Shown here piece after piece: positions 1 through 64,000 of a DNA stretch of 64,000 nucleotides. A program made the position numbers and the translations under genes. Every line of letters begins with the position of its first letter. Positions within the stretch are counted from its first letter, which is position 1. Source of the stretch: an uncultured delta proteobacterium (GTDB lineage: Bacteria > Myxococcota_A > Polyangia > Polyangiales > B10-G4); NCBI GenBank assembly GCA_963727445.1, contig CAVSGI010000010.1:1408001-1472000 (forward strand), read 5' to 3'. The notes beneath the pieces are model-generated. The model saw only the letters and a list, made by a program, of their open reading frames with translations, was not told where the DNA came from and made no database searches.

Positions 1-2349
1 CTCTCGGCAGATGCGGCCGTAGCGATGTGGCGAAATGCCGGACTGCACCAGGATCCGCTCGAGGAGCTCGACGGCATCGGCCTGCCTCTGAAGACCACGG
101 CTGCCGACCGCATCCACCGTCTCCGCCACCGCCACCAGCGCCGCCAGCACCTCCGCCAGAGACTGGTCGGCCTGGGTCCCGCGTGCCGGCTCCTCGGGGA
201 GCGTGACGCGCGGAGCCGGCTGCGGGAACCAGCGCTCGAAGCGATGCATGAGCGCGCGACGGTGGCGATGCATGGCCTCGAGCCGCGCGCGCTCCCCGTC
301 GCTCATGGCATCCAGATCGACGCCCATGAATTCCAGAGTGGTTCGGTGCGCATCGAGCTCGGCGAGGGCCTCTACGTCGCGCGCGCGCTCGAGCCCGTGG
401 ATCTCGTCGAGGAGATCGTGGAGCTCTCGGCTCGTGCTGGCTGTGCCGGTCTCCGGCAGCCAATCGAAGCGCTCTTCGTCCGGAAAGCCGGCGATCACCG
501 ACTCGAGGAAGTCGTCGGAGAGGAATTGGTAGAACACCTCCTCGCCGCGCGCCCGCTGCCGAGCGGCGAGGGATTCGAGGGCCGGGTTTTCGAGACCGAG
601 CGCGACGATGTTGAGGCGCACCGGCAGCTCGCTACCCACCTCCATCCGCGCATTCCAGACGAGCTCGTGATCCACGTCCGCCTCACCGTCGGTCACCAGG
701 ACGATGGAAGCACGCGCCAGGCGCTGGTCGTGCGCCTCCGCATCTTTAATCTGCTCGAAGCTGGCGAGGAGCGCACGCTCGATGTCGGTCTCCCCGATGC
801 GCACCGTCTCCACCACTTCGGAGACTGCGCTGAGACAATCGGATGGCGTCGCCACACGCCGCGTCTCCCACGGTTTCTTCGTGAAGTAGCGATAGTAGAG
901 GACCGGATCGTAATAGCGCTCCGAGTCGAGTAACCGACTCCTCAGCGTGAGCAGCTCCGCGAGGATGATCGCGTCCCGCATGCGGGCGCGGGGGCCGAGC
1001 ATCGAGGTCGACGCGTCGAGAAGGTAGACGCGGACCTCGGTCGCCAGCTTGACCTTCGCGCGGCGCCGCACCTCTTCGGCGACGTAGCGGCGCGAGAGGA
1101 GCCGGCCCTCGGCGAGATGGAGAAGGACGGCGCGTGGGTCGACGATCACCGCATCTACGACGTCCGCTGGCGAGGTGGCGTTCATGAGGATCATGTGGTC
1201 CGTGGGATGCCGAACCGCGCGGAGGGTGCGCGACTCTTCGAGCACACGGAGCGGGGTCGTGACGCCACCGACCTCCACCGCGGCGTCGACCCCGAAAGTC
1301 GATAGCAGCTGCTCGAGAGCCGCTTCACTCTTCAAATGGGAGCGGGCGTGCTCCAGATTCTCGCGCACCAGACCATCGGACCGGCGAATCCGTACCTCGA
1401 GGTCGTCACGGGCCTCTTCGTATGCACGCCCGATGGCGTCGTCGACCTCCGCGCCGAAGGCACGCCGCGCGACCGCGGCGAGCGCCCCGCGACGCAGCTC
1501 GGGCGAATCCGCAGCACGGCGGGCGCCCATCGCCGTGAGCGCGCGGTCCGTGAGGCGTCCGAGCGTGATATCCCCGGCCGAGGCGGCGACGCGGTCGAGC
1601 GCGCGAACCGCTTCGCTCGCGACCCGCGCGTCACCTCGCGACGCCGCGCCGCGGGCCTGATGCAAGAGGCCCACCGTAGTGGAGACGCCGCCCACCTCGA
1701 AGCGATCGATCGCCTGGATTTCGCGCGCGATCCACTCCTGCCGTGCGGCGGTCGCTTTCGCATCGAGGGTAACGGCGGCACCTGCTTCGAGCAGGGTGCG
1801 GCGCGCGGTCTCGAGCAGCCGGCGCCGGCGACCGAGGTGGTCGGTCTCAGCGCGCGCGGCGTCGAGGAGCGCCTCGACGAGCTCCACCGGCGCCATGGGC
1901 GCGGCGCTCGATGCATCGGTCACGCGCCCCGCCGCGATCACCGGTGGGGAGAGGGTGCGCGGGTCGAGACGCCCAGCGACGCGCCGCCCCTCGGAGTCGT
2001 CGGGCGAGGCGACCCTCGCCGCGCGACCGACCACGCCGTGAAGGCGCCAGAGCCACAGTAAGTGCGCGGCAGGAGGGGATCCGTCGGTGATGGCCGCGCG
2101 CTCGAGCTCCTCGACGTTCTCTTCGAGCTCGTCGAGGGCGGCTTGGACATGTGGCGCGATGTCCGCCTGCTCTCCGTCCTTTCGCATCGCGTCGAGCAGC
2201 GCCGTCGTGCGTTCGACGGAGAGCTTCGGCTCGCGACGAAAGAGCCTGTGAAAAGCCCACGACAGAAAACGGAAGTGTCCGCCGATGCTCTCTGGCTCAC
2301 GCGCCAGGCGGTGGATCCGCGCCGCCAGCTCTTCGAGTTGCGCTTCCAC
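1..2349 (-). CDS. vWA (MIDAS) domain protein, ViaA-like partner of the upstream MoxR AAA+ ATPase; 3' end runs off the window (>783 aa)
   Basis: Manual translation from GTG at 2349 (MEAQLEELAARIHRL...) is open to position 1. It has MIDAS elements YLLDASTSM, GETDI and IVLVTDG. It is absent from the ORF track because there is no stop in the window. It starts 2 nt after the ATPase stop. Confidence 0.85.
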   Translation of the reverse strand, partial: MEAQLEELAARIHRLAREPESIGGHFRFLSWAFHRLFRREPKLSVERTTALLDAMRKDGEQADIAPHVQAALDELEENVEELERAAITDGSPPAAHLLWLWRLHGVVGRAARVASPDDSEGRRVAGRLDPRTLSPPVIAAGRVTDASSAAPMAPVELVEALLDAARAETDHLGRRRRLLETARRTLLEAGAAVTLDAKATAARQEWIAREIQAIDRFEVGGVSTTVGLLHQARGAASRGDARVASEAVRALDRVAASAGDITLGRLTDRALTAMGARRAADSPELRRGALAAVARRAFGAEVDDAIGRAYEEARDDLEVRIRRSDGLVRENLEHARSHLKSEAALEQLLSTFGVDAAVEVGGVTTPLRVLEESRTLRAVRHPTDHMILMNATSPADVVDAVIVDPRAVLLHLAEGRLLSRRYVAEEVRRRAKVKLATEVRVYLLDASTSMLGPRARMRDAIILAELLTLRSRLLDSERYYDPVLYYRYFTKKPWETRRVATPSDCLSAVSEVVETVRIGETDIERALLASFEQIKDAEAHDQRLARASIVLVTDGEADVDHELVWNARMEVGSELPVRLNIVALGLENPALESLAARQRARGEEVFYQFLSDDFLESVIAGFPDEERFDWLPETGTASTSRELHDLLDEIHGLERARDVEALAELDAHRTTLEFMGVDLDAMSDGERARLEAMHRHRRALMHRFERWFPQPAPRVTLPEEPARGTQADQSLAEVLAALVAVAETVDAVGSRGLQRQADAVELLERILVQSGISPHRYGRICRE

Positions 2350-2350
2350 T

Positions 2351-4931
2351 TCAGCCGCCCGTGGCGCTGTCGAATCTCTCGTCGCTGAGTGCCTTCACCA
2401 GCGCGAGCACCTCCGCCATGCACTCGTCGCGGAGCGCCTCGAGACGTGCGCTGAGCGGAGAGACGCGCGAAGCGGCGCTCGGGAAGAGTCTCCTCAGCAG
2501 GTCGAGCTCGAGCGCGAAGCGCGTGAGCACGTCGTCGTCGATCGCGAGGCGGAAGAACCTCGAACGAACCACCGCGCGGAGGCGCTCGCGCGGGGGAGCC
2601 TCTTCCGGGTGGCGCTCCCAGAACGTCTCCAGGCGGTCGAGCGCGCGCTCCACGCGCGAGAGATCGGTGGTCAGGATCTGCTCGCGCAGGTCGGCCTCGA
2701 CGCCCGACACCAACGCGAGGACCGCATCGGGCTCGGCCGCAATGGCACCGCTCTGCGCCAGTCGCTCGGCCACGCTCACCAGCGCGACGACCATGGAGGT
2801 CCGCTGCTCTCGGTTCCGGAGCTCGAGGTAGCCGTCGTAGCTCGGCTCGAATCTCTTCGATGGCGGGGGCCTGTGGCTCGGCCCGGAGCAGCGCCTTCGC
2901 CGCGAGATGGATGAGATGCGACGGCAAGACGGCGCCTTCGAGCCCCGCCGCGGACAGGGACGAAAGGAGGCTATCGACCTCCCCGGCGGTCGAAGGCCGG
3001 TCGGCGGCGTCGAAGCGCGCAAAGGCAGCGCCGAGCAGGGGACGGAGCCGCGGACCGCAGACCTCTCGCAACAGATCGCGGGGCGCCCCGAGCACCCGGA
3101 GCGCTTCGGCGTGACGCGAGACCTCGGCGAAGAGCGGGCCGAGCCCCTCGAACACTGCGTCGAGGTCGCTCTCGGCGCTCACCTCGAAGAGTCGCTCCAC
3201 CTCGCGCACCATCGCGCCGTCCCAGGCGGCGGCGAGCACGTTGCCCAGCCGCGCCAGCTCCTTGCCGATCCGACTCTCGGCGAGCTCGTCTTCCTCGGCA
3301 GAAGCGCCGAGCGCCGCGAGCCGGCCACGACGCGCGAGCAGGTCTTTGGTGCGTGCGATGGCCTCATCGCCCCGCGCTCGGATCTCGCTGGCCGGCAGGA
3401 GGTCTGCGTCGTCCGGTGAGCCCGAGGGCAGGATGGCCTTGAGGGCGGCAGGCGGTGACGTGAGGGCGCGACTCACGAGCTCGCGGCTGCGCCCCCTGAG
3501 CCACTGCGCCAACTCCGCGCCCCTCTTGCCGGTTTCATCGAGCGCGCTCGCGATCGCGTCGAGCTCGTCCAAGACCGCGTCGATACTCCGCTCGTCATCA
3601 GCGCCTGCGGAGAGGCCACGACGAAGCGCGCGCTCGAGCAGAGCCGCTGTGGCCTGGTCGAGCACGTCCTCCGCGAAAGCCGCGCTTTCTTCCGCCGCCT
3701 TCACCTTCTCCCCGAGGTCCCTGGTGAGGTCGAGGAGCGCCTCGGGCGAGGACTGCTCCTCCGCGAGCGCACGCTCGAGCTGCTCCCGCGCTGCCTCGGT
3801 CTCGGCGGAGGGCATCCGCGTCTTCTTCAGCGGCTCGATCGCCGGCGGCGCCGGGAGTCGCGCCAGACATCGATCGAAGATCTCCCGCTCGGCGCGCACG
3901 ATCGCGAGCTGGGCCCGCTCCCGTGGGTCGGACTCCACCTCGAGGAGACGGTCGATCTCGTCGGGCTCCGGTCCGCTGAGCACCATGCTGAGGCGCAGCT
4001 TCTCGAAATCCTCCGGATGCACCTGGAGCTCGCGATCGCGCCCGCCGATGGTGCGGTCGAGAACCACGATCGCCTTGAGCAGACGGCCCAGCCGGACCGC
4101 GGTGCGCGTCGACAGGTAGCGGGTCGGCACGAAGGTCGGATCGGCGCGCACCGCCGCCTGCACCTCCTCGTGAAAGAGCGAGAGGAGCTGCGTGAGGCGC
4201 GGAACGAGCGGCGGCGGGAAATGCACCCGCTCCGTCGCCTCCTGCAGCGCGTCCACGTCTTGAATCGTGAGCCGTGCCGTCAGCTCGGGCTCGGGCGCGC
4301 GCCCCACCCGCGCCCTCAGGACGCGGTCGAGCGCCCCGGCGTTGGCGAAGCCCCGCGGGACGAAGCCGATGAGCGCGATCCGATCGACGAAGGCCAGGAG
4401 GTTGTCTCGTGAGTGCTCGAGGACCTCGCTGATGTAGCGATTGCTGGTCATCAGCGCACATTCGATCGCGCCTCTCGTGACCTTGGTCCCGTGCTTCAGC
4501 TCCCTCTCGTGAAGGAGGTTGAGGGTCGTGCGCAGGAGCATGTCACGGCCGTCGAAGACCTCGTCCAGGTGGGCGTGGATCGCGCCGAGCATGCCCTCGT
4601 CCGTGAAGTGCTCGGTGCGGCCGGTCTCGGTGAGCACCTTGAAGTCGATGGGTCCGACGAGGTCCGTCTGCACGGTGCTCTCGGTGAGCTGTCGCGCGAA
4701 GACGCTCGCCTCTCCCGTGTGGCGGTCGACGATTCGGTCCACCACCCCCCGCACCAGGCCGCTCTTCGCCGTTCCGGGGGGGCCGGTGAGAAGGACGTGC
4801 TCGCGCGCCAGGAGCGCCAGCGCAATCTGATCGAGCACCTGACGCCGTTCGACGAAGGTGCGGTCCAGCTCGTGGAAGAAGGCCCGAAAGTGCGTGACCG
4901 CCGCCTCGAGATCTCCGCCGCCCTTCCCCAC
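2351..4931 (-). CDS. MoxR/RavA-type AAA+ ATPase with long helical C-terminal extension (apparent +1 frameshift at ~2850)
   Basis: Walker A LLTGPPGTAKS, Walker B HLDEVFD, LLxTxLNLLHER, TSN sensor and AFVDR. ORF 1938-5474 joins ORF 2351-3022 if one base is removed at GAATC 2849-2853. GTG start at 4931. Confidence 0.85.
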
Positions 4932-4988
4932 CGCGCGTAGAGTAGACGACGCTTGAAATGCTTGCGAGGCGCGATTAGGTGGAGGGAC

Positions 4989-6557
4989 GTGGGGAATCTC
5001 GCTGCCGATCTCGGGGCCGTGGCCGATGAAGTGCGCCAGACGCACATCTCGTGGGTCTTTCTCGCGGGCGACGACGTCTACAAGGTGAAGAAGCCGGTCG
5101 ACTTCGGGTTCCTCGACTTCTCGACGCGCGACCGCCGGCGCGATGCCTGCGAGGCGGAGGTGTCGCTCAACCGCGAGCTGAGCCCGGACGTGTATCACGG
5201 CCTGATCCCGGTCGTGCGCAGCGAAGACGGCGAGCACAGCCTGGGCGGTGAGGGTGAGGTGGTCGACTGGGCGGTCCACATGCGACGGCTCAGCGACCGC
5301 GACCGCCTCGATCAGCGCCTCGCCCGAGGCTCGCTGAGCGACGAAGGCATCACCGAGCTCGCCTGCCAGATCGCTCGTTTTCACGCCGGCGCGCGTGCTG
5401 ACGAGACCACGGCCCGCTTCGGCGACATCGAGGTGATCCGTACGAACGTCGTGGAGAACTTCGCGCAGACCCACGACACGGTGCTTTCACACGTGACGCC
5501 CGAAGAGGCAGAGGAGATCGAGGCGTGGCAGCTGCGCTTCCTCGAAGAGCACGCCGACCTCTTCGCGGCGCGGGTGGCACACGGCCACGTCCGAGACGGC
5601 CACGGCGACCTCCGCCTCGAGCAGATCTATCTCCACGACGAGGGCGACGTGCGCATCCTCGATCGCATCGAGTTCAACGAGCGTTTCCGCTTCGGTGATG
5701 TCTGCGCCGACGTGGCATTCCTCTCCATGGATCTCGCATTCCGCGGGCGCGTCGATCTCGCGGAGCGCTTTCTCGCCGTCTATGCGCGCGAGGCGAACGA
5801 CTTCGACTTGTTTCCTCTCGTCGACTTCTACGAGAGCTACCGCGCCTACGTTCGCGCCAAGATCGCGTCCATGACCGCGGCGGACGAGGGCATCGACGAG
5901 GCGACGCGGACGCGGGCCGCCGACGAGGCGCGCCGCTACTACCTGCTCTCCCTCGCCGTCGAGCACGAGGCGATCATCCCGCCGCGGGTCGTCGCCGTGG
6001 GCGGTGTCATCGCCAGCGGCAAGAGCACCATCGCTGACCGCCTCTCCGCGATGCTCGGCGCTCCGGTGGTGGAGACCGATCGCACGCGCAAGCACATGCT
6101 GGGCGCGCGGCCCACCGAGAAGGTTCACGAGGGCTCGTGGAGCGGCGCCTACGACCCGGCGTTCACCGAGAAGGTCTACGACGAGGTCTATCGCCGGGCC
6201 GGGCAGGTGCTCGCTTCGGGTCGGCCGGTGATCCTGGACGCGAGCTTCCGGTCCGAGGAGATGCGCGCACGCGCCCTGAGGCTCGCGCGAAAGCACGGGG
6301 TCCCCTTCGAGCACGTCGAGTGCCTCTGCGATCGCGAGACCTGCCTGGCGCGCCTCGCCGAGCGGGCCAAGCACGAGAGCGTGAGCGATGGTCGCGCGGA
6401 GATCTTCGACGACTTCGTCACCAAGTACCGCTCGCCCAGCGAGAGCGAGCGCGGCTCCTTCGACGGATACCTGCGTCTGGACACGACCGCCCCGCTCGAG
6501 GAGAGCCTCCGCGTGCTCGGCGGGCACTTCCCGACCTGGGATGGCCTCAACGCCTGA
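4989..6557 (+). CDS. Bifunctional aminoglycoside-phosphotransferase-like kinase / P-loop (AAA_33) protein (Rv2004c-like)
   Basis: QTHISWVFL..YKVKKPV, RDGHGDLRLEQI, ILDRIEFNERFR and C-terminal GVIASGKST. GGAGG RBS before GTG 4989. Confidence 0.9.
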   Translation: MGNLAADLGAVADEVRQTHISWVFLAGDDVYKVKKPVDFGFLDFSTRDRRRDACEAEVSLNRELSPDVYHGLIPVVRSEDGEHSLGGEGEVVDWAVHMRRLSDRDRLDQRLARGSLSDEGITELACQIARFHAGARADETTARFGDIEVIRTNVVENFAQTHDTVLSHVTPEEAEEIEAWQLRFLEEHADLFAARVAHGHVRDGHGDLRLEQIYLHDEGDVRILDRIEFNERFRFGDVCADVAFLSMDLAFRGRVDLAERFLAVYAREANDFDLFPLVDFYESYRAYVRAKIASMTAADEGIDEATRTRAADEARRYYLLSLAVEHEAIIPPRVVAVGGVIASGKSTIADRLSAMLGAPVVETDRTRKHMLGARPTEKVHEGSWSGAYDPAFTEKVYDEVYRRAGQVLASGRPVILDASFRSEEMRARALRLARKHGVPFEHVECLCDRETCLARLAERAKHESVSDGRAEIFDDFVTKYRSPSESERGSFDGYLRLDTTAPLEESLRVLGGHFPTWDGLNA

Positions 6558-6579
6558 CGAGTCGCTCCGCTGAGGGACT

Positions 6580-7545
6580 TCAGCAGCCGTCGATGCACTC
6601 GGGCACGTCGACCTTCAGCGCGTAAGGCGGACAGCTGCCGGCGATGATGACCTCGAGCACGACCGGGATCGTCCCACCTACGTCGTAGCTCGTGAGGCAT
6701 GCGGAGGGCGGATCGGCGTAGTCCACCGTCACCGCCTGGGCCTCGGCGAGGTCGGTGGCGAAGTCGGCGTAACACTCGGCATGGGTGGGATCGGTGGGTG
6801 CAAAGGTCCCGACCACCCGCTGTGGATCCAAGCAGCCCGGCGACGTGCTCGCCTCCATGCTGGAGATCGTCACCGCTCCCGGGACACGCCGGTACACGCA
6901 CCCCTCTCCCGTCGTTTCGAGGGCCAGGCATTGTGGCGGGACGTCGAGGGGTGGATCGATCTCGAGCGCGACCGTCTCGGTGACGGCGAAGTCCAGGCCG
7001 CGAGCCGTCACCTTCAACAGGAAGTGCCAGCCGGTGGGGTCGTCCCAGGCGATCTGGTCGTAGATGATGTCCGTGTGGCCGTTCGCCCCGACCCGATGGA
7101 GATCGATGCCTTCGACCGGTGACCAGTCCTGAAGCCCATCCGCACCCCCGGGGAAATCGGGATCGGGGAGGTTCTCGAAGGTCACGCGCACGCAATCACC
7201 CTCGGAAGCGAGCTCGGAGGGAAGCACGACCTCGGGCGTGATCATGGTCCCGCCCTGAAAGCCCCACTGGAACGGGGCGTGACCGGTCGCGGCGTAAGCG
7301 GTGAAGACGTCGTCCCGCGTCTCTCCGACGAGCATGGGCGTGTCGACGGGGTCGTCCATGCTGTAGACGAGGCTGGCGCAGTCCATCGGACTGCCGTCGG
7401 GCAGGGGCATCGAGGTGTCGAGGGACGAGTCGACGACGGTCGCATCCCCGCCCCCGTCGGCCGGAGGCGAGGTGGCGTCGTCACCGCAACCGAGGAGCGC
7501 GGTGAGCGTCGCCGACAGGAGACGAAGCCGGTTCATCCGCTGCAC
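6580..7545 (-). CDS. Putative lipoprotein, unknown function
   Basis: Lipobox-like TALLGC, then an Asp/Gly/Ser-rich linker and a Cys-containing body. Confidence 0.75.
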   Translation of the reverse strand: MQRMNRLRLLSATLTALLGCGDDATSPPADGGGDATVVDSSLDTSMPLPDGSPMDCASLVYSMDDPVDTPMLVGETRDDVFTAYAATGHAPFQWGFQGGTMITPEVVLPSELASEGDCVRVTFENLPDPDFPGGADGLQDWSPVEGIDLHRVGANGHTDIIYDQIAWDDPTGWHFLLKVTARGLDFAVTETVALEIDPPLDVPPQCLALETTGEGCVYRRVPGAVTISSMEASTSPGCLDPQRVVGTFAPTDPTHAECYADFATDLAEAQAVTVDYADPPSACLTSYDVGGTIPVVLEVIIAGSCPPYALKVDVPECIDGC

Positions 7546-8813
7546 GAGTCGACCTCCGTGCTCTTTCTTCGGCGGCGGCGCCGCCTCTCGACGGTCAGCG
7601 CGAGCAACATCGCGATGCCGGTGAATGCGCCGCTGGGGGCCTTCGCCGCGCCGACTCGGCAGGCGCAGCCTCCAGCGCCGCGAAAGCTGGCGCCGGACTC
7701 GGCGCTGCCCGCGTCGCTCGACGCGGATGCTCCGTCCGCGCGATAGCCGCCATCATCGGCAATGGAGCCGTCGCGGCCGCCATCTCCGAAGCCGCCATCG
7801 CCAGAGCCGCCATCGGCGAAGCCACCGTCAGGCAGCCCCGCGTCCCCGGCGCCGGGCCCGACCAAGATTTCACATCGGTTGTTGTCGAGCATCGGGTCGT
7901 GAACGGCTCCGCTGCCGAAGGCGAGGAAGCGGTCGACCAGCGTCGGCGCGCTGTCGAATTGCAGGGTGATGGTCAGCTCCGCTCCCTCACCCGCTGGAAG
8001 GACGTCGGGGTAGACACACTGGACGATGCCGACGGGCGCGCCTTCGTCGGTGCAGGAGAACGGCGGATCGAAGCGCGAGGTGATGGTTGCGGTCGAGGGA
8101 ACCCGGAAGATGATCTGGGGACTGCTCACGTCGATCGTCGCGTTGTTCATCAAGCGGAAGGTGACGTCGACGGTGTCGCCGGCCATCACCTCACGGCCCA
8201 GCCCCGTGCATTCGAGCGAGACGTCGCCGTTCGCGTCGTCCCGAAGCACCTCGGTGACCACGCGATAGCCGTCCCAATCCCCGTCCGAAAGGGCGTTGAG
8301 GCGGTGAAAGAGCGTCCGCCTCCCCGGCATGAGCTGCAAGATGTCGCCCTCGGCCGAGGTGAGGCCGAGACCGCCGCTGCCATACGAGATGCCCGAGCGG
8401 GCGAAGTAATCATCCGACATGGCCATGCACACGTCCTCGGTGATGATACCCACGATCGGAGCGGAGAAGACCATGATGGCGTCGTTGTGAATGGGAAAGG
8501 TGTTGGGGTGCTGAAAGACGAAATAGGCGTCCGCCGCGTCGAGGGTTCGTAGGTTGTCGCAGGACGGCACCATATCGTCGTATCGCCCGACGTCCACGAT
8601 GCTGAAGGGGATCGCGGCGGGCGCGTCCAGCGAACCCTCGAAGAAGATCTCGGACACGTTCACCGGCCCGTACATGGGGTCGGGCGGGTCCATCTCCCGA
8701 ATGTCTCCTACGGTGAAGATCACTTCGGCAGACACGGAGGACGCCTGCAGCACCAAGGAGAAGAAAGCGAGGAGGGCGGCGAACCGAACGCTCACCGGAG
8801 GCAGAAACGACAC
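7533..8813 (-). CDS. Secreted protein with DUF11-like Ig domain and MYXO-CTERM sorting tail
   Basis: Signal peptide, Ig-like segment ending DPMLDNN, DGG linker, then GGCACRVG...TM...RRRRRRR. Start taken at GTG 8813. Confidence 0.75.
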   Translation of the reverse strand: MSFLPPVSVRFAALLAFFSLVLQASSVSAEVIFTVGDIREMDPPDPMYGPVNVSEIFFEGSLDAPAAIPFSIVDVGRYDDMVPSCDNLRTLDAADAYFVFQHPNTFPIHNDAIMVFSAPIVGIITEDVCMAMSDDYFARSGISYGSGGLGLTSAEGDILQLMPGRRTLFHRLNALSDGDWDGYRVVTEVLRDDANGDVSLECTGLGREVMAGDTVDVTFRLMNNATIDVSSPQIIFRVPSTATITSRFDPPFSCTDEGAPVGIVQCVYPDVLPAGEGAELTITLQFDSAPTLVDRFLAFGSGAVHDPMLDNNRCEILVGPGAGDAGLPDGGFADGGSGDGGFGDGGRDGSIADDGGYRADGASASSDAGSAESGASFRGAGGCACRVGAAKAPSGAFTGIAMLLALTVERRRRRRRKSTEVDSCSG

Positions 8814-8878
8814 GGGTCGATCATACACCTTCCGGGGACGTTCCCACGCGAGGATCGTCGCCGTCTGAGGTGCACCGT

Positions 8879-9769
8879 CTAAGGTGCAGGTGACTGTGTG
8901 TGTGCCCGCGCCACTGCCTCTGAGATCGTGGTGCAGTCGTCGTAGGGCAGGGAGAAACAACTCGTGCCGCGCATCGCCTCGCAGGCTCGGGTCGCCCCCG
9001 CCACGTCCCCGAGCTCGATGTAGGTGTGAACCAAAGTGTCCCCTGCGCTGCACTTCACGTAGTCCGAGGTCAGCGGGTTGTCGAGGATGTCCCCCGCGAC
9101 CGAAAGGCCGTCCTCGATCGGCCGATTGTTCAAGGACCGCAGCTGGCGCTCGGCGTAGCGATCGGCGCGAAACGGAAGCAGGAGCAGGCCCGTCGCGACG
9201 AAGATGGCGAGACCGATGGCGCCCTGCGTGAAGTAGACCCGGCGCCCGGGCTTGTTGCCCTCGCGACGGACGCGATCGTCGATCTCATCGATGCGTTCTT
9301 CACGGACGCGGTCGAGGGCCCAACGGATGACGCTCGGGTCACTGACCTGAAGCGGCGCGATGAGTAGCTCCTGGCCATCCGTGCCTTCGATCATGAGCAA
9401 CTCGATGTATCCGACGCCGCGCGCCTTGTGGCGTTTGACCTTCCGCGAGCCGGTGACGTCACGCCACTTCATGCCCCGCTCCCGAAAGAAGCCCACCCGG
9501 CGGATCTCGGTGTTGCCGATGTGGATGGTCTCGAGCAGCAACGTCCGGCTGATGAGCCACACCGCGGCAACCAAGAGGCCGATCCCAGGTGCGATGAGCA
9601 CATAGCCCTCGCCGGTGACGAAGGCGTCCACGATCCAAGCCGGCCCGAAGACCATCAGCCAGAACGCCATGAACCAGAGGCAGAAGGTCAGGAGGATCCG
9701 GCGCCCGCGATGAGGGCGGAGCGTGATCACCTCGGGGATCGGCGCGGGCTCGGCAGCGGTGCGATACAC
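8879..9769 (-). CDS. Membrane protein with bacterial PH-like domain
   Basis: Two N-terminal TM helices, a beta-rich segment (IHIGNTEIRRVGFFRERGMKWRDV), a third TM helix and a Cys-containing C-terminus. Confidence 0.6.
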   Translation of the reverse strand: MYRTAAEPAPIPEVITLRPHRGRRILLTFCLWFMAFWLMVFGPAWIVDAFVTGEGYVLIAPGIGLLVAAVWLISRTLLLETIHIGNTEIRRVGFFRERGMKWRDVTGSRKVKRHKARGVGYIELLMIEGTDGQELLIAPLQVSDPSVIRWALDRVREERIDEIDDRVRREGNKPGRRVYFTQGAIGLAIFVATGLLLLPFRADRYAERQLRSLNNRPIEDGLSVAGDILDNPLTSDYVKCSAGDTLVHTYIELGDVAGATRACEAMRGTSCFSLPYDDCTTISEAVARAHTQSPAP

Positions 9770-9806
9770 GGGCGCGCGGACAGGGTAGCGCGCAGCCGAG
9801 GCGCCG

Positions 9807-10736
9807 TCACGACGCGTAATCGATCACCGGTCCGTAGGGAATGATCCCCGTCGGGTTCAGCTTCCGGTGACTGCCGAAGTAGTGCTCTTTGACCTCTTTC
9901 AGATCGAGCGTCTCCGTCATCCCGGGCATCGCGTAGATGCGCTTGGTGAAGGCCCAGAGATTGGGATAGTCGCGAAGGCGCTTCAGGTTGCACTTGAAGT
10001 GGAAGTGGTAGACCGGATCGAAACGGAAGAGCGTGGTGAAGAGTCGGATGTCGGCCTCGGTGAAGCGGTCACCCACCAGGAAATCGTGCCCGTCGAGCCG
10101 TGCCTCGAGCATCTCGAGGGACTCGAAGAGCTCCCGCACCGCCTGATCGTAGGCATGTTGCCGCGTGGCGAAGCCCGCGCGGTACACGCCGTTGTTGACG
10201 GTGCGATAGACCACGTCGTTGAGAGCGTCGATCTCCTCCCGCAGCGCCTCGGGATAGAGCTCCACCGACGCATCGCCCAGCGCATTCATCTCGGAGTCCA
10301 GCATCCGGATGATCTCCGAGGACTCGTTGTTGACGATGGTCTCCTTCACGCGGTCCCACAGCACCGGCACCGTCACGCGGCCGGTGTAGTCCGGCTTTGC
10401 GCGCGTGTAGATCTCGTGGAGATGACGCGACCCGTAGAGGTGGTCCGGCTTGTCCTCCGAGAACGTCCATCCGTTCTCGAGCATCAACGGCTCCGCGATG
10501 CTCACGCCGATGGCTGCGTCGAGCTTCTTCAGCTTGCGGACGATCAACGCTCTGTGCGCCCATGGACAGCCCCAGGCCACGTAGAGGTGATAGCGCCCGC
10601 TCTCGGCGGGAAATCCAGACGAGCCGTCGGCCCGAATCCAGTCCCGGAAGAGAGAGTCTTCTCGAACGAAATGTCCGTCGTGCTTCTCCGTGTCGTACCA
10701 GCGGTCGTGCCAGGTTCCTTCGATCAGCATTCCCAT
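9807..10736 (-). CDS. yqjG: Glutathionyl-hydroquinone reductase (Xi/omega-like GST)
   Basis: GRYHLYVAWGCPWAHR, YTGRVTVPVLWD, IVNNESSEIIRM, NNGVYRAGFA, RFDPVYHFHFKCN. Confidence 0.95.
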   Translation of the reverse strand: MGMLIEGTWHDRWYDTEKHDGHFVREDSLFRDWIRADGSSGFPAESGRYHLYVAWGCPWAHRALIVRKLKKLDAAIGVSIAEPLMLENGWTFSEDKPDHLYGSRHLHEIYTRAKPDYTGRVTVPVLWDRVKETIVNNESSEIIRMLDSEMNALGDASVELYPEALREEIDALNDVVYRTVNNGVYRAGFATRQHAYDQAVRELFESLEMLEARLDGHDFLVGDRFTEADIRLFTTLFRFDPVYHFHFKCNLKRLRDYPNLWAFTKRIYAMPGMTETLDLKEVKEHYFGSHRKLNPTGIIPYGPVIDYAS

Positions 10737-10780
10737 GACGCCGACTTAGAGCCAGGGCCGCGGACCGCAAGGGTGGGCGC

Positions 10781-13174
10781 TCAGCGCCCGAGCATGCGCC
10801 GCCAGAGCGCCACGTTCTGCCGGTGTCGCGCCGCGAGCGGCTCGAGGATGGCGGCGATGGACTCGTGCCCGCGAACCGCATCCCACGACGGGTTGTCCCA
10901 GAACCACGGATAGTTCTCGTTGCCGAGATAGATCGCACGACGCAGCCAAGCCGATGCTTCGTCCACGTCGCCGGCGACAGCGTGATACGTGGCGACGCGA
11001 TAGGCGGTCTCGGGGTCGCAATCCGCCGCCGCACGCACGCTCTCGCCGATGCACGCGGCCGCGCCCTTTCGGTCGCCGAGCGCCAGGCGACACATGGCGA
11101 GGGTGGGGTGGGCGATGCGGAGGTTGGGCTCGTCGCTGACCACCGTTTCGAGGATCTGAGCCGCCTCGGCGTAGCGCTCTTGCCGGAGGCGCAGATAACC
11201 GAGCGTGTTGCGCAGCAGCGGATGGCTCGGTGAGAGGGCGAGCCCCTGCTCGGCCTCCTCCACCGCAGCATCGATCTCACCGCGGTAGTGCAGGATGCGC
11301 GCGCGGTGATTGTAGACGACGTGCGCGTCGTGCGGGTTGAGCGAGAGCGCCGCGTCGAGCTGCCGTTGCGCTTCGCCGTAGACGCCGTCGAGCCGGAGCA
11401 GCGTGGCGGCGACCAGCCGGACGTCGAAGCTGTCGGCCGCCGTCTCGAGGAGGTGATGAACCGCGTGCTGCGCGCTGGACTTTTCGCCGAGCGACAGGAA
11501 GGTGAAGACGCGGAACACCTTGGCTTCGAGACCGCGCGGATCGATCGCTAGAGCCTCTTCGAAGGCGTCGCGGGCGGCGTCGAGGGAGCGCGAGTCCCCG
11601 AATCCGTTGCGCGCGTACTGGAGGTGCGCGACGCCGAGGCCCGAGCGCGCCGGGGCATAGCGGGGCGCCGCGGCCGTCACCTCCTCGAGGAGCTGGCGCG
11701 CGTCGTCGAGCTCCGCGCGCCGCCGCGTTCGCAGCATGAAGCTCGAGAGCTTCGCCCGGGCGCGGATGTACTTCTGTGAGAGCTCGGGTGAAAGGGCGCG
11801 CGTCGGCTCTGTCGCGGGCTCGGGGGCGAGGTCGCCCGAGCCTCTGAGCGACGCGAAGACCTCCTCGGTCACCGACGTCTGAAGCGCCGCGACGTCGAGC
11901 CGTTCACTCGCGAGGGTGTCTCCTGCTGTCACCGTCCCGGCCGCGATGTCGAGGAGCTGCCAGCTGAGCGCGAGCTGGTCGGCGCCGCGGGTCAGGCTCC
12001 CGCTGAGTAGATGGGTGACCCCGAGGCTCTTGCCCGCCTCGACGGGATCGCTCGGCAGCGACGTCATCGCCAGGAGCGACCCCGAGGGCCGCACCGATAT
12101 GCCGCCCAGGCGCGAGAGGCGGCCCGCGATGGCGTCGGCGATGGCGAAGCCGAAGTCGGGACCGGGCGCGGCCGCGCCCTCGCGCACGTCGCGGAAGGGC
12201 AGGACGGCGAGAGACAGCGCCGGCGCCTCGGGCTCGGCGCGATGAACCAACTCCACCAGCGCGCGCACCAGACGACCGGCCTTGGCGCCCGAAGCGGGGC
12301 TCGGCGCGGACGGCGCCACGGTGATGGCGCTCCCGTCGAGGGACAGACCGCGCATCACGGTCTTGAGCGCGTCACGGACCGACGCCGCCGAGTCCTGGCG
12401 CTCCTGCGGGCTCTTGGCGAGCGCACGCATCACGATCGCGCCGAGCTCTTCGGGGAGGTCGGGGCGGACGGTGTCGGCGGGCGTAGGCGTGGCGAACTGG
12501 ATCGAACGCGCGATCAGGCTCGGGTCCCCCGACGTGTCGAAGGGATGGCGACCGGTCAGCATCTTGTAGAGGATGACGCCCAGCGCGAAGACGTCGCTTC
12601 GTTCGCTCGAAGGCCTGCCGACGAACTGTTCCGGCGCCATGTAGCCGACGGTCCCGGCGGGCCCCGACGGCGTGGAGGTCACCGAAGCATCACCGCTCGA
12701 CGCGTCGTCACCGCGCCGCACGGCGAGGCCGAAGTCGAGGATCTTCACCATGCCGCCCTCGGACACCATCACGTTGGAGGGCTTGAGGTCGCGGTGCACG
12801 ATACCCAGCGCGTGCGCGGCAGCGAGCCCCTCGGCGATCTGCAGGCCCACGGAGAGCGCGAGCGGGATCGAGAGCGGTCCGCCGTCGACCAGCTCCGAGA
12901 GCGGCCGGCCCGGCACGTACTGCATCACGAGAAAGGCGCGGTCTCCCTCCTCGGACGCTTCGTAGATCGCGCACACGTTGGGGTGGTCGATCGCGGAAGC
13001 CAGACGGGCCTCGCGCAACAGCCGCGCTTTCGCCGCGTCGCCGGAGGCCTTGAGGGTCTTGAGGACCACGGAGCGCAGCAGATGCGTGTCGTAGGCGTGC
13101 TCGGCGACGCCGTGAGCGCCGGCGGACAGGCGCCGGATCACCTCGTACCGTCCACCACCACGCCGCGTGCTCAC
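10781..13174 (-). CDS. Hanks-type Ser/Thr protein kinase with TolB-N-like domain and TPR repeats
   Basis: HPNV, HRDLKPSN, DFG and GTVGYMAPEQ kinase motifs; SLAVLPFRD domain; C-terminal TPR-like helices. Confidence 0.92.
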   Translation of the reverse strand: MSTRRGGGRYEVIRRLSAGAHGVAEHAYDTHLLRSVVLKTLKASGDAAKARLLREARLASAIDHPNVCAIYEASEEGDRAFLVMQYVPGRPLSELVDGGPLSIPLALSVGLQIAEGLAAAHALGIVHRDLKPSNVMVSEGGMVKILDFGLAVRRGDDASSGDASVTSTPSGPAGTVGYMAPEQFVGRPSSERSDVFALGVILYKMLTGRHPFDTSGDPSLIARSIQFATPTPADTVRPDLPEELGAIVMRALAKSPQERQDSAASVRDALKTVMRGLSLDGSAITVAPSAPSPASGAKAGRLVRALVELVHRAEPEAPALSLAVLPFRDVREGAAAPGPDFGFAIADAIAGRLSRLGGISVRPSGSLLAMTSLPSDPVEAGKSLGVTHLLSGSLTRGADQLALSWQLLDIAAGTVTAGDTLASERLDVAALQTSVTEEVFASLRGSGDLAPEPATEPTRALSPELSQKYIRARAKLSSFMLRTRRRAELDDARQLLEEVTAAAPRYAPARSGLGVAHLQYARNGFGDSRSLDAARDAFEEALAIDPRGLEAKVFRVFTFLSLGEKSSAQHAVHHLLETAADSFDVRLVAATLLRLDGVYGEAQRQLDAALSLNPHDAHVVYNHRARILHYRGEIDAAVEEAEQGLALSPSHPLLRNTLGYLRLRQERYAEAAQILETVVSDEPNLRIAHPTLAMCRLALGDRKGAAACIGESVRAAADCDPETAYRVATYHAVAGDVDEASAWLRRAIYLGNENYPWFWDNPSWDAVRGHESIAAILEPLAARHRQNVALWRRMLGR

Positions 13175-13208
13175 GTCGCCGACTCTACGCGATCCTCGGA
13201 GCCGATGC

Positions 13209-14612
13209 TCAAGAGGCTTTGAGCCGAACCGGCAGAACGCAAACCGGATGCTCCGCCATCAGCTCGTCGCCACGGCGCACCTGTACCGACCAACGCACCG
13301 AGTGTCGTCCGTCGACGAGCGTCGGCATCTCGTCCGCCGGGAGATCCAGCCAAGCTTCGAGCCTTCCCTCGCCTCGGGGGGAGAGCTGCGCCGGAATGCG
13401 CCGCACGATGTCGCGCGCCGGGGCGGTGACGTCCGCAGAGGTCGCGCGCTCGTGCCGGACCAACTCGGCGCGGTAGTGGGTGCCGTCCGCCTCGGGAACG
13501 CGAACGCGGATGTGTACGGCGTCGGCGAGGGCAACGGCCGCCGACACGCGCATCCGAACGCGGCACCGTTCGAAAGGCGCGTCGCGCTCGTCACGGCGCG
13601 GCCGGAAGTGCTCCCACGCCATGAGCGAGATGATCGCGGCAGCGAGGGTCACCACCGGACCGGCGCCTGGCGGCATCGGGAGGAGCAGCGCGAGGGCGAT
13701 GCCGAGCGCGAAGATCGAAGCCGAGCCCAGCACCGCGAATCGCTCACGACGTCGCGCGCCCGGCAGAACGTGCATCCCCTCGGCCCACAAGCGCGACAAG
13801 GACTTTCCGAGGTGTCGCTCGGTCAGGAGATCGGGCACGTCGCCCGGCAACAGCCCGTCGAAGAGGCCGCGCGCCGGCGTCTCGGGCGGGGACGCGTCGC
13901 GGTAGCCGCCGACGCGCGTCTGCGGGCGCCGCGCATGGATGGTGCGTGGCTCCACCGAGAGCTCGGTTCCCACCGACGCGCTCTCACCGCGGCGGTAGGC
14001 GATCGCCGCCTCGACGCGATGGGACACGCCCACCAGCTCTCCGCGGCCGGAGATGGGGTGACGGGGCGCGGTCAACACGAAACGACCATCCTCACCGACG
14101 CGAACCCGCGGACCGAGGATCTCACGCCGGGGGCCACCGCCGACGGGCTCGATGGAGGATCGGACGCGCACGTGCGCGTCGCGTACCGCGCGAGCGGCGG
14201 ACAAGACCAGGCGTCCCCGTATCGGCGTGCCCGCTTCGACCGAAGCGCGACCGAGCACCACCTGCGGCGGCATCTCGACGACTGGAAAGACGCTCGGCTC
14301 GAGGAGGCTTCGCTCGTACGAGCCGTCGAGCTCGAGGCCGCAGCGCCGACAGCGCGGCTTCTGCGACGACAGCCCGAGGATGGGCCCGGCGGCCGACGCG
14401 AAGATCATCATCAACGGCAGTGAGAACATGTAGTCCCACATGAAGAACGGATAGATCACCGCCCAGGTGAAGAGGCCGAGGATCCAGGCCGCGCGAATCG
14501 CTTTCCATCCGCGCCAGGGATCGGCGGTGCGCACCTCGCGCTCGCATCGTGGGCAGTGGCGACCGGCCTTCTCATCATGAAGCGTCCGATCCTCCCTACT
14601 GCCGTATGCCAC
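13209..14612 (-). CDS. Membrane protein: CxxC-hydrophobic hairpin-CxxC Zn module plus two arrestin/Spo0M-like beta-sandwiches separated by a TM pair
   Basis: HCPRC...2 hydrophobic segments...CRRC; FVLTAPRHPISGRGELVGVSHRVEA; LDLPADEMPTLVDGRHSVRWSVQV. Start uncertain (GTG 14612). Confidence 0.6.
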   Translation of the reverse strand: MAYGSREDRTLHDEKAGRHCPRCEREVRTADPWRGWKAIRAAWILGLFTWAVIYPFFMWDYMFSLPLMMIFASAAGPILGLSSQKPRCRRCGLELDGSYERSLLEPSVFPVVEMPPQVVLGRASVEAGTPIRGRLVLSAARAVRDAHVRVRSSIEPVGGGPRREILGPRVRVGEDGRFVLTAPRHPISGRGELVGVSHRVEAAIAYRRGESASVGTELSVEPRTIHARRPQTRVGGYRDASPPETPARGLFDGLLPGDVPDLLTERHLGKSLSRLWAEGMHVLPGARRRERFAVLGSASIFALGIALALLLPMPPGAGPVVTLAAAIISLMAWEHFRPRRDERDAPFERCRVRMRVSAAVALADAVHIRVRVPEADGTHYRAELVRHERATSADVTAPARDIVRRIPAQLSPRGEGRLEAWLDLPADEMPTLVDGRHSVRWSVQVRRGDELMAEHPVCVLPVRLKAS

Positions 14613-14682
14613 TACACCAAGCTTGAAACGACCCCACCCGCGCGGCAAGCCGAGGTAGGGTGCACGCCGAAGGCCGTCGCGC

Positions 14683-16041
14683 GTGGACGAGGAAAAGGTG
14701 TCGATCCCCCGGCGGCTCTTCGAGCTCGCCTGGCCCATCATCGGGCTCAACGTCCTCAACGTCCTGTCGCTGGCGGTGGACACCGCGATGGTCGGACGCC
14801 TCCCTCACCCGGAGCAGGCGCTCGCCGGGCTGAGCTACGCGACCCAGATCATCTTCCTTCTGATGGTGGCGATGATGGGCCTGACCATCGGCGCCGTCGC
14901 TACCGTCTCTCGCGCGCACGGCACCGGGGACGAGGCGCGCGTCAACCACATCCTGCTCCAGTCGACGCAGCTCACGGTGTTGCTCGCCGTCGGCGTCGCC
15001 ATCGCCGGCAACCTCCTCGCCGAAGAGATGCTGCGCGCCCTCGGTGCGACGGACGCGACGCTGGCCCAGGGCCTCGCATACCTGCGCCCGCTCCTCACCT
15101 TCGCCGTCTTCTACTATCTGAACGTCTTGTACGCCGCGGTGCTCCGCGGCGTGGGCAACACCCGCCTGCCCTTCCTGATCGCGCTCGGCTCCAACGCCCT
15201 CAACTTCTGCATCAACTACGTCTTGATCCTCGGCCACTTCGGTGCGCCACGCCTCGGCGTGCAGGGCGCCGCGATCGGCACCGTCGTCTCCTACGCGGCC
15301 GCGTCGCTCACGATGATGTTGCTGCTGCGCCGGGGAACGGTGGCGGGGGTCGTCCTTCGGCTCTCGCCGACCTCGGTCGACCGCGACCTCGCGCGCCAGC
15401 TGATCAAGGTCGGCGCGCCGGCAGCGGCGGACATGGTGATCCTCAACATCGGCTTCCTGTCGATCGTCGGCATGCTCGGGCGCATCGATCAGGCAGCGGT
15501 GGCTGCACACGGCATCGGCCTGCGCATCCAGGCGCTGGCCTTCGTCCCGGGTCTGAGCGTCTCTCAGGCGACGGCCGCCATGGTGGGCAAGGCGCTCGGC
15601 GCCCGCGACGAAGACGAGGCGCGCGCCGTGGTCAAAGCGTCCGTCATCCTCTGCACCGCGATCATGACCACCCTCGCCGTGTCGATCATCGCCGGCGGAA
15701 CGCAGATCGTCCGCGTCTTCGACGTGCCGCAAGGTAGCGACCTCGAGCGGCTGGCCCTCACCTGGATTCAGCTACTCGGCAGCGGCATGCCCATCATCGG
15801 CATCAACATCGGCTTCATCGGGATGTTCCGCGGCTCCGGGGACACCAACACCAGCCTGATGATCAACGTCTTCGCCACCCTGCTGGTCCAGGTCCCCCTC
15901 AGCTGGCTGCTGGGCTTCGGCCTGGGCCTCGGGGCCTTCGGCGTCTGGCTCGCCTTCCCCCTGAGCTTCGTGATCAAGGCCAGCGCCGCCTGGTTCTTCT
16001 ACCTGCGCGGCCGCTGGGCCAAGCTCGGCGCTCGTGTCTGA
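14683..16041 (+). CDS. MATE family efflux transporter
   Basis: About 12 TM helices; ELAWPII, VDTAMVGRL, LRGVGNTRLP, LGVQGAAIGT, FRGSGDT. Confidence 0.95.
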   Translation: MDEEKVSIPRRLFELAWPIIGLNVLNVLSLAVDTAMVGRLPHPEQALAGLSYATQIIFLLMVAMMGLTIGAVATVSRAHGTGDEARVNHILLQSTQLTVLLAVGVAIAGNLLAEEMLRALGATDATLAQGLAYLRPLLTFAVFYYLNVLYAAVLRGVGNTRLPFLIALGSNALNFCINYVLILGHFGAPRLGVQGAAIGTVVSYAAASLTMMLLLRRGTVAGVVLRLSPTSVDRDLARQLIKVGAPAAADMVILNIGFLSIVGMLGRIDQAAVAAHGIGLRIQALAFVPGLSVSQATAAMVGKALGARDEDEARAVVKASVILCTAIMTTLAVSIIAGGTQIVRVFDVPQGSDLERLALTWIQLLGSGMPIIGINIGFIGMFRGSGDTNTSLMINVFATLLVQVPLSWLLGFGLGLGAFGVWLAFPLSFVIKASAAWFFYLRGRWAKLGARV

Positions 16042-16749
16042 AGGCGGGAGCGGCGAGGCGCCCACGAAGGCGAGCACGGCGTCGAGCGCGGAGACGTGCG
16101 CCAGGCGCGAGCGGAGATAGGAAGGGCTGAGCTGCTCGAGACGCGCGATGGCGCGCGCCGCGATGCTCTCCACGTGATAGACGCCGGCGCCCTCGGGCAT
16201 CCGGCCGAGCTCGCGCACCACGGTCTGGCGCGCCGTGGCCGCATCGTAGCGGCGCCGGTAGAGGAGCTCGGAGAGCTCGAGGAGCTCCACGTCGCTCTGC
16301 CTGGCGAGCGCAGCCGCGCCCTCGCCGCGGCGCGGCCGCGCCGTCGCGAGCTTGCGACGTGCAGCCGCCTCCACCAGGCGCTCGCGCACCTTCGCCGCGC
16401 GCCGCCGCCCGGGATGCGCGCGCGGCCGATGCCGAGCGGCGGCCAGCGCCACCGCGAAGGTGTCGCCCGCTTCGAAGGCGCGGGTCAGGCGACCGTCGAC
16501 GTCCTCACCGTCGGCGACAAGCACGTCGAGCTGCGCCGCCGCGCGATCCCGCGCGGCGACGAAACGCTGCTCGAGCTCGGCGATGCGCTTCTCAGCTGTC
16601 TCCCGGAGACGCTCCGCCGCGCCTTCGGGCGCGTCTTCGGCGCGCGCGAGGAGGCGCTCGACCATCGTGAGCGCGGGCGCGTCGAAGAGCCGCGCCCCCT
16701 CTCCTTCGAGGTGACGGAGGCGCTCTGTCAGATGTGCGAGGGTCGTCAT
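15772..16749 (-). CDS. zorG: DUF2894-like protein (ZorG of Zorya type III-like operon); conserved part ends near 16060
   Basis: N-terminal GARLFDAP..VERLLARA and C-terminal PEGAGVYHVESIAARAIARLEQLSPSYLRSRLAHVSAL resemble the DUF2894 consensus as I recall it (P.NAGP.NS..LV.R.L..M..LSP.YL..F..YVD.L). The ORF overlaps the MATE 3' end antisense by 270 bp. Confidence 0.75.
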   Translation of the reverse strand: MTTLAHLTERLRHLEGEGARLFDAPALTMVERLLARAEDAPEGAAERLRETAEKRIAELEQRFVAARDRAAAQLDVLVADGEDVDGRLTRAFEAGDTFAVALAAARHRPRAHPGRRRAAKVRERLVEAAARRKLATARPRRGEGAAALARQSDVELLELSELLYRRRYDAATARQTVVRELGRMPEGAGVYHVESIAARAIARLEQLSPSYLRSRLAHVSALDAVLAFVGASPLPPSDTSAELGPAAAQVEEPGGAGLDHEAQGEGEPDAEGPEAQAEAQQPAEGDLDQQGGEDVDHQAGVGVPGAAEHPDEADVDADDGHAAAE

Positions 16750-16768
16750 CGTTCGCTCGCGCCGAGGC

Positions 16769-19021
16769 TCAGGCAGGGGCCGCGGCCGCGCCGCGCTCCG
16801 CCGCCTGGTTCAGCTGCTCGAAGAGCTCTTGCTGAAAGCCGAGCTGCTGATCGAAGAGCTCGTGGGTCCGGGCCAGGTAGTTGCCGAGGACATCCACCGC
16901 CGCGTGCTCGCCGGCGTCGACCACCGCCTGATCGATCTTGCCGAGGCTCTCGATCCAGGTGTTCGCGGCTTCGCGCTGCTTGTCGACCGCGCCCGCGAAC
17001 ATCTCGGCGACCGCCGCCATCTCGCCGCCGCCGGCGTGCACCAGGCTCGCGGCCTCGCGCACCAGGCCCGCGGTCTCGCGCAGGGTCTCGTCGATGCCCT
17101 TGGCGTGCTCCGACAGATGCGCCGCGAGGGCCTCCGTCCCCGCGCGCTGGCGGTCGGCGAGCTCCTCCTCGAAGACCGCGAGACGCTTCTGCTGCGCCTC
17201 GGCTGCAGCCTCGAATCGGAGGGCGAGATCCGCGATGCGGCTCGCGCCCCGCGTCTCGGCCTCCTCCACGCGGCGGTCGGCTGCCTGCGCGAAGGCCTCG
17301 AGGGCCGCACACTGCGCGGCGGTCGCTTGCGTCATCGCTTCGCCCGCCTGGCCGAAGCGCTCCACCAGCTTCGCGCTCTCTGCCGAGTGGACCTCGCCCG
17401 CGGCCGAGATCTTCTCGAGCAGCTCGGCGTTCAGCGCCTTCTGCGCATCGTTCGCGGCGCTGATCCTCTCGATCAGCTCTGCGGCACGGGCGCTCTGGGC
17501 CTCTTCCGCGGACGCGCTCGCCTCGAGGCGCTCCCGCACCAGGGTGCTCGCCGCGCCGAGGTCGGCCCTGACGCGCTCGGTCAGCGCCCCCAGATTCGCG
17601 GAGACGTTGTCGCTCACGCTGCCGAGGTTCGTCGAGACGCTGTCGGACATGCTGTCGAGGCTCGTCGACACGTTCTCGGTCACCGTTCCCAGGCTCGTCG
17701 ACACGCGCTCGGTCACCGTTCCCAGGCTCGTCGACACGCGCTCGGTCAGCGAATCCATGCTCGTCGACACGTTCTCGGTCACCGCGCCGAGGCTCGTCGA
17801 GACGGTCTCGGTCACCGCGCCGAGGCTCGTCGAGACGGTCTCGCTCAGCGAATCCATGCTCGTCGACACGTTCTCGGTCACCGCACCGAGGCTCGTCGAG
17901 ACGGTGTCGCTCAGCGAATCCATGCTCGTCGACAGGCGCTCGGTGAGCGCGCCGAGGTCCTTCGACATCCGCTCGGTGAGCGCGCCGAGGTTCTGCTCGA
18001 CCTGCTCGGCGAGCGCGTGCGTCCGCTCGCTCCGCGCCTCGTCGTGCTCCGCGACCTTCGCGAGCGAGGTGCGCACCGTCTCGGAGAGCGACTCGATGTG
18101 CTCGCCCAGGTGGGCGGAGCGCTCGGCAGTCTCCTTCGAGAGCTCGGCGAAGCGGGCGGCGCGCGCGTCCTCGGTCGCGGCCATCTTCTCGGTCATCGTC
18201 TGCCACTGGGCAGCGAGCTCCTCGGCGCGCGTCGCCTCGGCCTCGCGGATCTGTCGCGCGTGGGCCTCGAAGGCGATGAGCAGGCGCCCATCGGCGTCGG
18301 CGCGACGCTCGAGCTGCTGGTCGAGGCGGGAGGCGACCTCCTTGAGGTGGCCGTCGAGGGTCTCGACCGCCACCGCCTGCACGCGGCGCCGCTCGGCGGC
18401 ATCGGTCTCGATGGAGTTGCGGATCTCGGCGAGATGCGCCGTGGCGGCTTCGGTCGCCTTCTGCATCGCGTCGGCGGCGACGGGCGCCACCGCCTCCTGG
18501 GCCGCCTTCGCGGCCTTGGCCACGCCCTTCTCCATGTCCTCGCGGATCCGATCGGCGGTGTGGCGGAGCACCCGGCCAATCTCCTCGCGGTCCTTTTCGG
18601 CGGAGGCGCTCGAGGCGTCGCTCAGTCGCTCGAAGGTGCGCTGCGCTTCGGAGACCGCGGCGCCGATGCTGGCGCTGGTGCTCTCGGCGCTCTCGCCGAT
18701 CACCCGGCGCGTCTCGTGAATCGTCTCGGCGTGGGCCTCGCCCAGGCTCGTCTCGAGCTGGCGGAGCCGCTCGACGGCGCTCGCGAGCGCATCGGCGGCC
18801 TCGGGCAGCGCGCGCCCCTGGTCGGCCAGGCTCTCGAGGGCCGCGAGGTTCCTCTCTCGCGCGGGACGCGCGAGCGCCTCCGCCACTGCGACAACGATGG
18901 CGATGGCCAGGCCGCAGAAGATCGCCGGAGCGACTGCATCGGCGCCGAGCCAGAGAGCTCCCACGAGAGCGGTGATGGCGAAGGCGACCGCGCCCATGCC
19001 GACGATTGCATTTCGATTCAT
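16769..19021 (-). CDS. zorA: DUF802-like ZorA homologue: N-terminal TM hairpin plus ~690-aa coiled-coil tail, lacking a MotA/ExbB-type channel segment
   Basis: C-terminus GGGEMAAVAEMFAGAVDKQREAANTWIESLGKIDQAV...LGNYLARTHELFDQQLGFQQELFEQL resembles the DUF802-protein C-terminus. Only two hydrophobic helices, both in the first ~50 aa. ATGA overlap with the upstream gene. Confidence 0.75.
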   Translation of the reverse strand: MNRNAIVGMGAVAFAITALVGALWLGADAVAPAIFCGLAIAIVVAVAEALARPARERNLAALESLADQGRALPEAADALASAVERLRQLETSLGEAHAETIHETRRVIGESAESTSASIGAAVSEAQRTFERLSDASSASAEKDREEIGRVLRHTADRIREDMEKGVAKAAKAAQEAVAPVAADAMQKATEAATAHLAEIRNSIETDAAERRRVQAVAVETLDGHLKEVASRLDQQLERRADADGRLLIAFEAHARQIREAEATRAEELAAQWQTMTEKMAATEDARAARFAELSKETAERSAHLGEHIESLSETVRTSLAKVAEHDEARSERTHALAEQVEQNLGALTERMSKDLGALTERLSTSMDSLSDTVSTSLGAVTENVSTSMDSLSETVSTSLGAVTETVSTSLGAVTENVSTSMDSLTERVSTSLGTVTERVSTSLGTVTENVSTSLDSMSDSVSTNLGSVSDNVSANLGALTERVRADLGAASTLVRERLEASASAEEAQSARAAELIERISAANDAQKALNAELLEKISAAGEVHSAESAKLVERFGQAGEAMTQATAAQCAALEAFAQAADRRVEEAETRGASRIADLALRFEAAAEAQQKRLAVFEEELADRQRAGTEALAAHLSEHAKGIDETLRETAGLVREAASLVHAGGGEMAAVAEMFAGAVDKQREAANTWIESLGKIDQAVVDAGEHAAVDVLGNYLARTHELFDQQLGFQQELFEQLNQAAERGAAAAPA
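17561..17989 (-). repeat. Intragenic tandem repeat, 13 x 33 bp, encoding 11-aa units (LGAVTENVSTS / MDSLSETVSTS)
   Basis: 429 bp = 13 x 33, with near-identical DNA units such as GGCTCGTCGACACGTTCTCGGTCACCG. Confidence 0.95.
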
Positions 19022-19854
19022 TGGTTACCTCTGGACGCGATCTCACACGCCGCGTCGACGAGCTGGGTGAGGAGCTCCGCGTCTCGATCGTACAGAGCGA
19101 GCGCGAGCGCCTCGGCATCGCGCACGTGGGCGCGGATGAAGCCATCCTCGGCGAGCCATCCCTCGGCGGCGGCGACGACCGCGGGGTCGTCAATCGGTCC
19201 ATCGGGGAGCGCCTCGGCGGCGTGGATGAAAGCGGCCTCGAAGGACTCTTCGAGACGCTCCGTGAGTTGGTCCATGAGCTCGCGCGTGCCGACCAGGAGC
19301 GCGCGGGAGAGCGCGGCATCGATACGCTCGATCTCCGTGGCCTCGGGTCCGAGGCGTTGGATCTCGGGGGTCAGGTCGTCGCGCAGGAAGACCAGCTCCG
19401 CGCGCGCCGTCCGGAGCGCGCGCCCGAAGCGCTGACCGTGCGCGTAGGAGCACGCCTTCGCCACGCGCGCGAGCGTCTTCTTCGTGCCTTTCGGCCGCGC
19501 GCCATTCGCCTCGAGGGTCTTCAGGAGCTCCGCGGCGTTTGGCAGCCGGTCGGTGCCGTCGAAGGCGGTTTCATAACGCCGGAGGATCTGATTTCGAATG
19601 GCGCGGATGCGGAGGGTGAGGCGCTCGCGAAAGACGAGGGTCTGCTCGAGAACCGTCTCGAGATCCTGCGGCGTCTCACCCGAAACCCCCGTATCGAGGA
19701 GGTCGCTGAGCCAGATGCTCCCGTTGATCTCGAAGCGGCCGCCGAGGGCTTCGGCGGGCCCCCGCCGCTCGATCTCGGCCGGTGCCCAATGCGCCGCACC
19801 CGCCAGTCGCGACAGCGGCGCCTCCACCGTCTTCACTCTCCGAGGTGTACGCAT
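19018..19854 (-). CDS. zorF: DUF3348-like protein (ZorF of Zorya type III-like operon)
   Basis: PLSRLAG...AEALGGRFEINGSIWLSDLLD, IQRLGPEATEIERIDAALSRAL...ERLEESF and a C-terminal W...LTQLVDA match the pattern I recall for DUF3348. First gene before the DUF802-like and DUF2894-like genes. Confidence 0.7.
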   Translation of the reverse strand: MRTPRRVKTVEAPLSRLAGAAHWAPAEIERRGPAEALGGRFEINGSIWLSDLLDTGVSGETPQDLETVLEQTLVFRERLTLRIRAIRNQILRRYETAFDGTDRLPNAAELLKTLEANGARPKGTKKTLARVAKACSYAHGQRFGRALRTARAELVFLRDDLTPEIQRLGPEATEIERIDAALSRALLVGTRELMDQLTERLEESFEAAFIHAAEALPDGPIDDPAVVAAAEGWLAEDGFIRAHVRDAEALALALYDRDAELLTQLVDAACEIASRGNQ

Positions 19855-19905
19855 GATGAACGGGCGTTTTTACTTGGAGATCCGGGGCCACGCAAGGAGT
19901 GAAAT

Positions 19906-19923
19906 GACACTACGTGTAGTGTC
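19906..19923. promoter_or_regulatory. Inverted repeat GACACTAC-gt-GTAGTGTC upstream of the zorF-like gene (NrdR-box-like operator candidate)
   Basis: 8-bp perfect arms in a lower-GC intergenic region, 52 bp before the zorF start. Confidence 0.55.
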
Positions 19924-20014
19924 CCCAAGCCCTAGTGGGGGTCAACATTTCGGCACCCGCTCCCTTGTGCTTTGGGGCCTTCGGTCAGGCGGACCTCGCG
20001 TCGGAGATCGCGCT

Positions 20015-21883
20015 TCAGGTCCCGCGATTCGCGCGCGCCATCCAGTGGCCGGTGATGACGACGGGGATCGCGAGGCAGGCGAAGACCTCGAGGTGGTAGG
20101 CGGGCAGCGCCCAGGCGACGAGCGCCACGATGTAGTGGCCGAGGGTGAGCGGAAGCCAGGGCCAGCCGAGCGTCCCGAGCAACGTCGCCCACAAGGTGCC
20201 GTTGACGAAGGCGCCGATGACGGTGGCGTGGGGCATGGAGACGCCCAACGCGCCGAGGAGCGGCCACAGAACCATCGACTGCGCGAAGACGAGCAGGCTG
20301 GTGAGGGTCACGCGCCGGTTGGTCGCGTTGAGCAGCATCTTGCGCCACCACACCATCCCGCTGAGCCCGGCGCCTACCAGGAAGGTCGTGCCCAGGAGCG
20401 CGAAACGCACGTGGTCGACCGGCCAGATGTCGAAGCGCGTGAGCGCGCTGGTGCCGAGGCAGAAGGCGGCAAAGCCCGCGGCGGACACGTAGAGGCGGAC
20501 TACGCGCTCGCGCAGACCGAAGCCGAGATCCGCGTCGCGCTCCACCCTGTCGAGGGCGCGCGCCGCCTGCTCCACCGCACCCCGCAGCACTTCGGGCGGC
20601 GCGTCGTGCTGCCGGAGGAGCGTCTTGGCGACCCGCGGGCTGCCGCGCTCGAGCTGGAATTCGATCATCGCCTCGAGGAGCGTTCGACGCCCTCGGATGG
20701 CGCGCTCGTTCTCGGGCCAGCTCCGCAACGCCTGATCGAAAGCGAAGCGCCCCTCGTGAAAGAGCGCCTCAATCGTCTCCTGGTCGGCCTCGGAGCGTTC
20801 CCCGTCGATCTGGGAGGCGCGTCGCAGCTCTTCGGTTCGCCGCTCGGCTTCCTCGCAGAGCTCGACGCTCCCCCAGTGAAGGAGGAAGTCGTCGATGGCC
20901 TCGGCGAAGGCCTCCGCGCTCTCGAAGCGCTTCTCCGGCTCGCGCGCCATCGCCTGCCGAGCGATCGCTGCGAGCTCGCGCGGGACGTGCTCGTCATAGG
21001 TCGGCGTCTGCGAGACGAACGCTTTCATGAGGGCCGCGCTCACGTGCGCTGCTTCGTGAGGAGGCTTGCCGGTGATGAGCTCGTGCAGCGTGGCACCGAG
21101 GAGATAGACGTCGGAGAAGACGCCCAGCCCCTCGCCCTTCCCGAGCGCCATCTCCGGCGACATGTAGAGGGGCGTCCCCTCGATGCGTTTGACGTCGCGC
21201 GCCCGCGGCACGCCGAGCGGCCCGACCTCGCTCAGGCTCACGGCGACGCCCCAATCGACGAGGTAGACCTCGCCGAAGCCGCCGATCATCACGTTCTCGG
21301 GCTTGATGTCGCGATGGAGGATGCCGAGCGAATGCGCGAAGTGGAGCGCGCTCGCGACCTGCCGGAGGATCGAGAGGTGCTTGCGGATGAACGCGGGGTC
21401 GTGCCGTTCCGTCGGCGGCACGCCTTCAATCATCGACGACCACGGCTCGCCGTCGATGCGCTTCATGACGATGAGCGGCTTGCCCTCTTGGTCACGCCCC
21501 AGCATGTGCACCGGCACCACGTTCGGGTGCTCGAGGAGCCCCGTGACCCGTCCTTCGCGCAGGAGCTGAAGTGCCTGCTCTGCCCGCGGCACGTCGACGC
21601 GCAGCGCCTTGACTGCGACCGTGCGCTGGAGGGCGGTCTGGGTCGCGGAGCGCACCACCCCCATCCCCCCTTCCCCGATCGGATCACCCAGGAGGATCGG
21701 CGCGATCCCTCCATCCGTCGTCGGCTCGAGGAGCGGGTCGAGCGCGCCGCGAGCCGGCGCGGAGAGCGACTCGATGGTATCCACCGACGCGATCGTGTCG
21801 CTCAGAGACAGCTCCTCCGGCTCGATGCCGAGCTCCGCCCAGGTCTTGCGAAGCGTCGCGTCAGGGGTCGTGTCGGTGGACAT
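20015..21883 (-). CDS. Hanks-type Ser/Thr protein kinase with C-terminal multi-TM domain
   Basis: IGEGGMGVV, VAVK, HRDIKPEN, DWG, GTPLYMSPE; about 6 C-terminal TM helices. Confidence 0.92.
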   Translation of the reverse strand: MSTDTTPDATLRKTWAELGIEPEELSLSDTIASVDTIESLSAPARGALDPLLEPTTDGGIAPILLGDPIGEGGMGVVRSATQTALQRTVAVKALRVDVPRAEQALQLLREGRVTGLLEHPNVVPVHMLGRDQEGKPLIVMKRIDGEPWSSMIEGVPPTERHDPAFIRKHLSILRQVASALHFAHSLGILHRDIKPENVMIGGFGEVYLVDWGVAVSLSEVGPLGVPRARDVKRIEGTPLYMSPEMALGKGEGLGVFSDVYLLGATLHELITGKPPHEAAHVSAALMKAFVSQTPTYDEHVPRELAAIARQAMAREPEKRFESAEAFAEAIDDFLLHWGSVELCEEAERRTEELRRASQIDGERSEADQETIEALFHEGRFAFDQALRSWPENERAIRGRRTLLEAMIEFQLERGSPRVAKTLLRQHDAPPEVLRGAVEQAARALDRVERDADLGFGLRERVVRLYVSAAGFAAFCLGTSALTRFDIWPVDHVRFALLGTTFLVGAGLSGMVWWRKMLLNATNRRVTLTSLLVFAQSMVLWPLLGALGVSMPHATVIGAFVNGTLWATLLGTLGWPWLPLTLGHYIVALVAWALPAYHLEVFACLAIPVVITGHWMARANRGT

Positions 21884-21934
21884 CTCCGCGAGGCATGATG
21901 ACCGAAGCCCCGGTTGGGGAGCGACCCCGAATCC

Positions 21935-22570
21935 TCACGCCGCGCTCGCGTAGCGTCCGAGGTGAGCGAGGATGCTGTCGACGTCTTCGAGCTCGCTGCC
22001 GGTGCTCGGGTCGACGAAGCGAAGCGGGCCGGGCACGCGGAGGTAGGGGATCTCGAGCTCGCAGAGCTGCTCACGGACCAAGCGGGCGGCGGGGTCGGCC
22101 TCGTCGCCGTAGAGGATCAGCTCGCGCTCGGGGGCAACGCTCGACCGGGCCCGGAAGCCGGCGCCGCCACGGGCCAGGCTGGCGAGCTGCGAGGTCAGCA
22201 CGAACCCCGGGCCGAGGAGCCAGCGCGGCGCCTTGCTCTCGCCATAGGTCTCGTAGAGATAGGCGACGATCTGCTCGCTCTCAGTCGTCTCGAGACCGGT
22301 GTTGGGGTCGACGAGGAAGGGAAAGCGGGCGCGGCCGGCCTTGTAGATCGCCTCGGGGCGAAAGCGGCGCCCGTCCCGAGGACAGGGGCGCACCCGAACT
22401 GGCAGCGCCAGCTCGGTCAGGGCCTCACGAACGCGACGGCACATTGGACAGCCCTCGTACTCGTAGAGGACCAAGGGCTCGATATCCCGAGAAATCTCCC
22501 GATTTCGGGAGCTTCCATGACCGGAGCGGAAGGAGCTGGCGAGGCGGCTTAGCGCGATGTTCATCAACAT
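21935..22570 (-). CDS. Tandem GST-N/glutaredoxin-like domain protein
   Basis: LYEYEGCPMCRRVREAL, FPFLVDPNTG..ESEQIVAYL, followed by a degenerate second copy. Confidence 0.9.
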   Translation of the reverse strand: MLMNIALSRLASSFRSGHGSSRNREISRDIEPLVLYEYEGCPMCRRVREALTELALPVRVRPCPRDGRRFRPEAIYKAGRARFPFLVDPNTGLETTESEQIVAYLYETYGESKAPRWLLGPGFVLTSQLASLARGGAGFRARSSVAPERELILYGDEADPAARLVREQLCELEIPYLRVPGPLRFVDPSTGSELEDVDSILAHLGRYASAA

Positions 22571-22604
22571 GCTCTGAACATGACCGATTCCTCATGTATG
22601 CTGA

Positions 22605-22634
22605 AGCTCATGTATTCTCATTCGTACATGAGCT
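22605..22634. promoter_or_regulatory. Inverted repeat AGCTCATGTA-N10-TACATGAGCT between the divergent GST-N and LysR genes (likely regulator site)
   Basis: Perfect 10-bp arms in a 70-bp AT-richer divergent intergenic region. CTCATGTAT also occurs at 22591. Confidence 0.55.
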
Positions 22635-22640
22635 GATTCG

Positions 22641-23559
22641 ATGGACCTGCGCACCGTCAATCTCAACCTCCTGTTGGCGCTCGACGTCCTGCTCGAAGTG
22701 CGGGGCGTGGGCGCGGCGGCGCGGCGTCTCGGCGTGACCCAATCGGCGATGAGCCACTCGCTGAGGCAGCTGCGCGAGCTCTTCGACGATCCGCTCCTCG
22801 TCCGCGAAGGGCATCGCATGGTGCCGACGCCGCGTGCCGAGGCGCTCGCGCCCTCGCTGCGCGACGCGCTCCGCACGATTGAGAGCGTCGTCGAGAGCCC
22901 GGAGGCTTTCGATTCCCTCCGCCGTCTCGCGAACGTTCACGGTCGCGATCCTCGATGGATGGGCCTTCGCCTACGGGCCGCCGCTCCTTCAGGCGATGCA
23001 GCGCGAAGCGCCGCGGGCGACGCTGGAGCTCGTCCCACCCGACAATGATCTACCGACGCTCCTCGCGTCCGGTCGCGTCGACGCGGCGATGATCCCGCCC
23101 ATCGATCTTCCGTCGGGGCTCGAAACGGTCCCGCTCCGGGGCGAGAACTTCGTCGTCCTCTGCCGCGAGGACCATCCGGACATCGGCGACACCATCGATC
23201 TCGACACGCTCTGCCGCCTCCCTCACGCGGTGATGAGCCTGGGCAAGGGCGGCCCCAGCTTCGTGGACCACGCCCTCGCCGAGCTCGGCCGCGAGCGCTT
23301 CGTCGCGCTTCGCTGTCCCTATTTCCTGGTCATCCCGGCCATGGTCGCCGCGTCGGACCTCATCGCGTTCGTCGTCGAGCCGGCCGCCGAGCAGCTCGCC
23401 GCGATCTATCCCGTTCGTTGGGTGCCCGACCCGATCGGTCTCGGCCACATGCCGCCTTCGCTCCTCGCGTGGCACGCGCGCTATGACGCGGTGCCCGAGA
23501 ACCGCTGGTTTCGGGACTTGATGATGCGCGTCTTCCGCGAGCACTTCGCGGACCTGTGA
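22641..23559 (+). CDS. LysR family transcriptional regulator (apparent +1 frameshift at 22911-22915)
   Basis: HTH NLNLLLALDVLL..AARRLGVTQSAMSHSL; substrate-binding domain in ORF 22834-23559. Removing one T restores EAFDPSAVSRTF. Confidence 0.92.
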
Positions 23560-23571
23560 CGAAGGGAACGC

Positions 23572-24432
23572 TCAGCCGAGGAGCGCGGCGAGATGCTCGC
23601 TGTGGAGCTCCGCCTCACGGCGGCCCACGTCCTCGGTCTCGTCGATCGGCGCGTGCTCGCTGTAGTCCCAGCGCGTGATCGGCAGTCGCTCTCGGGGGGC
23701 GACGTAGTAGCGCCGCCCGCGCCGCCCGACGTGCTCGGGCGCGTAGGGCCGCGTGAGCAGCACCAGGGTGTGGTCGATGCCGGGGACGTCCTCGACGAGG
23801 AAGGCCGGCGCGTTGTCGATCATCGAGCCGTCGATGAGCATCCCGTCGAAGCGGCCGAGATTGGTGAAAGGCGGCGTGGACGAGGAGCTGATGATCAGCT
23901 CGACCAGCTCGTCGATGGTCTCGCACTCGCGCGCGTCGAAGGCGCGAGGCGCGAAGCCGAAGCGGCGCGGGAGACGCGGATGCAGGCCGCCCGGCACGAG
24001 CTTCTTTTCGAGCTGATAGACCGTGGCCCCCATCGCGATGCTGAGCGCAGACGGCAAGCGACCCTCGTAGGCGGTGCAGAGGATCCGCACCGGGAAGGGG
24101 GCGTTCCGCACGCGCTCGAGGCCGCCCTCGGCGAAGGCGTGCTTCAAAGTCGCGCGATAGATCTCGTCGTGGGGAAAAGGACGCTCGCCGCGCCGCAGGC
24201 GCTCCGCGCTGAAGAGCCCGCGGACACCGACGCGGCGCGCCGCGAAGAACGCCTTCGCTTCGGCGATGCGCTCACTCAGGATCAAGGTGACCGCGGCCGC
24301 GCCCGCGCTCACGCCCGCCACGGCGCCCACGCGAGGCCATAGATCGTTCGCCCAACGCTCCATCCAGCCGATCTGATAGAACGCGCGATTGCCGCCGCCA
24401 GCGAAGGTGATACCGATGTTCCGCTCAGTCAC
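23572..24432 (-). CDS. Patatin-like phospholipase
   Basis: FAGGGNR oxyanion loop, GVSAG nucleophile, IDGS catalytic Asp. Confidence 0.88.
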   Translation of the reverse strand: MTERNIGITFAGGGNRAFYQIGWMERWANDLWPRVGAVAGVSAGAAAVTLILSERIAEAKAFFAARRVGVRGLFSAERLRRGERPFPHDEIYRATLKHAFAEGGLERVRNAPFPVRILCTAYEGRLPSALSIAMGATVYQLEKKLVPGGLHPRLPRRFGFAPRAFDARECETIDELVELIISSSSTPPFTNLGRFDGMLIDGSMIDNAPAFLVEDVPGIDHTLVLLTRPYAPEHVGRRGRRYYVAPRERLPITRWDYSEHAPIDETEDVGRREAELHSEHLAALLG

Positions 24433-24478
24433 GGGGGCGCAGCATATCCCCAAAAGGCGCATCGCGCCGCCGCGTGCT

Positions 24479-24790
24479 TCAGAGCTCGGCGCCGCTCGTC
24501 GAGTGGCGGCAGTGCGCGTAGGCCTCCTCGTCGACGATGTCGGAGCGACAGACGTAGGTCACCGCGAGGTTGCAGCCGCGCACGCGATAGACGCGCTCGC
24601 CGTCCTGTTCCATGAGTCGTTCGCTCGAGAGCTGGGCGGGGTTGCAGCGCAGTCGGCGGGAGGCGTCGGGGAGGATCTTTTCGAGCTCGGCCTCCATGGA
24701 TTTGACCCGAAGCTGACGAGCGTTCATCGGGAAACAAGACGTCAACAATCCCAACCCCGCGACAATCCAGGCTTTTTGCCAGTTTCCCAC
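24479..24790 (-). CDS. Small putative lipoprotein
   Basis: Lipobox LLTSC; four further Cys including the motif YRVRGC..VTYVC. Confidence 0.6.
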   Translation of the reverse strand: MGNWQKAWIVAGLGLLTSCFPMNARQLRVKSMEAELEKILPDASRRLRCNPAQLSSERLMEQDGERVYRVRGCNLAVTYVCRSDIVDEEAYAHCRHSTSGAEL

Positions 24791-24860
24791 CCACTGCCCA
24801 TGGTAGGCCTCACGAGGCCGCGTGGCGACCCCGAAGCCGTTTGCTAGAAACCGCGTCGCA

Positions 24861-25730
24861 ATGCGCACCTCCCTCTCCCTTGCCTCCCTCCCCCTTCTCC
24901 TCCTCACCGCCTGCAGTCAGTCGACGACGGCCGAGCCGGATAGCGGGATCACCTTCATGGCCCCCGATGCGACCGCCGACAGTGGAAGCGGCGGCGGCGA
25001 CGGAGGAGGCGACGCCGCGATGACGGGCGACGGCGCGATCATGTCGACCGACATCGGACAGACCTGCGGCACGGACACCGACTGCTCCGAATTCTGCGCG
25101 ACGGATGGCGAGGGCTTCCGCGATGGGTACTGCACCCAGTTCTGCGATGACATGACGCCCTGCCCCGGCGACTCGATCTGCCTTCAGGTGAGCCGCGATC
25201 AGTCGTGGTGCTTCGCCCAGTGTGACCCGAGCGCGGCCGACCGGCCGTGCCGCGCGGGCTACGGCTGCGCCGTCGACATCTCCATTCCGGCGCCGGTCTG
25301 CATCCCCGGCTGCACCGACGACACCGATTGCCCCGACTCGACCGTCTGCAACCCCGAGGGGGGCGGCCGCTGCTACAGCCCCGACGCCAACTGGGGCGAC
25401 GCCTGCGCCCAGAGCACCGAGTGCCCCGACGGCGCGTTCTGTTTCGCCGAAGCGTTCCGCGGCTGGCCAGGCGGCATGTGCATCGCCTTCGGCTGCGACC
25501 CGGCCGACACCACCGGCGGCGGCTGCCCGATGGGCACCGAGTGCGTCACTGGGGGCGGTCGCTTCGGTCGCTGCGTCGTGTCCTGCGAGACGACAGACGA
25601 CTGCCGCGACGCCTACACGTGCCAGGCCGACATGATGTATCCCGACCGCATGACCTGTCAGCCCGCCTGCGAGAACAACTCGCAGTGCACCGAGAGCCGC
25701 GTCTGCACCGATATGGGCACCTGCGGGTAG
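24861..25730 (+). CDS. Cys-rich repeat lipoprotein
   Basis: Lipobox LLTAC, DAG-type linker, repeated CxxxxDC and GGxC modules. Confidence 0.85.
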   Translation: MRTSLSLASLPLLLLTACSQSTTAEPDSGITFMAPDATADSGSGGGDGGGDAAMTGDGAIMSTDIGQTCGTDTDCSEFCATDGEGFRDGYCTQFCDDMTPCPGDSICLQVSRDQSWCFAQCDPSAADRPCRAGYGCAVDISIPAPVCIPGCTDDTDCPDSTVCNPEGGGRCYSPDANWGDACAQSTECPDGAFCFAEAFRGWPGGMCIAFGCDPADTTGGGCPMGTECVTGGGRFGRCVVSCETTDDCRDAYTCQADMMYPDRMTCQPACENNSQCTESRVCTDMGTCG

Positions 25731-25763
25731 CCCTTCCGGGAGGGGGGTAGTACCGTCGGAACG

Positions 25764-27435
25764 ATGACGTCCCGTCTCTGGACGGTCGCATGCGGCCTCC
25801 TCGCGCTCGCCGGCTGTAGCGCCGACGTCGTCTTCGAGCCGGGTGGCATCGCGCTGTCAGGCGATGGAGCGGGCGTGGTGCTTCCGTCCATCGCGCCAGC
25901 GCCGGCGCTGGTGGCGGCCGCCGATCCCCAGCTCGACGGTTTCGACGGATGGCCGCTGGTCTTCGATGCGGAGCATCACGCCGTCGACGGCCGAAGCTGT
26001 CGCATCGTGCTCATGCGCGACGACCTGATAATCGCCGAGCCCGAAGCGGTGTCGAGCGCGGGCACCTGCGCAGCCGTGTGGGATGGACGCACGACGGGGG
26101 CGGCGCGCGTCGCGCCGGGCCTCGTCGAGGTGACGGCGACGGTGAGCTCGGCGGAAGGCGAGGTGCTCGCGACCGCCATAGCGCCGATCGAGATCGTCCG
26201 CCTCGGCATCTCCGAGATTCAGCTCGCGGCGGTGGCGGGGAGCGGCGCACGCGTACCCCTTCTCTATCGCGCGACCGACGGCGTCCGGCGCGGCTTCTAC
26301 GAGCTCGCCGACGATACGGTGCCCTTTCGCATGGCGCCGGACGCGTCGGAGGATGCGCTCGCGGTCGACCTCGAGCTCGCCGATGGGACGCCGCGCGCCG
26401 TGCCGGACACGTGGGCGGATTCTGACGAGCCCGCCCCTCGACGCGCGCGCGGCCGACGGGGTCGAGCACGACACCTTCAACCTCCCCGCGGCCTTCGTCG
26501 CCGGCACCTCGGTCGCGATCGACGCCACGCTGAGCGCGAGCGTCGCCGGAAGTGAGGGCGGCGGCGCCCCGACCGCCACCGAGGTCCGCGTGCTCCCGCC
26601 GGAGGGCACGAGCTTCGAAGGCGACGGCCTCTTCGGGCACGACGAGGTGCTGAGCGCGACCACCACCACCTCGCCGGTGCCCGCGGTGGGGCGCTACGAC
26701 CTCTCCCTCGTGTGGCGCTTCGAAGCCCGCGCGCCGGGTGGCGATTGGCAGGCGGTGCCTGGGGAGATCGTGACCGTCCATCGTCTCTACGGACTGGTGG
26801 ACGAGCCGATCTTCGATTTCGCGAGCGTGCCGCACCGACCGTGGGTCGACGTGGTGGACACGGTCGCGGGTTGGGTCGACGGTCGCACCAGCGACGCCGA
26901 CGAGGTCGCCGGACAGATCGTCGAGGGTGTGTACTACGAGCTGGGGCTTCGATACGACCGCGAGCGCGGCGCGTCGTTCTACACGAACTATGGGAGCGGC
27001 TTTTCGGACGCAGTCTTCGACGCCTCGCAGTTTCAGGACCGCGCCAACGGCGACGTCATCAACTGCTCCGACGCGGCGAGCATCGTCTCGAGCTACGCCA
27101 ACATGATGGGGATCGATCTCCGCTATCACATCCTCACGCACCGCACCGACACCGGATTCGACCTGAACTTCATCCAGGCCATCGGCTGGATGGGCTTCAC
27201 GGAGACGCCGTTCACCAGCGGACGCGGCGCCTTCCGCTATCACGCGGTGGTGGGTCCGCCCGACGGCCGCTTCTTCGACGCCACTCTGGCTCTCGACGGC
27301 GATGGGACGCCGACCGCGCTGCCGAGCGTGCTCTTGTTGGCTGAGGGCATGATGCCCGACGACTACAAGCGGGACCTGTCGAGCGAGTGGATGGACGTCC
27401 AGACGACCATGGACGACAAGGTGCGGATCCGATGA
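25764..27435 (+). CDS. Lipoprotein with FlgD-like Ig domain and C-terminal Cys-His-Asp (transglutaminase/papain-like) domain (apparent +1 frameshift at 26418-26422)
   Basis: Lipobox LAGC; AVWDGRT..G.RVAPG; INCSDAASIV, FRYHAVV and FFDATL. GATTC->GATC joins ORFs 25764 and 26353 (WADLTSPP). Confidence 0.7.
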
Positions 27436-28106
27436 AGCGCATCTTCGTCCTGGCGCTCGCGCTCTTCGCATTCGGTCCGTCGGCCGCCAGGGCACAGCAG
27501 ATCCACGCGGGCGTGGACGTGGGGGCCGTGGTGCCGGCGGCGATGCGCGTCGTCGACGTCGTCGTGCCGGACCGCGCCGAGAGCCCGGTTCGGCTTTCCC
27601 TCGCCGCGCAGGACGACGGCCAGGCTGCGCTTCTGGTGGACGTCTGGGTGACGCCGGAGTCCCGGGCCGCGCGCGAGCGCTACCAGCACGCCCTCGCCGA
27701 GCTCACGAGCGTCGTCGCCGAGGCGCCAGGGCTCGGTGATTCGGGCGTCGCCGACGCGGGCTTCGCCGCGTTCGTTCGAGACAACGTCGCGGTGGCCATC
27801 CGCCGCATCCGCGGCGGACACGACGTGGTTGCGCTCGCGCGCCAGATCGATCGGGCCATCGCCGCCTCACCCGCCGGGCCGGCGCGCGCCTCGCGCGCGC
27901 TTCAGCTTCCAGACCTCGACGCGATGGCCGTTGGCGAGCACGCGACCATCACGCTCCCGACGTGGGCACTCGACGCCAGCTTCACCGCGCATGGTGACGC
28001 CCGCGTCCGCCGCACGCGCGACGGTTGGCTGCTCACCCGGACCGGCGACGGCCCCGCGCGGCTCGAAGCGCACGCCGTCGACCACGCGCTCCGGCCGATG
28101 CGTTGA
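27432..28106 (+). CDS. Secreted hypothetical protein
   Basis: ATGA overlap with the previous gene; signal peptide MKRIFVLALALFAFGPSAARA. Confidence 0.75.
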   Translation: MKRIFVLALALFAFGPSAARAQQIHAGVDVGAVVPAAMRVVDVVVPDRAESPVRLSLAAQDDGQAALLVDVWVTPESRAARERYQHALAELTSVVAEAPGLGDSGVADAGFAAFVRDNVAVAIRRIRGGHDVVALARQIDRAIAASPAGPARASRALQLPDLDAMAVGEHATITLPTWALDASFTAHGDARVRRTRDGWLLTRTGDGPARLEAHAVDHALRPMR

Positions 28107-28109
28107 GCT

Positions 28110-28355
28110 TCAGAGATCGCCGAGGATCGTCCACGGGATCGCGCTGATCGCGGTCCCCAGGAGCAGGACCGCCGCGGCGGCGAAGGTGATCACGGTATTC
28201 GCCACCGGGCGGGCGCGCAGCAGCGTCAGCCACTCGGAGGTGAGAGTCGGAAGGGGCGCGTGGGCCGCCAGCACCACCGTGCGCATCCGTTCGAGCTGCG
28301 CGTCGCTGGGAGAGAGAGGGCCGAACGCTTCTTCGAGTCGGGCGTCTTCACTCAT
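28110..28355 (-). CDS. Small single-TM protein, putative anti-sigma factor
   Basis: 81 aa with a C-terminal TM helix; overlaps the stop of the ECF sigma gene. Confidence 0.6.
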   Translation of the reverse strand: MSEDARLEEAFGPLSPSDAQLERMRTVVLAAHAPLPTLTSEWLTLLRARPVANTVITFAAAAVLLLGTAISAIPWTILGDL

Positions 28356-28987
28356 GTGGATGCTCCCTCTCGTCGCGACGCGTGTCCCTCGTCGCTGAGC
28401 ATCGCGAGCAGACGCTTCCGCTGCCGCTCGCAGATCTTCCGCACGTTCGCGCCGCTGAGCCCCGTGAGCTCGGCGACCTCCGCGGCCTCGAGACCGGCGC
28501 CGTAGCGCAAGCTCACGACCTCGCGGTCACGTTCCGGCAGCTCGGCGAGGGCGGCGAGGAGGCGCGCGCGGCTCTCGGCGCCGAGGAGCTGCTCTTCGGG
28601 TGTCGCAGGCGCCTCCTTCACGTCTCGCGCCGCGTCCTCTTCGGCGAGCTGACGGCGCCGCCCACCTCGGGTCGAGCGATTTCGCGCCGCGTTGAGCGCG
28701 ATGGTCGAGAGCCAGGCGAGGAAGCGCCGCCCAGGACGCGCTTCGTAGCTGCCGAGGGAAGCGAAGGCCTTGATGAAGGCGTCCTGGACGATGTCCTCGG
28801 CCTCGGCCTCGCTCTTACAGAGCGCGCGCACCGCGCGAAAGACGCGATGCACGTGCGCGCCATAGAGGGCCGCCATCGCCTCGGTGTCGCCTCGGCGCGC
28901 CCGGCGAACGAGCGCGAGGGTCTCCTCCTCGGGGAGCTCGGACGCGGGGCCGAGGCGATGGCTGAGGATGGCGAAGAGGAAGTACAC
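28352..28987 (-). CDS. ECF sigma-70 factor
   Basis: LVRRARRGD..AM..LY, AEDIVQDAFIKAF, FLAWLSTIALN, LAELPERDREVVSLRY..EVAELTG. Confidence 0.93.
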   Translation of the reverse strand: MYFLFAILSHRLGPASELPEEETLALVRRARRGDTEAMAALYGAHVHRVFRAVRALCKSEAEAEDIVQDAFIKAFASLGSYEARPGRRFLAWLSTIALNAARNRSTRGGRRRQLAEEDAARDVKEAPATPEEQLLGAESRARLLAALAELPERDREVVSLRYGAGLEAAEVAELTGLSGANVRKICERQRKRLLAMLSDEGHASRREGAST

Positions 28988-28989
28988 GG

Positions 28990-29814
28990 TCAGGCGCGGC
29001 CTTCCATGAAGCCGAGGGTCCACACCGACGAGCGGAAGGTGCCGGTCGCGCCGCGAACCACGACGATCGCAGGCAGACCCAGGAGCGTCGCGCCCACGAT
29101 GGCGGGAACGAGACCCGCGGTGAAGTAGAGGGCGAAGCCCACGATGGCGGCCGGCAGACACGCGACGAAGGTCGCGAAGCTCCCGCCCACCTGTCCGGCG
29201 AAGGACAGAAGGGTCAGCCGAATCGCATCGGCGAGCCGCCCGTGGAGGAACCGGCGCGCCGCGCGGAGCGCGTCGCGCACGCGCATGTAGTCGAGCACGA
29301 CGAAGCGGAGGCCCAGCTCGTAGAGGAAGTACAGGGTGAGCGCAGCGGGGATGGCGACCACCACGAGAGGAAGCGCCAGCAGCGCCGCGGCGAGCATCGG
29401 GACGAGCTCGAAGGCGCCGAGGGCGAGGGGTGCGACGATGACCACGCCGATGCTGAGGAACGACGCGGCGAGCAGGAGCTTGAGGCCGAGCACCGACCAG
29501 AAGTGACGGCGACTCTCCCTGAGGCCGTCGACGATCCCGAGCACCTCGCGCTTCTCCGAGTCGTCGCGGACGCCGCGGATGAGCGCCGCCTCGGACAGGA
29601 CGTGGAGGATGCCGGCGACGAGGCCGAGGGCGGCCAGGACGGCGGCGAGGATGAAGAGCCAGGTGGGAACGACCCCTCCGCCGGCCGCCCCGCCGGTCTC
29701 GGCCCCGCCCCCACCGCTCGAGCCGGCGGCGGCGACGAAGAACCCGAAGAACCAGAGGTGCTTGTGGGCCCAGAGTGTGGTCAGCGAGCGCTTGGCGATG
29801 CGAGAGAGATTCAC
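28990..29814 (-). CDS. Multi-pass membrane protein
   Basis: About 6 TM helices; HLWFFGFFVA and TFRSSVWT; purine-rich RBS before the GTG start. Confidence 0.8.
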   Translation of the reverse strand: MNLSRIAKRSLTTLWAHKHLWFFGFFVAAAGSSGGGGAETGGAAGGGVVPTWLFILAAVLAALGLVAGILHVLSEAALIRGVRDDSEKREVLGIVDGLRESRRHFWSVLGLKLLLAASFLSIGVVIVAPLALGAFELVPMLAAALLALPLVVVAIPAALTLYFLYELGLRFVVLDYMRVRDALRAARRFLHGRLADAIRLTLLSFAGQVGGSFATFVACLPAAIVGFALYFTAGLVPAIVGATLLGLPAIVVVRGATGTFRSSVWTLGFMEGRA

Positions 29815-29839
29815 GGATTTTTCCCCTTTCTACAGGGAG

Positions 29840-29866
29840 AACCCGTGAGGGCGCAGCGGCGTGACA
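29840..29866 (-). promoter_or_regulatory. Possible ECF-type promoter TGTCACG-N16-GGTT for the membrane protein/ECF operon
   Basis: Resembles TGTCAC-type ECF -35 elements with 16-nt spacing; a weak match. Confidence 0.3.
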
Positions 29867-29893
29867 GAGCCGGGGTCGATTTTTTCGCCGTTC

Positions 29894-30901
29894 TCAGGCG
29901 GGGGCGAGGAGGGCGCGGGCGGCCTCGACGATGCGCCCGACGTTGGGCAGGGAGGCCTGCTCGAGGTCGCGCGCGAAGGGGAGCGTGCCTCGTACGCAGA
30001 CCCGCGCGAAGCGCGGGGTCAGGCCGTGCTCGAGGGTGATGGCGGCGAGCTCGCCGGAGAGCCCGAAGCGCTCGAAGTCCTCGTCGACGACCAGGAGGCG
30101 CCCGGTCTCGTTCACCGACCGCACCACGGTGGCGGCGTCGAGAGGGCGAACGGTACGAAGGTCGATCACCTCGGCCTCGATGCCGTTGGTGGCGAGCGCG
30201 GCGGCGGCTTCGAGCGCGCGATGCACGGAGACGCCGAGGCTCACGACGGTGACGTCGCCGCCCTGTCGGCGGATCGCGGCTTCACCGATGGGGACGAGGG
30301 GAAGCGCTTCGGACACGTCCTCCTCGACGCCCGCGGCGGGCACGTCGAAGCTCACGTTGTCACGCCCGCCCGTGCCGAGGGTCTCGCGCCACAGGTCGCT
30401 CAGGAGCTTGTGCTCCATGAACACGACCGGTCCCTCGAAAGCGATCGCGCTCCGCATCAGGCCCGCCGCATCCCCGGGGGTCGATGGGACCACCACCGTG
30501 AGCCCCGGGATGCCGCCGAGCATGCCCCAGAGGCACTGCTCGTGCTGTCCTCCATCGCCCAGGCCCCCTCCGCACGGCGCGCGGAGCACCATCGGCACCT
30601 TCCATCGCCCTCCGGAGAACGCATCGACCTTGGCCATGTGGTTGAGCACCGCGTCCATCGCGACGGCGACGAAGTCGACCATGATGAGCTCGACGATGGG
30701 GCGCATCCCCGCCATGGCCGCCGCGACGCCGGCGCCGACGAAGGCCCCTTCGCTGATCGGCGTCGCGCGAATACGCTCGGGGCCGAAGTGCGCGAAGAGC
30801 TCGGGCCTGAGCCCGTGCACGTCCTCGCCCATCACGAAGACGCGGGGGTCCGCGTCCATCTCGAGGCGCACGGCGGCGTCGATGGCCTGACCAAACCTCA
30901 T
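29894..30901 (-). CDS. 2-oxoacid/acetoin dehydrogenase E1 beta subunit
   Basis: FVMGEDV, TPISEGAFVGAGVAAAMAGMRPIVE, EVIDLRTVRPLD; ATGA overlap with the corrected alpha stop. Confidence 0.92.
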   Translation of the reverse strand: MRFGQAIDAAVRLEMDADPRVFVMGEDVHGLRPELFAHFGPERIRATPISEGAFVGAGVAAAMAGMRPIVELIMVDFVAVAMDAVLNHMAKVDAFSGGRWKVPMVLRAPCGGGLGDGGQHEQCLWGMLGGIPGLTVVVPSTPGDAAGLMRSAIAFEGPVVFMEHKLLSDLWRETLGTGGRDNVSFDVPAAGVEEDVSEALPLVPIGEAAIRRQGGDVTVVSLGVSVHRALEAAAALATNGIEAEVIDLRTVRPLDAATVVRSVNETGRLLVVDEDFERFGLSGELAAITLEHGLTPRFARVCVRGTLPFARDLEQASLPNVGRIVEAARALLAPA

Positions 30902-31924
30902 GAGCCCTCCTCCTCGGTGATGGCACGAATGGCGGAGGCGACCTCGTCGACGAGCGCGCGATCGATGGCGTCCACCTCGGCTTCGTGACTCTTCACGAGC
31001 TTCTTTCGAATGCGGACGAGGGGATCGCGCCGGTCGCCGCGGCCCTCGCTCCGCGCCTTGATCATCGAGCCCGAGCATGGAGCCGAGGCTGCGCGCCCGC
31101 TCCGAGACCCCGGCCCCGCCCGAGCCGAAGAGCCCGCTCAAGAGCTCCCGGGTCGTCCCAATCGCCTGTTCGGAGGTGGGGTCTTTCGAGACCTTCACCA
31201 GGGGATCGCCCAGGAAGTGTCCGTCGAGGCGAGCCACTTGCGCGTGGAGAAGCGCCGGCCCCTTGCCGCGCCGCACGTCGTGAAGGAGCTTGCCGGCGAC
31301 GGCGTCGACCGCTTCGGGATCGGTTCCCTCCACGTCTTCCACGCGGAGACCGAAGCCGCGGGCGCGCTGCGAGAGCTCACCCCCCGTGACCTTCTCGCTC
31401 CGCGTGGTGATGGCCCAACCGTTGTCCTTGCAGACGAAGAGCACCGGCAGGCCCCAGGCCACGGCGAGGTTGAAGCTCTCGAGGACCATGCCCTGATTCA
31501 TGGCGCCGTCCCCGAAGAACGCGAAAGCGACCCCGCTCTCGCGACGCAGGTGGTGAGCCAGGGCGAACCCTACGGCGGCCGGCGCCGCAGCACCGACGAT
31601 CCCCGAGGCCGCGGCGTGGAATTCCGGCGCGTAGAGGTGCATGTGTCCCCCGCGGCCGCGACAGAGGCCCTCCTCGCGACCGATGCACTCGGCGAGAACG
31701 TCGCGCGCCGGCACGCCCAGGCCGGTCAGCACCGGGCTCGCGCGGTGATCGATGGCGTAGTAGTCGTCGGGCCCGCGATACGCGAGCAGCCCGGAGATCA
31801 ACGCCTCCTCCCCCGTCCCCAGGTGCATCTCGCCGGGCGCCAGCCCCCGATGCCAGAGCTCCGCCAGCCCCAGCTCCACGGCCCGCATCCGCGCCATCAC
31901 GCGGTAGTGGTCGAGCAGCTCCAT
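30898..31924 (-). CDS. 2-oxoacid/acetoin dehydrogenase E1 alpha subunit (apparent +1 frameshift near 31070)
   Basis: HLGTGEEA, GRGGHMH, TPP motif FFGDGA...KDN, RLDGH. The shifted frame gives DPLVRIRKKL..EVDAID..EEGS* ending at 30898. Confidence 0.9.
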
Positions 31925-31982
31925 CGCACCTCCAGAGACGAGAACTAGCCGCCGATCGAGCGCCCGCTACCCCAGTGATAGG

Positions 31983-32873
31983 ATGGGCGAGATGGAGCGG
32001 TGGGGTCTCGTGGGCTTGCTTCTATTCGCGAGCACTGCGTTCGCGTGCGGGGGCGATCGGCTGACGCTCTCGGTCGACGCGCGCTCGGATCTGAGCCCTG
32101 GGATGGAGTTCAACTCGGTGGTGGTGGAGGTCTTCAACGCGACCGCGCTCGACGGGCCCGCCCAGAGGACCACGCTGGCCAGCGCCGCGGACGACTTCGT
32201 GACAGGCGTGCGTGTGGCGGAGTTCGACGGGCTGGCGTCGGGGAGCGTCGTGGTCCACGTCGAGCTGAGGTCACCGGATGGTCCGGTCGTCGTCGAGCGT
32301 GACGTCCGCATCAGCGTCGAGGAAGACACCGGCGTCGTCGTGGTGCTGACGCGCGAGTGTGGCGGCGTCACCTGTCCGAACGCGAGCTCGGCTCCCGCCG
32401 CGACCGAATGTCTCGGAGGCGTCTGTGTCGAGCCCGATTGCAGCTCGCTGAACCGCGAGGCCTGCGGCGGCGCCGCTGGAGGCTGCACCACCGACGGGGA
32501 CTGCACGGTGTGTACCGCTGGGCAGTGTGTCGAGGGCGTCTGCTTCTGCACCACGACGCCGCCCCCGGGCACCTGCGGAGGCCTCGCCATGGATTGCGAC
32601 GGCAACCCGGACAACGGCTGCGAAACCGTGGTGGACACCATCGATCACTGCGGTGCCTGCGACAACGCTTGCGAGGTCCTGAGAGGGACGCCCGCCTGCA
32701 CCGACGGCGCCTGCACCGTCGAGAGCTGCGACACCGGCTGGGGCGACTGCAACGGCGACGGCAACTGCACCACCAACCTCACCTCCTCCACCACCGACTG
32801 CGGCCGCTGCGGCGACGAGTGCGGCCTCGGTGAGCGATGCTGCGACGGCAGCTGCAACGTGGCCTGTATTTGA
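31983..32873 (+). CDS. Cys-rich lipoprotein
   Basis: Lipobox-like AFAC; DCDGNPDNGCE, HCGACDNAC and DCGRCGDEC repeats. Confidence 0.85.
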   Translation: MGEMERWGLVGLLLFASTAFACGGDRLTLSVDARSDLSPGMEFNSVVVEVFNATALDGPAQRTTLASAADDFVTGVRVAEFDGLASGSVVVHVELRSPDGPVVVERDVRISVEEDTGVVVVLTRECGGVTCPNASSAPAATECLGGVCVEPDCSSLNREACGGAAGGCTTDGDCTVCTAGQCVEGVCFCTTTPPPGTCGGLAMDCDGNPDNGCETVVDTIDHCGACDNACEVLRGTPACTDGACTVESCDTGWGDCNGDGNCTTNLTSSTTDCGRCGDECGLGERCCDGSCNVACI

Positions 32874-33044
32874 GGCCCAGGGCGGTGCCCTAGGCAGGGC
32901 TGCCGACACACGGTCCGCCCAAAGCCGCGCGCACGTCCGCGCGCCATCGTGCGTCTCCAGACACACACGTCGTGGCCGTCGATAGACGCACTCCCGCGAC
33001 GCGTCGCGAATTCTCCAACTGTTTCGTCCTCGATCCCCGCGGCA

Positions 33045-33060
33045 CGGCACTCGCTTTGCG
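33045..33060 (+). promoter_or_regulatory. Sigma-54 (-24/-12) promoter candidate CGGCAC-TCGCT-TTGC
   Basis: One mismatch to TGGCAC-N5-TTGC; ~55 bp upstream of ATG 33114, which has a GAGGAGG RBS. Confidence 0.6.
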
Positions 33061-33113
33061 TGGGGACACGTCTCGTCCGCGCCCATGTCGCGTCGAGGCT
33101 TTGAGGAGGAACG

Positions 33114-36100
33114 ATGACGAAGCGCAGGCAGCGGTCCGAGGGGGCCGGAGGCGGGCGAGTAGCGCCCCGTTACCGAAGGGTCCGACTGGGGTGGGCGGGT
33201 GCGCCCTTCGGGATCATGGCGGCGGTGATCGGCTGGTCCATGATCGTCAACGGCTGTCCTTCGTCGGTGTCGGAGTCGCGCACGGCGCACGAGACCACGG
33301 CCGAGCGCGAGGTCGGGACGTTCCAGCCCGTCGCCGACGCGGAGAGGGCGCAGACACCGAGCGCCGCAGAGCTCCTCGAGGAGGCGCTCGCCGGGATCGA
33401 CGGCGAAGGAGACGGCGCGCTCGGCTCGCGCATGCAGGTGCGCGAGATCCGCGTGCCCAGCCCGCCCCGCGGCGCCACCTCGCGCTTCAATTTCGACGGC
33501 GGAAAGCGCGGCTGGGTCACGGCGCTGCCCTCCGAGCAGCTCCTGGCCACGCCCGCGTTCACGGGCGGCAAGGTCTACCTCGGCGGCGGCTTCGCCTCGC
33601 ACCGCTTCTTCGCCTTCGACGCCTACAACGGCGAGATGCAGTGGACCGTGGGCGCCCCCGACGGCGGCCCCACCGCGGCCATCGTCTACAAGGACCGCGT
33701 CATCTTCAACACCGAGAGCTGCACCATCTTCGTCGCCGACGCGGAGACCGGCGAGCTCCTCTGGAAGCGCTGGCTCGGCGACCCGCTGATGAGCCAGGCC
33801 GCCGCCGCCGAAGACCTGGTGATGAGCGCCTACCCGAAGGACGGCAGCCACGAGTTCGGCGCCTTCCGCATCGCCGACGGCGAGCCCGTGTGGTCGATCG
33901 ACATCCCCGCCGACGTGATCCAGGCGCCGCAGGTCTACGGCAACGACGTCTTCTTCACGACGATGGACGGCACTGCCCATCGTGTCCGCGTCCGCGACGG
34001 ACACGTCCTGTGGCAGAAGGACGTCGGCGCCTCGAGCGCGGTCTGGGTCGACGGCGAGAGCGTGCTGCTCTCGACGCGTGTCGACCGCGGGGGCCGCCCT
34101 CACGAGCAGCCGGTGGTCCTCGACATCCGCAGCGGGCGCATCACCAACCGCGGCGAGATCGCCCTGGCGCCCTACCTCGGCGGCGGCAGCCGCGATCGCC
34201 AGATGACCCAGACTCAGATGGGCGCCTGGGGCGGCGTGCCCCACGGCGAGCACCTCGGCCTCACCAACGTCGCCGCCGGCTGGGCCTTCCAGGGCAGCAC
34301 GCCGGCCGTCGCGGACGGACGCGCCTACTTCGCCGTCGCGGGCGAGATCCGCGCCCGCGACATCGCCACCGGCGACGACGTCTGGACGCGCAGCTACGGC
34401 GCCGCCGAGGGCGCGCAGGCCATCAGCCCGCCGGCCGTCGTCGGCAGCCAGCTCTTCTTCGGCACCCTCGAGGGCCAGGTCTACGCCGCCGACATCGACA
34501 CCGGCATGATCCAGTGGGCCTACGACATCGGCGAGCCGGTCGTCTTCCAGCCCATCGTCGCCCAGGGCTGGCTCTACGTCGCCACCGGCCGCGGCAATCT
34601 CATCGGCCTCGAGATCGGCGACCACATGGTCGACGGCTGGCACATGTGGGGTGGCAACGCCCAGCACGCGGGCCTCGTCGAGACCGCGGGCACCCTCGAC
34701 CCGCACCTGCTCGCGAGCCTCGACCGCCCCGGCCAGGGCACGATGCGTGTCGGCCGCTTCGAGGAGCGCACGGGTGCATCGCCCGAAGAGATCGCAGCCG
34801 AAGCGCGCGCCGCCGCGGAAGCCGCAGAGGCGACCGACGCGACGCCTGCGCCGCCCGAAGACCCGCACCCCGATCTCCCCCTCGTCTCCACCAACGTCGA
34901 GGCCACGGTCTCCGGGATGGTCGCGCGGGTGAACGTCACCCAGAGCTTCACCAACGACAACGACCGCCCCATCGAGGCGCTCTATCTCTTCCCGCTCCCC
35001 GCCGACTCGGCGGTGGACGACATGGAGATGATCATCGGCGATCGCGTCGTCCGCGGTCAGATCAAGCGCCGCGCCCAGGCCCGTCAGACCTACGAGGCCG
35101 CCCGCGCCGAGGGCCGACGCGCGGCGCTCCTCGAGCAGCAACGCCCGAACCTCTTCGCCCAGCGCGTCGCCAACATCGCCCCCGGCGAGCGCATCGACGT
35201 GCGCCTGAGCTACGTCCAGGCCCTGCCTTTCGAGGACGGCGCTTACGAGCTCGTCTACCCGATGGTCGCCCCGAACCGATACGACCCGAGCGATCCCAGC
35301 GCGGCGCTCGGCGAGGTTGGCGAGGTCCGCCAGGCGAACGGCATCTCGATCGCCCTCGACATCGACGCGGGCCTGCCCCTCGGCGCCATCGAATCCCCCA
35401 CCCACGACATCGCCATCGAGCGCGAAGGCAGCCAGGGCGCGAAGGTGCGCCTCGAAGACGCCGGCCAGATCGCCAACCGCGACTTCGTCCTTCGATACGA
35501 CGTCTCCGGCGAGACGCCGCGGGCGAGCGTCATGGCGCATCGCGCCGCCGGCGCTGACGAGGCCGGACACTTCTCCCTCGTGGTGCAGCCACCCGCTGCT
35601 CCCGCCGACGACACCGTCACCCCGCGCGAGATCGTCTTCGTCGTCGACACCAGCTCCTCGATGAAGGGGAGACCGATGGAGCACGCCCGCGCGGTGATGC
35701 GCCGCGCCCTCGGCACGGTGCGCGCGAGCGACACCTTCCAGGTCCTCGCCTTCAGCGACCGCGTCGTCTCCCTCGGCAGCCGCCCCCTCGCCTGGTCCGA
35801 GGAGAACATCACCCGCGCCGAGAGCTTCGTCGACGGCATCCGCGCCACCGGCTCCACCGAGATGATCCCCGCCATCGAGGCCGCGCTGAACACCGAAGAC
35901 GACGGAGACGATCGCCTGAAGCTCGTGGTCCTCGTCACCGACGGTTTCATCGGCAACGAAGCGGAGGTCCTGCGCAGCATCGCCGAAAACCTCGGCGAGA
36001 CCCGGCTCTACACCTTCGGCGTCGGCAACAACACCAACCGCTTCCTCCTGGAGCGCGCGAGCGAGATCGGCCGCGGCCGCAGCGTCGTCGCGACCCTCTC

Positions 36101-37181
36101 CGAGGATCCCGAAGCGGTCGCGGAGCGCTTCGCGGCGCTGGTCGACAAGCCCGTCTTCACCGACGTGGAGATCGACTGGGGCGGCCTCGAAGTCAGCGAC
36201 GTCTACCCGCGCCGCCTGCCCGACCTCTTCGCCGGAAAGCCCCTCGTCGTCCACGGACGCTTCGCCCGCGGCGGCCGCGCCGAGGTGAAGGTGCGCGGTT
36301 CGGTGAACGGTCGTCGCTTCGAGCGAGTGGTCCCCGTCGAGCTCCCGAACGAGAGCACCGACGACACCAACGCCGCCCACGCGACCCTCTGGGCGCGCGC
36401 CGCGGTGCACGACCGCATGAACCGCATCTTCCTCCGCGACGACCCCGAGCTCATCGAGGAGGTCACCGACCTGGGCCTGCGCTATCGGATGGTCACGCAG
36501 TACACGTCCTTCGTCGCCGTCGAAGAGGTCCGCGAGGAGCCCGAGGCCGAAGAAGGCGAGCCCGAAGCACAGGCCCGCGCCACCGTGAGCCCGGCGCGCT
36601 CGCTGCCAGGCGATCCGGAGATCCGCATCCCCGCACCCGCGAACGCGCGCGCCGTCACCGTCATCCTGCCCTTCGGGGAGACCCTCGACGCGAGCTGGGA
36701 GAGCGATCTCTCGGTCTGGACCGCGCGCTTCTTGATCCCGGCGGACGCCGAGGAGGGGAGCTACCCGATCGAGGTGCTGATCACCCACGCCGACGGGCAC
36801 TCCGAACGCATGCGCGTCTGGTACACGGTCGACGCGTCGGCGGCGCAGCTCGAGGTCGAGGTGGATGGCGAGGTGCGACCGGGCAACACCGTCACCCTCC
36901 GCGCCCGGCAGGTCATCACCGAGCGCGACCTCATCCAGGCCGGCATGAGCGCGAACGCCGAGATCACCGAGGCGCGCGCTCAGTTCCTGAGCGACGCCCG
37001 GGACGTGCAGCTCCGCGCCGCCGAGGGCGACGTGCTCGACTTCACCATCGCGGGCCCTGGCCTGTGGGAAGTCGAGTACGAGGTCCCATCCGACGCCCGC
37101 GGCACGCTCTCCCTCGAGCTCTTCATCGTGGACCTCGCGGCCAACGTCTCCACCCAGAGCGTCGAGCTGGAGGTCCAGTGA
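33114..37181 (+). CDS. PQQ-like beta-propeller + VIT + vWA + Ig-like fusion protein
   Basis: xDxxTGxxxW propeller repeats; VIT segment (VNVTQSFTN..IEALYLFPLP..AVDDM..ALLEQQRPNLF); vWA FVVDTSSSM, GSTEM and LVTDG; VTQYTSFVAVE. Confidence 0.9.
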   Translation: MTKRRQRSEGAGGGRVAPRYRRVRLGWAGAPFGIMAAVIGWSMIVNGCPSSVSESRTAHETTAEREVGTFQPVADAERAQTPSAAELLEEALAGIDGEGDGALGSRMQVREIRVPSPPRGATSRFNFDGGKRGWVTALPSEQLLATPAFTGGKVYLGGGFASHRFFAFDAYNGEMQWTVGAPDGGPTAAIVYKDRVIFNTESCTIFVADAETGELLWKRWLGDPLMSQAAAAEDLVMSAYPKDGSHEFGAFRIADGEPVWSIDIPADVIQAPQVYGNDVFFTTMDGTAHRVRVRDGHVLWQKDVGASSAVWVDGESVLLSTRVDRGGRPHEQPVVLDIRSGRITNRGEIALAPYLGGGSRDRQMTQTQMGAWGGVPHGEHLGLTNVAAGWAFQGSTPAVADGRAYFAVAGEIRARDIATGDDVWTRSYGAAEGAQAISPPAVVGSQLFFGTLEGQVYAADIDTGMIQWAYDIGEPVVFQPIVAQGWLYVATGRGNLIGLEIGDHMVDGWHMWGGNAQHAGLVETAGTLDPHLLASLDRPGQGTMRVGRFEERTGASPEEIAAEARAAAEAAEATDATPAPPEDPHPDLPLVSTNVEATVSGMVARVNVTQSFTNDNDRPIEALYLFPLPADSAVDDMEMIIGDRVVRGQIKRRAQARQTYEAARAEGRRAALLEQQRPNLFAQRVANIAPGERIDVRLSYVQALPFEDGAYELVYPMVAPNRYDPSDPSAALGEVGEVRQANGISIALDIDAGLPLGAIESPTHDIAIEREGSQGAKVRLEDAGQIANRDFVLRYDVSGETPRASVMAHRAAGADEAGHFSLVVQPPAAPADDTVTPREIVFVVDTSSSMKGRPMEHARAVMRRALGTVRASDTFQVLAFSDRVVSLGSRPLAWSEENITRAESFVDGIRATGSTEMIPAIEAALNTEDDGDDRLKLVVLVTDGFIGNEAEVLRSIAENLGETRLYTFGVGNNTNRFLLERASEIGRGRSVVATLSEDPEAVAERFAALVDKPVFTDVEIDWGGLEVSDVYPRRLPDLFAGKPLVVHGRFARGGRAEVKVRGSVNGRRFERVVPVELPNESTDDTNAAHATLWARAAVHDRMNRIFLRDDPELIEEVTDLGLRYRMVTQYTSFVAVEEVREEPEAEEGEPEAQARATVSPARSLPGDPEIRIPAPANARAVTVILPFGETLDASWESDLSVWTARFLIPADAEEGSYPIEVLITHADGHSERMRVWYTVDASAAQLEVEVDGEVRPGNTVTLRARQVITERDLIQAGMSANAEITEARAQFLSDARDVQLRAAEGDVLDFTIAGPGLWEVEYEVPSDARGTLSLELFIVDLAANVSTQSVELEVQ

Positions 37182-39007
37182 TGCGTCTCGCTCTCGCGCC
37201 TTTCGTTCTCACGCTGGCCCTCGCTTCCACGGCGACGGCCCAGCGCGAGGCGCGCGTCGTGGACGTGATCACGGCCACGGGCGACGTCCACGACATCGCC
37301 ATCCTCGGCGATCGCACGCTGGTCGCCACGAGCGGTGGCCTGGTCGTGCGACGCGGGGGCGAGGTGGAGCGCGTCCTCGGCGCGCGCGATGGGCTGCCGG
37401 GTGCGCGCCTTCGCTCGGTGAGCGTGCTCGGCGAAGAGGTGCTCGCGGGCGGCGTCGAGGGCGCGGCGATCCTTCGCCTCGACGCCGACGGAAGCGCCCG
37501 CGTGACCCGGCGTCTTTCGCTTCGCCGCGTTCGCCGCGCGGTGCGCTTCGGCGACGCGATCTGGGCAGGCACGTATGGCACCGGTCTCTATCGCATCCGC
37601 GACGGCGAAGCGCCCGAGCGGATCGATCTCGGCCGCGCGGCCCCGCGCAGCCGCGTCACCGACCTGCTGGTGCGCGGCGACGAGCTCTGGGTCGCCACCG
37701 CCGGCTCGGGGATCCTCCGCGTGGGCGCCGATGGACGGCGCCGCGGCCGCATCGCCGGGGGTCTGAGCGAGCTGATGGTCTGGGACCTCGAGCCCGCCGG
37801 CGACCGCGTCCTCGTCGGAACGCTGAACGGCATCTCGGTGATCGACGGCGAGCGCCGCATCGACGCGCATGCCCGCGAAGCACGCAGCGCGCGATTTCTC
37901 CGCGTCCGCGACGTCCGCGCGCTCCATCGCGCCGGCGAGCAGCTCTTCGTCGCAACCTATGGCGGCGGCGTCTATCGTCTCGACGCCGGCACCGAGCGTC
38001 CGACGCGCCTTCACCATCGCGACGGCGACCTCCGCGCCGTCGCGGTCGCCGGGGCAGAAGGCACCATCCTCGTCGGCCACGATCACGGCCTGGCCCGCAC
38101 CGAGGGCGAGCGCCGCCTCACCTCGCTCAGCACCGGCGGCCTGCCCTCGTCCGACGTCACCGCCGTGACCCGCGCCTTCGGCGCGATGTGGATCGGCACC
38201 TTCGACGGCGGCCTCGCCCGCTACGACGGTCATCGGGTCGAGGCGCAGACGCGCGCAGCGGAGCGCTTCCACGTCGATGGGCGCATCAACGATCTGGCGG
38301 TCACGGGACGGGGCGGGAGCCAACGGCTGTGGATCGCCACCGACCGCGGTCTCTTCGTCCACGACGGCCGCCGCTTCACGCCGGTCGAAGACGCCGCCGC
38401 GCCCGGGCGCGTGCACATTACGTCGCTGGACGTCGCCCCCGACGGCGCGCTGTGGGTCACGAGCTCGCGCCTCTTGTCACGCTACCGACGCGGACAGTGG
38501 CGGAGCTGGTCGGGGGATCCGAGCTTCCCCGTCGTGAACCTGCACGCGGTGACCACCGACCGGCACGGTCGCGTCTGGGTCGGCAGCCTGCACGGGCTCT
38601 ACCAATTCGACGAGGCCACCGGGACCTTCGCTCGGCACACGACCGCGAGCGGCGCGCTTCCGGTCGACTGGGTCACGGCCGTCGAGCCCTGGCACGACGG
38701 CGTGGTGATCGGCACCTATCACGGCGGCCTCTCCTGGACGGACGGAAGCGCGTTCGACGTCGAGCGCGTGAGCCGCGGCGGGCTCCCCGCGGGCTGGGTC
38801 AATCCCCACGCCATGCGCTTCATCGGGGGAAAGCTCTTCGTCGGCACCCTCGAACGGGGTCTGTTGGTCGGAAACCGAGGGCAGTGGACGCAGCTCACCG
38901 CGGCCGATGGGCTCCCGAGCGCGGACGTCACCGACGTCATCCCCGACGGCAGCGGCGCGGCCTGGGTCGCGACCCGCGGCGGCCTGGCGCGGATCGTCTG
39001 GAACTGA
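37181..39007 (+). CDS. Secreted beta-propeller (two-component regulator propeller-like repeats)
   Basis: Signal peptide; repeated GLPS.DVT, WIGT..GGL and WVATxGGL blades; TGATG overlap with the upstream gene. Confidence 0.85.
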   Translation: MRLALAPFVLTLALASTATAQREARVVDVITATGDVHDIAILGDRTLVATSGGLVVRRGGEVERVLGARDGLPGARLRSVSVLGEEVLAGGVEGAAILRLDADGSARVTRRLSLRRVRRAVRFGDAIWAGTYGTGLYRIRDGEAPERIDLGRAAPRSRVTDLLVRGDELWVATAGSGILRVGADGRRRGRIAGGLSELMVWDLEPAGDRVLVGTLNGISVIDGERRIDAHAREARSARFLRVRDVRALHRAGEQLFVATYGGGVYRLDAGTERPTRLHHRDGDLRAVAVAGAEGTILVGHDHGLARTEGERRLTSLSTGGLPSSDVTAVTRAFGAMWIGTFDGGLARYDGHRVEAQTRAAERFHVDGRINDLAVTGRGGSQRLWIATDRGLFVHDGRRFTPVEDAAAPGRVHITSLDVAPDGALWVTSSRLLSRYRRGQWRSWSGDPSFPVVNLHAVTTDRHGRVWVGSLHGLYQFDEATGTFARHTTASGALPVDWVTAVEPWHDGVVIGTYHGGLSWTDGSAFDVERVSRGGLPAGWVNPHAMRFIGGKLFVGTLERGLLVGNRGQWTQLTAADGLPSADVTDVIPDGSGAAWVATRGGLARIVWN

Positions 39008-39051
39008 AGCGCGCCCGAGCGGACCTCGGCAACTTGCGCTACGCTAGGAGG

Positions 39052-39909
39052 GTGCGACGCCTGTTCGCGCTCTTTTCGGCTTTCTTGATGGTTGGATGCG
39101 GTCTGACCCTGGATCCCGACGTTCAAGACGCCGACGCTGACCCCTCACGTCGCATGGACAGCGGTCGTCGCGACGGCGGATCGCGCGACTCGGGTCGACA
39201 GGACTCCACCGCTGATAGTGCACGCGGCGACGCGATGACGGACTCGGGAAGCACGGGAGACGCGACCGTGGTCGACGCCTGCGTCGCCGCCTCCACCGAG
39301 ACCTGCAACAACGCGGACGACGACTGCGACGGCAGGGTCGACGAGGACTTCGACTTCACCTCCGATCTCCTGAACTGCGGCAGCTGCGGGACGGCGTGCT
39401 CGACCGACGGGACGCCTGCGCTCTGCATGGACGGGACGTGTCACGTGAGTTGTTATCTGGGCCGCGCCGACTGCGACACCAACCCGTTGAACGGATGCGA
39501 AGCGGATCTCTCCTCGCCCGCCACGTGCGGCACGTGCATGACGGAGTGCGGAGGAAGCGACCGGTGTGGCAGCAGCGCCGGGGGCAGCTACTCGTGCTCG
39601 GGAGACTGTCCGATGGGGACGACCGACTGCTCGGGCACGTGCATCGACCTCTACACCGACGCCCGCAACTGTGGCGATTGCGGAGCGGCCTGCCCGACCG
39701 GCCAGACATGCAACGACGGATCCTGCGTCACGGCCAGCTGTGGCGGCGGCCTTGGCTGGGCCATCGCGGGAACCGGGGACAGGTGCACCGCGACGTGCGG
39801 CCTGAGGGAGATCCAATGCACATCGGGTGTATGCACCTGCACGACCACCGGCGATGTGTGCATGGCGACCGCATGTGACACCGCGGTCGCCGCAGACTGC
39901 TGCCCCTGA
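39052..39909 (+). CDS. Cys-rich lipoprotein
   Basis: AGGAGG RBS; lipobox MVGC; ETCNNADDDCDGRVDE and NCGxCGxAC repeats. Confidence 0.85.
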   Translation: MRRLFALFSAFLMVGCGLTLDPDVQDADADPSRRMDSGRRDGGSRDSGRQDSTADSARGDAMTDSGSTGDATVVDACVAASTETCNNADDDCDGRVDEDFDFTSDLLNCGSCGTACSTDGTPALCMDGTCHVSCYLGRADCDTNPLNGCEADLSSPATCGTCMTECGGSDRCGSSAGGSYSCSGDCPMGTTDCSGTCIDLYTDARNCGDCGAACPTGQTCNDGSCVTASCGGGLGWAIAGTGDRCTATCGLREIQCTSGVCTCTTTGDVCMATACDTAVAADCCP

Positions 39910-39910
39910 A

Positions 39911-40387
39911 TCAGCCGCGCCGCTTCGCCGAGAAGTGAGCGAGCTGCGCGCGCGCGCCGCTACGCGCCTTCTTCTGGATCACTCCGGTCCAACCGAGCAG
40001 CACCGCCGGCAGCCCGATCGCCTGCCGTGACCACGCCCCGAAGTCGAAGCTGTCCTCGTGCTCGACGATCAGCCCGTCCGCGAAGCGGAAACGGGCATCG
40101 ATCACGTTGTGCACCTTCTTGCCCGTCGCGCTGAAGGTGTACCAGGCCTCCCAATGGGCGGACCCTTTCTCGTCGTCGGCGACCACGTCGCGATGCTCGA
40201 CGCGCAAGTCCGCGGCGCGGCCGCAGAGCATGCGCCACATGTCGCCCGCTTCCTCGCCCTCGAGCCCCACGAAAACCGGATCGCTGAAACGAACGTTCGG
40301 CGCATAGCAGCGTGCCATCGCCTCCGCGTCGTGTGCGGCGAAGGCGCGGTAGAATCCGTCGACCAGCTCGGCGTTGGGATGAGCCAT
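39911..40387 (-). CDS. SnoaL/NTF2-like protein
   Basis: FYRAFAAHDAEAMARCY..FSDPVF..MWRML..HWEAWYTFS..IVEHEDSFD. Confidence 0.9.
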   Translation of the reverse strand: MAHPNAELVDGFYRAFAAHDAEAMARCYAPNVRFSDPVFVGLEGEEAGDMWRMLCGRAADLRVEHRDVVADDEKGSAHWEAWYTFSATGKKVHNVIDARFRFADGLIVEHEDSFDFGAWSRQAIGLPAVLLGWTGVIQKKARSGARAQLAHFSAKRRG

Positions 40388-40440
40388 GGCGGCAGTATAG
40401 GCGTCCCCCGCTCGTGAACGAAGCCGGCTACCATCGCTGC

Positions 40441-42021
40441 ATGGTCCGAATCGACATGACTCGCCGGGTCTTCGTTCTCGTGTGTCTCCTGGTCGCGGTC
40501 GTACCTTCGCGCGTCCGTGCGCGCGACCTCACCGCCGATCCATCGACCTTCTCCGGAATGCTCGATGCGCTGGTCGCCGGCGACACGCTACATCTCTCCT
40601 CCGGGCACTATGCGCACTTCGCGCTGTCGGGGATCGCGGGGACCGCGGAGATGCCGATCGTCATCACGGGGCCGGACGACGCGAGCGCCACGATCGACGC
40701 TGACGATGGACCGTGCTGCAACACGATCGAGATCCGGAGCGGCGTGAGCTACGTCGTGCTCCGCAACCTCACGGTGGATGGCCGAAACGTGGACGGAGCA
40801 TTCGGATTGAATGCGAGCGGCGACGACATCCACCACATCACGCTCGAAGGCAACGTCTTCATCAACCACGACACGGGCCAGCAGAACGACGCTATCTCCA
40901 CCAAGACCCCGACCTCTGGTTGGGTGATCCGCGGCAACCAGATCCTCGGCGCGGGGACGGGGATGTACCTCGGAAACTCGGATGGCACCGACCCGTTCGT
41001 AGGTGGGCTCATCGAGAACAACCTGTTCTACGACACGATCGGCTACAACACGGAGATCAAGTGGCAACAGCCACACGGTGACGTGCCGGGTGCGGCGGAC
41101 GCCCCGCTCACCACGATCATCCGGCACAACGTGTTCATCAAGACGGATCGTCCATCACCGGACGGCGATCGGCCGAATCTGCTCGTCGGCGGATTTCCCG
41201 AGAGCGGGACCGGGTCCGATCGATACTACGAGATCTACGGAAATCTCTTCGTGCACAACCCGCGCGAGGCGCTGTTTCAGGGATCCGGACGCGTGAGCGT
41301 TCACGACAACGTGTTCGTGGACGTCGCTGGAACGGCGATCGTCGTGCAGGACCACGACCTTCCGCTCCGGCGCGCGTGGATCTACGACAACACGATCTAC
41401 GCAGCGGGGACTGGCATCCACGTCGGAGGGTCGGCGGCCGAGGGTACGTCGGTCGTCGGCAACGTCATCTTCGCGGGAAGTCCGATGAGTGGATCACCGG
41501 ACGTGATGGCGGACAACGTCGTCGACACGGTGGGAAACGCAGGCATGTACGTCGCGTCGCCCTCCACGACGCTCGGGGAGATGGATTTCTATCCGCTCGC
41601 CGGGGCACTCACGGGGAGCGCGCTCGACCTCGCTGCGTTCGCAGGCGATACCGACTACGACCTCGACTTCAACTGCTCGCCGAAAGCTGACTTCACGTTC
41701 CGCGGGGCCTATGCCGGCGAGGGCACGAACCCGGGGTGGCAGCTCGCGATGGAGCAGAAGCCCGGAGGCGTGGCCTGTTCGGGGACGACCCCGCCGCCGG
41801 CCGATGGCGGAACGATGAGCGGGATGGACGGGGGCGGCCCCGCCGACGGCAGCGCGACTCCCGACGCCGACACCGACGCCGGCCCGGGCGGCACGATGGA
41901 CGACGCCGGCGGCTGCGGGTGCCGGATCGCTGGCCACGTGCCCGCCGCACCGCCGTGGGTGCTCTCACTGCTCGTGGCCGTCGCGATGTTCTTCCGGGCG
42001 GCCGCCCTCAGAGGCAGGTGA
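40441..42021 (+). CDS. Right-handed parallel beta-helix protein with MYXO-CTERM tail
   Basis: LVAGDTLHLSSGHY, GTAEMPIVITG, repeated IxxNxF strands; C-terminal GGCGCRI...TM. Confidence 0.85.
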   Translation: MVRIDMTRRVFVLVCLLVAVVPSRVRARDLTADPSTFSGMLDALVAGDTLHLSSGHYAHFALSGIAGTAEMPIVITGPDDASATIDADDGPCCNTIEIRSGVSYVVLRNLTVDGRNVDGAFGLNASGDDIHHITLEGNVFINHDTGQQNDAISTKTPTSGWVIRGNQILGAGTGMYLGNSDGTDPFVGGLIENNLFYDTIGYNTEIKWQQPHGDVPGAADAPLTTIIRHNVFIKTDRPSPDGDRPNLLVGGFPESGTGSDRYYEIYGNLFVHNPREALFQGSGRVSVHDNVFVDVAGTAIVVQDHDLPLRRAWIYDNTIYAAGTGIHVGGSAAEGTSVVGNVIFAGSPMSGSPDVMADNVVDTVGNAGMYVASPSTTLGEMDFYPLAGALTGSALDLAAFAGDTDYDLDFNCSPKADFTFRGAYAGEGTNPGWQLAMEQKPGGVACSGTTPPPADGGTMSGMDGGGPADGSATPDADTDAGPGGTMDDAGGCGCRIAGHVPAAPPWVLSLLVAVAMFFRAAALRGR

Positions 42022-43351
42022 AGCCGAGGTAGAACTGGTCGTTGCCGTCGACGCTACCGTCGAGGTTGAGGCCGAAGAGATTCGTCGACTCGCCGCCGAG
42101 GACGTAGGCGCCGCAGACGTTGTCGGCGCCGGCGCCGTCGGTGCAGCTGATCCCGTTGGCGCGGCCCCACTTGGCGGGCGGAGAGGTGCAGCCGTCACAC
42201 ATGTCGCGCCAACCGAAGTAGAGATGACAGCTGCTCCTGAGGTACGTGTCGACCTGGGCACGAACCGGGACACACTGCACGCGCCCTCTGGCATCGACGC
42301 CCGCCGCGAGCTCGCCCTCCGCGCACGAGGTCGCAGTGGTCGGTGCCGCGGAGACGTCCGGACACGAAAGAGACGCGTAGAGCATGTCGTTGCCGTCGAC
42401 GTTTCCATCCGTATTGAGACCGAACATGCGAACGCTCGTCGTGCCTAGAGTGTGCACGGTGCAGTCGCAGTCCATCCCAGTGAAGATGCGGCAGCTCGCG
42501 TCGTCCGAACGCCCCGACTTCGACGGGTCGGTGGTGCATCCGTCGCATCGGTCGCGCCAGCCGAGGTAGGTGGTGCACTCGTTGTTGGCGTAGTCGAGGA
42601 TGGCGGCGTCTGGCGTCGTGCAATCCAGGGTCCCGTCCGCTTCGATGCCCACGACGAACTGGCCGGCCGGACACGCGCCCATCGCCGTCGACGTCCCCGG
42701 CGTCACGTCGTCGCAGTGAAAGCCGATGTTGAACTTGTCGTCGTCGTTGACGCTCCCCTCGGTGTTGAGGCCGTACATGCGCAGCCTGACTCCGCCCAGC
42801 GTGTAGGTCGCGCAGGTGCCGGCGGTGCCGATGGTGGCGCAGCCGGCCGGGCCCGCGTGGCCGTACCTCGTCGGAGTCGTCGTGCACGCGTCGCAGGAGT
42901 CGCTCCAGCCGAAGTACACGGCGCAGTGATCGTTGACCGCGGTCATCGCCTCCGCGTCGAGGCCGGCGCAGACGATGGTGCCGCTCGCGTCGAAGCCGGT
43001 GGCGACCTGACCGGTGGGGCAGGACTGCGCGCCGAAGCTGCAGCGATCGCTGACGCAAGTGGCGCCCGAAGGACAGCCGCTCGGACAGCCACCCGCGTCT
43101 GCGTCGGGCCGGGCGTCCGCCACCGCATCAGGGCGACCAGAATCGATCGTGGCGTCCGGTCGGCCCGAGTCCACGGGCGGAGCGCTGTCTCGGCGCCCTG
43201 TGTCCACGGACGCGCCATCCGTGGCCGCCGAATCCATCGAAGCGCCCGAGTCTCCCGCATCCGACGCGCCGCCTGGTTCGGCGCATCCCGCCGCGAGGAG
43301 CGCGACGAGCGCAGAAGCGGCGATTGGCGCCGTCCGCCCTGGCGTGGTCAT
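42008..43351 (-). CDS. Lipoprotein with three copies of an uncharacterised Cys-rich domain
   Basis: Lipobox AAGC; three copies of CxxYxGWxDxCDxCTxxP...LG...GLNxxGxVxxxD. Confidence 0.85.
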   Translation of the reverse strand: MTTPGRTAPIAASALVALLAAGCAEPGGASDAGDSGASMDSAATDGASVDTGRRDSAPPVDSGRPDATIDSGRPDAVADARPDADAGGCPSGCPSGATCVSDRCSFGAQSCPTGQVATGFDASGTIVCAGLDAEAMTAVNDHCAVYFGWSDSCDACTTTPTRYGHAGPAGCATIGTAGTCATYTLGGVRLRMYGLNTEGSVNDDDKFNIGFHCDDVTPGTSTAMGACPAGQFVVGIEADGTLDCTTPDAAILDYANNECTTYLGWRDRCDGCTTDPSKSGRSDDASCRIFTGMDCDCTVHTLGTTSVRMFGLNTDGNVDGNDMLYASLSCPDVSAAPTTATSCAEGELAAGVDARGRVQCVPVRAQVDTYLRSSCHLYFGWRDMCDGCTSPPAKWGRANGISCTDGAGADNVCGAYVLGGESTNLFGLNLDGSVDGNDQFYLGFTCL

Positions 43352-43385
43352 GACGAGGGAAGTCTACGACAGAACGCCGCGGCGA

Positions 43386-44288
43386 TCAGAAGTCTGCGCC
43401 GCCGCTGATCGAGAGCGACCAGACCTTGCCCGTGTCGAACGCGAAGCCGAAGGGGTCGTCGAGGTTCATGTAGAGGCGCGCTTCGAGGAAACCGCCGTCG
43501 AGGTTCAAGCGGGCGAAGGGCACCAGGGCAAGGTAGCCCTCGTCTCCACTGCCGAGCCCACGACCGCCGGTGTTCGACAGGAGAACGGCCTGAAAGCGCA
43601 GGCCGACGGCGAGGAGCGGGATCGGTATGAACGCGCCGTAGCCGCCGAGCTGAAGCGAGATGTAGGGGTCACTGCTCGGACCCATCTTCGGCACCGAGGC
43701 GAGCACGGCGAACGCCGCGTCCGCGCCGACGGTGAACACGCTGGTGCGAAACTGCACGTCGACCGGAACGACGAAGGCAAAGGTCTGAGGAAGGAGCAGC
43801 CACGACTCCCAGACGCCGTGAAGGGCGGCTCCGTAGCCGTATGCACCAAAATCAGTCGAGCCGTCGTCGTAGAGATTGGTGACGGGGAGCGTGACGCCGA
43901 CGCCTGCACGCGCGGTGAACGCGTTGCTGTCGATGCCCGCGCGCGCACCCACGTAGGGATTGCCCATCCGAAAACTACCCTCGTTGTTACCCGCGAGGCC
44001 AACGCCTCGCCACTTCACGTCGAGGTCGAGGACGAAGGCGCCGGCCCCCGACTCCGCGTCGAGGCCGTGTCGCCCGTCCACGAGCCGAAAGCGCCCGTAG
44101 AAGGCGGGGGACAGAACGGCGAAGCCCATCATGCCCGCGCCTTCGTGGAAGAAGTCGAGCTCGCCCGAGATGCGATGGCCACCGGGTCGCGTCGCCGCCT
44201 CGCCGGTCGAGGGCTGAGCGAAAGCAGTGGAGGATGCGCCGGCCGTGAGGAGGAGCGCCAAAACGAAAGCAAACGGTCGGAAAGGCAT
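43386..44288 (-). CDS. Secreted protein, probable outer-membrane beta-barrel
   Basis: Signal peptide ending AFA|Q; alternating amphipathic beta strands; C-terminal Phe (ISGGADF). Confidence 0.65.
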   Translation of the reverse strand: MPFRPFAFVLALLLTAGASSTAFAQPSTGEAATRPGGHRISGELDFFHEGAGMMGFAVLSPAFYGRFRLVDGRHGLDAESGAGAFVLDLDVKWRGVGLAGNNEGSFRMGNPYVGARAGIDSNAFTARAGVGVTLPVTNLYDDGSTDFGAYGYGAALHGVWESWLLLPQTFAFVVPVDVQFRTSVFTVGADAAFAVLASVPKMGPSSDPYISLQLGGYGAFIPIPLLAVGLRFQAVLLSNTGGRGLGSGDEGYLALVPFARLNLDGGFLEARLYMNLDDPFGFAFDTGKVWSLSISGGADF

Positions 44289-44410
44289 GCGCCGATTATC
44301 CTCTTCGGCGCGACGTCCCGACAACAAAGAGAAGGAGCGCTCGGATGGCTGCATCCCCGATAGGGGGTGATCGCTGCCCAGATCGCCGAGGCCTGCTAGG
44401 GTCCCCCTCC

Positions 44411-47400
44411 ATGCTCAGTCGCCGGTTCTCCCCCTCCGCCGTCGTCCTCGCTCTCCTCCTCGTCGCCTGCGGCGCGAAGTCCAGCCGCCCCGACTACCCC
44501 ACGGCGGAGAGCTTTCCGCCGAGCGCACATTTCGAGCCGCACCGCGCCGAGCACGGCCCCGAGATCGACGCGCTCGCCGCGCGCTTCTACGGCGAAGGGG
44601 AGTTCGATCGCGAAGCCCTCGAGCGCGATCTCGCGTCTCTCCTCGAGCGCTATCCCGGCAATGCCACGCTCCACGAGATGGCGGCGGAGCTCGCGCTCTT
44701 GCGCGGCGACGTCGACGAACGCTGGAGCCATCTGATGATGGCGACCGCCGATGTGACCTCTCCTTTCGCCGGCCTGTACCTGCATCAAGCGATGGACCAG
44801 TTTCCGACCGTCTCTCAGCAGATGGCCACGATCGAGCTCCTCGACGAGCTGCGCACGGCGCACCCCGATCCGGCGGCGCGCGAGGTGATCGTCGACAACC
44901 TGATCTGGCTCCTGAAGAAGCAGGGAGAGCTCGAGCGCGCGCGCGCGCTGACCGCGGAGCTCGGACGCATCGACCGGTTCCTGATCGTGGGCGCCTTCGA
45001 CAACGATCAGGGCAAGGGCTTCCTCGAGCGCTACACGCCGGAGGAGGGGATCGACGTGGACGCGCCGATGCAGGGCGTGTTGCGACAGGTCGAATGGCGT
45101 GAAGCCGCGATGGTGGACGATCGCGCGCGCATCGCGCTCGGCGACATGATCACGCCGGCGCGCTTCTCGGTCGCCTATCTCGTCACCTGGGTGCGCTCAC
45201 CCGAGGCGCGCGACGCTCAGCTCCGCCTGTCGACCCAGTGCCCGACGCGCGCGTGGATCAATGGCGCGATGGTGGCCTCGGAGGAGAACCTCGAGGGAGG
45301 CGACGTCGACGACATCGTGGTGCCGGTGCACCTCGAGGCCGGATGGAACGCCCTCCTCATCAAGTCGGCGCAGCGCCGCACGAGCGGCTGGCGCATCGGC
45401 GTCCGCCTGACCGACCATCGCGGCGCGAGCCTCGACGACCTCGAGATCAGCACCACGCCGCATGGCCACACCGGCGAAGCGGCGGAGGGTCCGGCCGAGG
45501 TCGGCGACGACCACTCGCTTCCCTCGGCGCTCTCGGAGGTCCAGCCACTCGTCCGGCGGAAGGTGCTCGAGAGCTATTATCGCGACCGGAGCGGGCGCGA
45601 AGAGCCGGCGCTCGAGGCGGCGCAGGCCGCGCGCGAGGCCGCGCCTCAAAACCCGGTCACCCTCTATCGCGCCGCGATGGCGCACTGGGATCACGGCGAG
45701 ATGGGTCGCGCGGCCGACATCCTCAACGAGGGCGTCGACATCGCCGGCCAGTGGGCCCACGCCTTCCAATGGAAGCGCGGCCGCTTCTACTCGCAGCGCG
45801 ACCGCTACGACCGGGCGACCGAGGATCTGATGGCGGCCATCGAAGGTGAGCCGAATGCGCGACTCGCACGCAGCATGCTCGCGCAGGTTCTGGACCAGCG
45901 TGGATTCTCCGAAGACCGCTGCCGCGTCCTCGAAGAGCTCCTCGAGCGGTGGCCCGACAGCGCGCGCGCCCACCGCTTGCTCGGCGCGTGCATGAACGAC
46001 CGCGGCTACATCGACCAGGCCGAGGAGAGCTTCCGGCGCGCGCACGCGCTCGAACCGGGCGACATCTACACCCTCGGCTGGCTCGCGCACTTCGATCGCC
46101 TCCGCGGTCGTTGGGACCAGGCGATCCAGATGCGCGACCGCGCCCGGGAGATCGCGCCCGAAGAAGGCGTCTTGGTGGTGGACGCAGCCGACACGCGGCG
46201 CGAGGCGGGTCGCCGCGGTGAGGCCAAGCAGCTCTACGCGTCGGTGCTCGAAAACGATCCCGACTGGGCGCGTCCGTGGGAGCGGATCGCGATGATGGCC
46301 TTCGAGGACGGCAACACCGAGAGCGCGGTCGACGCCTGGAAGGAAGCCCTCGAGCGCAACCCCGACGACTCTCTCCTCGCCGAGCGCATCGACTTCTACC
46401 AGGCCGGCGAGGGGGACGGCTTCCGTGACCTGATGCCGTCGGAAGAGGAGATCGAGTCCGCCATCGCCGAGGTCGATCAGATGACGCCGCACCCCGGGGC
46501 GCACACGATCTGGGCCTTCGACGACGAGGTCACGGTGGTGCGCCAGGACGGGAGCGCGCAGCGGATGATCACCCAGGTGATGAAGGCGCTCACGACGGAC
46601 GGCCGCGACGCGCTGATCCGTCAGGAGGTGCCGCCCAACGCCCGGATCCTCTCCGCCTACGTGCGCGCGCCCGACGGCGCGCGTCAGGAGGCCTCGTCCA
46701 TCCGCGGCGGCACCGTGCGCTTCCGCCGCCTCGAGGTTGGGTCGACCGTGGTGCTCTCCTACGTCTACGAGTCGTCGCCGCAGCGCTTTCTCCCGAACCA
46801 GTTCGTCTCGGACTGGTGGTTCAGTGGATTTCACCGTCAGGTGCGCCGGGCGCGCTGGGTCCTGCTCCTGCCGCCCCACCGGAGCCTTTCGACGCACATC
46901 CTCGGCGACATCGCACACGACGCCAGCGAATACGAGGGGATGACCAAGCACGTCTTCGTCGCGGAGAACGTCGACCCCTTCGTTCCCGAGCAGGGGATGC
47001 TCCCTCCGAACGACCTGCTCTGGCACGTCTCGGTGTCGACCCTCGGGAGCTGGGACGAGTACGTCGGCTGGGAGCGGGCGCTCCTGAGCGAGGTCTTCCG
47101 CGGTGACGCTCAGCTCGCTGCTCTCGCAGCACGGCTGACCGAAGGCATGACGGACACGCGCGAGAAGTTCGATGCCCTCTACCGCTTCGTCGCGCAGGAG
47201 ATCCGCTACCAGCAGGACTACGAGAATTCGATCGCCGGCGTGCGGCCGCACTCCTGCCCCATCGTCCTCGAGCGCGGCTACGGTGACTGCAAGGACAAGG
47301 CGGTGCTCCTGATTCGCCTCGCACAGGAAGCGGGCATCGAGGTGAACTTCGCGATCCTCCGCACCCGGCCGCGCGGTCGCGTCGAGCGTGAGGTCCCGAA

Positions 47401-48220
47401 CCAGCAGTTCAACCACGCCATCGTCTACGTCCCGGCACAGGAAGGGATCGCCGAGGGCTTCTTCATGGACCCCACCACCGACGGCCTGGACATGGGCAAC
47501 CTGCGCCAGGACGACCAGGGAGCGACCAGCCTGGTCCTCGATCCCCGAACCGACGCCTGGGAGTTCCGGGAGATCCCCTATCAGTCACCCGAGATGCGCT
47601 ACACCAACCACGAGATCGAGGTGAACGTCACAGGGCGCGACGCCGCGACCGCAGAGGTGACGATCCGTGCCCGCGGCGATCACGCCGCGGCGCTTCGGCG
47701 CGCGATGCGCAACGAAGAAGAGGCGACCATCGTCTACCAGAACATCGGCAACGGCCTCTTCGACGGCTCTCGCGTCACCGAGAGCGGCGCCGAGAACGCG
47801 GCGGACATCGTCTCACCCCTCGAGATCCACCTGAACCTCGACGTCTCCGACAGCATCAGCCCCGAGGGCGAGGCCCAGCGGATGCAGGTGCCGCAGGTCA
47901 CGCCGCTCCGCGGCATGACGCGCCTCGAACGCCGCCGCACGCCGATGTACCTCGGCCCGCCCTTCTCGCGCAGCCTCGACATCACCTACCACCTTCCGGC
48001 AGGAGCGCGCATCGTCCGCGTCCCCGACGACGTCGAGGTCGAGCACGAGTGCTTCGAGGTCACTCAGCACACGCGGCGTCGAGGCCGCAACGTCAACGTC
48101 GTGACGCGCTACGTGCAGCGCTGCCCCGAGGTCTCCATCGAGCAGTATCCCGAGTACCGGCAGCGTGCCCAGCGCGCCGCCGCCGCCCTCGAGTCCGCGG
48201 TGGTCTTCACCGTCCCGTGA
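44411..48220 (+). CDS. Lipoprotein with TPR repeats, DUF3857 and transglutaminase-like domain
   Basis: Lipobox LVAC; TPRs; VLERGYGDCKDKAVLL, QFNHAIVY and FMDPT (C-H-D triad). Confidence 0.92.
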   Translation: MLSRRFSPSAVVLALLLVACGAKSSRPDYPTAESFPPSAHFEPHRAEHGPEIDALAARFYGEGEFDREALERDLASLLERYPGNATLHEMAAELALLRGDVDERWSHLMMATADVTSPFAGLYLHQAMDQFPTVSQQMATIELLDELRTAHPDPAAREVIVDNLIWLLKKQGELERARALTAELGRIDRFLIVGAFDNDQGKGFLERYTPEEGIDVDAPMQGVLRQVEWREAAMVDDRARIALGDMITPARFSVAYLVTWVRSPEARDAQLRLSTQCPTRAWINGAMVASEENLEGGDVDDIVVPVHLEAGWNALLIKSAQRRTSGWRIGVRLTDHRGASLDDLEISTTPHGHTGEAAEGPAEVGDDHSLPSALSEVQPLVRRKVLESYYRDRSGREEPALEAAQAAREAAPQNPVTLYRAAMAHWDHGEMGRAADILNEGVDIAGQWAHAFQWKRGRFYSQRDRYDRATEDLMAAIEGEPNARLARSMLAQVLDQRGFSEDRCRVLEELLERWPDSARAHRLLGACMNDRGYIDQAEESFRRAHALEPGDIYTLGWLAHFDRLRGRWDQAIQMRDRAREIAPEEGVLVVDAADTRREAGRRGEAKQLYASVLENDPDWARPWERIAMMAFEDGNTESAVDAWKEALERNPDDSLLAERIDFYQAGEGDGFRDLMPSEEEIESAIAEVDQMTPHPGAHTIWAFDDEVTVVRQDGSAQRMITQVMKALTTDGRDALIRQEVPPNARILSAYVRAPDGARQEASSIRGGTVRFRRLEVGSTVVLSYVYESSPQRFLPNQFVSDWWFSGFHRQVRRARWVLLLPPHRSLSTHILGDIAHDASEYEGMTKHVFVAENVDPFVPEQGMLPPNDLLWHVSVSTLGSWDEYVGWERALLSEVFRGDAQLAALAARLTEGMTDTREKFDALYRFVAQEIRYQQDYENSIAGVRPHSCPIVLERGYGDCKDKAVLLIRLAQEAGIEVNFAILRTRPRGRVEREVPNQQFNHAIVYVPAQEGIAEGFFMDPTTDGLDMGNLRQDDQGATSLVLDPRTDAWEFREIPYQSPEMRYTNHEIEVNVTGRDAATAEVTIRARGDHAAALRRAMRNEEEATIVYQNIGNGLFDGSRVTESGAENAADIVSPLEIHLNLDVSDSISPEGEAQRMQVPQVTPLRGMTRLERRRTPMYLGPPFSRSLDITYHLPAGARIVRVPDDVEVEHECFEVTQHTRRRGRNVNVVTRYVQRCPEVSIEQYPEYRQRAQRAAAALESAVVFTVP

Positions 48221-48227
48221 GCGACGC

Positions 48228-50300
48228 TCAGTTCTCGATGGCGATGCGGTACTGGTTGGTCGCGCCGCGATAGCCGTAGACCTGAACGTAGAAGGTGCCG
48301 GTGCCCGTGACGCTCTCCTGGTCGGAGGTGCCTGCGGAGCTGTCGATGACGGCGCCTGCCTCGTCGTAGGCCTTGACGTCGATGTCGCCCTCGTCGTGCT
48401 CGAAGCTGACGACGACCGTGGCGTCGCCCTCGATTCGGTACCAGTCGCTGGCGTCTCCGTCGCAGAGGACGGCGTCCGTCGCGCCGTCCAACGTCGTCGC
48501 GGTCTCCATGGAGTCGTCGCCACCGTCCGGATCGCAGGCCGGCGGCTCGGGAGGAGGCGCGACGTCGTTGAGGTCGCAGTAGCCCGCGATGTCGCGCCCC
48601 GTGGCGATGGTGTCCTCGGGGACGTCACGCTGATCGCAGCTCTCGTTTTCTTCCCAGGGCCGCCACTCGCCGCCCCTGCCGATGGACTCGGCGTAATCCG
48701 CCCAGCGACCGTAGCCATCCGTCTCGGCGCGGAACACCGTCGGCGCCGCGCACATCCCGGCGGCCTCGGCGTCCGCCATCTCCTGGTCGGCGTAGCTCAT
48801 GATGATGGCGTACATGGCCGCGGTGCTGCGGTTCCAGCAGCACGTGCGCGACGTCTCGTATTCGAGCTCGCCAAAGACGTAGTCCTCGAGGGTGCGGTAC
48901 TCGGCGTCGACCTGCGCGCGGGTGTAGCCGAGCTCGGTGGTCATCACGTCGTAGAGATCGGCGAAGGCGTTCTCGCGGTTGATGCGCGCGGAGCAGCTCG
49001 CGGGGTAGCCGCGGAGGTGCTCGCGCGCGACCTCGACCTGCGCGAGGGCGGTGTCGCGCCGCTCCTCGGGCGTCAGGGTCCGGAGGATCTGGTCGAAGCG
49101 CGCCGGGCGGGCGGCGAGAGCCTCGGTGTCGGAGTCCGAGATGTAGAAGTCGCGATCCGCGGGGCGCACGTCGTTGACCCAGCGGCCGCCGCGGTAGACG
49201 GCGGTTCGCCAGCGACGCAGCCCGCCGCCGAGGCTGACGTAGGTGTCACCGTCCGAGTTCTCGCCGGGACCTCCCCCGTGGTTGGACAGGAAGCTGCTCC
49301 GGGCCGCGTTCGGATCCTGCCAGCGCGGCTCGGCGCGCGGCATGTTGCCGTAGGCGAAGCTCACCTGCAGCGCGTCCGGCGCGAGGCGGTCGACGCGGAA
49401 GATGGGCATGGTGTGGCCGACGCCCTTGCGCTGCCAGCGGTGCATCAGGAGATCGCCCGGCTCGATGGCCTCGGGCTGGATGTGGAAGACGTTGGCGGAG
49501 TCCGCGAGGCTCCCGCTGTAGAAGTAGAGGAGCAGCAGGCGCATGAAGTAGCCCACGCGCTTGTTGAGGAAGAGCTCGTCGAAGTAGGCGCCAGCGCCGA
49601 GCGTCACCTGATCGGTGGAGAGGAACTCGATGCGGTCGTCGTCGCCGAGGCGACGCTTGCGCAGCACGCTGTCCGACGGCCACTCGTCGCCCTCGGACCA
49701 CGAGCCCTCGTAGTCGCGATAGCTCGTGCGGAAGCTCGGGAAGTTCGCCACCCGATTGCCGCGGGCGTCGACGAAGCCGAAGTGACCGGCGTAGATCGGC
49801 TGACGCGTCGCCGAGCTCCACCCGGAGAGATAGAAAGGAAGGTGGTACCAGCTCGCGAAGGTCGCGCGCAGAAGCATCCCCACCTCGGCGCACTCCAGGG
49901 TCGGGGCGTGGAAGGCGCGGTCGCCGAAGGGCGTCGACATGATGAAGGTGTCGCCGAAGCCGTGGGCGCGCGGCTCGAGGGCGAAGCCGGCGATCCAGGC
50001 GTCGTACTTCTGCTCCCAGTCGAGCCCCGAGTTCGCCGCCCAGGCGATCCCTGCCTCGCCTTCGACGTCGTCCCAGTCACGGGTGACGGCCCAGACCTCG
50101 GTGGCGGTCCCGGGCGCGACCCGCGGACCGCGGGCGCTCGGACCGTCCATCTTCGAGTCGGCTTCGGGGATGTTGTCGAAGGGACCATCGAAGCCGGTCT
50201 CGGCGATCGCTTCGTCGAGAGGGGTCGCTTCGGAGGCGCAGGCCGAGAGGAAGCTCGGGATCGCGATGGCGAGGAGGATGGAAATGCGTAGGGATTTCAT
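48228..50300 (-). CDS. Lipoprotein with putative papain/NlpC-like core and C-terminal PPC domain
   Basis: Lipobox LSAC; DSKMD motif; LECAE...PGDLL...GHT; C-terminal DWYRI..GDIDV..YVQVYGY (PPC-like). Confidence 0.7.
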   Translation of the reverse strand: MKSLRISILLAIAIPSFLSACASEATPLDEAIAETGFDGPFDNIPEADSKMDGPSARGPRVAPGTATEVWAVTRDWDDVEGEAGIAWAANSGLDWEQKYDAWIAGFALEPRAHGFGDTFIMSTPFGDRAFHAPTLECAEVGMLLRATFASWYHLPFYLSGWSSATRQPIYAGHFGFVDARGNRVANFPSFRTSYRDYEGSWSEGDEWPSDSVLRKRRLGDDDRIEFLSTDQVTLGAGAYFDELFLNKRVGYFMRLLLLYFYSGSLADSANVFHIQPEAIEPGDLLMHRWQRKGVGHTMPIFRVDRLAPDALQVSFAYGNMPRAEPRWQDPNAARSSFLSNHGGGPGENSDGDTYVSLGGGLRRWRTAVYRGGRWVNDVRPADRDFYISDSDTEALAARPARFDQILRTLTPEERRDTALAQVEVAREHLRGYPASCSARINRENAFADLYDVMTTELGYTRAQVDAEYRTLEDYVFGELEYETSRTCCWNRSTAAMYAIIMSYADQEMADAEAAGMCAAPTVFRAETDGYGRWADYAESIGRGGEWRPWEENESCDQRDVPEDTIATGRDIAGYCDLNDVAPPPEPPACDPDGGDDSMETATTLDGATDAVLCDGDASDWYRIEGDATVVVSFEHDEGDIDVKAYDEAGAVIDSSAGTSDQESVTGTGTFYVQVYGYRGATNQYRIAIEN

Positions 50301-50321
50301 GGGGAGCTCCTCCAGCCCCTG

Positions 50322-50374
50322 AGCCATGATCGTGCCAGCCCCGCGGCAACGAAATTGCGCGCATTTTCGCGCAA
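50322..50374 (-). promoter_or_regulatory. Sigma-54-like element TGGCAC-GATCA-TGGC plus upstream inverted repeat TTGCGCG-N6-CGCGCAA
   Basis: GG-N10-GC spacing at 50337-50322, just upstream of the AGGAG RBS of the 50300 gene; palindrome at 50355-50374. Confidence 0.45.
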
Positions 50375-50442
50375 GTCGATGGCGAGTCTCGGAGCCGGTG
50401 GCGTCTCGAGCCCCGAGAGGAGACTCACACCCCGTCTGACAG

Positions 50443-50814
50443 TCAGTCCTCGGGGAACTCGGCGGCGATCATCTCGTCGAACCAGCCCTCGGGACGAAAG
50501 CCCGCCATGCGGCCGACTTCGTGTCCTGCCTCGAACATGATCAGCGTGGGCGTAGCGCGGACGCCGAGCTGCGACAGGAGCGCGGGCTCGGCCGCGGTGT
50601 TGATCTCGACGACGCGCACGCGGCCTTCGTACTTCGTGGCGACGTTGACGAGCACCGGTACGAGCTGCTTGCAAGGCGCGCAGGTGTCGGACCAGACATC
50701 GACGATCACCGGAATCTCGCTCTTCACGACGTGCGCCTGGAAGTCGGCAACGCTTCGAACCGAGGTGGGCGTGACCTTGGGCCGACCGCCAAAGAGACTT
50801 CCGAGGATACCCAT
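50443..50814 (-). CDS. Thioredoxin family protein
   Basis: PVIVDVWSDTCAPCK and LGVRATPTL. Confidence 0.92.
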   Translation of the reverse strand: MGILGSLFGGRPKVTPTSVRSVADFQAHVVKSEIPVIVDVWSDTCAPCKQLVPVLVNVATKYEGRVRVVEINTAAEPALLSQLGVRATPTLIMFEAGHEVGRMAGFRPEGWFDEMIAAEFPED

Positions 50815-50887
50815 ATGGCAAGGAATCTGGCGCTCGCGGCGCCGGACGGCAAGGGCTATGTCGGCAACCTGCTAGGGTCCCGGGTCC

Positions 50888-51778
50888 ATGGACCTGCTGT
50901 CGACGACGGATCTCGCGCTGCTCTTCGCCGTGGGCCTGGGGTCGGGATGGCTCGGCGCGTGGATCGGCATCGGGGGCGGCATCGTGCTCGTGCCGACGCT
51001 CTCGCTCTTCTTCGACGTCGATGTGAAGGTGGCGATCGCGAGCTCGCTCGTGTCGGTGATCGTCACCTCGACCGCGACGGGAAGCGTCTACGTCCACCGA
51101 GGTCTGACGAACCCCCGACTCGCGATCGCGCTCGAGGTGGGGACGACGCTCGGCGCGGTCGCGGGGGGCCTCGCCGCCGTCGTCGTCGCCGGAGAGGCGC
51201 TCTACGGTGTGTTCTCGGTGGTGATGGGCGCCACCGCCGTCCTCATGTTCCGAGGGGCGAGCGGACACGTCACGCGAGAGATCGAGAAGGTCTCGTCACC
51301 GCCTCCGGCCGGAGCGCTCGATGCGACCAGGGACGAGAGAGGCAAGCTGGCCAGCGCGTACTTCGACCGGGCGCGCGGGGGGATCGTCCACTACAGTGTG
51401 GAGCGCTTCTCCGGGGGCTTCGGGCTCTCATTCGTCGCCGGTGCGATCTCCGGGCTCCTCGGCGTGGGCGGCGGGTTCCTCAAGGTACCGGCCATGAACC
51501 TCGTGATGAACGTCCCGATCAAGGTCGCGGGAGCCACGAGCAACTTCATGATCGGCGTGACCGCCGCTGCGAGCGTCTTCGTCTACTTCGGGCGCGGCTT
51601 CGTCCACCCGCTCCTCGTCGCGCCGGTGGCGCTCGGCGTGCTCGGCGGGGCGCTCCTCGGAACGCGAACCGCGGCGACGGCGCACCCGGCTCTGATCAAG
51701 CGCATCCTCGCGATCGTGCTCATCGCGGTCGCGGTCCAGATGGGCCTCCGCGCTTTCGGGGTGACCCTTGGCCACTGA
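50888..51778 (+). CDS. Sulfite exporter TauE/SafE (TSUP) family protein
   Basis: GIGGGIVLVP, GLLGVGGGFLKVP, ATSNFMIGVTAA. Confidence 0.93.
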   Translation: MDLLSTTDLALLFAVGLGSGWLGAWIGIGGGIVLVPTLSLFFDVDVKVAIASSLVSVIVTSTATGSVYVHRGLTNPRLAIALEVGTTLGAVAGGLAAVVVAGEALYGVFSVVMGATAVLMFRGASGHVTREIEKVSSPPPAGALDATRDERGKLASAYFDRARGGIVHYSVERFSGGFGLSFVAGAISGLLGVGGGFLKVPAMNLVMNVPIKVAGATSNFMIGVTAAASVFVYFGRGFVHPLLVAPVALGVLGGALLGTRTAATAHPALIKRILAIVLIAVAVQMGLRAFGVTLGH

Positions 51779-52106
51779 AACGCAGCGCTCCCGCACCGTC
51801 TTGGTCGCGGTCGTGCTGCGGGTGGGCCTGGTCGTGGGCGGCCTGCTCGTGGCTATCGGCCTCCTGCTCAGTCTCGGCGAAGGCGACCGCGTGGCCAACG
51901 CGGTCCGACCGTTCGACATCCTCCACACTGGCGTCTCCGCGGACACGCTGATGGCGCTCGGCATGCTCGTCTTCGGCGCGACCCCCGTCGCAGGCGTCGC
52001 CACGCTGATCGTCATCTGGGCCCGCGAGCGCGACTATCGCTTCGCCGCGCTGGCGCTGCTCGTCATGATCATCCTCGTCCTGTCGGCGCTCACGGGCGTG
52101 GGCTGA
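51768..52106 (+). CDS. DUF1634-like membrane protein (usual TauE partner)
   Basis: VLRVGLVV, LGMLVFGATPVAGV and ERDYRF; overlaps the TauE stop. Confidence 0.8.
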   Translation: MATETQRSRTVLVAVVLRVGLVVGGLLVAIGLLLSLGEGDRVANAVRPFDILHTGVSADTLMALGMLVFGATPVAGVATLIVIWARERDYRFAALALLVMIILVLSALTGVG

Positions 52107-53139
52107 GTGTGCTCCCCATGAGGGCGCCGGCGGCGAAGTAGGCGCCCGAGCTGGACGCAGGGAGGATGTCGTACGTCTCGTCGGCGTCGTAGGGGATCGC
52201 CTCGACCGCCGTGACCTCCTCTTCCCCGAGCTGATCACCAATGGCGACGTCGGCGAGCCGGCGACCGTCCGTGGTCGGGTGGCCCGGGCTCATCTCGAAG
52301 GTCCTGCCGCTCGCGAGGGTGACGCGGACGACGCGGTGGCCGGGCGGGGCGAGCCGCGACCCCGCCGCGAGCAGCGGAACAGCCACGATGGCGCCGTCAT
52401 GAATGGAGTAGACCAGGTCGCCCTGCCGCAGGTCCGCGATCGGCCGATCACCATCGGGCGTCGCGATCGGCGTATCGGGCGCGGCGCAGGCGCACGCGCC
52501 CTGGCACGTGCCCGGCCCGGAGACGCAGAAGCCATTGACGCAGGCCCCACAATCACAATCCGCGGGACCGCCGCACCCTCGGACCACACAGCCGTGGACA
52601 TCCGCGCCGGCCGAACCCGCGGCGCAGTCGTGGTTCTCCGGGCAGGTCCAGTCGCCGGGGCAAGCGAGCGGGACGCAATGTCCCATGTCGTCGCACGTCG
52701 CTTCCGTACAATCGCGGCCGCCCATTCGGCAGTCGGCCACGCACTGGGTCCCGACGCCGGTCACGCAGGCGCCGGAGGGAACGTACTCCTCGCACACCTC
52801 CCCATCGGCGCAGTCGGTGTCGTTCTCGCAGGTACGCGGCGCGATCATCTCCACCGGACAGCAACCAGTGCCCGGCGGGTAGCACGCGCCGAAGGACACG
52901 CACTGGTCGTCGCTCGTGCAGGTCGTGCTCATCGGCCCCGGGGCGGTGTAGTCGCTGCAGGTCATCACCGACGCGTCACCCGTCGACGAGTCCCCGGTCG
53001 ACGAATCACCCACCGACGAATCACCCACAGACGAATCGACGGTGATCGCGTCGCCACCGGCGTCCGACGGAGGTAGCCGGTCACCGCCTCCACAGGCAGC
53101 GACGGTGAAGATGACGGCGAGAGCGGCGCGATATCCCAT
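52090..53139 (-). CDS. Cys-rich lipoprotein with C-terminal Hint (intein/Hedgehog-like) domain
   Basis: Lipobox VAAC; CAAPDTPIATPDGDRPIADLRQGDLV, SPGHP, TYDI and YFAAG. Confidence 0.88.
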   Translation of the reverse strand: MGYRAALAVIFTVAACGGGDRLPPSDAGGDAITVDSSVGDSSVGDSSTGDSSTGDASVMTCSDYTAPGPMSTTCTSDDQCVSFGACYPPGTGCCPVEMIAPRTCENDTDCADGEVCEEYVPSGACVTGVGTQCVADCRMGGRDCTEATCDDMGHCVPLACPGDWTCPENHDCAAGSAGADVHGCVVRGCGGPADCDCGACVNGFCVSGPGTCQGACACAAPDTPIATPDGDRPIADLRQGDLVYSIHDGAIVAVPLLAAGSRLAPPGHRVVRVTLASGRTFEMSPGHPTTDGRRLADVAIGDQLGEEEVTAVEAIPYDADETYDILPASSSGAYFAAGALMGSTLSPRP

Positions 53140-53236
53140 GTCGGGATGATGCCATGCTCAGGGAGCCCAATTGCGTGCCGGGAGCTTCAATGCGGGCTTC
53201 GTGATGTCCGATGCACCGGTTTGCTAGGATAGAGCG

Positions 53237-53731
53237 ATGCTCAGCACCTCGCTTCGTTTCCTCCTCGCCCTCCTTCTTTCGCTGACCTGCGGCGTCGCGC
53301 TCGGCTGTAGCGATGACTCCACAGCGTCCGACACCGGAACCGCCGACGGGGGTGGAGACGGGGGCGGAGGGGATGGCAGCGCCGCGGATGGCTCGGCCGG
53401 GGATGCAGCCGCTGACTCGAGCAGCGCGGATGGAGCCGCGGACGGCAGCGCCAGCGACGCGGCCGCCGATGGCAGCACCGGCGATGCGAGCGCGGACGGC
53501 AGCGCCGGCGACGCGAGCGCGGACGGAAGCGCCGGCGACGCGGCGACCGGCCCGTGCTCCGGCATGGCGGCGGGAACGGTCTGCCGCCCTGCGGCAGGGC
53601 CCTGTGACATCGAGGAGGTCTGCGCGGGCGACTCGCCGTTTTGTCCGGCGGATGCCCTGGCGGCGTCCGGAACCTCCTGCGGCGAAGGCAACGTCTGCAA
53701 CGGCACCACCGCCGCCTGCCCGGGCGCCTGA
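53237..53731 (+). CDS. Small lipoprotein with disintegrin-like Cys module
   Basis: Lipobox ALGC; DGSAGDA repeats; CRPAAGPCDIEEVCAGDSPFCPAD. Confidence 0.8.
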   Translation: MLSTSLRFLLALLLSLTCGVALGCSDDSTASDTGTADGGGDGGGGDGSAADGSAGDAAADSSSADGAADGSASDAAADGSTGDASADGSAGDASADGSAGDAATGPCSGMAAGTVCRPAAGPCDIEEVCAGDSPFCPADALAASGTSCGEGNVCNGTTAACPGA

Positions 53732-53765
53732 ACCGACGCCGCTCTCCTCGTCGAAGTCTTCTCGT

Positions 53766-55831
53766 TCACCCGCCGTCGCCGAGGAGCGCGCGGATCTCGG
53801 CGTGGATGTCGGTGATGGGGTTGTCGATGGACAGCGGCATGTCGCGCGGGTGGAAGGGTGGGATCGCGGGCGGCTCGAAGCGCGACTCCTGAAAGCGGTT
53901 TTCGAGCATGCCGTGTCCACCGTCGTAGAAGGTCGCGGTCGCGCCCCCGCTGACCAGCTCGCCGCTGCGCGCGAGGGTAAGCGGGCGATTCGTGGGTAGA
54001 CCCGCGGCGGCGACCATCGCCTGACTGGCGGAGGGCGCCGCGACCTCGTCGAAGGCGCCGAGCTGGAAGAGGAGAGTCGGCGCAGCGCCGTCCGCGACGC
54101 GATCGCGAAGGAGGTGGGGCGCGAGGGCGAGGGGATCGACGCTCGCGAGCGCGGCGCGGTAGAGGTCGAGGATGGGATCGAAGTAGAGACCGCGCTCGGG
54201 CTCGGTGAAGGGGCCGCGGAAGCCGAGGAGGGGAAGGAAGAGCGTCTCGGTGAGCGGGCGGAACTCGGCGGACTGGACGAGGTTGTCGACGACGTTGCCC
54301 GGTGGGACGTTGAGCACCGCGCCCGCGATGCCGTCTTCGATGGAGACGACGAAGGAGGAGACCTCCGCGCCGAGGGAGTTGCCGACGACGTAGATGCGAA
54401 TCGGGATCGAAGGCGAGGGACGCGAGCTCGGGGACGCCGGCCTTCAGCGCGTCGAGATCGCCTTCGCGCAGGAAGCGCAGCGCGCTCATGGCGTCGGCGG
54501 CGAACTGGGTGAGGGAGCCGAGGGCGTAGCGGGGCGAGAGCTCGGTGCCGCTCTCGACGCCCGAAACGCCGAAGACGCGGCCCGACACGTCCAGCGGCTG
54601 GGTCTCGGCGAAGCCGTCGGGCCCCGCTACGTCGCCGCGCAGGGCGTGGCGCTCGTCGACGGCGGAGGCGGCGCGCTCACCGTGCTGGTAGTAGTCGATG
54701 GAGAGGACGGCGACGCCTTCGGGCCCGGCGGTGTCCGCGAGCACGAAGCCGACGACGCGGCTCGAATTGAAGCCGTGGAGCGACAGGACGACGGGCAGGC
54801 GACCGAGCGTCGCGCCCTCGGGGACGATCAGGACGAAGGGCACCTGCTCGCGCGGGCCGGCCTCGAGGTTCCCCGAGGCGTCGCGCAAGAGAGTGCCGAC
54901 GTCGGTGCCGGCGCCGCTCAAGAGGCGCGGCGCGTCGAAGCTGCCGGTGACGACGAGGGCGGTGGAAGCATGCGGGATGGAACGCGTGCCCTCGGTCGCA
55001 GGGTCGGGGGGCACGTCGTTACCCGGACGCATCTCGGAGGGAACGCCGAGGAGCGTGTCGAGCTCGTCACCGCGGAAGACCGTGTCGAGGGTAGCGGCGG
55101 GAGGAATCGCCGTCGCGGATCAGCGTGCGCACCTGGCGGAGCTCGGCGGTGTCGTCGCCGGTGGTGAAGGGGACGAGCGCGGCGAGTGAGGCGCGCGGCA
55201 CGCCGAGGGCGAGGGCCGCGTCGATGGCGGGGGTGATCACGGAGCGCGCCGCCTCGATCTCGGGGCCAGCGGCGGTGCCGTCTCGTAGGGCGAGGAAGTC
55301 GGGCGCCGCAGAGATCGGCAGGCCATCGGCACCGTGAAGGGAAGTGGTGAGCGCGACCGCGTAGGCGTGATCGCGTGCGAGAACGATCCCGGGCGCCGGC
55401 CGCACCGCGAGCAGTCCCTGCGCATCGAAGGCACGGACCCGCACAGGCAGGAGCGCGCCTGCGTCGACATCGACGAGGAGCATCGGATCGTCCGCCGAGG
55501 GATCGGCGTCGATCCCGTCGCCGGCGGGGAGAGAGGCGGCATCGAGGGAGCCGTCGATCGCGAAGTACGCGCCCGACGTGGTCCCGAAGCCGGGCCTGAG
55601 GGCGAGGATCTCCCGGAGCGCATCGTAGGCAGGCCCCGCGGGATCGCCGGGGAGCGCGCCCAGACGAAGCACCCCGGCTTCGTCGCGATGGAGGTCGCTC
55701 GGATAGGGGACGGCCACCATGTCCTCGCGGATCCGGGAGAGGTCGTAGACGGCGACCGTCGCGCTCGATGTGGGGTCCCCTCCGCAAGCCGGGAGGAGAA
55801 GGAAGCAGGTCAGGAGCAGTCGCCCGATCAC
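53766..55831 (-). CDS. Lipoprotein alpha/beta-hydrolase (lipase-like), two apparent +1 frameshifts (55104-55108, 54398-54402)
   Basis: Lipobox LPAC; PYPSD, GFGTTS, VVLSLHGF; corrected DRIYVVGNSLG nucleophile elbow; DEV and GHG catalytic candidates. Confidence 0.8.
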
Positions 55832-55944
55832 GCCCAGAGGTTAGCCCGAGGCAGACCCGATGGCCGACCGAGACCGCTCTCAATTTCTCCCGCGCCCTCG
55901 AATTCGGATAAGATGCGGAGGTCGAGCGCGACAGGAGGCTTGAA

Positions 55945-56643
55945 ATGACTTCGATTCGGCTGGGGCTCGTCCCCTTCCTCACCTTGATCCTGGCTCTCGC
56001 CGGCTGCGGCGATGACGGCGGCGGCGGCGATGGCGGCGGTGACACCGGCACCGTGGACAGCGGCGGCGACGGCGGCGGCGGTGACGGCGGCGGCGGCGAT
56101 GGCGGCGGCGGCGACGGCGGCGGCGGTGACGGCAGCATGGGCGACGGCGGCGGCGGCGATGGCGGCGGCGGTGACGGCGGAAGCGGCGCGACCTGCGTCT
56201 CCCACCTCGACCCCGCCTGCAACGACACCGAGTACTGCGACTTCCCGGACAACCTCTGCGGGATGGGCGAGATGGGCGTGTGCACGCCGCGTCCCACCGA
56301 CTGCGACTCGACCGTCTTCGAGAGCGCCTGCGGCTGCAACATGCTCGTCCGCCAGAACTCCTGCGACGTGATGGCGAACGGTTTCGATCTCGACAACAAC
56401 GGAAGCTGCACGCCGGCCGCCGAGACCTACATCTGCGGAAGCCGCGTCTGCCGCGACGGCATGGAGTACTGCGTGCACAACACCTCCGACGTCGCCGGAA
56501 CCCCCGACACCTACGACTGCGTCGCGCTGCCCGCGAGCTGCATGGGCATGACGACCTGTGACTGCTTCGACACCTCGGTCGCGTGCTCGGACATGTGCGC
56601 CTTCGCGGACGGCAACTTCACGCTGACCTGTCCCGGCGGCTGA
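55945..56643 (+). CDS. Cys-rich lipoprotein with Gly-Asp linker and Kazal-like module
   Basis: GGAGG RBS; lipobox LAGC; (GGGGD)n; C..ACGC...NSC pattern. Confidence 0.85.
   Translation: MTSIRLGLVPFLTLILALAGCGDDGGGGDGGGDTGTVDSGGDGGGGDGGGGDGGGGDGGGGDGSMGDGGGGDGGGGDGGSGATCVSHLDPACNDTEYCDFPDNLCGMGEMGVCTPRPTDCDSTVFESACGCNMLVRQNSCDVMANGFDLDNNGSCTPAAETYICGSRVCRDGMEYCVHNTSDVAGTPDTYDCVALPASCMGMTTCDCFDTSVACSDMCAFADGNFTLTCPGG
56012..56180 (+). repeat. Intragenic 15-bp tandem repeat (GGCGGCGGCGGYGAY) encoding DGGGG
   Basis: Directly visible in the sequence. Confidence 0.85.
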
Positions 56644-56666
56644 ACGCAGCCCGCATCTCGCGAGAG

Positions 56667-56700
56667 AATCGCCGGCGCCCCTCGGGTCGCCGGCGATTTT
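56667..56700. terminator. Hairpin between convergent genes, likely intrinsic (possibly bidirectional) terminator
   Basis: AATCGCCGGCG...CGCCGGCGATT 11-bp stem followed by Ts. Confidence 0.7.
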
Positions 56701-56703
56701 CGT

Positions 56704-57207
56704 TCAGAGCTTCTCGAGCCTGAGGCGCGTGATCTTCGCCTGCTCGCCCGCGGCGATGCGAAGCTCGGCCGCTTCGTCGTTGTCGATGCGCGACTCGACG
56801 ATGGCGAGCATCTCTTCGGCCGACTTGCCGCTGGCGCAGACGATGAAGATGTAGCCGAAGCGCTCCTCGTAGCGGAGGTTCATGTCGCGCAGGCGGCGAA
56901 GGACCTCCTCCGAGGCGCCGCTCACGCCGGCCTGCTCGCCGGCCGAGAGCTCCGCGGTCCGGGCGAACTTCTCGCGGAGCTTCTCCACGTCGGCGCCGAT
57001 GCGCGGGTGATGCGAGAAGGCCTCCAGGATGTCGGCCCGCTCCATCGTCGCCCACACCGCGTCCGCCGCCGCGAAGAGCGCCGCGTCCGTGCCGAAGGGG
57101 CGCCGCGCGACCATCCCCTCGGCCCACCGGCGCGCGCCGCAGCAGCGCCCGAGGGCGCCCAGCGCCTCGGCCTCGCTCATCGCGTCGAGCGCCGCGGCGG
57201 CGCTCAA
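56704..57207 (-). CDS. uraD: OHCU decarboxylase
   Basis: RCCG..W, EAFSHHPRIG, SAGEQAG, YEERFGYIFIVCASGKS, EQAKITRLRL. Confidence 0.95.
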   Translation of the reverse strand: MSAAAALDAMSEAEALGALGRCCGARRWAEGMVARRPFGTDAALFAAADAVWATMERADILEAFSHHPRIGADVEKLREKFARTAELSAGEQAGVSGASEEVLRRLRDMNLRYEERFGYIFIVCASGKSAEEMLAIVESRIDNDEAAELRIAAGEQAKITRLRLEKL

Positions 57208-58250
57208 CCCTGGGCCTCGTCCCGCAAGCCCCAGACGCGCAGGCGGCTCACGCCGCCGTCCGGGAAGATGCGCAGCATCACGTGGGTGAAGGGTCCGCGC
57301 GTCTCGAGCTCGTCGCGGTAGAAGTGCCGATTGTCCGCCTGGAGCTTCTGATTCGGCAGGATCAGCGACCAGTCGCGGCTGGCGAGGAGATCCGTGATGC
57401 GCGATCCGTCCGCGTCGATGCCGAAGAGCTCCGCGCTGTCGGGGAAGTTGCCCTTGAAGTGGTTGGTGTCGATCTCGACGAGACCCACCGTCCCGCGAAC
57501 GGCGAGACGAATGAGGATCCAGTCGTTGCCGGGACCGCGCCGCCGTCGCGTCTCCCAGCCGCCGCCCATGTTCGCCGCGCGACCCGGCGCGAGGAGGTTG
57601 TTCATCGGGCCGAAGAACATGTCGCTGCACGCGAGGGCGATGCCGCCGTTGCCCACCGCGGCGAGATCGACCTCGCCGTCCTTCAGGCGCGGCTTCGTCT
57701 CTTCGTCGACGTGAAGGCGCTCCCAGTCGCAGATGACGTCGCCGTAGACGCGAAGCCGCGCGACGCCGCCGTCGGGGAAGATGTTGAGGCGGACGTGGGT
57801 GTAGACGCCGTCGTCGCGCACCGCGAAGATGTTCTGCCGCCCGGCGCGGAGCGCCACCTGCGCGCGGATCTCCTTCCACTCGGCCTTCTCGAGCTCCGCG
57901 AGGCTGGCCCCCGGATGGGCGTTGGTCGCCTCCACCGACGCGTACGGCGCGTGGTTGCCGAGGAAATGATTGGTGTCGATGTCGAGCCCGTGGATCACAC
58001 CACGCGCGCCCAGCTCGACGACCGCCCAGTCGTGTCCGTCGCCGCGCTTGCGGCGGCTCTCCCAACCGTCCATCCACTTGCCGCGCTCGGTGTACTCGTC
58101 GGGGAGAAACACGCCCCGTCCGGGCTTCACCAGGTTCTCGACGCCCGCAAAGAAGTCGTCGCTGGTCCCGATCGCGCGGCCGCCCAGGGCCTCGGAGGCG
58201 AGATCGACGAGATGGTTGAAGGCGTCGGCTTCGAAGTCCTGCTGGCTCAT
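57204..58250 (-). CDS. alc: Allantoicase
   Basis: SDDFFA, KWMDGWESRRKR, DTNHFLGN, NIFPDGGVARLR, with an internal duplication (GWETRRRR, PDGGVSRLR). Confidence 0.95.
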   Translation of the reverse strand: MSQQDFEADAFNHLVDLASEALGGRAIGTSDDFFAGVENLVKPGRGVFLPDEYTERGKWMDGWESRRKRGDGHDWAVVELGARGVIHGLDIDTNHFLGNHAPYASVEATNAHPGASLAELEKAEWKEIRAQVALRAGRQNIFAVRDDGVYTHVRLNIFPDGGVARLRVYGDVICDWERLHVDEETKPRLKDGEVDLAAVGNGGIALACSDMFFGPMNNLLAPGRAANMGGGWETRRRRGPGNDWILIRLAVRGTVGLVEIDTNHFKGNFPDSAELFGIDADGSRITDLLASRDWSLILPNQKLQADNRHFYRDELETRGPFTHVMLRIFPDGGVSRLRVWGLRDEAQG

Positions 58251-59597
58251 GCGCTTCCTTTCGCCCCCCCGTCCCCACGGTGAAGAAGTGGACGGCCATG
58301 CGAGGTTTGCACCTCGCCGCCGTCGAAGATCTGCTCCCCGCGCAGCCACGTCGCGCGCACCGCGCCACGCGTCGGCCGGCCCAGGTACGGGGAGATCTTG
58401 TGCTTGAAGCGAAGCGCCTCGGGCCGCACCTCGCCCTGCGCGTCGGGATCGAAGGCCAGGAGGTCCGCGTGATGCCCCTTCACGATCGCGCCCTTGCGAT
58501 CGGCGACGCCGGCGAAGCGCGCCGGGGCGCTGCTCATCCACTGTGCGAGGCGCGGCACGTCGACGCCGCGACTCTCGCCTTCGGTCCAAACACTCGTGAG
58601 CCCCAGCGAGAGCGAGGCGATGCCGCCCCAGGCTCCGCCGAAGTCTCCGACCTCGGGGAGCTTCAGCCCGGGCGTGCACGGCGAGTGATCGCTGATCACG
58701 AAGTCGATGACGCCTTCGAGGAGCGCGTCCCAAAGCGCGTCGCGGTTCGCGGCGTCGCGGATCGGCGGCGCGCACTTGAACTCGGTCGCGCCCTTCGGGA
58801 TCTCTTCGGCCGTGAGGCAGAGATAGTGGGGGCAGGTCTCGACGGTGATCGGCAGGCCCTCGGCTTTGGCGTCGCGGAGGATCGGCACGGCGCTCGCGCT
58901 CGAGAGGTGGACGATGTGCACCGGACAGCCGGTCTCGCGGCAGAGCTTCGACCAGGAGCGTGATCGCCGCGTCCTCCCAGGCGCGCGGCCGGGAAGCGAG
59001 CCACGCGTCGTGGGTGGTGGCGCCGGCGGGACAGGGCTCGCCGCCGAGATCGAGCTCTGCGTGCGCGAGGAGCGGAATGCCCGCATCGCGCAGGCGCGGC
59101 ATCGCCTCGCGCAGGTCGGCTTCGGTGGCGTTGGGGAAGTCGTCGATGCCGGAGTGAACGAGGAAGGCCTTCGCGCCGAGCACGCCCGCCTCCGCGAGGC
59201 GCGGCAGCTCGTCCGCGTTGCCCGGCACCACCCCTCCCCAGAACCCGGTGTCGACGTGGAGCGAGTCGTCGGTGGCGTCGAGCTTGATCTTCAGCGCATC
59301 GAGGGTGGTGGTCACCGGCGTGCAGTTGAGCGGCATGTCGACGATGGTGGTGATCCCGCCCGATGCCGCGGCGCGCGTCGCCGTATCGAATCCCTCCCAC
59401 TCGGTCCGCCCCGGCTCGTTGACGTGCACGTGGCAATCGACGAGCCCCGGCAGGATCCACGCGTCGCCCACGTCCTCCACCACCGCCCCTTCGGGCGCCA
59501 CGGTCATCACGCCCGCGATCCGCTCGCCGACGATCAGCACGCTCCCATCGACGACGCCGTCGGGTGTGACGATCTTCCGCGAGCGAATGGCTTTCAT
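58247..59597 (-). CDS. allB: Allantoinase (amidohydrolase), apparent +1 frameshift at ~58948
   Basis: VDCHVHVNEPGRTEWEGF, DMPLN, HAE, VHIVHLSS, ETCPHYL, FKCAPPIR, SDHSP. Confidence 0.95.
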
Positions 59598-60832
59598 TCC
59601 GGGGCTGCCTCCGTCGCCGTGTCCGTCGCCGTCGCCGTCTGCGTCTCCGTTGCCGGCAATGCCGTATCCGCCCCCTGGAAATACCAGGCCCCGATCACGT
59701 CCCGCTCCTCTGGCGTGATGTTCGTCATGTTGCCGAGGGGCATGGTCTCGGCGACGACCGCGACGCTGTTGATCCGCGGCGCGAGCGCGCCGATCTGCGC
59801 GGGCGTGTCGAACATTATTCCCTGCGGGGCGACCTGGAAGGCTTCGTGGGTCGGGGTCGCGCTGTGACAGGGCAGGCAGCGCTGCTCCATGATCGCGCGG
59901 ACCTCGACGAACTCCACCGGCCGAAAGTCTGCGTAGCTCTTCGGCGTGGTCACCAGCGCCAGCGCCACCATGCCGAGCGCGCCGACCGGCAGGATCCAGA
60001 CGTTCTTCTGGCCCATGCCGCGCAGGTTGAACCAGTGGCGCACCAGCGCGCCGACTACGGCGATGCCGGTGAGGATCGCCCAGTTCCACTCGTGCCCGTA
60101 GGTGAAGGGGTAGTGGTTGCTCACCATGATGAAGAGCACGGGGAGCGTGAAGTAGTTGTTGTGCCGCGAGCGGATGGCGCCGTCGATGCCCGCTTCGGCG
60201 TCCGGCTCCTCGCCCCGGGTCATGGCGTCCACCATCACGCGCTGCTTCGGGATGATCACGAAGAAGACGTTCGCCGCCATGATCGTGCCGATCAGCGCGC
60301 CCACGTGGATGTAGGCCGCGCGGCTCCCGAAGAGGTGGGTCAGGCCGAAGGCGACGGCGACGAAGAAGACGAAGATGAGGATCGAGAGCGGGACAGGCTT
60401 ACGACCGAGGGGGCTCTTGCAGAGCAGGTGATAGACGAGCCAGCCGCCCGCGAGGGTGCCGAGGCCGATGGCGATGGCGACCCAAGGGCGGAGGATTTCC
60501 ACCCGCTCGTCGATCAGGAAGGTCGTCGGGTCGAGGTAGTAGACGACCGCGAGGAGCGTGAAGCCGCTCAGCCAGGTCGTGTACGCCTCCCACTTGAACC
60601 AGTGCAGGGTCTTGGGGAGCGTCTCGGGGGCGACCGCGTACTTCACGACGCGGTAGAAGTGCCCGCCATGCACCGACCACAGCTCGCCGCCCACGCCCTC
60701 TTCGGCCTTCTCCGGCGGGCGAACGTTGTTGTTCAGCCAGTTGAAGTAGAAAGACGTGCCGATCCATGCGGCTCCGGCGACGATGTGGAGCCAGCGAAGC
60801 GAGAGCGAAAGCCAATCGGTCGCGTGCTCCAC
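59594..60832 (-). CDS. puuD: Urate hydroxylase PuuD (membrane urate oxidase with cytochrome c domain)
   Basis: RWLHIVAGAAWIGTSFYF, WSVHGGHFY, LHWFKWEAYTTWLSG, RSRHNNYFTLPV, SNHYP; heme motif CLPCH, MPLGN. Confidence 0.95.
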   Translation of the reverse strand: MEHATDWLSLSLRWLHIVAGAAWIGTSFYFNWLNNNVRPPEKAEEGVGGELWSVHGGHFYRVVKYAVAPETLPKTLHWFKWEAYTTWLSGFTLLAVVYYLDPTTFLIDERVEILRPWVAIAIGLGTLAGGWLVYHLLCKSPLGRKPVPLSILIFVFFVAVAFGLTHLFGSRAAYIHVGALIGTIMAANVFFVIIPKQRVMVDAMTRGEEPDAEAGIDGAIRSRHNNYFTLPVLFIMVSNHYPFTYGHEWNWAILTGIAVVGALVRHWFNLRGMGQKNVWILPVGALGMVALALVTTPKSYADFRPVEFVEVRAIMEQRCLPCHSATPTHEAFQVAPQGIMFDTPAQIGALAPRINSVAVVAETMPLGNMTNITPEERDVIGAWYFQGADTALPATETQTATATDTATEAAPE

Positions 60833-60900
60833 GGCGGCCGGGTTGTTCCATGATTTCGCGGGTTCGGCAACTCAGCGACCTTCGGGGGTATCATCGAGAG

Positions 60901-62186
<1,286 letters not shown>

Positions 62187-62190
<4 letters not shown>

Positions 62191-64000
62191 GCCGACGGCC
62201 CTCCGTTCGAGCGCAGGCGCTCCTCTTCCTCGTCGTCCTCGCCTCCTGCGGGGACGACGCGGTCGCCGACGCTGCGCCCGACGCGGCCGCCGACTCGGCC
62301 GCCGACGCCGATGCGGCGGTGGACACCGGGCCACCGCCCCGGCCCATGCCCGATCCGCCCGACGAGCCCTACGATCCGCCGCCGCCCTTCCTGATCGATT
62401 CGCCGCGCGATCTCGTGCGCTACGTCGATCCCTTCATCGGATCAGAGGGCTCGGGCAACGTGATCCCGGGCGCTCTCGTGCCGCACGGGATGGTGCGCGC
62501 GTCGCCCGACAGCGCCGCTCCCGGCGGGAGCATCGACGGCTACGAATACGGCAGCGATCGCATCGAGGGCTTCACCCACCTCCAGCTCGAGGGGCCGGGC
62601 GGCTCGCTCAACGGATACAACTCCATCCGCATGATGCCCGTCGGCGGTCCCCTCGACCTGGCCGACTACTCTTCGGCCTTCTCCCACGACGACGAAGAGG
62701 CGGCGCCCGGCTACTACGCGGTGACCCTGGGCGACACCGGCGTGCGCGTGGAGCTCACGGCGACGGCGCATGCCGCGATGCATCGCTACACCTTCCCCGA
62801 AGGCGACGCGAGCCTGGTGCTCGACCTGATGGCGTCGAACGGCAACACCAAAGGCATGAGCGTCGAGCTGGTCGGCGACCGCGCCATCCGCGGGCGCGCG
62901 AGCTTCAACGTCCACCCGGGCCTCAGCGTGATCCTCTCCGGCGTCGCCCCCGGCACCGCCGACGTCTCCGTCTACTACTACATCGAGATGAGCGAGCCCT
63001 TCGCGAGCTCGGGGATCTGGCGCGCGACCGAGCCTCCGACGATGGACGAAGGCCTGACGCACGACGAAGGCTACGGCCTCGGTGCTTACGGCACCTTCGC
63101 CCGGCCGAGCGACGGCGTGATCGAGGCGCGCGTGGGTATCTCCCTCGTGGACGCGATCCACGCCGAAGCGAACCTCCGGGGCGAGCTCGGCGACCGCGGC
63201 TTCGACGAGGTACGCGCCGCGGCGTCGGACGCGTGGAACCAGAAGCTGAACCGAATCCAGGCCGACGGGAGCGAGGAGTCCCTCGCGACCTTCTACACCG
63301 CGCTCTACCACTCGCTCTTTCAGCCGGCCGACTACACCGAAGCCGAAGGCTGGTATGTGGTGTCCACCAGCGGCGCGCCGGTGGTGAAGGACGGCGGCGG
63401 GCGGCCCTTCTACACCGACGACTGGTGCATGTGGGACACCTTCCGGACCACGCACCCTCTCGGCACCCTCGTCGAGCCCGAGCTGCGCGGGGACGTCGTG
63501 CGCTCGATGCTGGTGATGTACGAGGAGGGCGGCTGGCTGCCGAAGTGCACCTGGAACGCCCAGGGGTACTCGCGGGTCATGACCGCGAACAACGCCATCC
63601 CGATCATCGTCGACGCCTGGTCGAAGGGCCTGCGCGACTTCGACGAGATGCTGGCCTGGGAGGCGATGGCCCACAGCAGCCGCGAGGAGATCACGGGCTT
63701 CGAGGACGCGGGCGGCTGCGGCTACTTCGGTCTCGGCACCCCGCCCGAGTACATGACCCAGGGCTACTTCGGCTACGAGTGCGACACGCACCAGGCGGCG
63801 TCGATGACGCTCGAGTACGCCTACACCGACCATCTGATGGCGCTCTACGCCGCCGGCATGGGGCTCTCGACGGAGGTCGACGAGTTCGTCGCTCGCTCAC
63901 GCAACTTCGAAAACCAGTGGGACGCGACCGCCGGCTTCATGCGGCCGCGCATGCGCGACGGCTCGTGGATGGATCCCTTCGACCCGGCGGACACGAGCGA
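62187..64000 (+). CDS. GH92 alpha-mannosidase family lipoprotein (partial, runs off the window)
   Basis: Manual translation from GTG 62187: lipobox LASC, YVDPFIGS..GNVIPGALVPHGMVRASPD, EEAAPGYYAV, FYTALYHS, WDTFRTTHPL, SMTLEYAY. Not in the ORF track because there is no stop in the window. Confidence 0.92.

Follow-up and report, generated by a model that had tools for sequence, protein, structure and literature searches.

An operon of three coupled genes

We analysed a window of 64,000 nucleotides, the whole stretch of DNA presented here, in which three minus-strand open reading frames form a compact operon (Table 1). The third of these spans 15772-16749 (325 aa) and is listed in Table 1 in its two parts. 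The stop codon of the first gene overlaps the start codon of the second in an ATGA (CAATGAATCG), and 19 bases separate the stop of the second gene from the ATG of the third, so there is no space for a fourth gene. The preliminary description of this DNA, which was made from the sequence alone, had claimed just such tight coupling without room for zorB, and these junctions bear it out. GC3 periodicity was consistent with all three frames; an alternative frame of 857 aa (16746-19319), rich in Arg, was discarded as an off-frame artefact that arises from DNA of 70% GC. A promoter and terminator scan gave no signal exceeding that of shuffles. The search for sequencing runs returned three metagenome runs, none with more than 8% of the words sampled, and no RNA run was listed.

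Table 1. Features of the operon and of the convergent gene at its 3' end
Feature	Position	Strand	Evidence
DUF3348-family gene, 278 aa	19018..19854	-	Pfam, PADLOC, relatives' profile, AF2, dN/dS
Tail-only ZorA3-like gene, 750 aa, hydrophobic hairpin and ~695-aa helical tail	16769..19021	-	PADLOC, Pfam, alignment
Residues 1-54, presumed TM hairpin of two hydrophobic segments	18860..19021	-	Hydropathy; N-domain profile 14.8 bits; dN/dS 0.40
Residues 55-90, tail-start motif, with the deletion junction at its 5' edge	18752..18859	-	Canonical profile 202-237, 28.4 bits
33-bp (11-codon) tandem array within the tail, 10.7 copies	17604..17957	-	Tandem Repeats Finder
Residues 561-750, conserved tail tip	16772..17341	-	Tail-tip profile 250-254 bits; dN/dS 0.26
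DUF2894-family gene, functional part, residues 1-~236	16042..16749	-	Pfam, PADLOC, AF2, dN/dS 0.18
C-terminal ~90 codons of the DUF2894 open reading frame	15772..16041	-	Codon-position GC; antisense to MatE; dN/dS 1.13
Convergent MatE gene	14683-16041	+	MatE Pfam match

The long protein keeps the ZorA tail and lacks the channel

Kyte-Doolittle hydropathy confined the hydrophobic segments of the 750-aa protein to residues 4-54, in agreement with the two hydrophobic helices that had been placed in its first ~50 residues. PADLOC ZorA3 models matched the protein only from profile position ~208 onward, and Pfam returned no match to MotA_ExbB (PF01618), so this ZorA carries no MotA/ExbB/TolQ-like channel domain. 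Against a profile of 238 positions for the canonical N-domain, residues 1-55 aligned with positions 1-55 (14.8 bits) and residues 55-90 with positions 202-237 (28.4 bits), and positions 56-201 (~146 positions) are missing. The first match is weak and biased by hydrophobic composition, and we propose only tentatively that the hairpin is homologous to the hydrophobic pair at the N-terminus of canonical ZorA3. Alignment with the canonical ZorA3 proteins of relatives showed that the protein skips the LLGTxLGLFETL helix and the next TM helix. The deletion had been mapped in the same way before, with the N-terminal pair reading directly into the helix that follows the channel, and the profile alignment corroborates it.

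Both ends of the tail are conserved. It begins with the motif R..L.ALE.LA.QG..LP.AA.AL; all 8 aligned sequences agree at residues R57, L59, L65, P73, and A75 and at 20 other columns. The tip scored 250-254 bits against a profile common to the canonical ZorA3 proteins of the order, with 74% identity to the tip in a second genome of the same genus (G001) and 37-43% identity to canonical ZorA3 tips; positions 559-688 of the PADLOC model PDLC00648 were matched at 29 bits. The tandem array within the tail translates as repeated ..LGAVTENVSTS.. units. The preliminary description had labelled this protein DUF802, which we take to be PF05650. The label did not hold up, as Pfam DUF802 matched neither the 750-aa protein at E<=1 nor the five canonical ZorA3 proteins of relatives (four whole and one cut) at E<=0.01. 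NCBIfam returned only sub-threshold coiled-coil matches. Hydrophobic periodicity of the tail peaked at ~3.63 residues (power 199 vs 51 +/- 12 in shuffles), and three canonical ZorA3 tails peaked at the same period, a value that fits the right-handed super-helical tail of E. coli ZorA (EcZorA) as described in PMC11946911.

Two all-helical partner proteins

The gene upstream of zorA encodes a DUF3348 protein and the last gene of the operon a DUF2894 protein. These are ZorF and ZorG, respectively, in the text of Payne et al. 2021 (PMC8565338), and the earlier naming of the two genes agrees with that usage; the PADLOC-DB model names are reversed (DUF3348 is 'ZorG3' and DUF2894 is 'ZorF3'). The homologies that had been assigned to the two proteins were both confirmed by profile searches. 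The DUF2894 protein scored 33.0 bits against PF11445, passing the Pfam cut-off of 25, and matched PADLOC PDLC00652 at E 4.5e-6. The DUF3348 protein fell just below the same Pfam cut-off (PF11828, 23.7 bits vs 25), and the assignment is backed by PADLOC PDLC00657 (E 9.6e-6) and by a 248-bit score against a profile that draws on the DUF3348 proteins of relatives, canonical loci included.

AF2 models of the DUF3348 protein (pLDDT 91.1, pTM 0.87) and of the DUF2894 protein (pLDDT 87.2) are entirely helical. Foldseek searches of the PDB with these models returned nothing at E<=0.001, and the top rows were designed helical bundles. As modelled, neither partner has a recognisable catalytic fold, and no effector activity can be named for them. 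A complex prediction that combined the DUF3348 protein, residues 1-240 of the DUF2894 protein, and the tail tip, run without controls, gave a score of 0.00 and no verdict; we give it no weight for or against an interaction.

The 3' end of the DUF2894 frame runs antisense to MatE, an overlap that is present in G001 too. Codon-position GC at 15772-16041 tracks the plus-strand MatE frame and not the DUF2894 frame, so the functional part of the DUF2894 protein comprises approximately residues 1-236. The last ~90 codons are probably an unselected acidic extension, with a minus-frame dN/dS of 1.13 between this genome (G000) and G001.

Loss of ZorB and of the channel go together

No ZorB is encoded beside zorA, where the gap measures 19 bp, and neither a ZorB3 nor a second ZorA3 was found in the rest of the genome, a draft of 27 contigs that is 85.6% complete. 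The two best matches to the ZorB3 model in G000, at 96 and 91 bits, are coiled-coil and OmpA proteins that match in the OmpA part only and lie away from the locus; true ZorB3 proteins in our survey scored 161-298 bits, all of them at least 197 except one cut by a contig end. An orphan zorB elsewhere in the genome, which had been raised as something to look for, was thus not encountered at this level of completeness.

Among 401 sampled genomes, assigned to Polyangiales from their record titles, the tail tip was found in 59, with ZorB3 adjoining in 54/59 and absent in 5/59. A sixth motor-less locus came from a genome outside the order. The three-gene architecture does recur elsewhere in Myxococcota, a point that the preliminary description had proposed to check. 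We examined 61 loci for ZorB and for the channel domain. ZorB is borne by 56 of them, with ZorA N-terminally complete in 47 and cut by contig ends in nine. All 47 complete ZorA proteins adjoining ZorB have the channel domain, which occurs in none of the five ZorB-less loci (one N-terminus cut). The joint loss of the channel and its ZorB partner that had been read from this single locus therefore extends across the survey. Each of the six motor-less genomes gave only one tail-tip match, and none gave a ZorB3 match at E<=1e-35 or 1e-30. In genome G024, an OmpA protein is encoded 480 bp outside the motor-less locus; we considered it as a displaced ZorB and rejected it, since it has no PADLOC hit.

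The motor-less loci examined all have their genes in the order DUF3348-A-DUF2894, as in canonical loci but without zorB. Frames are intact for the three genes in the five complete loci and for both genes on the cut G024 contig, which extends the frame integrity noted here despite the loss. G001, an independent assembly from the same genus, shows both junctions and the flanking MatE as in G000. A related-locus search with a single-protein query yielded seven loci. With the whole 750-aa protein as query, just two homologues were returned and candidates were swamped by repetitive words; the tail-tip profile did better, finding 285 cluster representatives. Among the best 150 of these 285, which were classified, 10 were tail-only with an N-terminal hydrophobic pair vs 86 canonical, these ten being distinct 50%-identity clusters that share the hairpin-plus-tail architecture.

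The preliminary description had called the system membrane-tethered. This holds for G000, G001, and G003, which have the hydrophobic N-terminus, but not for the motor-less loci of G017 and G598, which lack it. With two motor-less lineages devoid of a hydrophobic N-terminus, a membrane tether is not essential to the role of the module.

These observations bear on the possibility that a motor encoded elsewhere serves the tail-only protein in trans. The hairpin would dock on or insert into a 5:2 stator complex of the Tol, Exb, Agl, or Mot type, and rotation or proton flux would go on driving the tail. G000 does encode seven loci of the MotA_ExbB family and many OmpA-domain proteins elsewhere, and, as the first TM helix of EcZorA is peripheral and faces lipid (PMC11946911), a retained pair of this kind might in principle be able to contact a different complex. 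However, none of the seven loci lies at or near the operon, no gene beyond the trio is common to the five motor-less neighbourhoods scanned (G000, G001, G003, G024, and G017), and G017 and G598 keep the trio with no hydrophobic N-terminus to dock. We consider a borrowed motor unlikely.

Repeated origin and purifying selection

We built concatenated trees on an alignment made with hmmalign. At least three changes to the motor-less state were required under LG+G4 (56 rows) and at least four under a C20 mixture (61 rows), and an AU test rejected a single clade of the five motor-less loci (delta lnL 129.9, p 1.6e-55). By these trees, motor loss arose independently at least three to four times. The motor-less rows sit on long branches (0.84-1.47 vs a median of 0.22); sparse sampling may account for this, but so may relaxed constraint.

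Between G000 and G001, at dS ~0.8-1.3, dN/dS was 0.29 for the DUF3348 gene and, in the remaining conserved parts, as low as or lower than that of the hairpin (Table 1); the flanking MatE gave a comparable 0.26. The middle of the tail gave a dN/dS of ~1 on an unreliable alignment (29% identity, repetitive). The ratios indicate that all three genes are under purifying selection after motor loss, and the signs of relaxed selection that would mark a decaying locus were not seen in the conserved parts.

A competing account is decay, in which the operon is what is left of a four-gene Zorya III system in the course of being lost and owes its intact frames to chance. Loss of defence loci is common, and the long branches, the ratio in the middle of the tail, and the low Pfam and PADLOC model scores could all be read in this way. 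Such a remnant would not be expected to keep its genes tightly coupled, to hold its frame across an internal deletion of ~146 positions, or to show dN/dS of 0.18-0.40, equal to the flanking MatE; nor does it fit the intact frames of the other motor-less loci or the ten clusters with hairpin and tail found among the best 150 of 285 representatives. We judge decay to be quite improbable.

There is very little to recommend the idea that an unrelated coiled-coil protein matches ZorA3 through low-complexity helices and stands between two DUF genes by coincidence. The ZorA3 model also fires in 7/14 control genomes, and Pfam matches the 750-aa protein to Apolipoprotein and other coiled-coil families, but the tip (254 bits) and the invariant residues of the start motif are common specifically to the canonical ZorA3 proteins of the order, and the genes follow the canonical order minus zorB at every locus. 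An assembly or binning artefact that deleted the channel region and zorB is hardly credible even for an incomplete draft and with no sequencing run found to contain the locus, since it would need two separate, in-frame, precisely bounded absences and would have to be repeated at both junctions in G001 and in the same architecture of four other genomes. Together, selection in the conserved parts and recurrence argue against both decay and assembly error.

A probable motor-less derivative of Zorya type III

We consider it likely that this locus derives from Zorya type III by loss of the motor and represents a form that is recurrent and maintained by selection. Its ancestor would have been a four-gene operon (DUF3348 gene, zorA, zorB, and DUF2894 gene) that underwent two separate deletions, one removing a segment of zorA that encodes the cytoplasmic loop together with the two channel helices that line ZorB, and the other removing zorB itself. 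What remained would be a short two-helix membrane anchor that runs straight into the long helical tail of ZorA, together with two all-helical partners. The tail may still bundle as a coiled coil of non-heptad type with its anchor in the inner membrane and, if its geometry is that modelled for E. coli ZorA, would be ~95 nm long. The conserved start motif and tip are candidate sites at which the DUF3348 and DUF2894 proteins dock, and the tail would then act as a rotation-independent scaffold for these two helical partners. If the module works without ion-driven rotation, its trigger would have to be something other than torque. We see roughly even odds that its output is phage defence that has been retained or a new cellular role.

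A more far-reaching proposal, which we put forward tentatively and hold to be possible rather than probable, is that the ZorA tail and the DUF3348 and DUF2894 proteins constitute an autonomous sensing or effector module that operates without ion-driven rotation. The motor of Zorya III would then be a dispensable trigger, and the lineages that shed it would have switched triggers, for example, to a phage or envelope cue bound directly by the tail or its partners.

These loci amount to a natural separation-of-function experiment, in which the rotor-stator parts were repeatedly removed and the tail and both partners kept under purifying selection. They suggest that the tail and its partners are valuable on their own and that the tail-start motif and the tip are the parts that matter. 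Small three-gene constructs, some of them fully soluble, offer a route to the roles of the uncharacterised DUF3348 and DUF2894 proteins.

Comparison with known Zorya systems

Zorya type III, as given in Payne et al. 2021 (PMC8565338), consists of ZorA, ZorB, a DUF3348 protein, and a DUF2894 protein, and the phage protection demonstrated there is that of the four-gene Stenotrophomonas Zorya III only, in E. coli. The operon described here has the same two accessory families in the same gene order and a ZorA tail that is homologous from start motif to tip, and relatives within the order carry the full four-gene form. It differs in having no ZorB and in a ZorA from which the cytoplasmic loop and both channel helices are missing. 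It is therefore left with no path for ions, no anchor to peptidoglycan, and no pairing of rotor and stator. In PMC8565338 and PMC11890865, Zorya definitions are built on the zorAB pair, and searches based on them are expected, probably, to overlook the three-gene class. Our literature search, which covered article text, found no report of a motor-less or ZorB-less Zorya.

The best comparison for the tail is the type I system of E. coli, a ZorA5B2 motor with a 70-nm tail (Hu et al. 2024, PMC11946911). In both proteins the cytoplasmic tail is long and helical, and its periodicity is non-heptad. Deletion of the tail tip in E. coli abolishes effector recruitment, and here, too, the tip is the most conserved part. 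The partners differ, being helical DUF3348 and DUF2894 proteins and not ZorC and ZorD. A deeper difference lies in the motor: the E. coli tail needs an active, proton-driven one, as a motor-dead ZorB D26N mutant and the protonophore CCCP each abolish defence, whereas at the present locus the motor is gone. Therefore, if a motor-less system such as this one has retained defence, it would contradict the only mechanism that has been worked out for Zorya.

A three-gene Zorya III-like operon without motor parts

Codon-position GC singled out three minus-strand genes in the locus region, which has a GC content of 70%. The stop of the P0001 gene and the start of the P0002 gene overlap in an ATGA, 19 bases separate the P0002 and P0003 genes, and a longer alternative-frame ORF was discarded as Arg-rich nonsense. 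P0003 matched Pfam DUF2894 at 33.0 bits, above the cut-off of 25, P0001 matched DUF3348 at 23.7 bits, slightly below the cut-off of 25, and PADLOC Zorya III accessory models matched both. A Pfam search of P0002 returned neither MotA_ExbB nor DUF802; its match to the PADLOC ZorA3 models began at about profile position 208 and included the C-terminal end, with nothing earlier. An NCBIfam search added no above-threshold match. In the paper defining Zorya III (PMC8565338), DUF3348 is ZorF and DUF2894 is ZorG, a naming also used in PMC11890865, but PADLOC-DB v2 reverses the labels (DUF3348, ZorG3; DUF2894, ZorF3); because of this conflict we use the domain names.

Features of the operon, its surroundings, and individual relatives' loci
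Feature	Sequence	Coordinates	Strand	Length or position
P0001 gene (DUF3348 protein)	window	19854-19018	-	278 aa
P0002 gene (tail-only ZorA3-like protein)	window	19021-16769	-	750 aa
P0003 gene (DUF2894 protein)	window	16749-15772	-	325 aa
Discarded alternative-frame ORF	window	16746-19319		
Ser/Thr kinase gene	window	20015-21883	-	upstream of operon, 160 bp
MatE transporter gene	window	14683-16041	+	convergent with operon
Second Ser/Thr protein kinase gene, with TPR repeats	window	10781-13174		two genes past MatE side
P0003/MatE overlap	window	15772-16041		270 bp
DUF2894/MatE overlap	L018 (G001)	5534-5803		
Tandem array in P0002 tail	window	17604-17957		33-bp units, 10.7 copies
OmpA-domain gene	L022 (G024)	5790-6302		170 aa
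Split ZorA	L066 (G046)	1377-3742		335-aa and 470-aa ORFs
zorA end to zorB	L103 (G480)	5993-7217		~1.2 kb

Canonical four-gene loci are present in same-order relatives, whose ZorA3 scored 196-241 bits across the full PADLOC profile and whose ZorB3 scored 264-285 bits. In the alignment with canonical ZorA3, P0002 retains both the tail-start motif, in which R57, L59, L65, P73, and A75 are invariant, and a tail tip of ~190 aa; the block containing the loop, the LLGTxLGLFETL helix, and the next TM helix is absent. Against an N-domain profile of 238 positions built from 45 canonical N-domains, P0002 residues 55-90 corresponded to positions 202-237 (28.4 bits), positions 56-201 were absent, and residues 1-55 matched positions 1-55 at 14.8 bits, a tentative assignment given their hydrophobicity. 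Hydropathy places the only two hydrophobic segments of P0002 within residues 4-54; canonical ZorA3 of relatives has two N-terminal segments and two later ones. If the later two were deleted, the tail would still lie on the cytoplasmic side. According to PMC11946911, the later helices of E. coli ZorA line ZorB and the first helix is peripheral. Another ZorA3-like protein, the cluster representative P0038 (756 aa), matches N-domain profile positions 1-118 and 163-237, with 119-162 unmatched, and may be an intermediate form in which just a portion of the channel is missing.

In the window's own genome (G000; 9.47 Mb, 27 contigs), DUF2894, DUF3348, and the ZorA3 tail were each matched once, in every case at the window locus. 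In this 85.6% complete assembly, the best ZorB3-model scores were 96 and 91 bits, both for coiled-coil plus OmpA proteins matched in the OmpA part only, and seven MotA_ExbB loci all lie on other contigs.

ZorB and the channel domain are absent together

In a sample of 401 Polyangiales genomes, the tail tip occurred in 59, ZorB3 (E<=1e-35) in 56, and both in 54. Five genomes had the tail tip without ZorB3 (G000, its congener G001, G003, G024, and G017), and two had ZorB3 without a tail-tip match at the threshold used. When all ORFs of these loci were scored with five part profiles, gene order was constant (DUF3348, A, (B), DUF2894). The channel domain was found in 47/47 N-terminally complete ZorA proteins from the 56 ZorB-bearing loci, 9 of which are truncated at contig ends and fall outside this count, and in none of the five ZorB-less loci. 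The N-terminus of the G024 protein is cut by a contig end; its visible TM-to-motif spacing of 7 residues is that of the motor-less form, compared with ~24 in canonical proteins. In a phylum sample of 401 genomes, 18 had the tail tip, 14 of them new, and ZorB3 adjoins the tail gene in 13 of these 14. The exception is G598, a member of another family, whose three-gene locus encodes a tail-only protein of 421 aa. The G017 and G598 proteins lack the hydrophobic N-terminus; the motor-less class therefore has anchored and soluble forms.

No substitute component was apparent near the motor-less loci of G000, G001, G003, G024, and G017, whose neighbor genes differ. An OmpA-domain protein in L022 had no PADLOC ZorB match and was rejected as a displaced ZorB; its gene lies two genes past the DUF2894 gene, beyond an opposite-strand DUF1244 gene. 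A kinase-AAA-TPR gene is also close to this locus. Two otherwise canonical loci were unusual: in L066 the ZorA channel and tail lie on separate, slightly overlapping ORFs, perhaps split naturally, perhaps by a frameshift or through sequencing error, and L103 has a long interval before zorB, a junction at which the genes of other loci overlap or lie a short distance apart.

In a wider survey, the tail-tip profile retrieved 285 cluster representatives (E<=0.001) among 1.84 billion. The best 150 of the 285 comprised 86 with the channel core, 3 with a partial core, 10 tail-only proteins in which two N-terminal hydrophobic segments lead directly into the tail, 4 tail-only proteins without such segments, and 47 short or fragmentary sequences.

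Motor loss is recurrent and the remaining parts are constrained

Trees were built from concatenated DUF3348, tail-tip, and DUF2894 alignments by quick searches, with long motor-less branches and no inferred root. Under LG+G4 (56 rows), branches with SH-aLRT >=95 forced at least three state changes. G003 was sister to its own taxonomic family's canonical loci (support 98), and G017 was nested within a canonical-locus clade (support 98). A single clade of the five motor-less loci was rejected (AU test, delta lnL 129.9, p 1.6e-55). A site-mixture model with 61 rows, including G598, gave at least four changes. Since tail-coding DNA separates the channel-coding part of zorA from zorB, each origin entailed two deletions, and the constant pairing of the losses argues that neither part is of any use alone.

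Nei-Gojobori dN/dS between G000 and G001, both motor-less, was 0.29 for DUF3348, 0.40 for the hairpin of N-terminal hydrophobic segments, 0.54 for the tail start, 0.26 for the tail tip, 0.18 for the DUF2894 part, and 0.26 for flanking MatE, all approximate because dS (~0.8-1.3) is near saturation. The tail-middle value (~1.05) is unreliable, as this region is repeat-built and only 29% identical. The DUF2894 ORF of P0003 reaches its stop codon only at the end of ~90 codons antisense to the MatE 3' end; G001 has the same overlap. Over these final P0003 codons, GC periodicity follows the MatE frame and the P0003 frame gives a dN/dS of 1.13; they are probably an unselected extension.

A long, repeat-bearing tail with two partners modeled as all-helical

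AF2 models of P0001 (pLDDT 91.1, pTM 0.87) and of P0003 residues 1-240 (pLDDT 87.2, pTM 0.58) were all-helical, and a PDB structure search with them found nothing at E<=0.001. The tandem array in the P0002 tail, also readable as 66- or 99-bp units, encodes 11-residue repeats. Tail proteins of close relatives differ greatly in length (P0002, 750 aa; G001, 956 aa; P0005, 533 aa), which suggests repeat expansion and contraction. L016 and L017 (G039 and G009) carry arrays of very long ORFs (open frames up to ~2000 aa) that match P0002 only in its repeat region (residues ~330-530) and encode repeat proteins unrelated to Zorya. Hydrophobic periodicity in the P0002 tail peaks at ~3.63 residues, far above shuffles, as in three canonical tails. 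This period is longer than the 3.5 residues of a heptad pattern and agrees with the right-handed twist that PMC11946911 reports for EcZorA, along with 507 residues for the 70-nm E. coli tail; scaled accordingly, the 694-residue P0002 tail would span ~95 nm.

A Zorya III derivative that may act without rotation

Together, these results support that the window locus belongs to a motor-less derivative of Zorya III that has arisen recurrently and is under selection. A full-text literature search turned up no Zorya described as lacking ZorB or the channel in the passages covered. We propose a tail bundle, anchored in G000 by the hairpin, whose conserved base and tip would be presented to both helical partners and which may act without rotation. 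This reading conflicts with the Zorya type I mechanism, which needs motor activity according to PMC11946911. Either the type III partners sense a non-torque signal, or these loci have left defense. The chromosomal settings are housekeeping-like, with MatE in G000 and G001 and, near the G017 locus, RF3 and amidohydrolase-family (dihydroorotase-like) genes; they fit either a non-torque response or a departure from defense.
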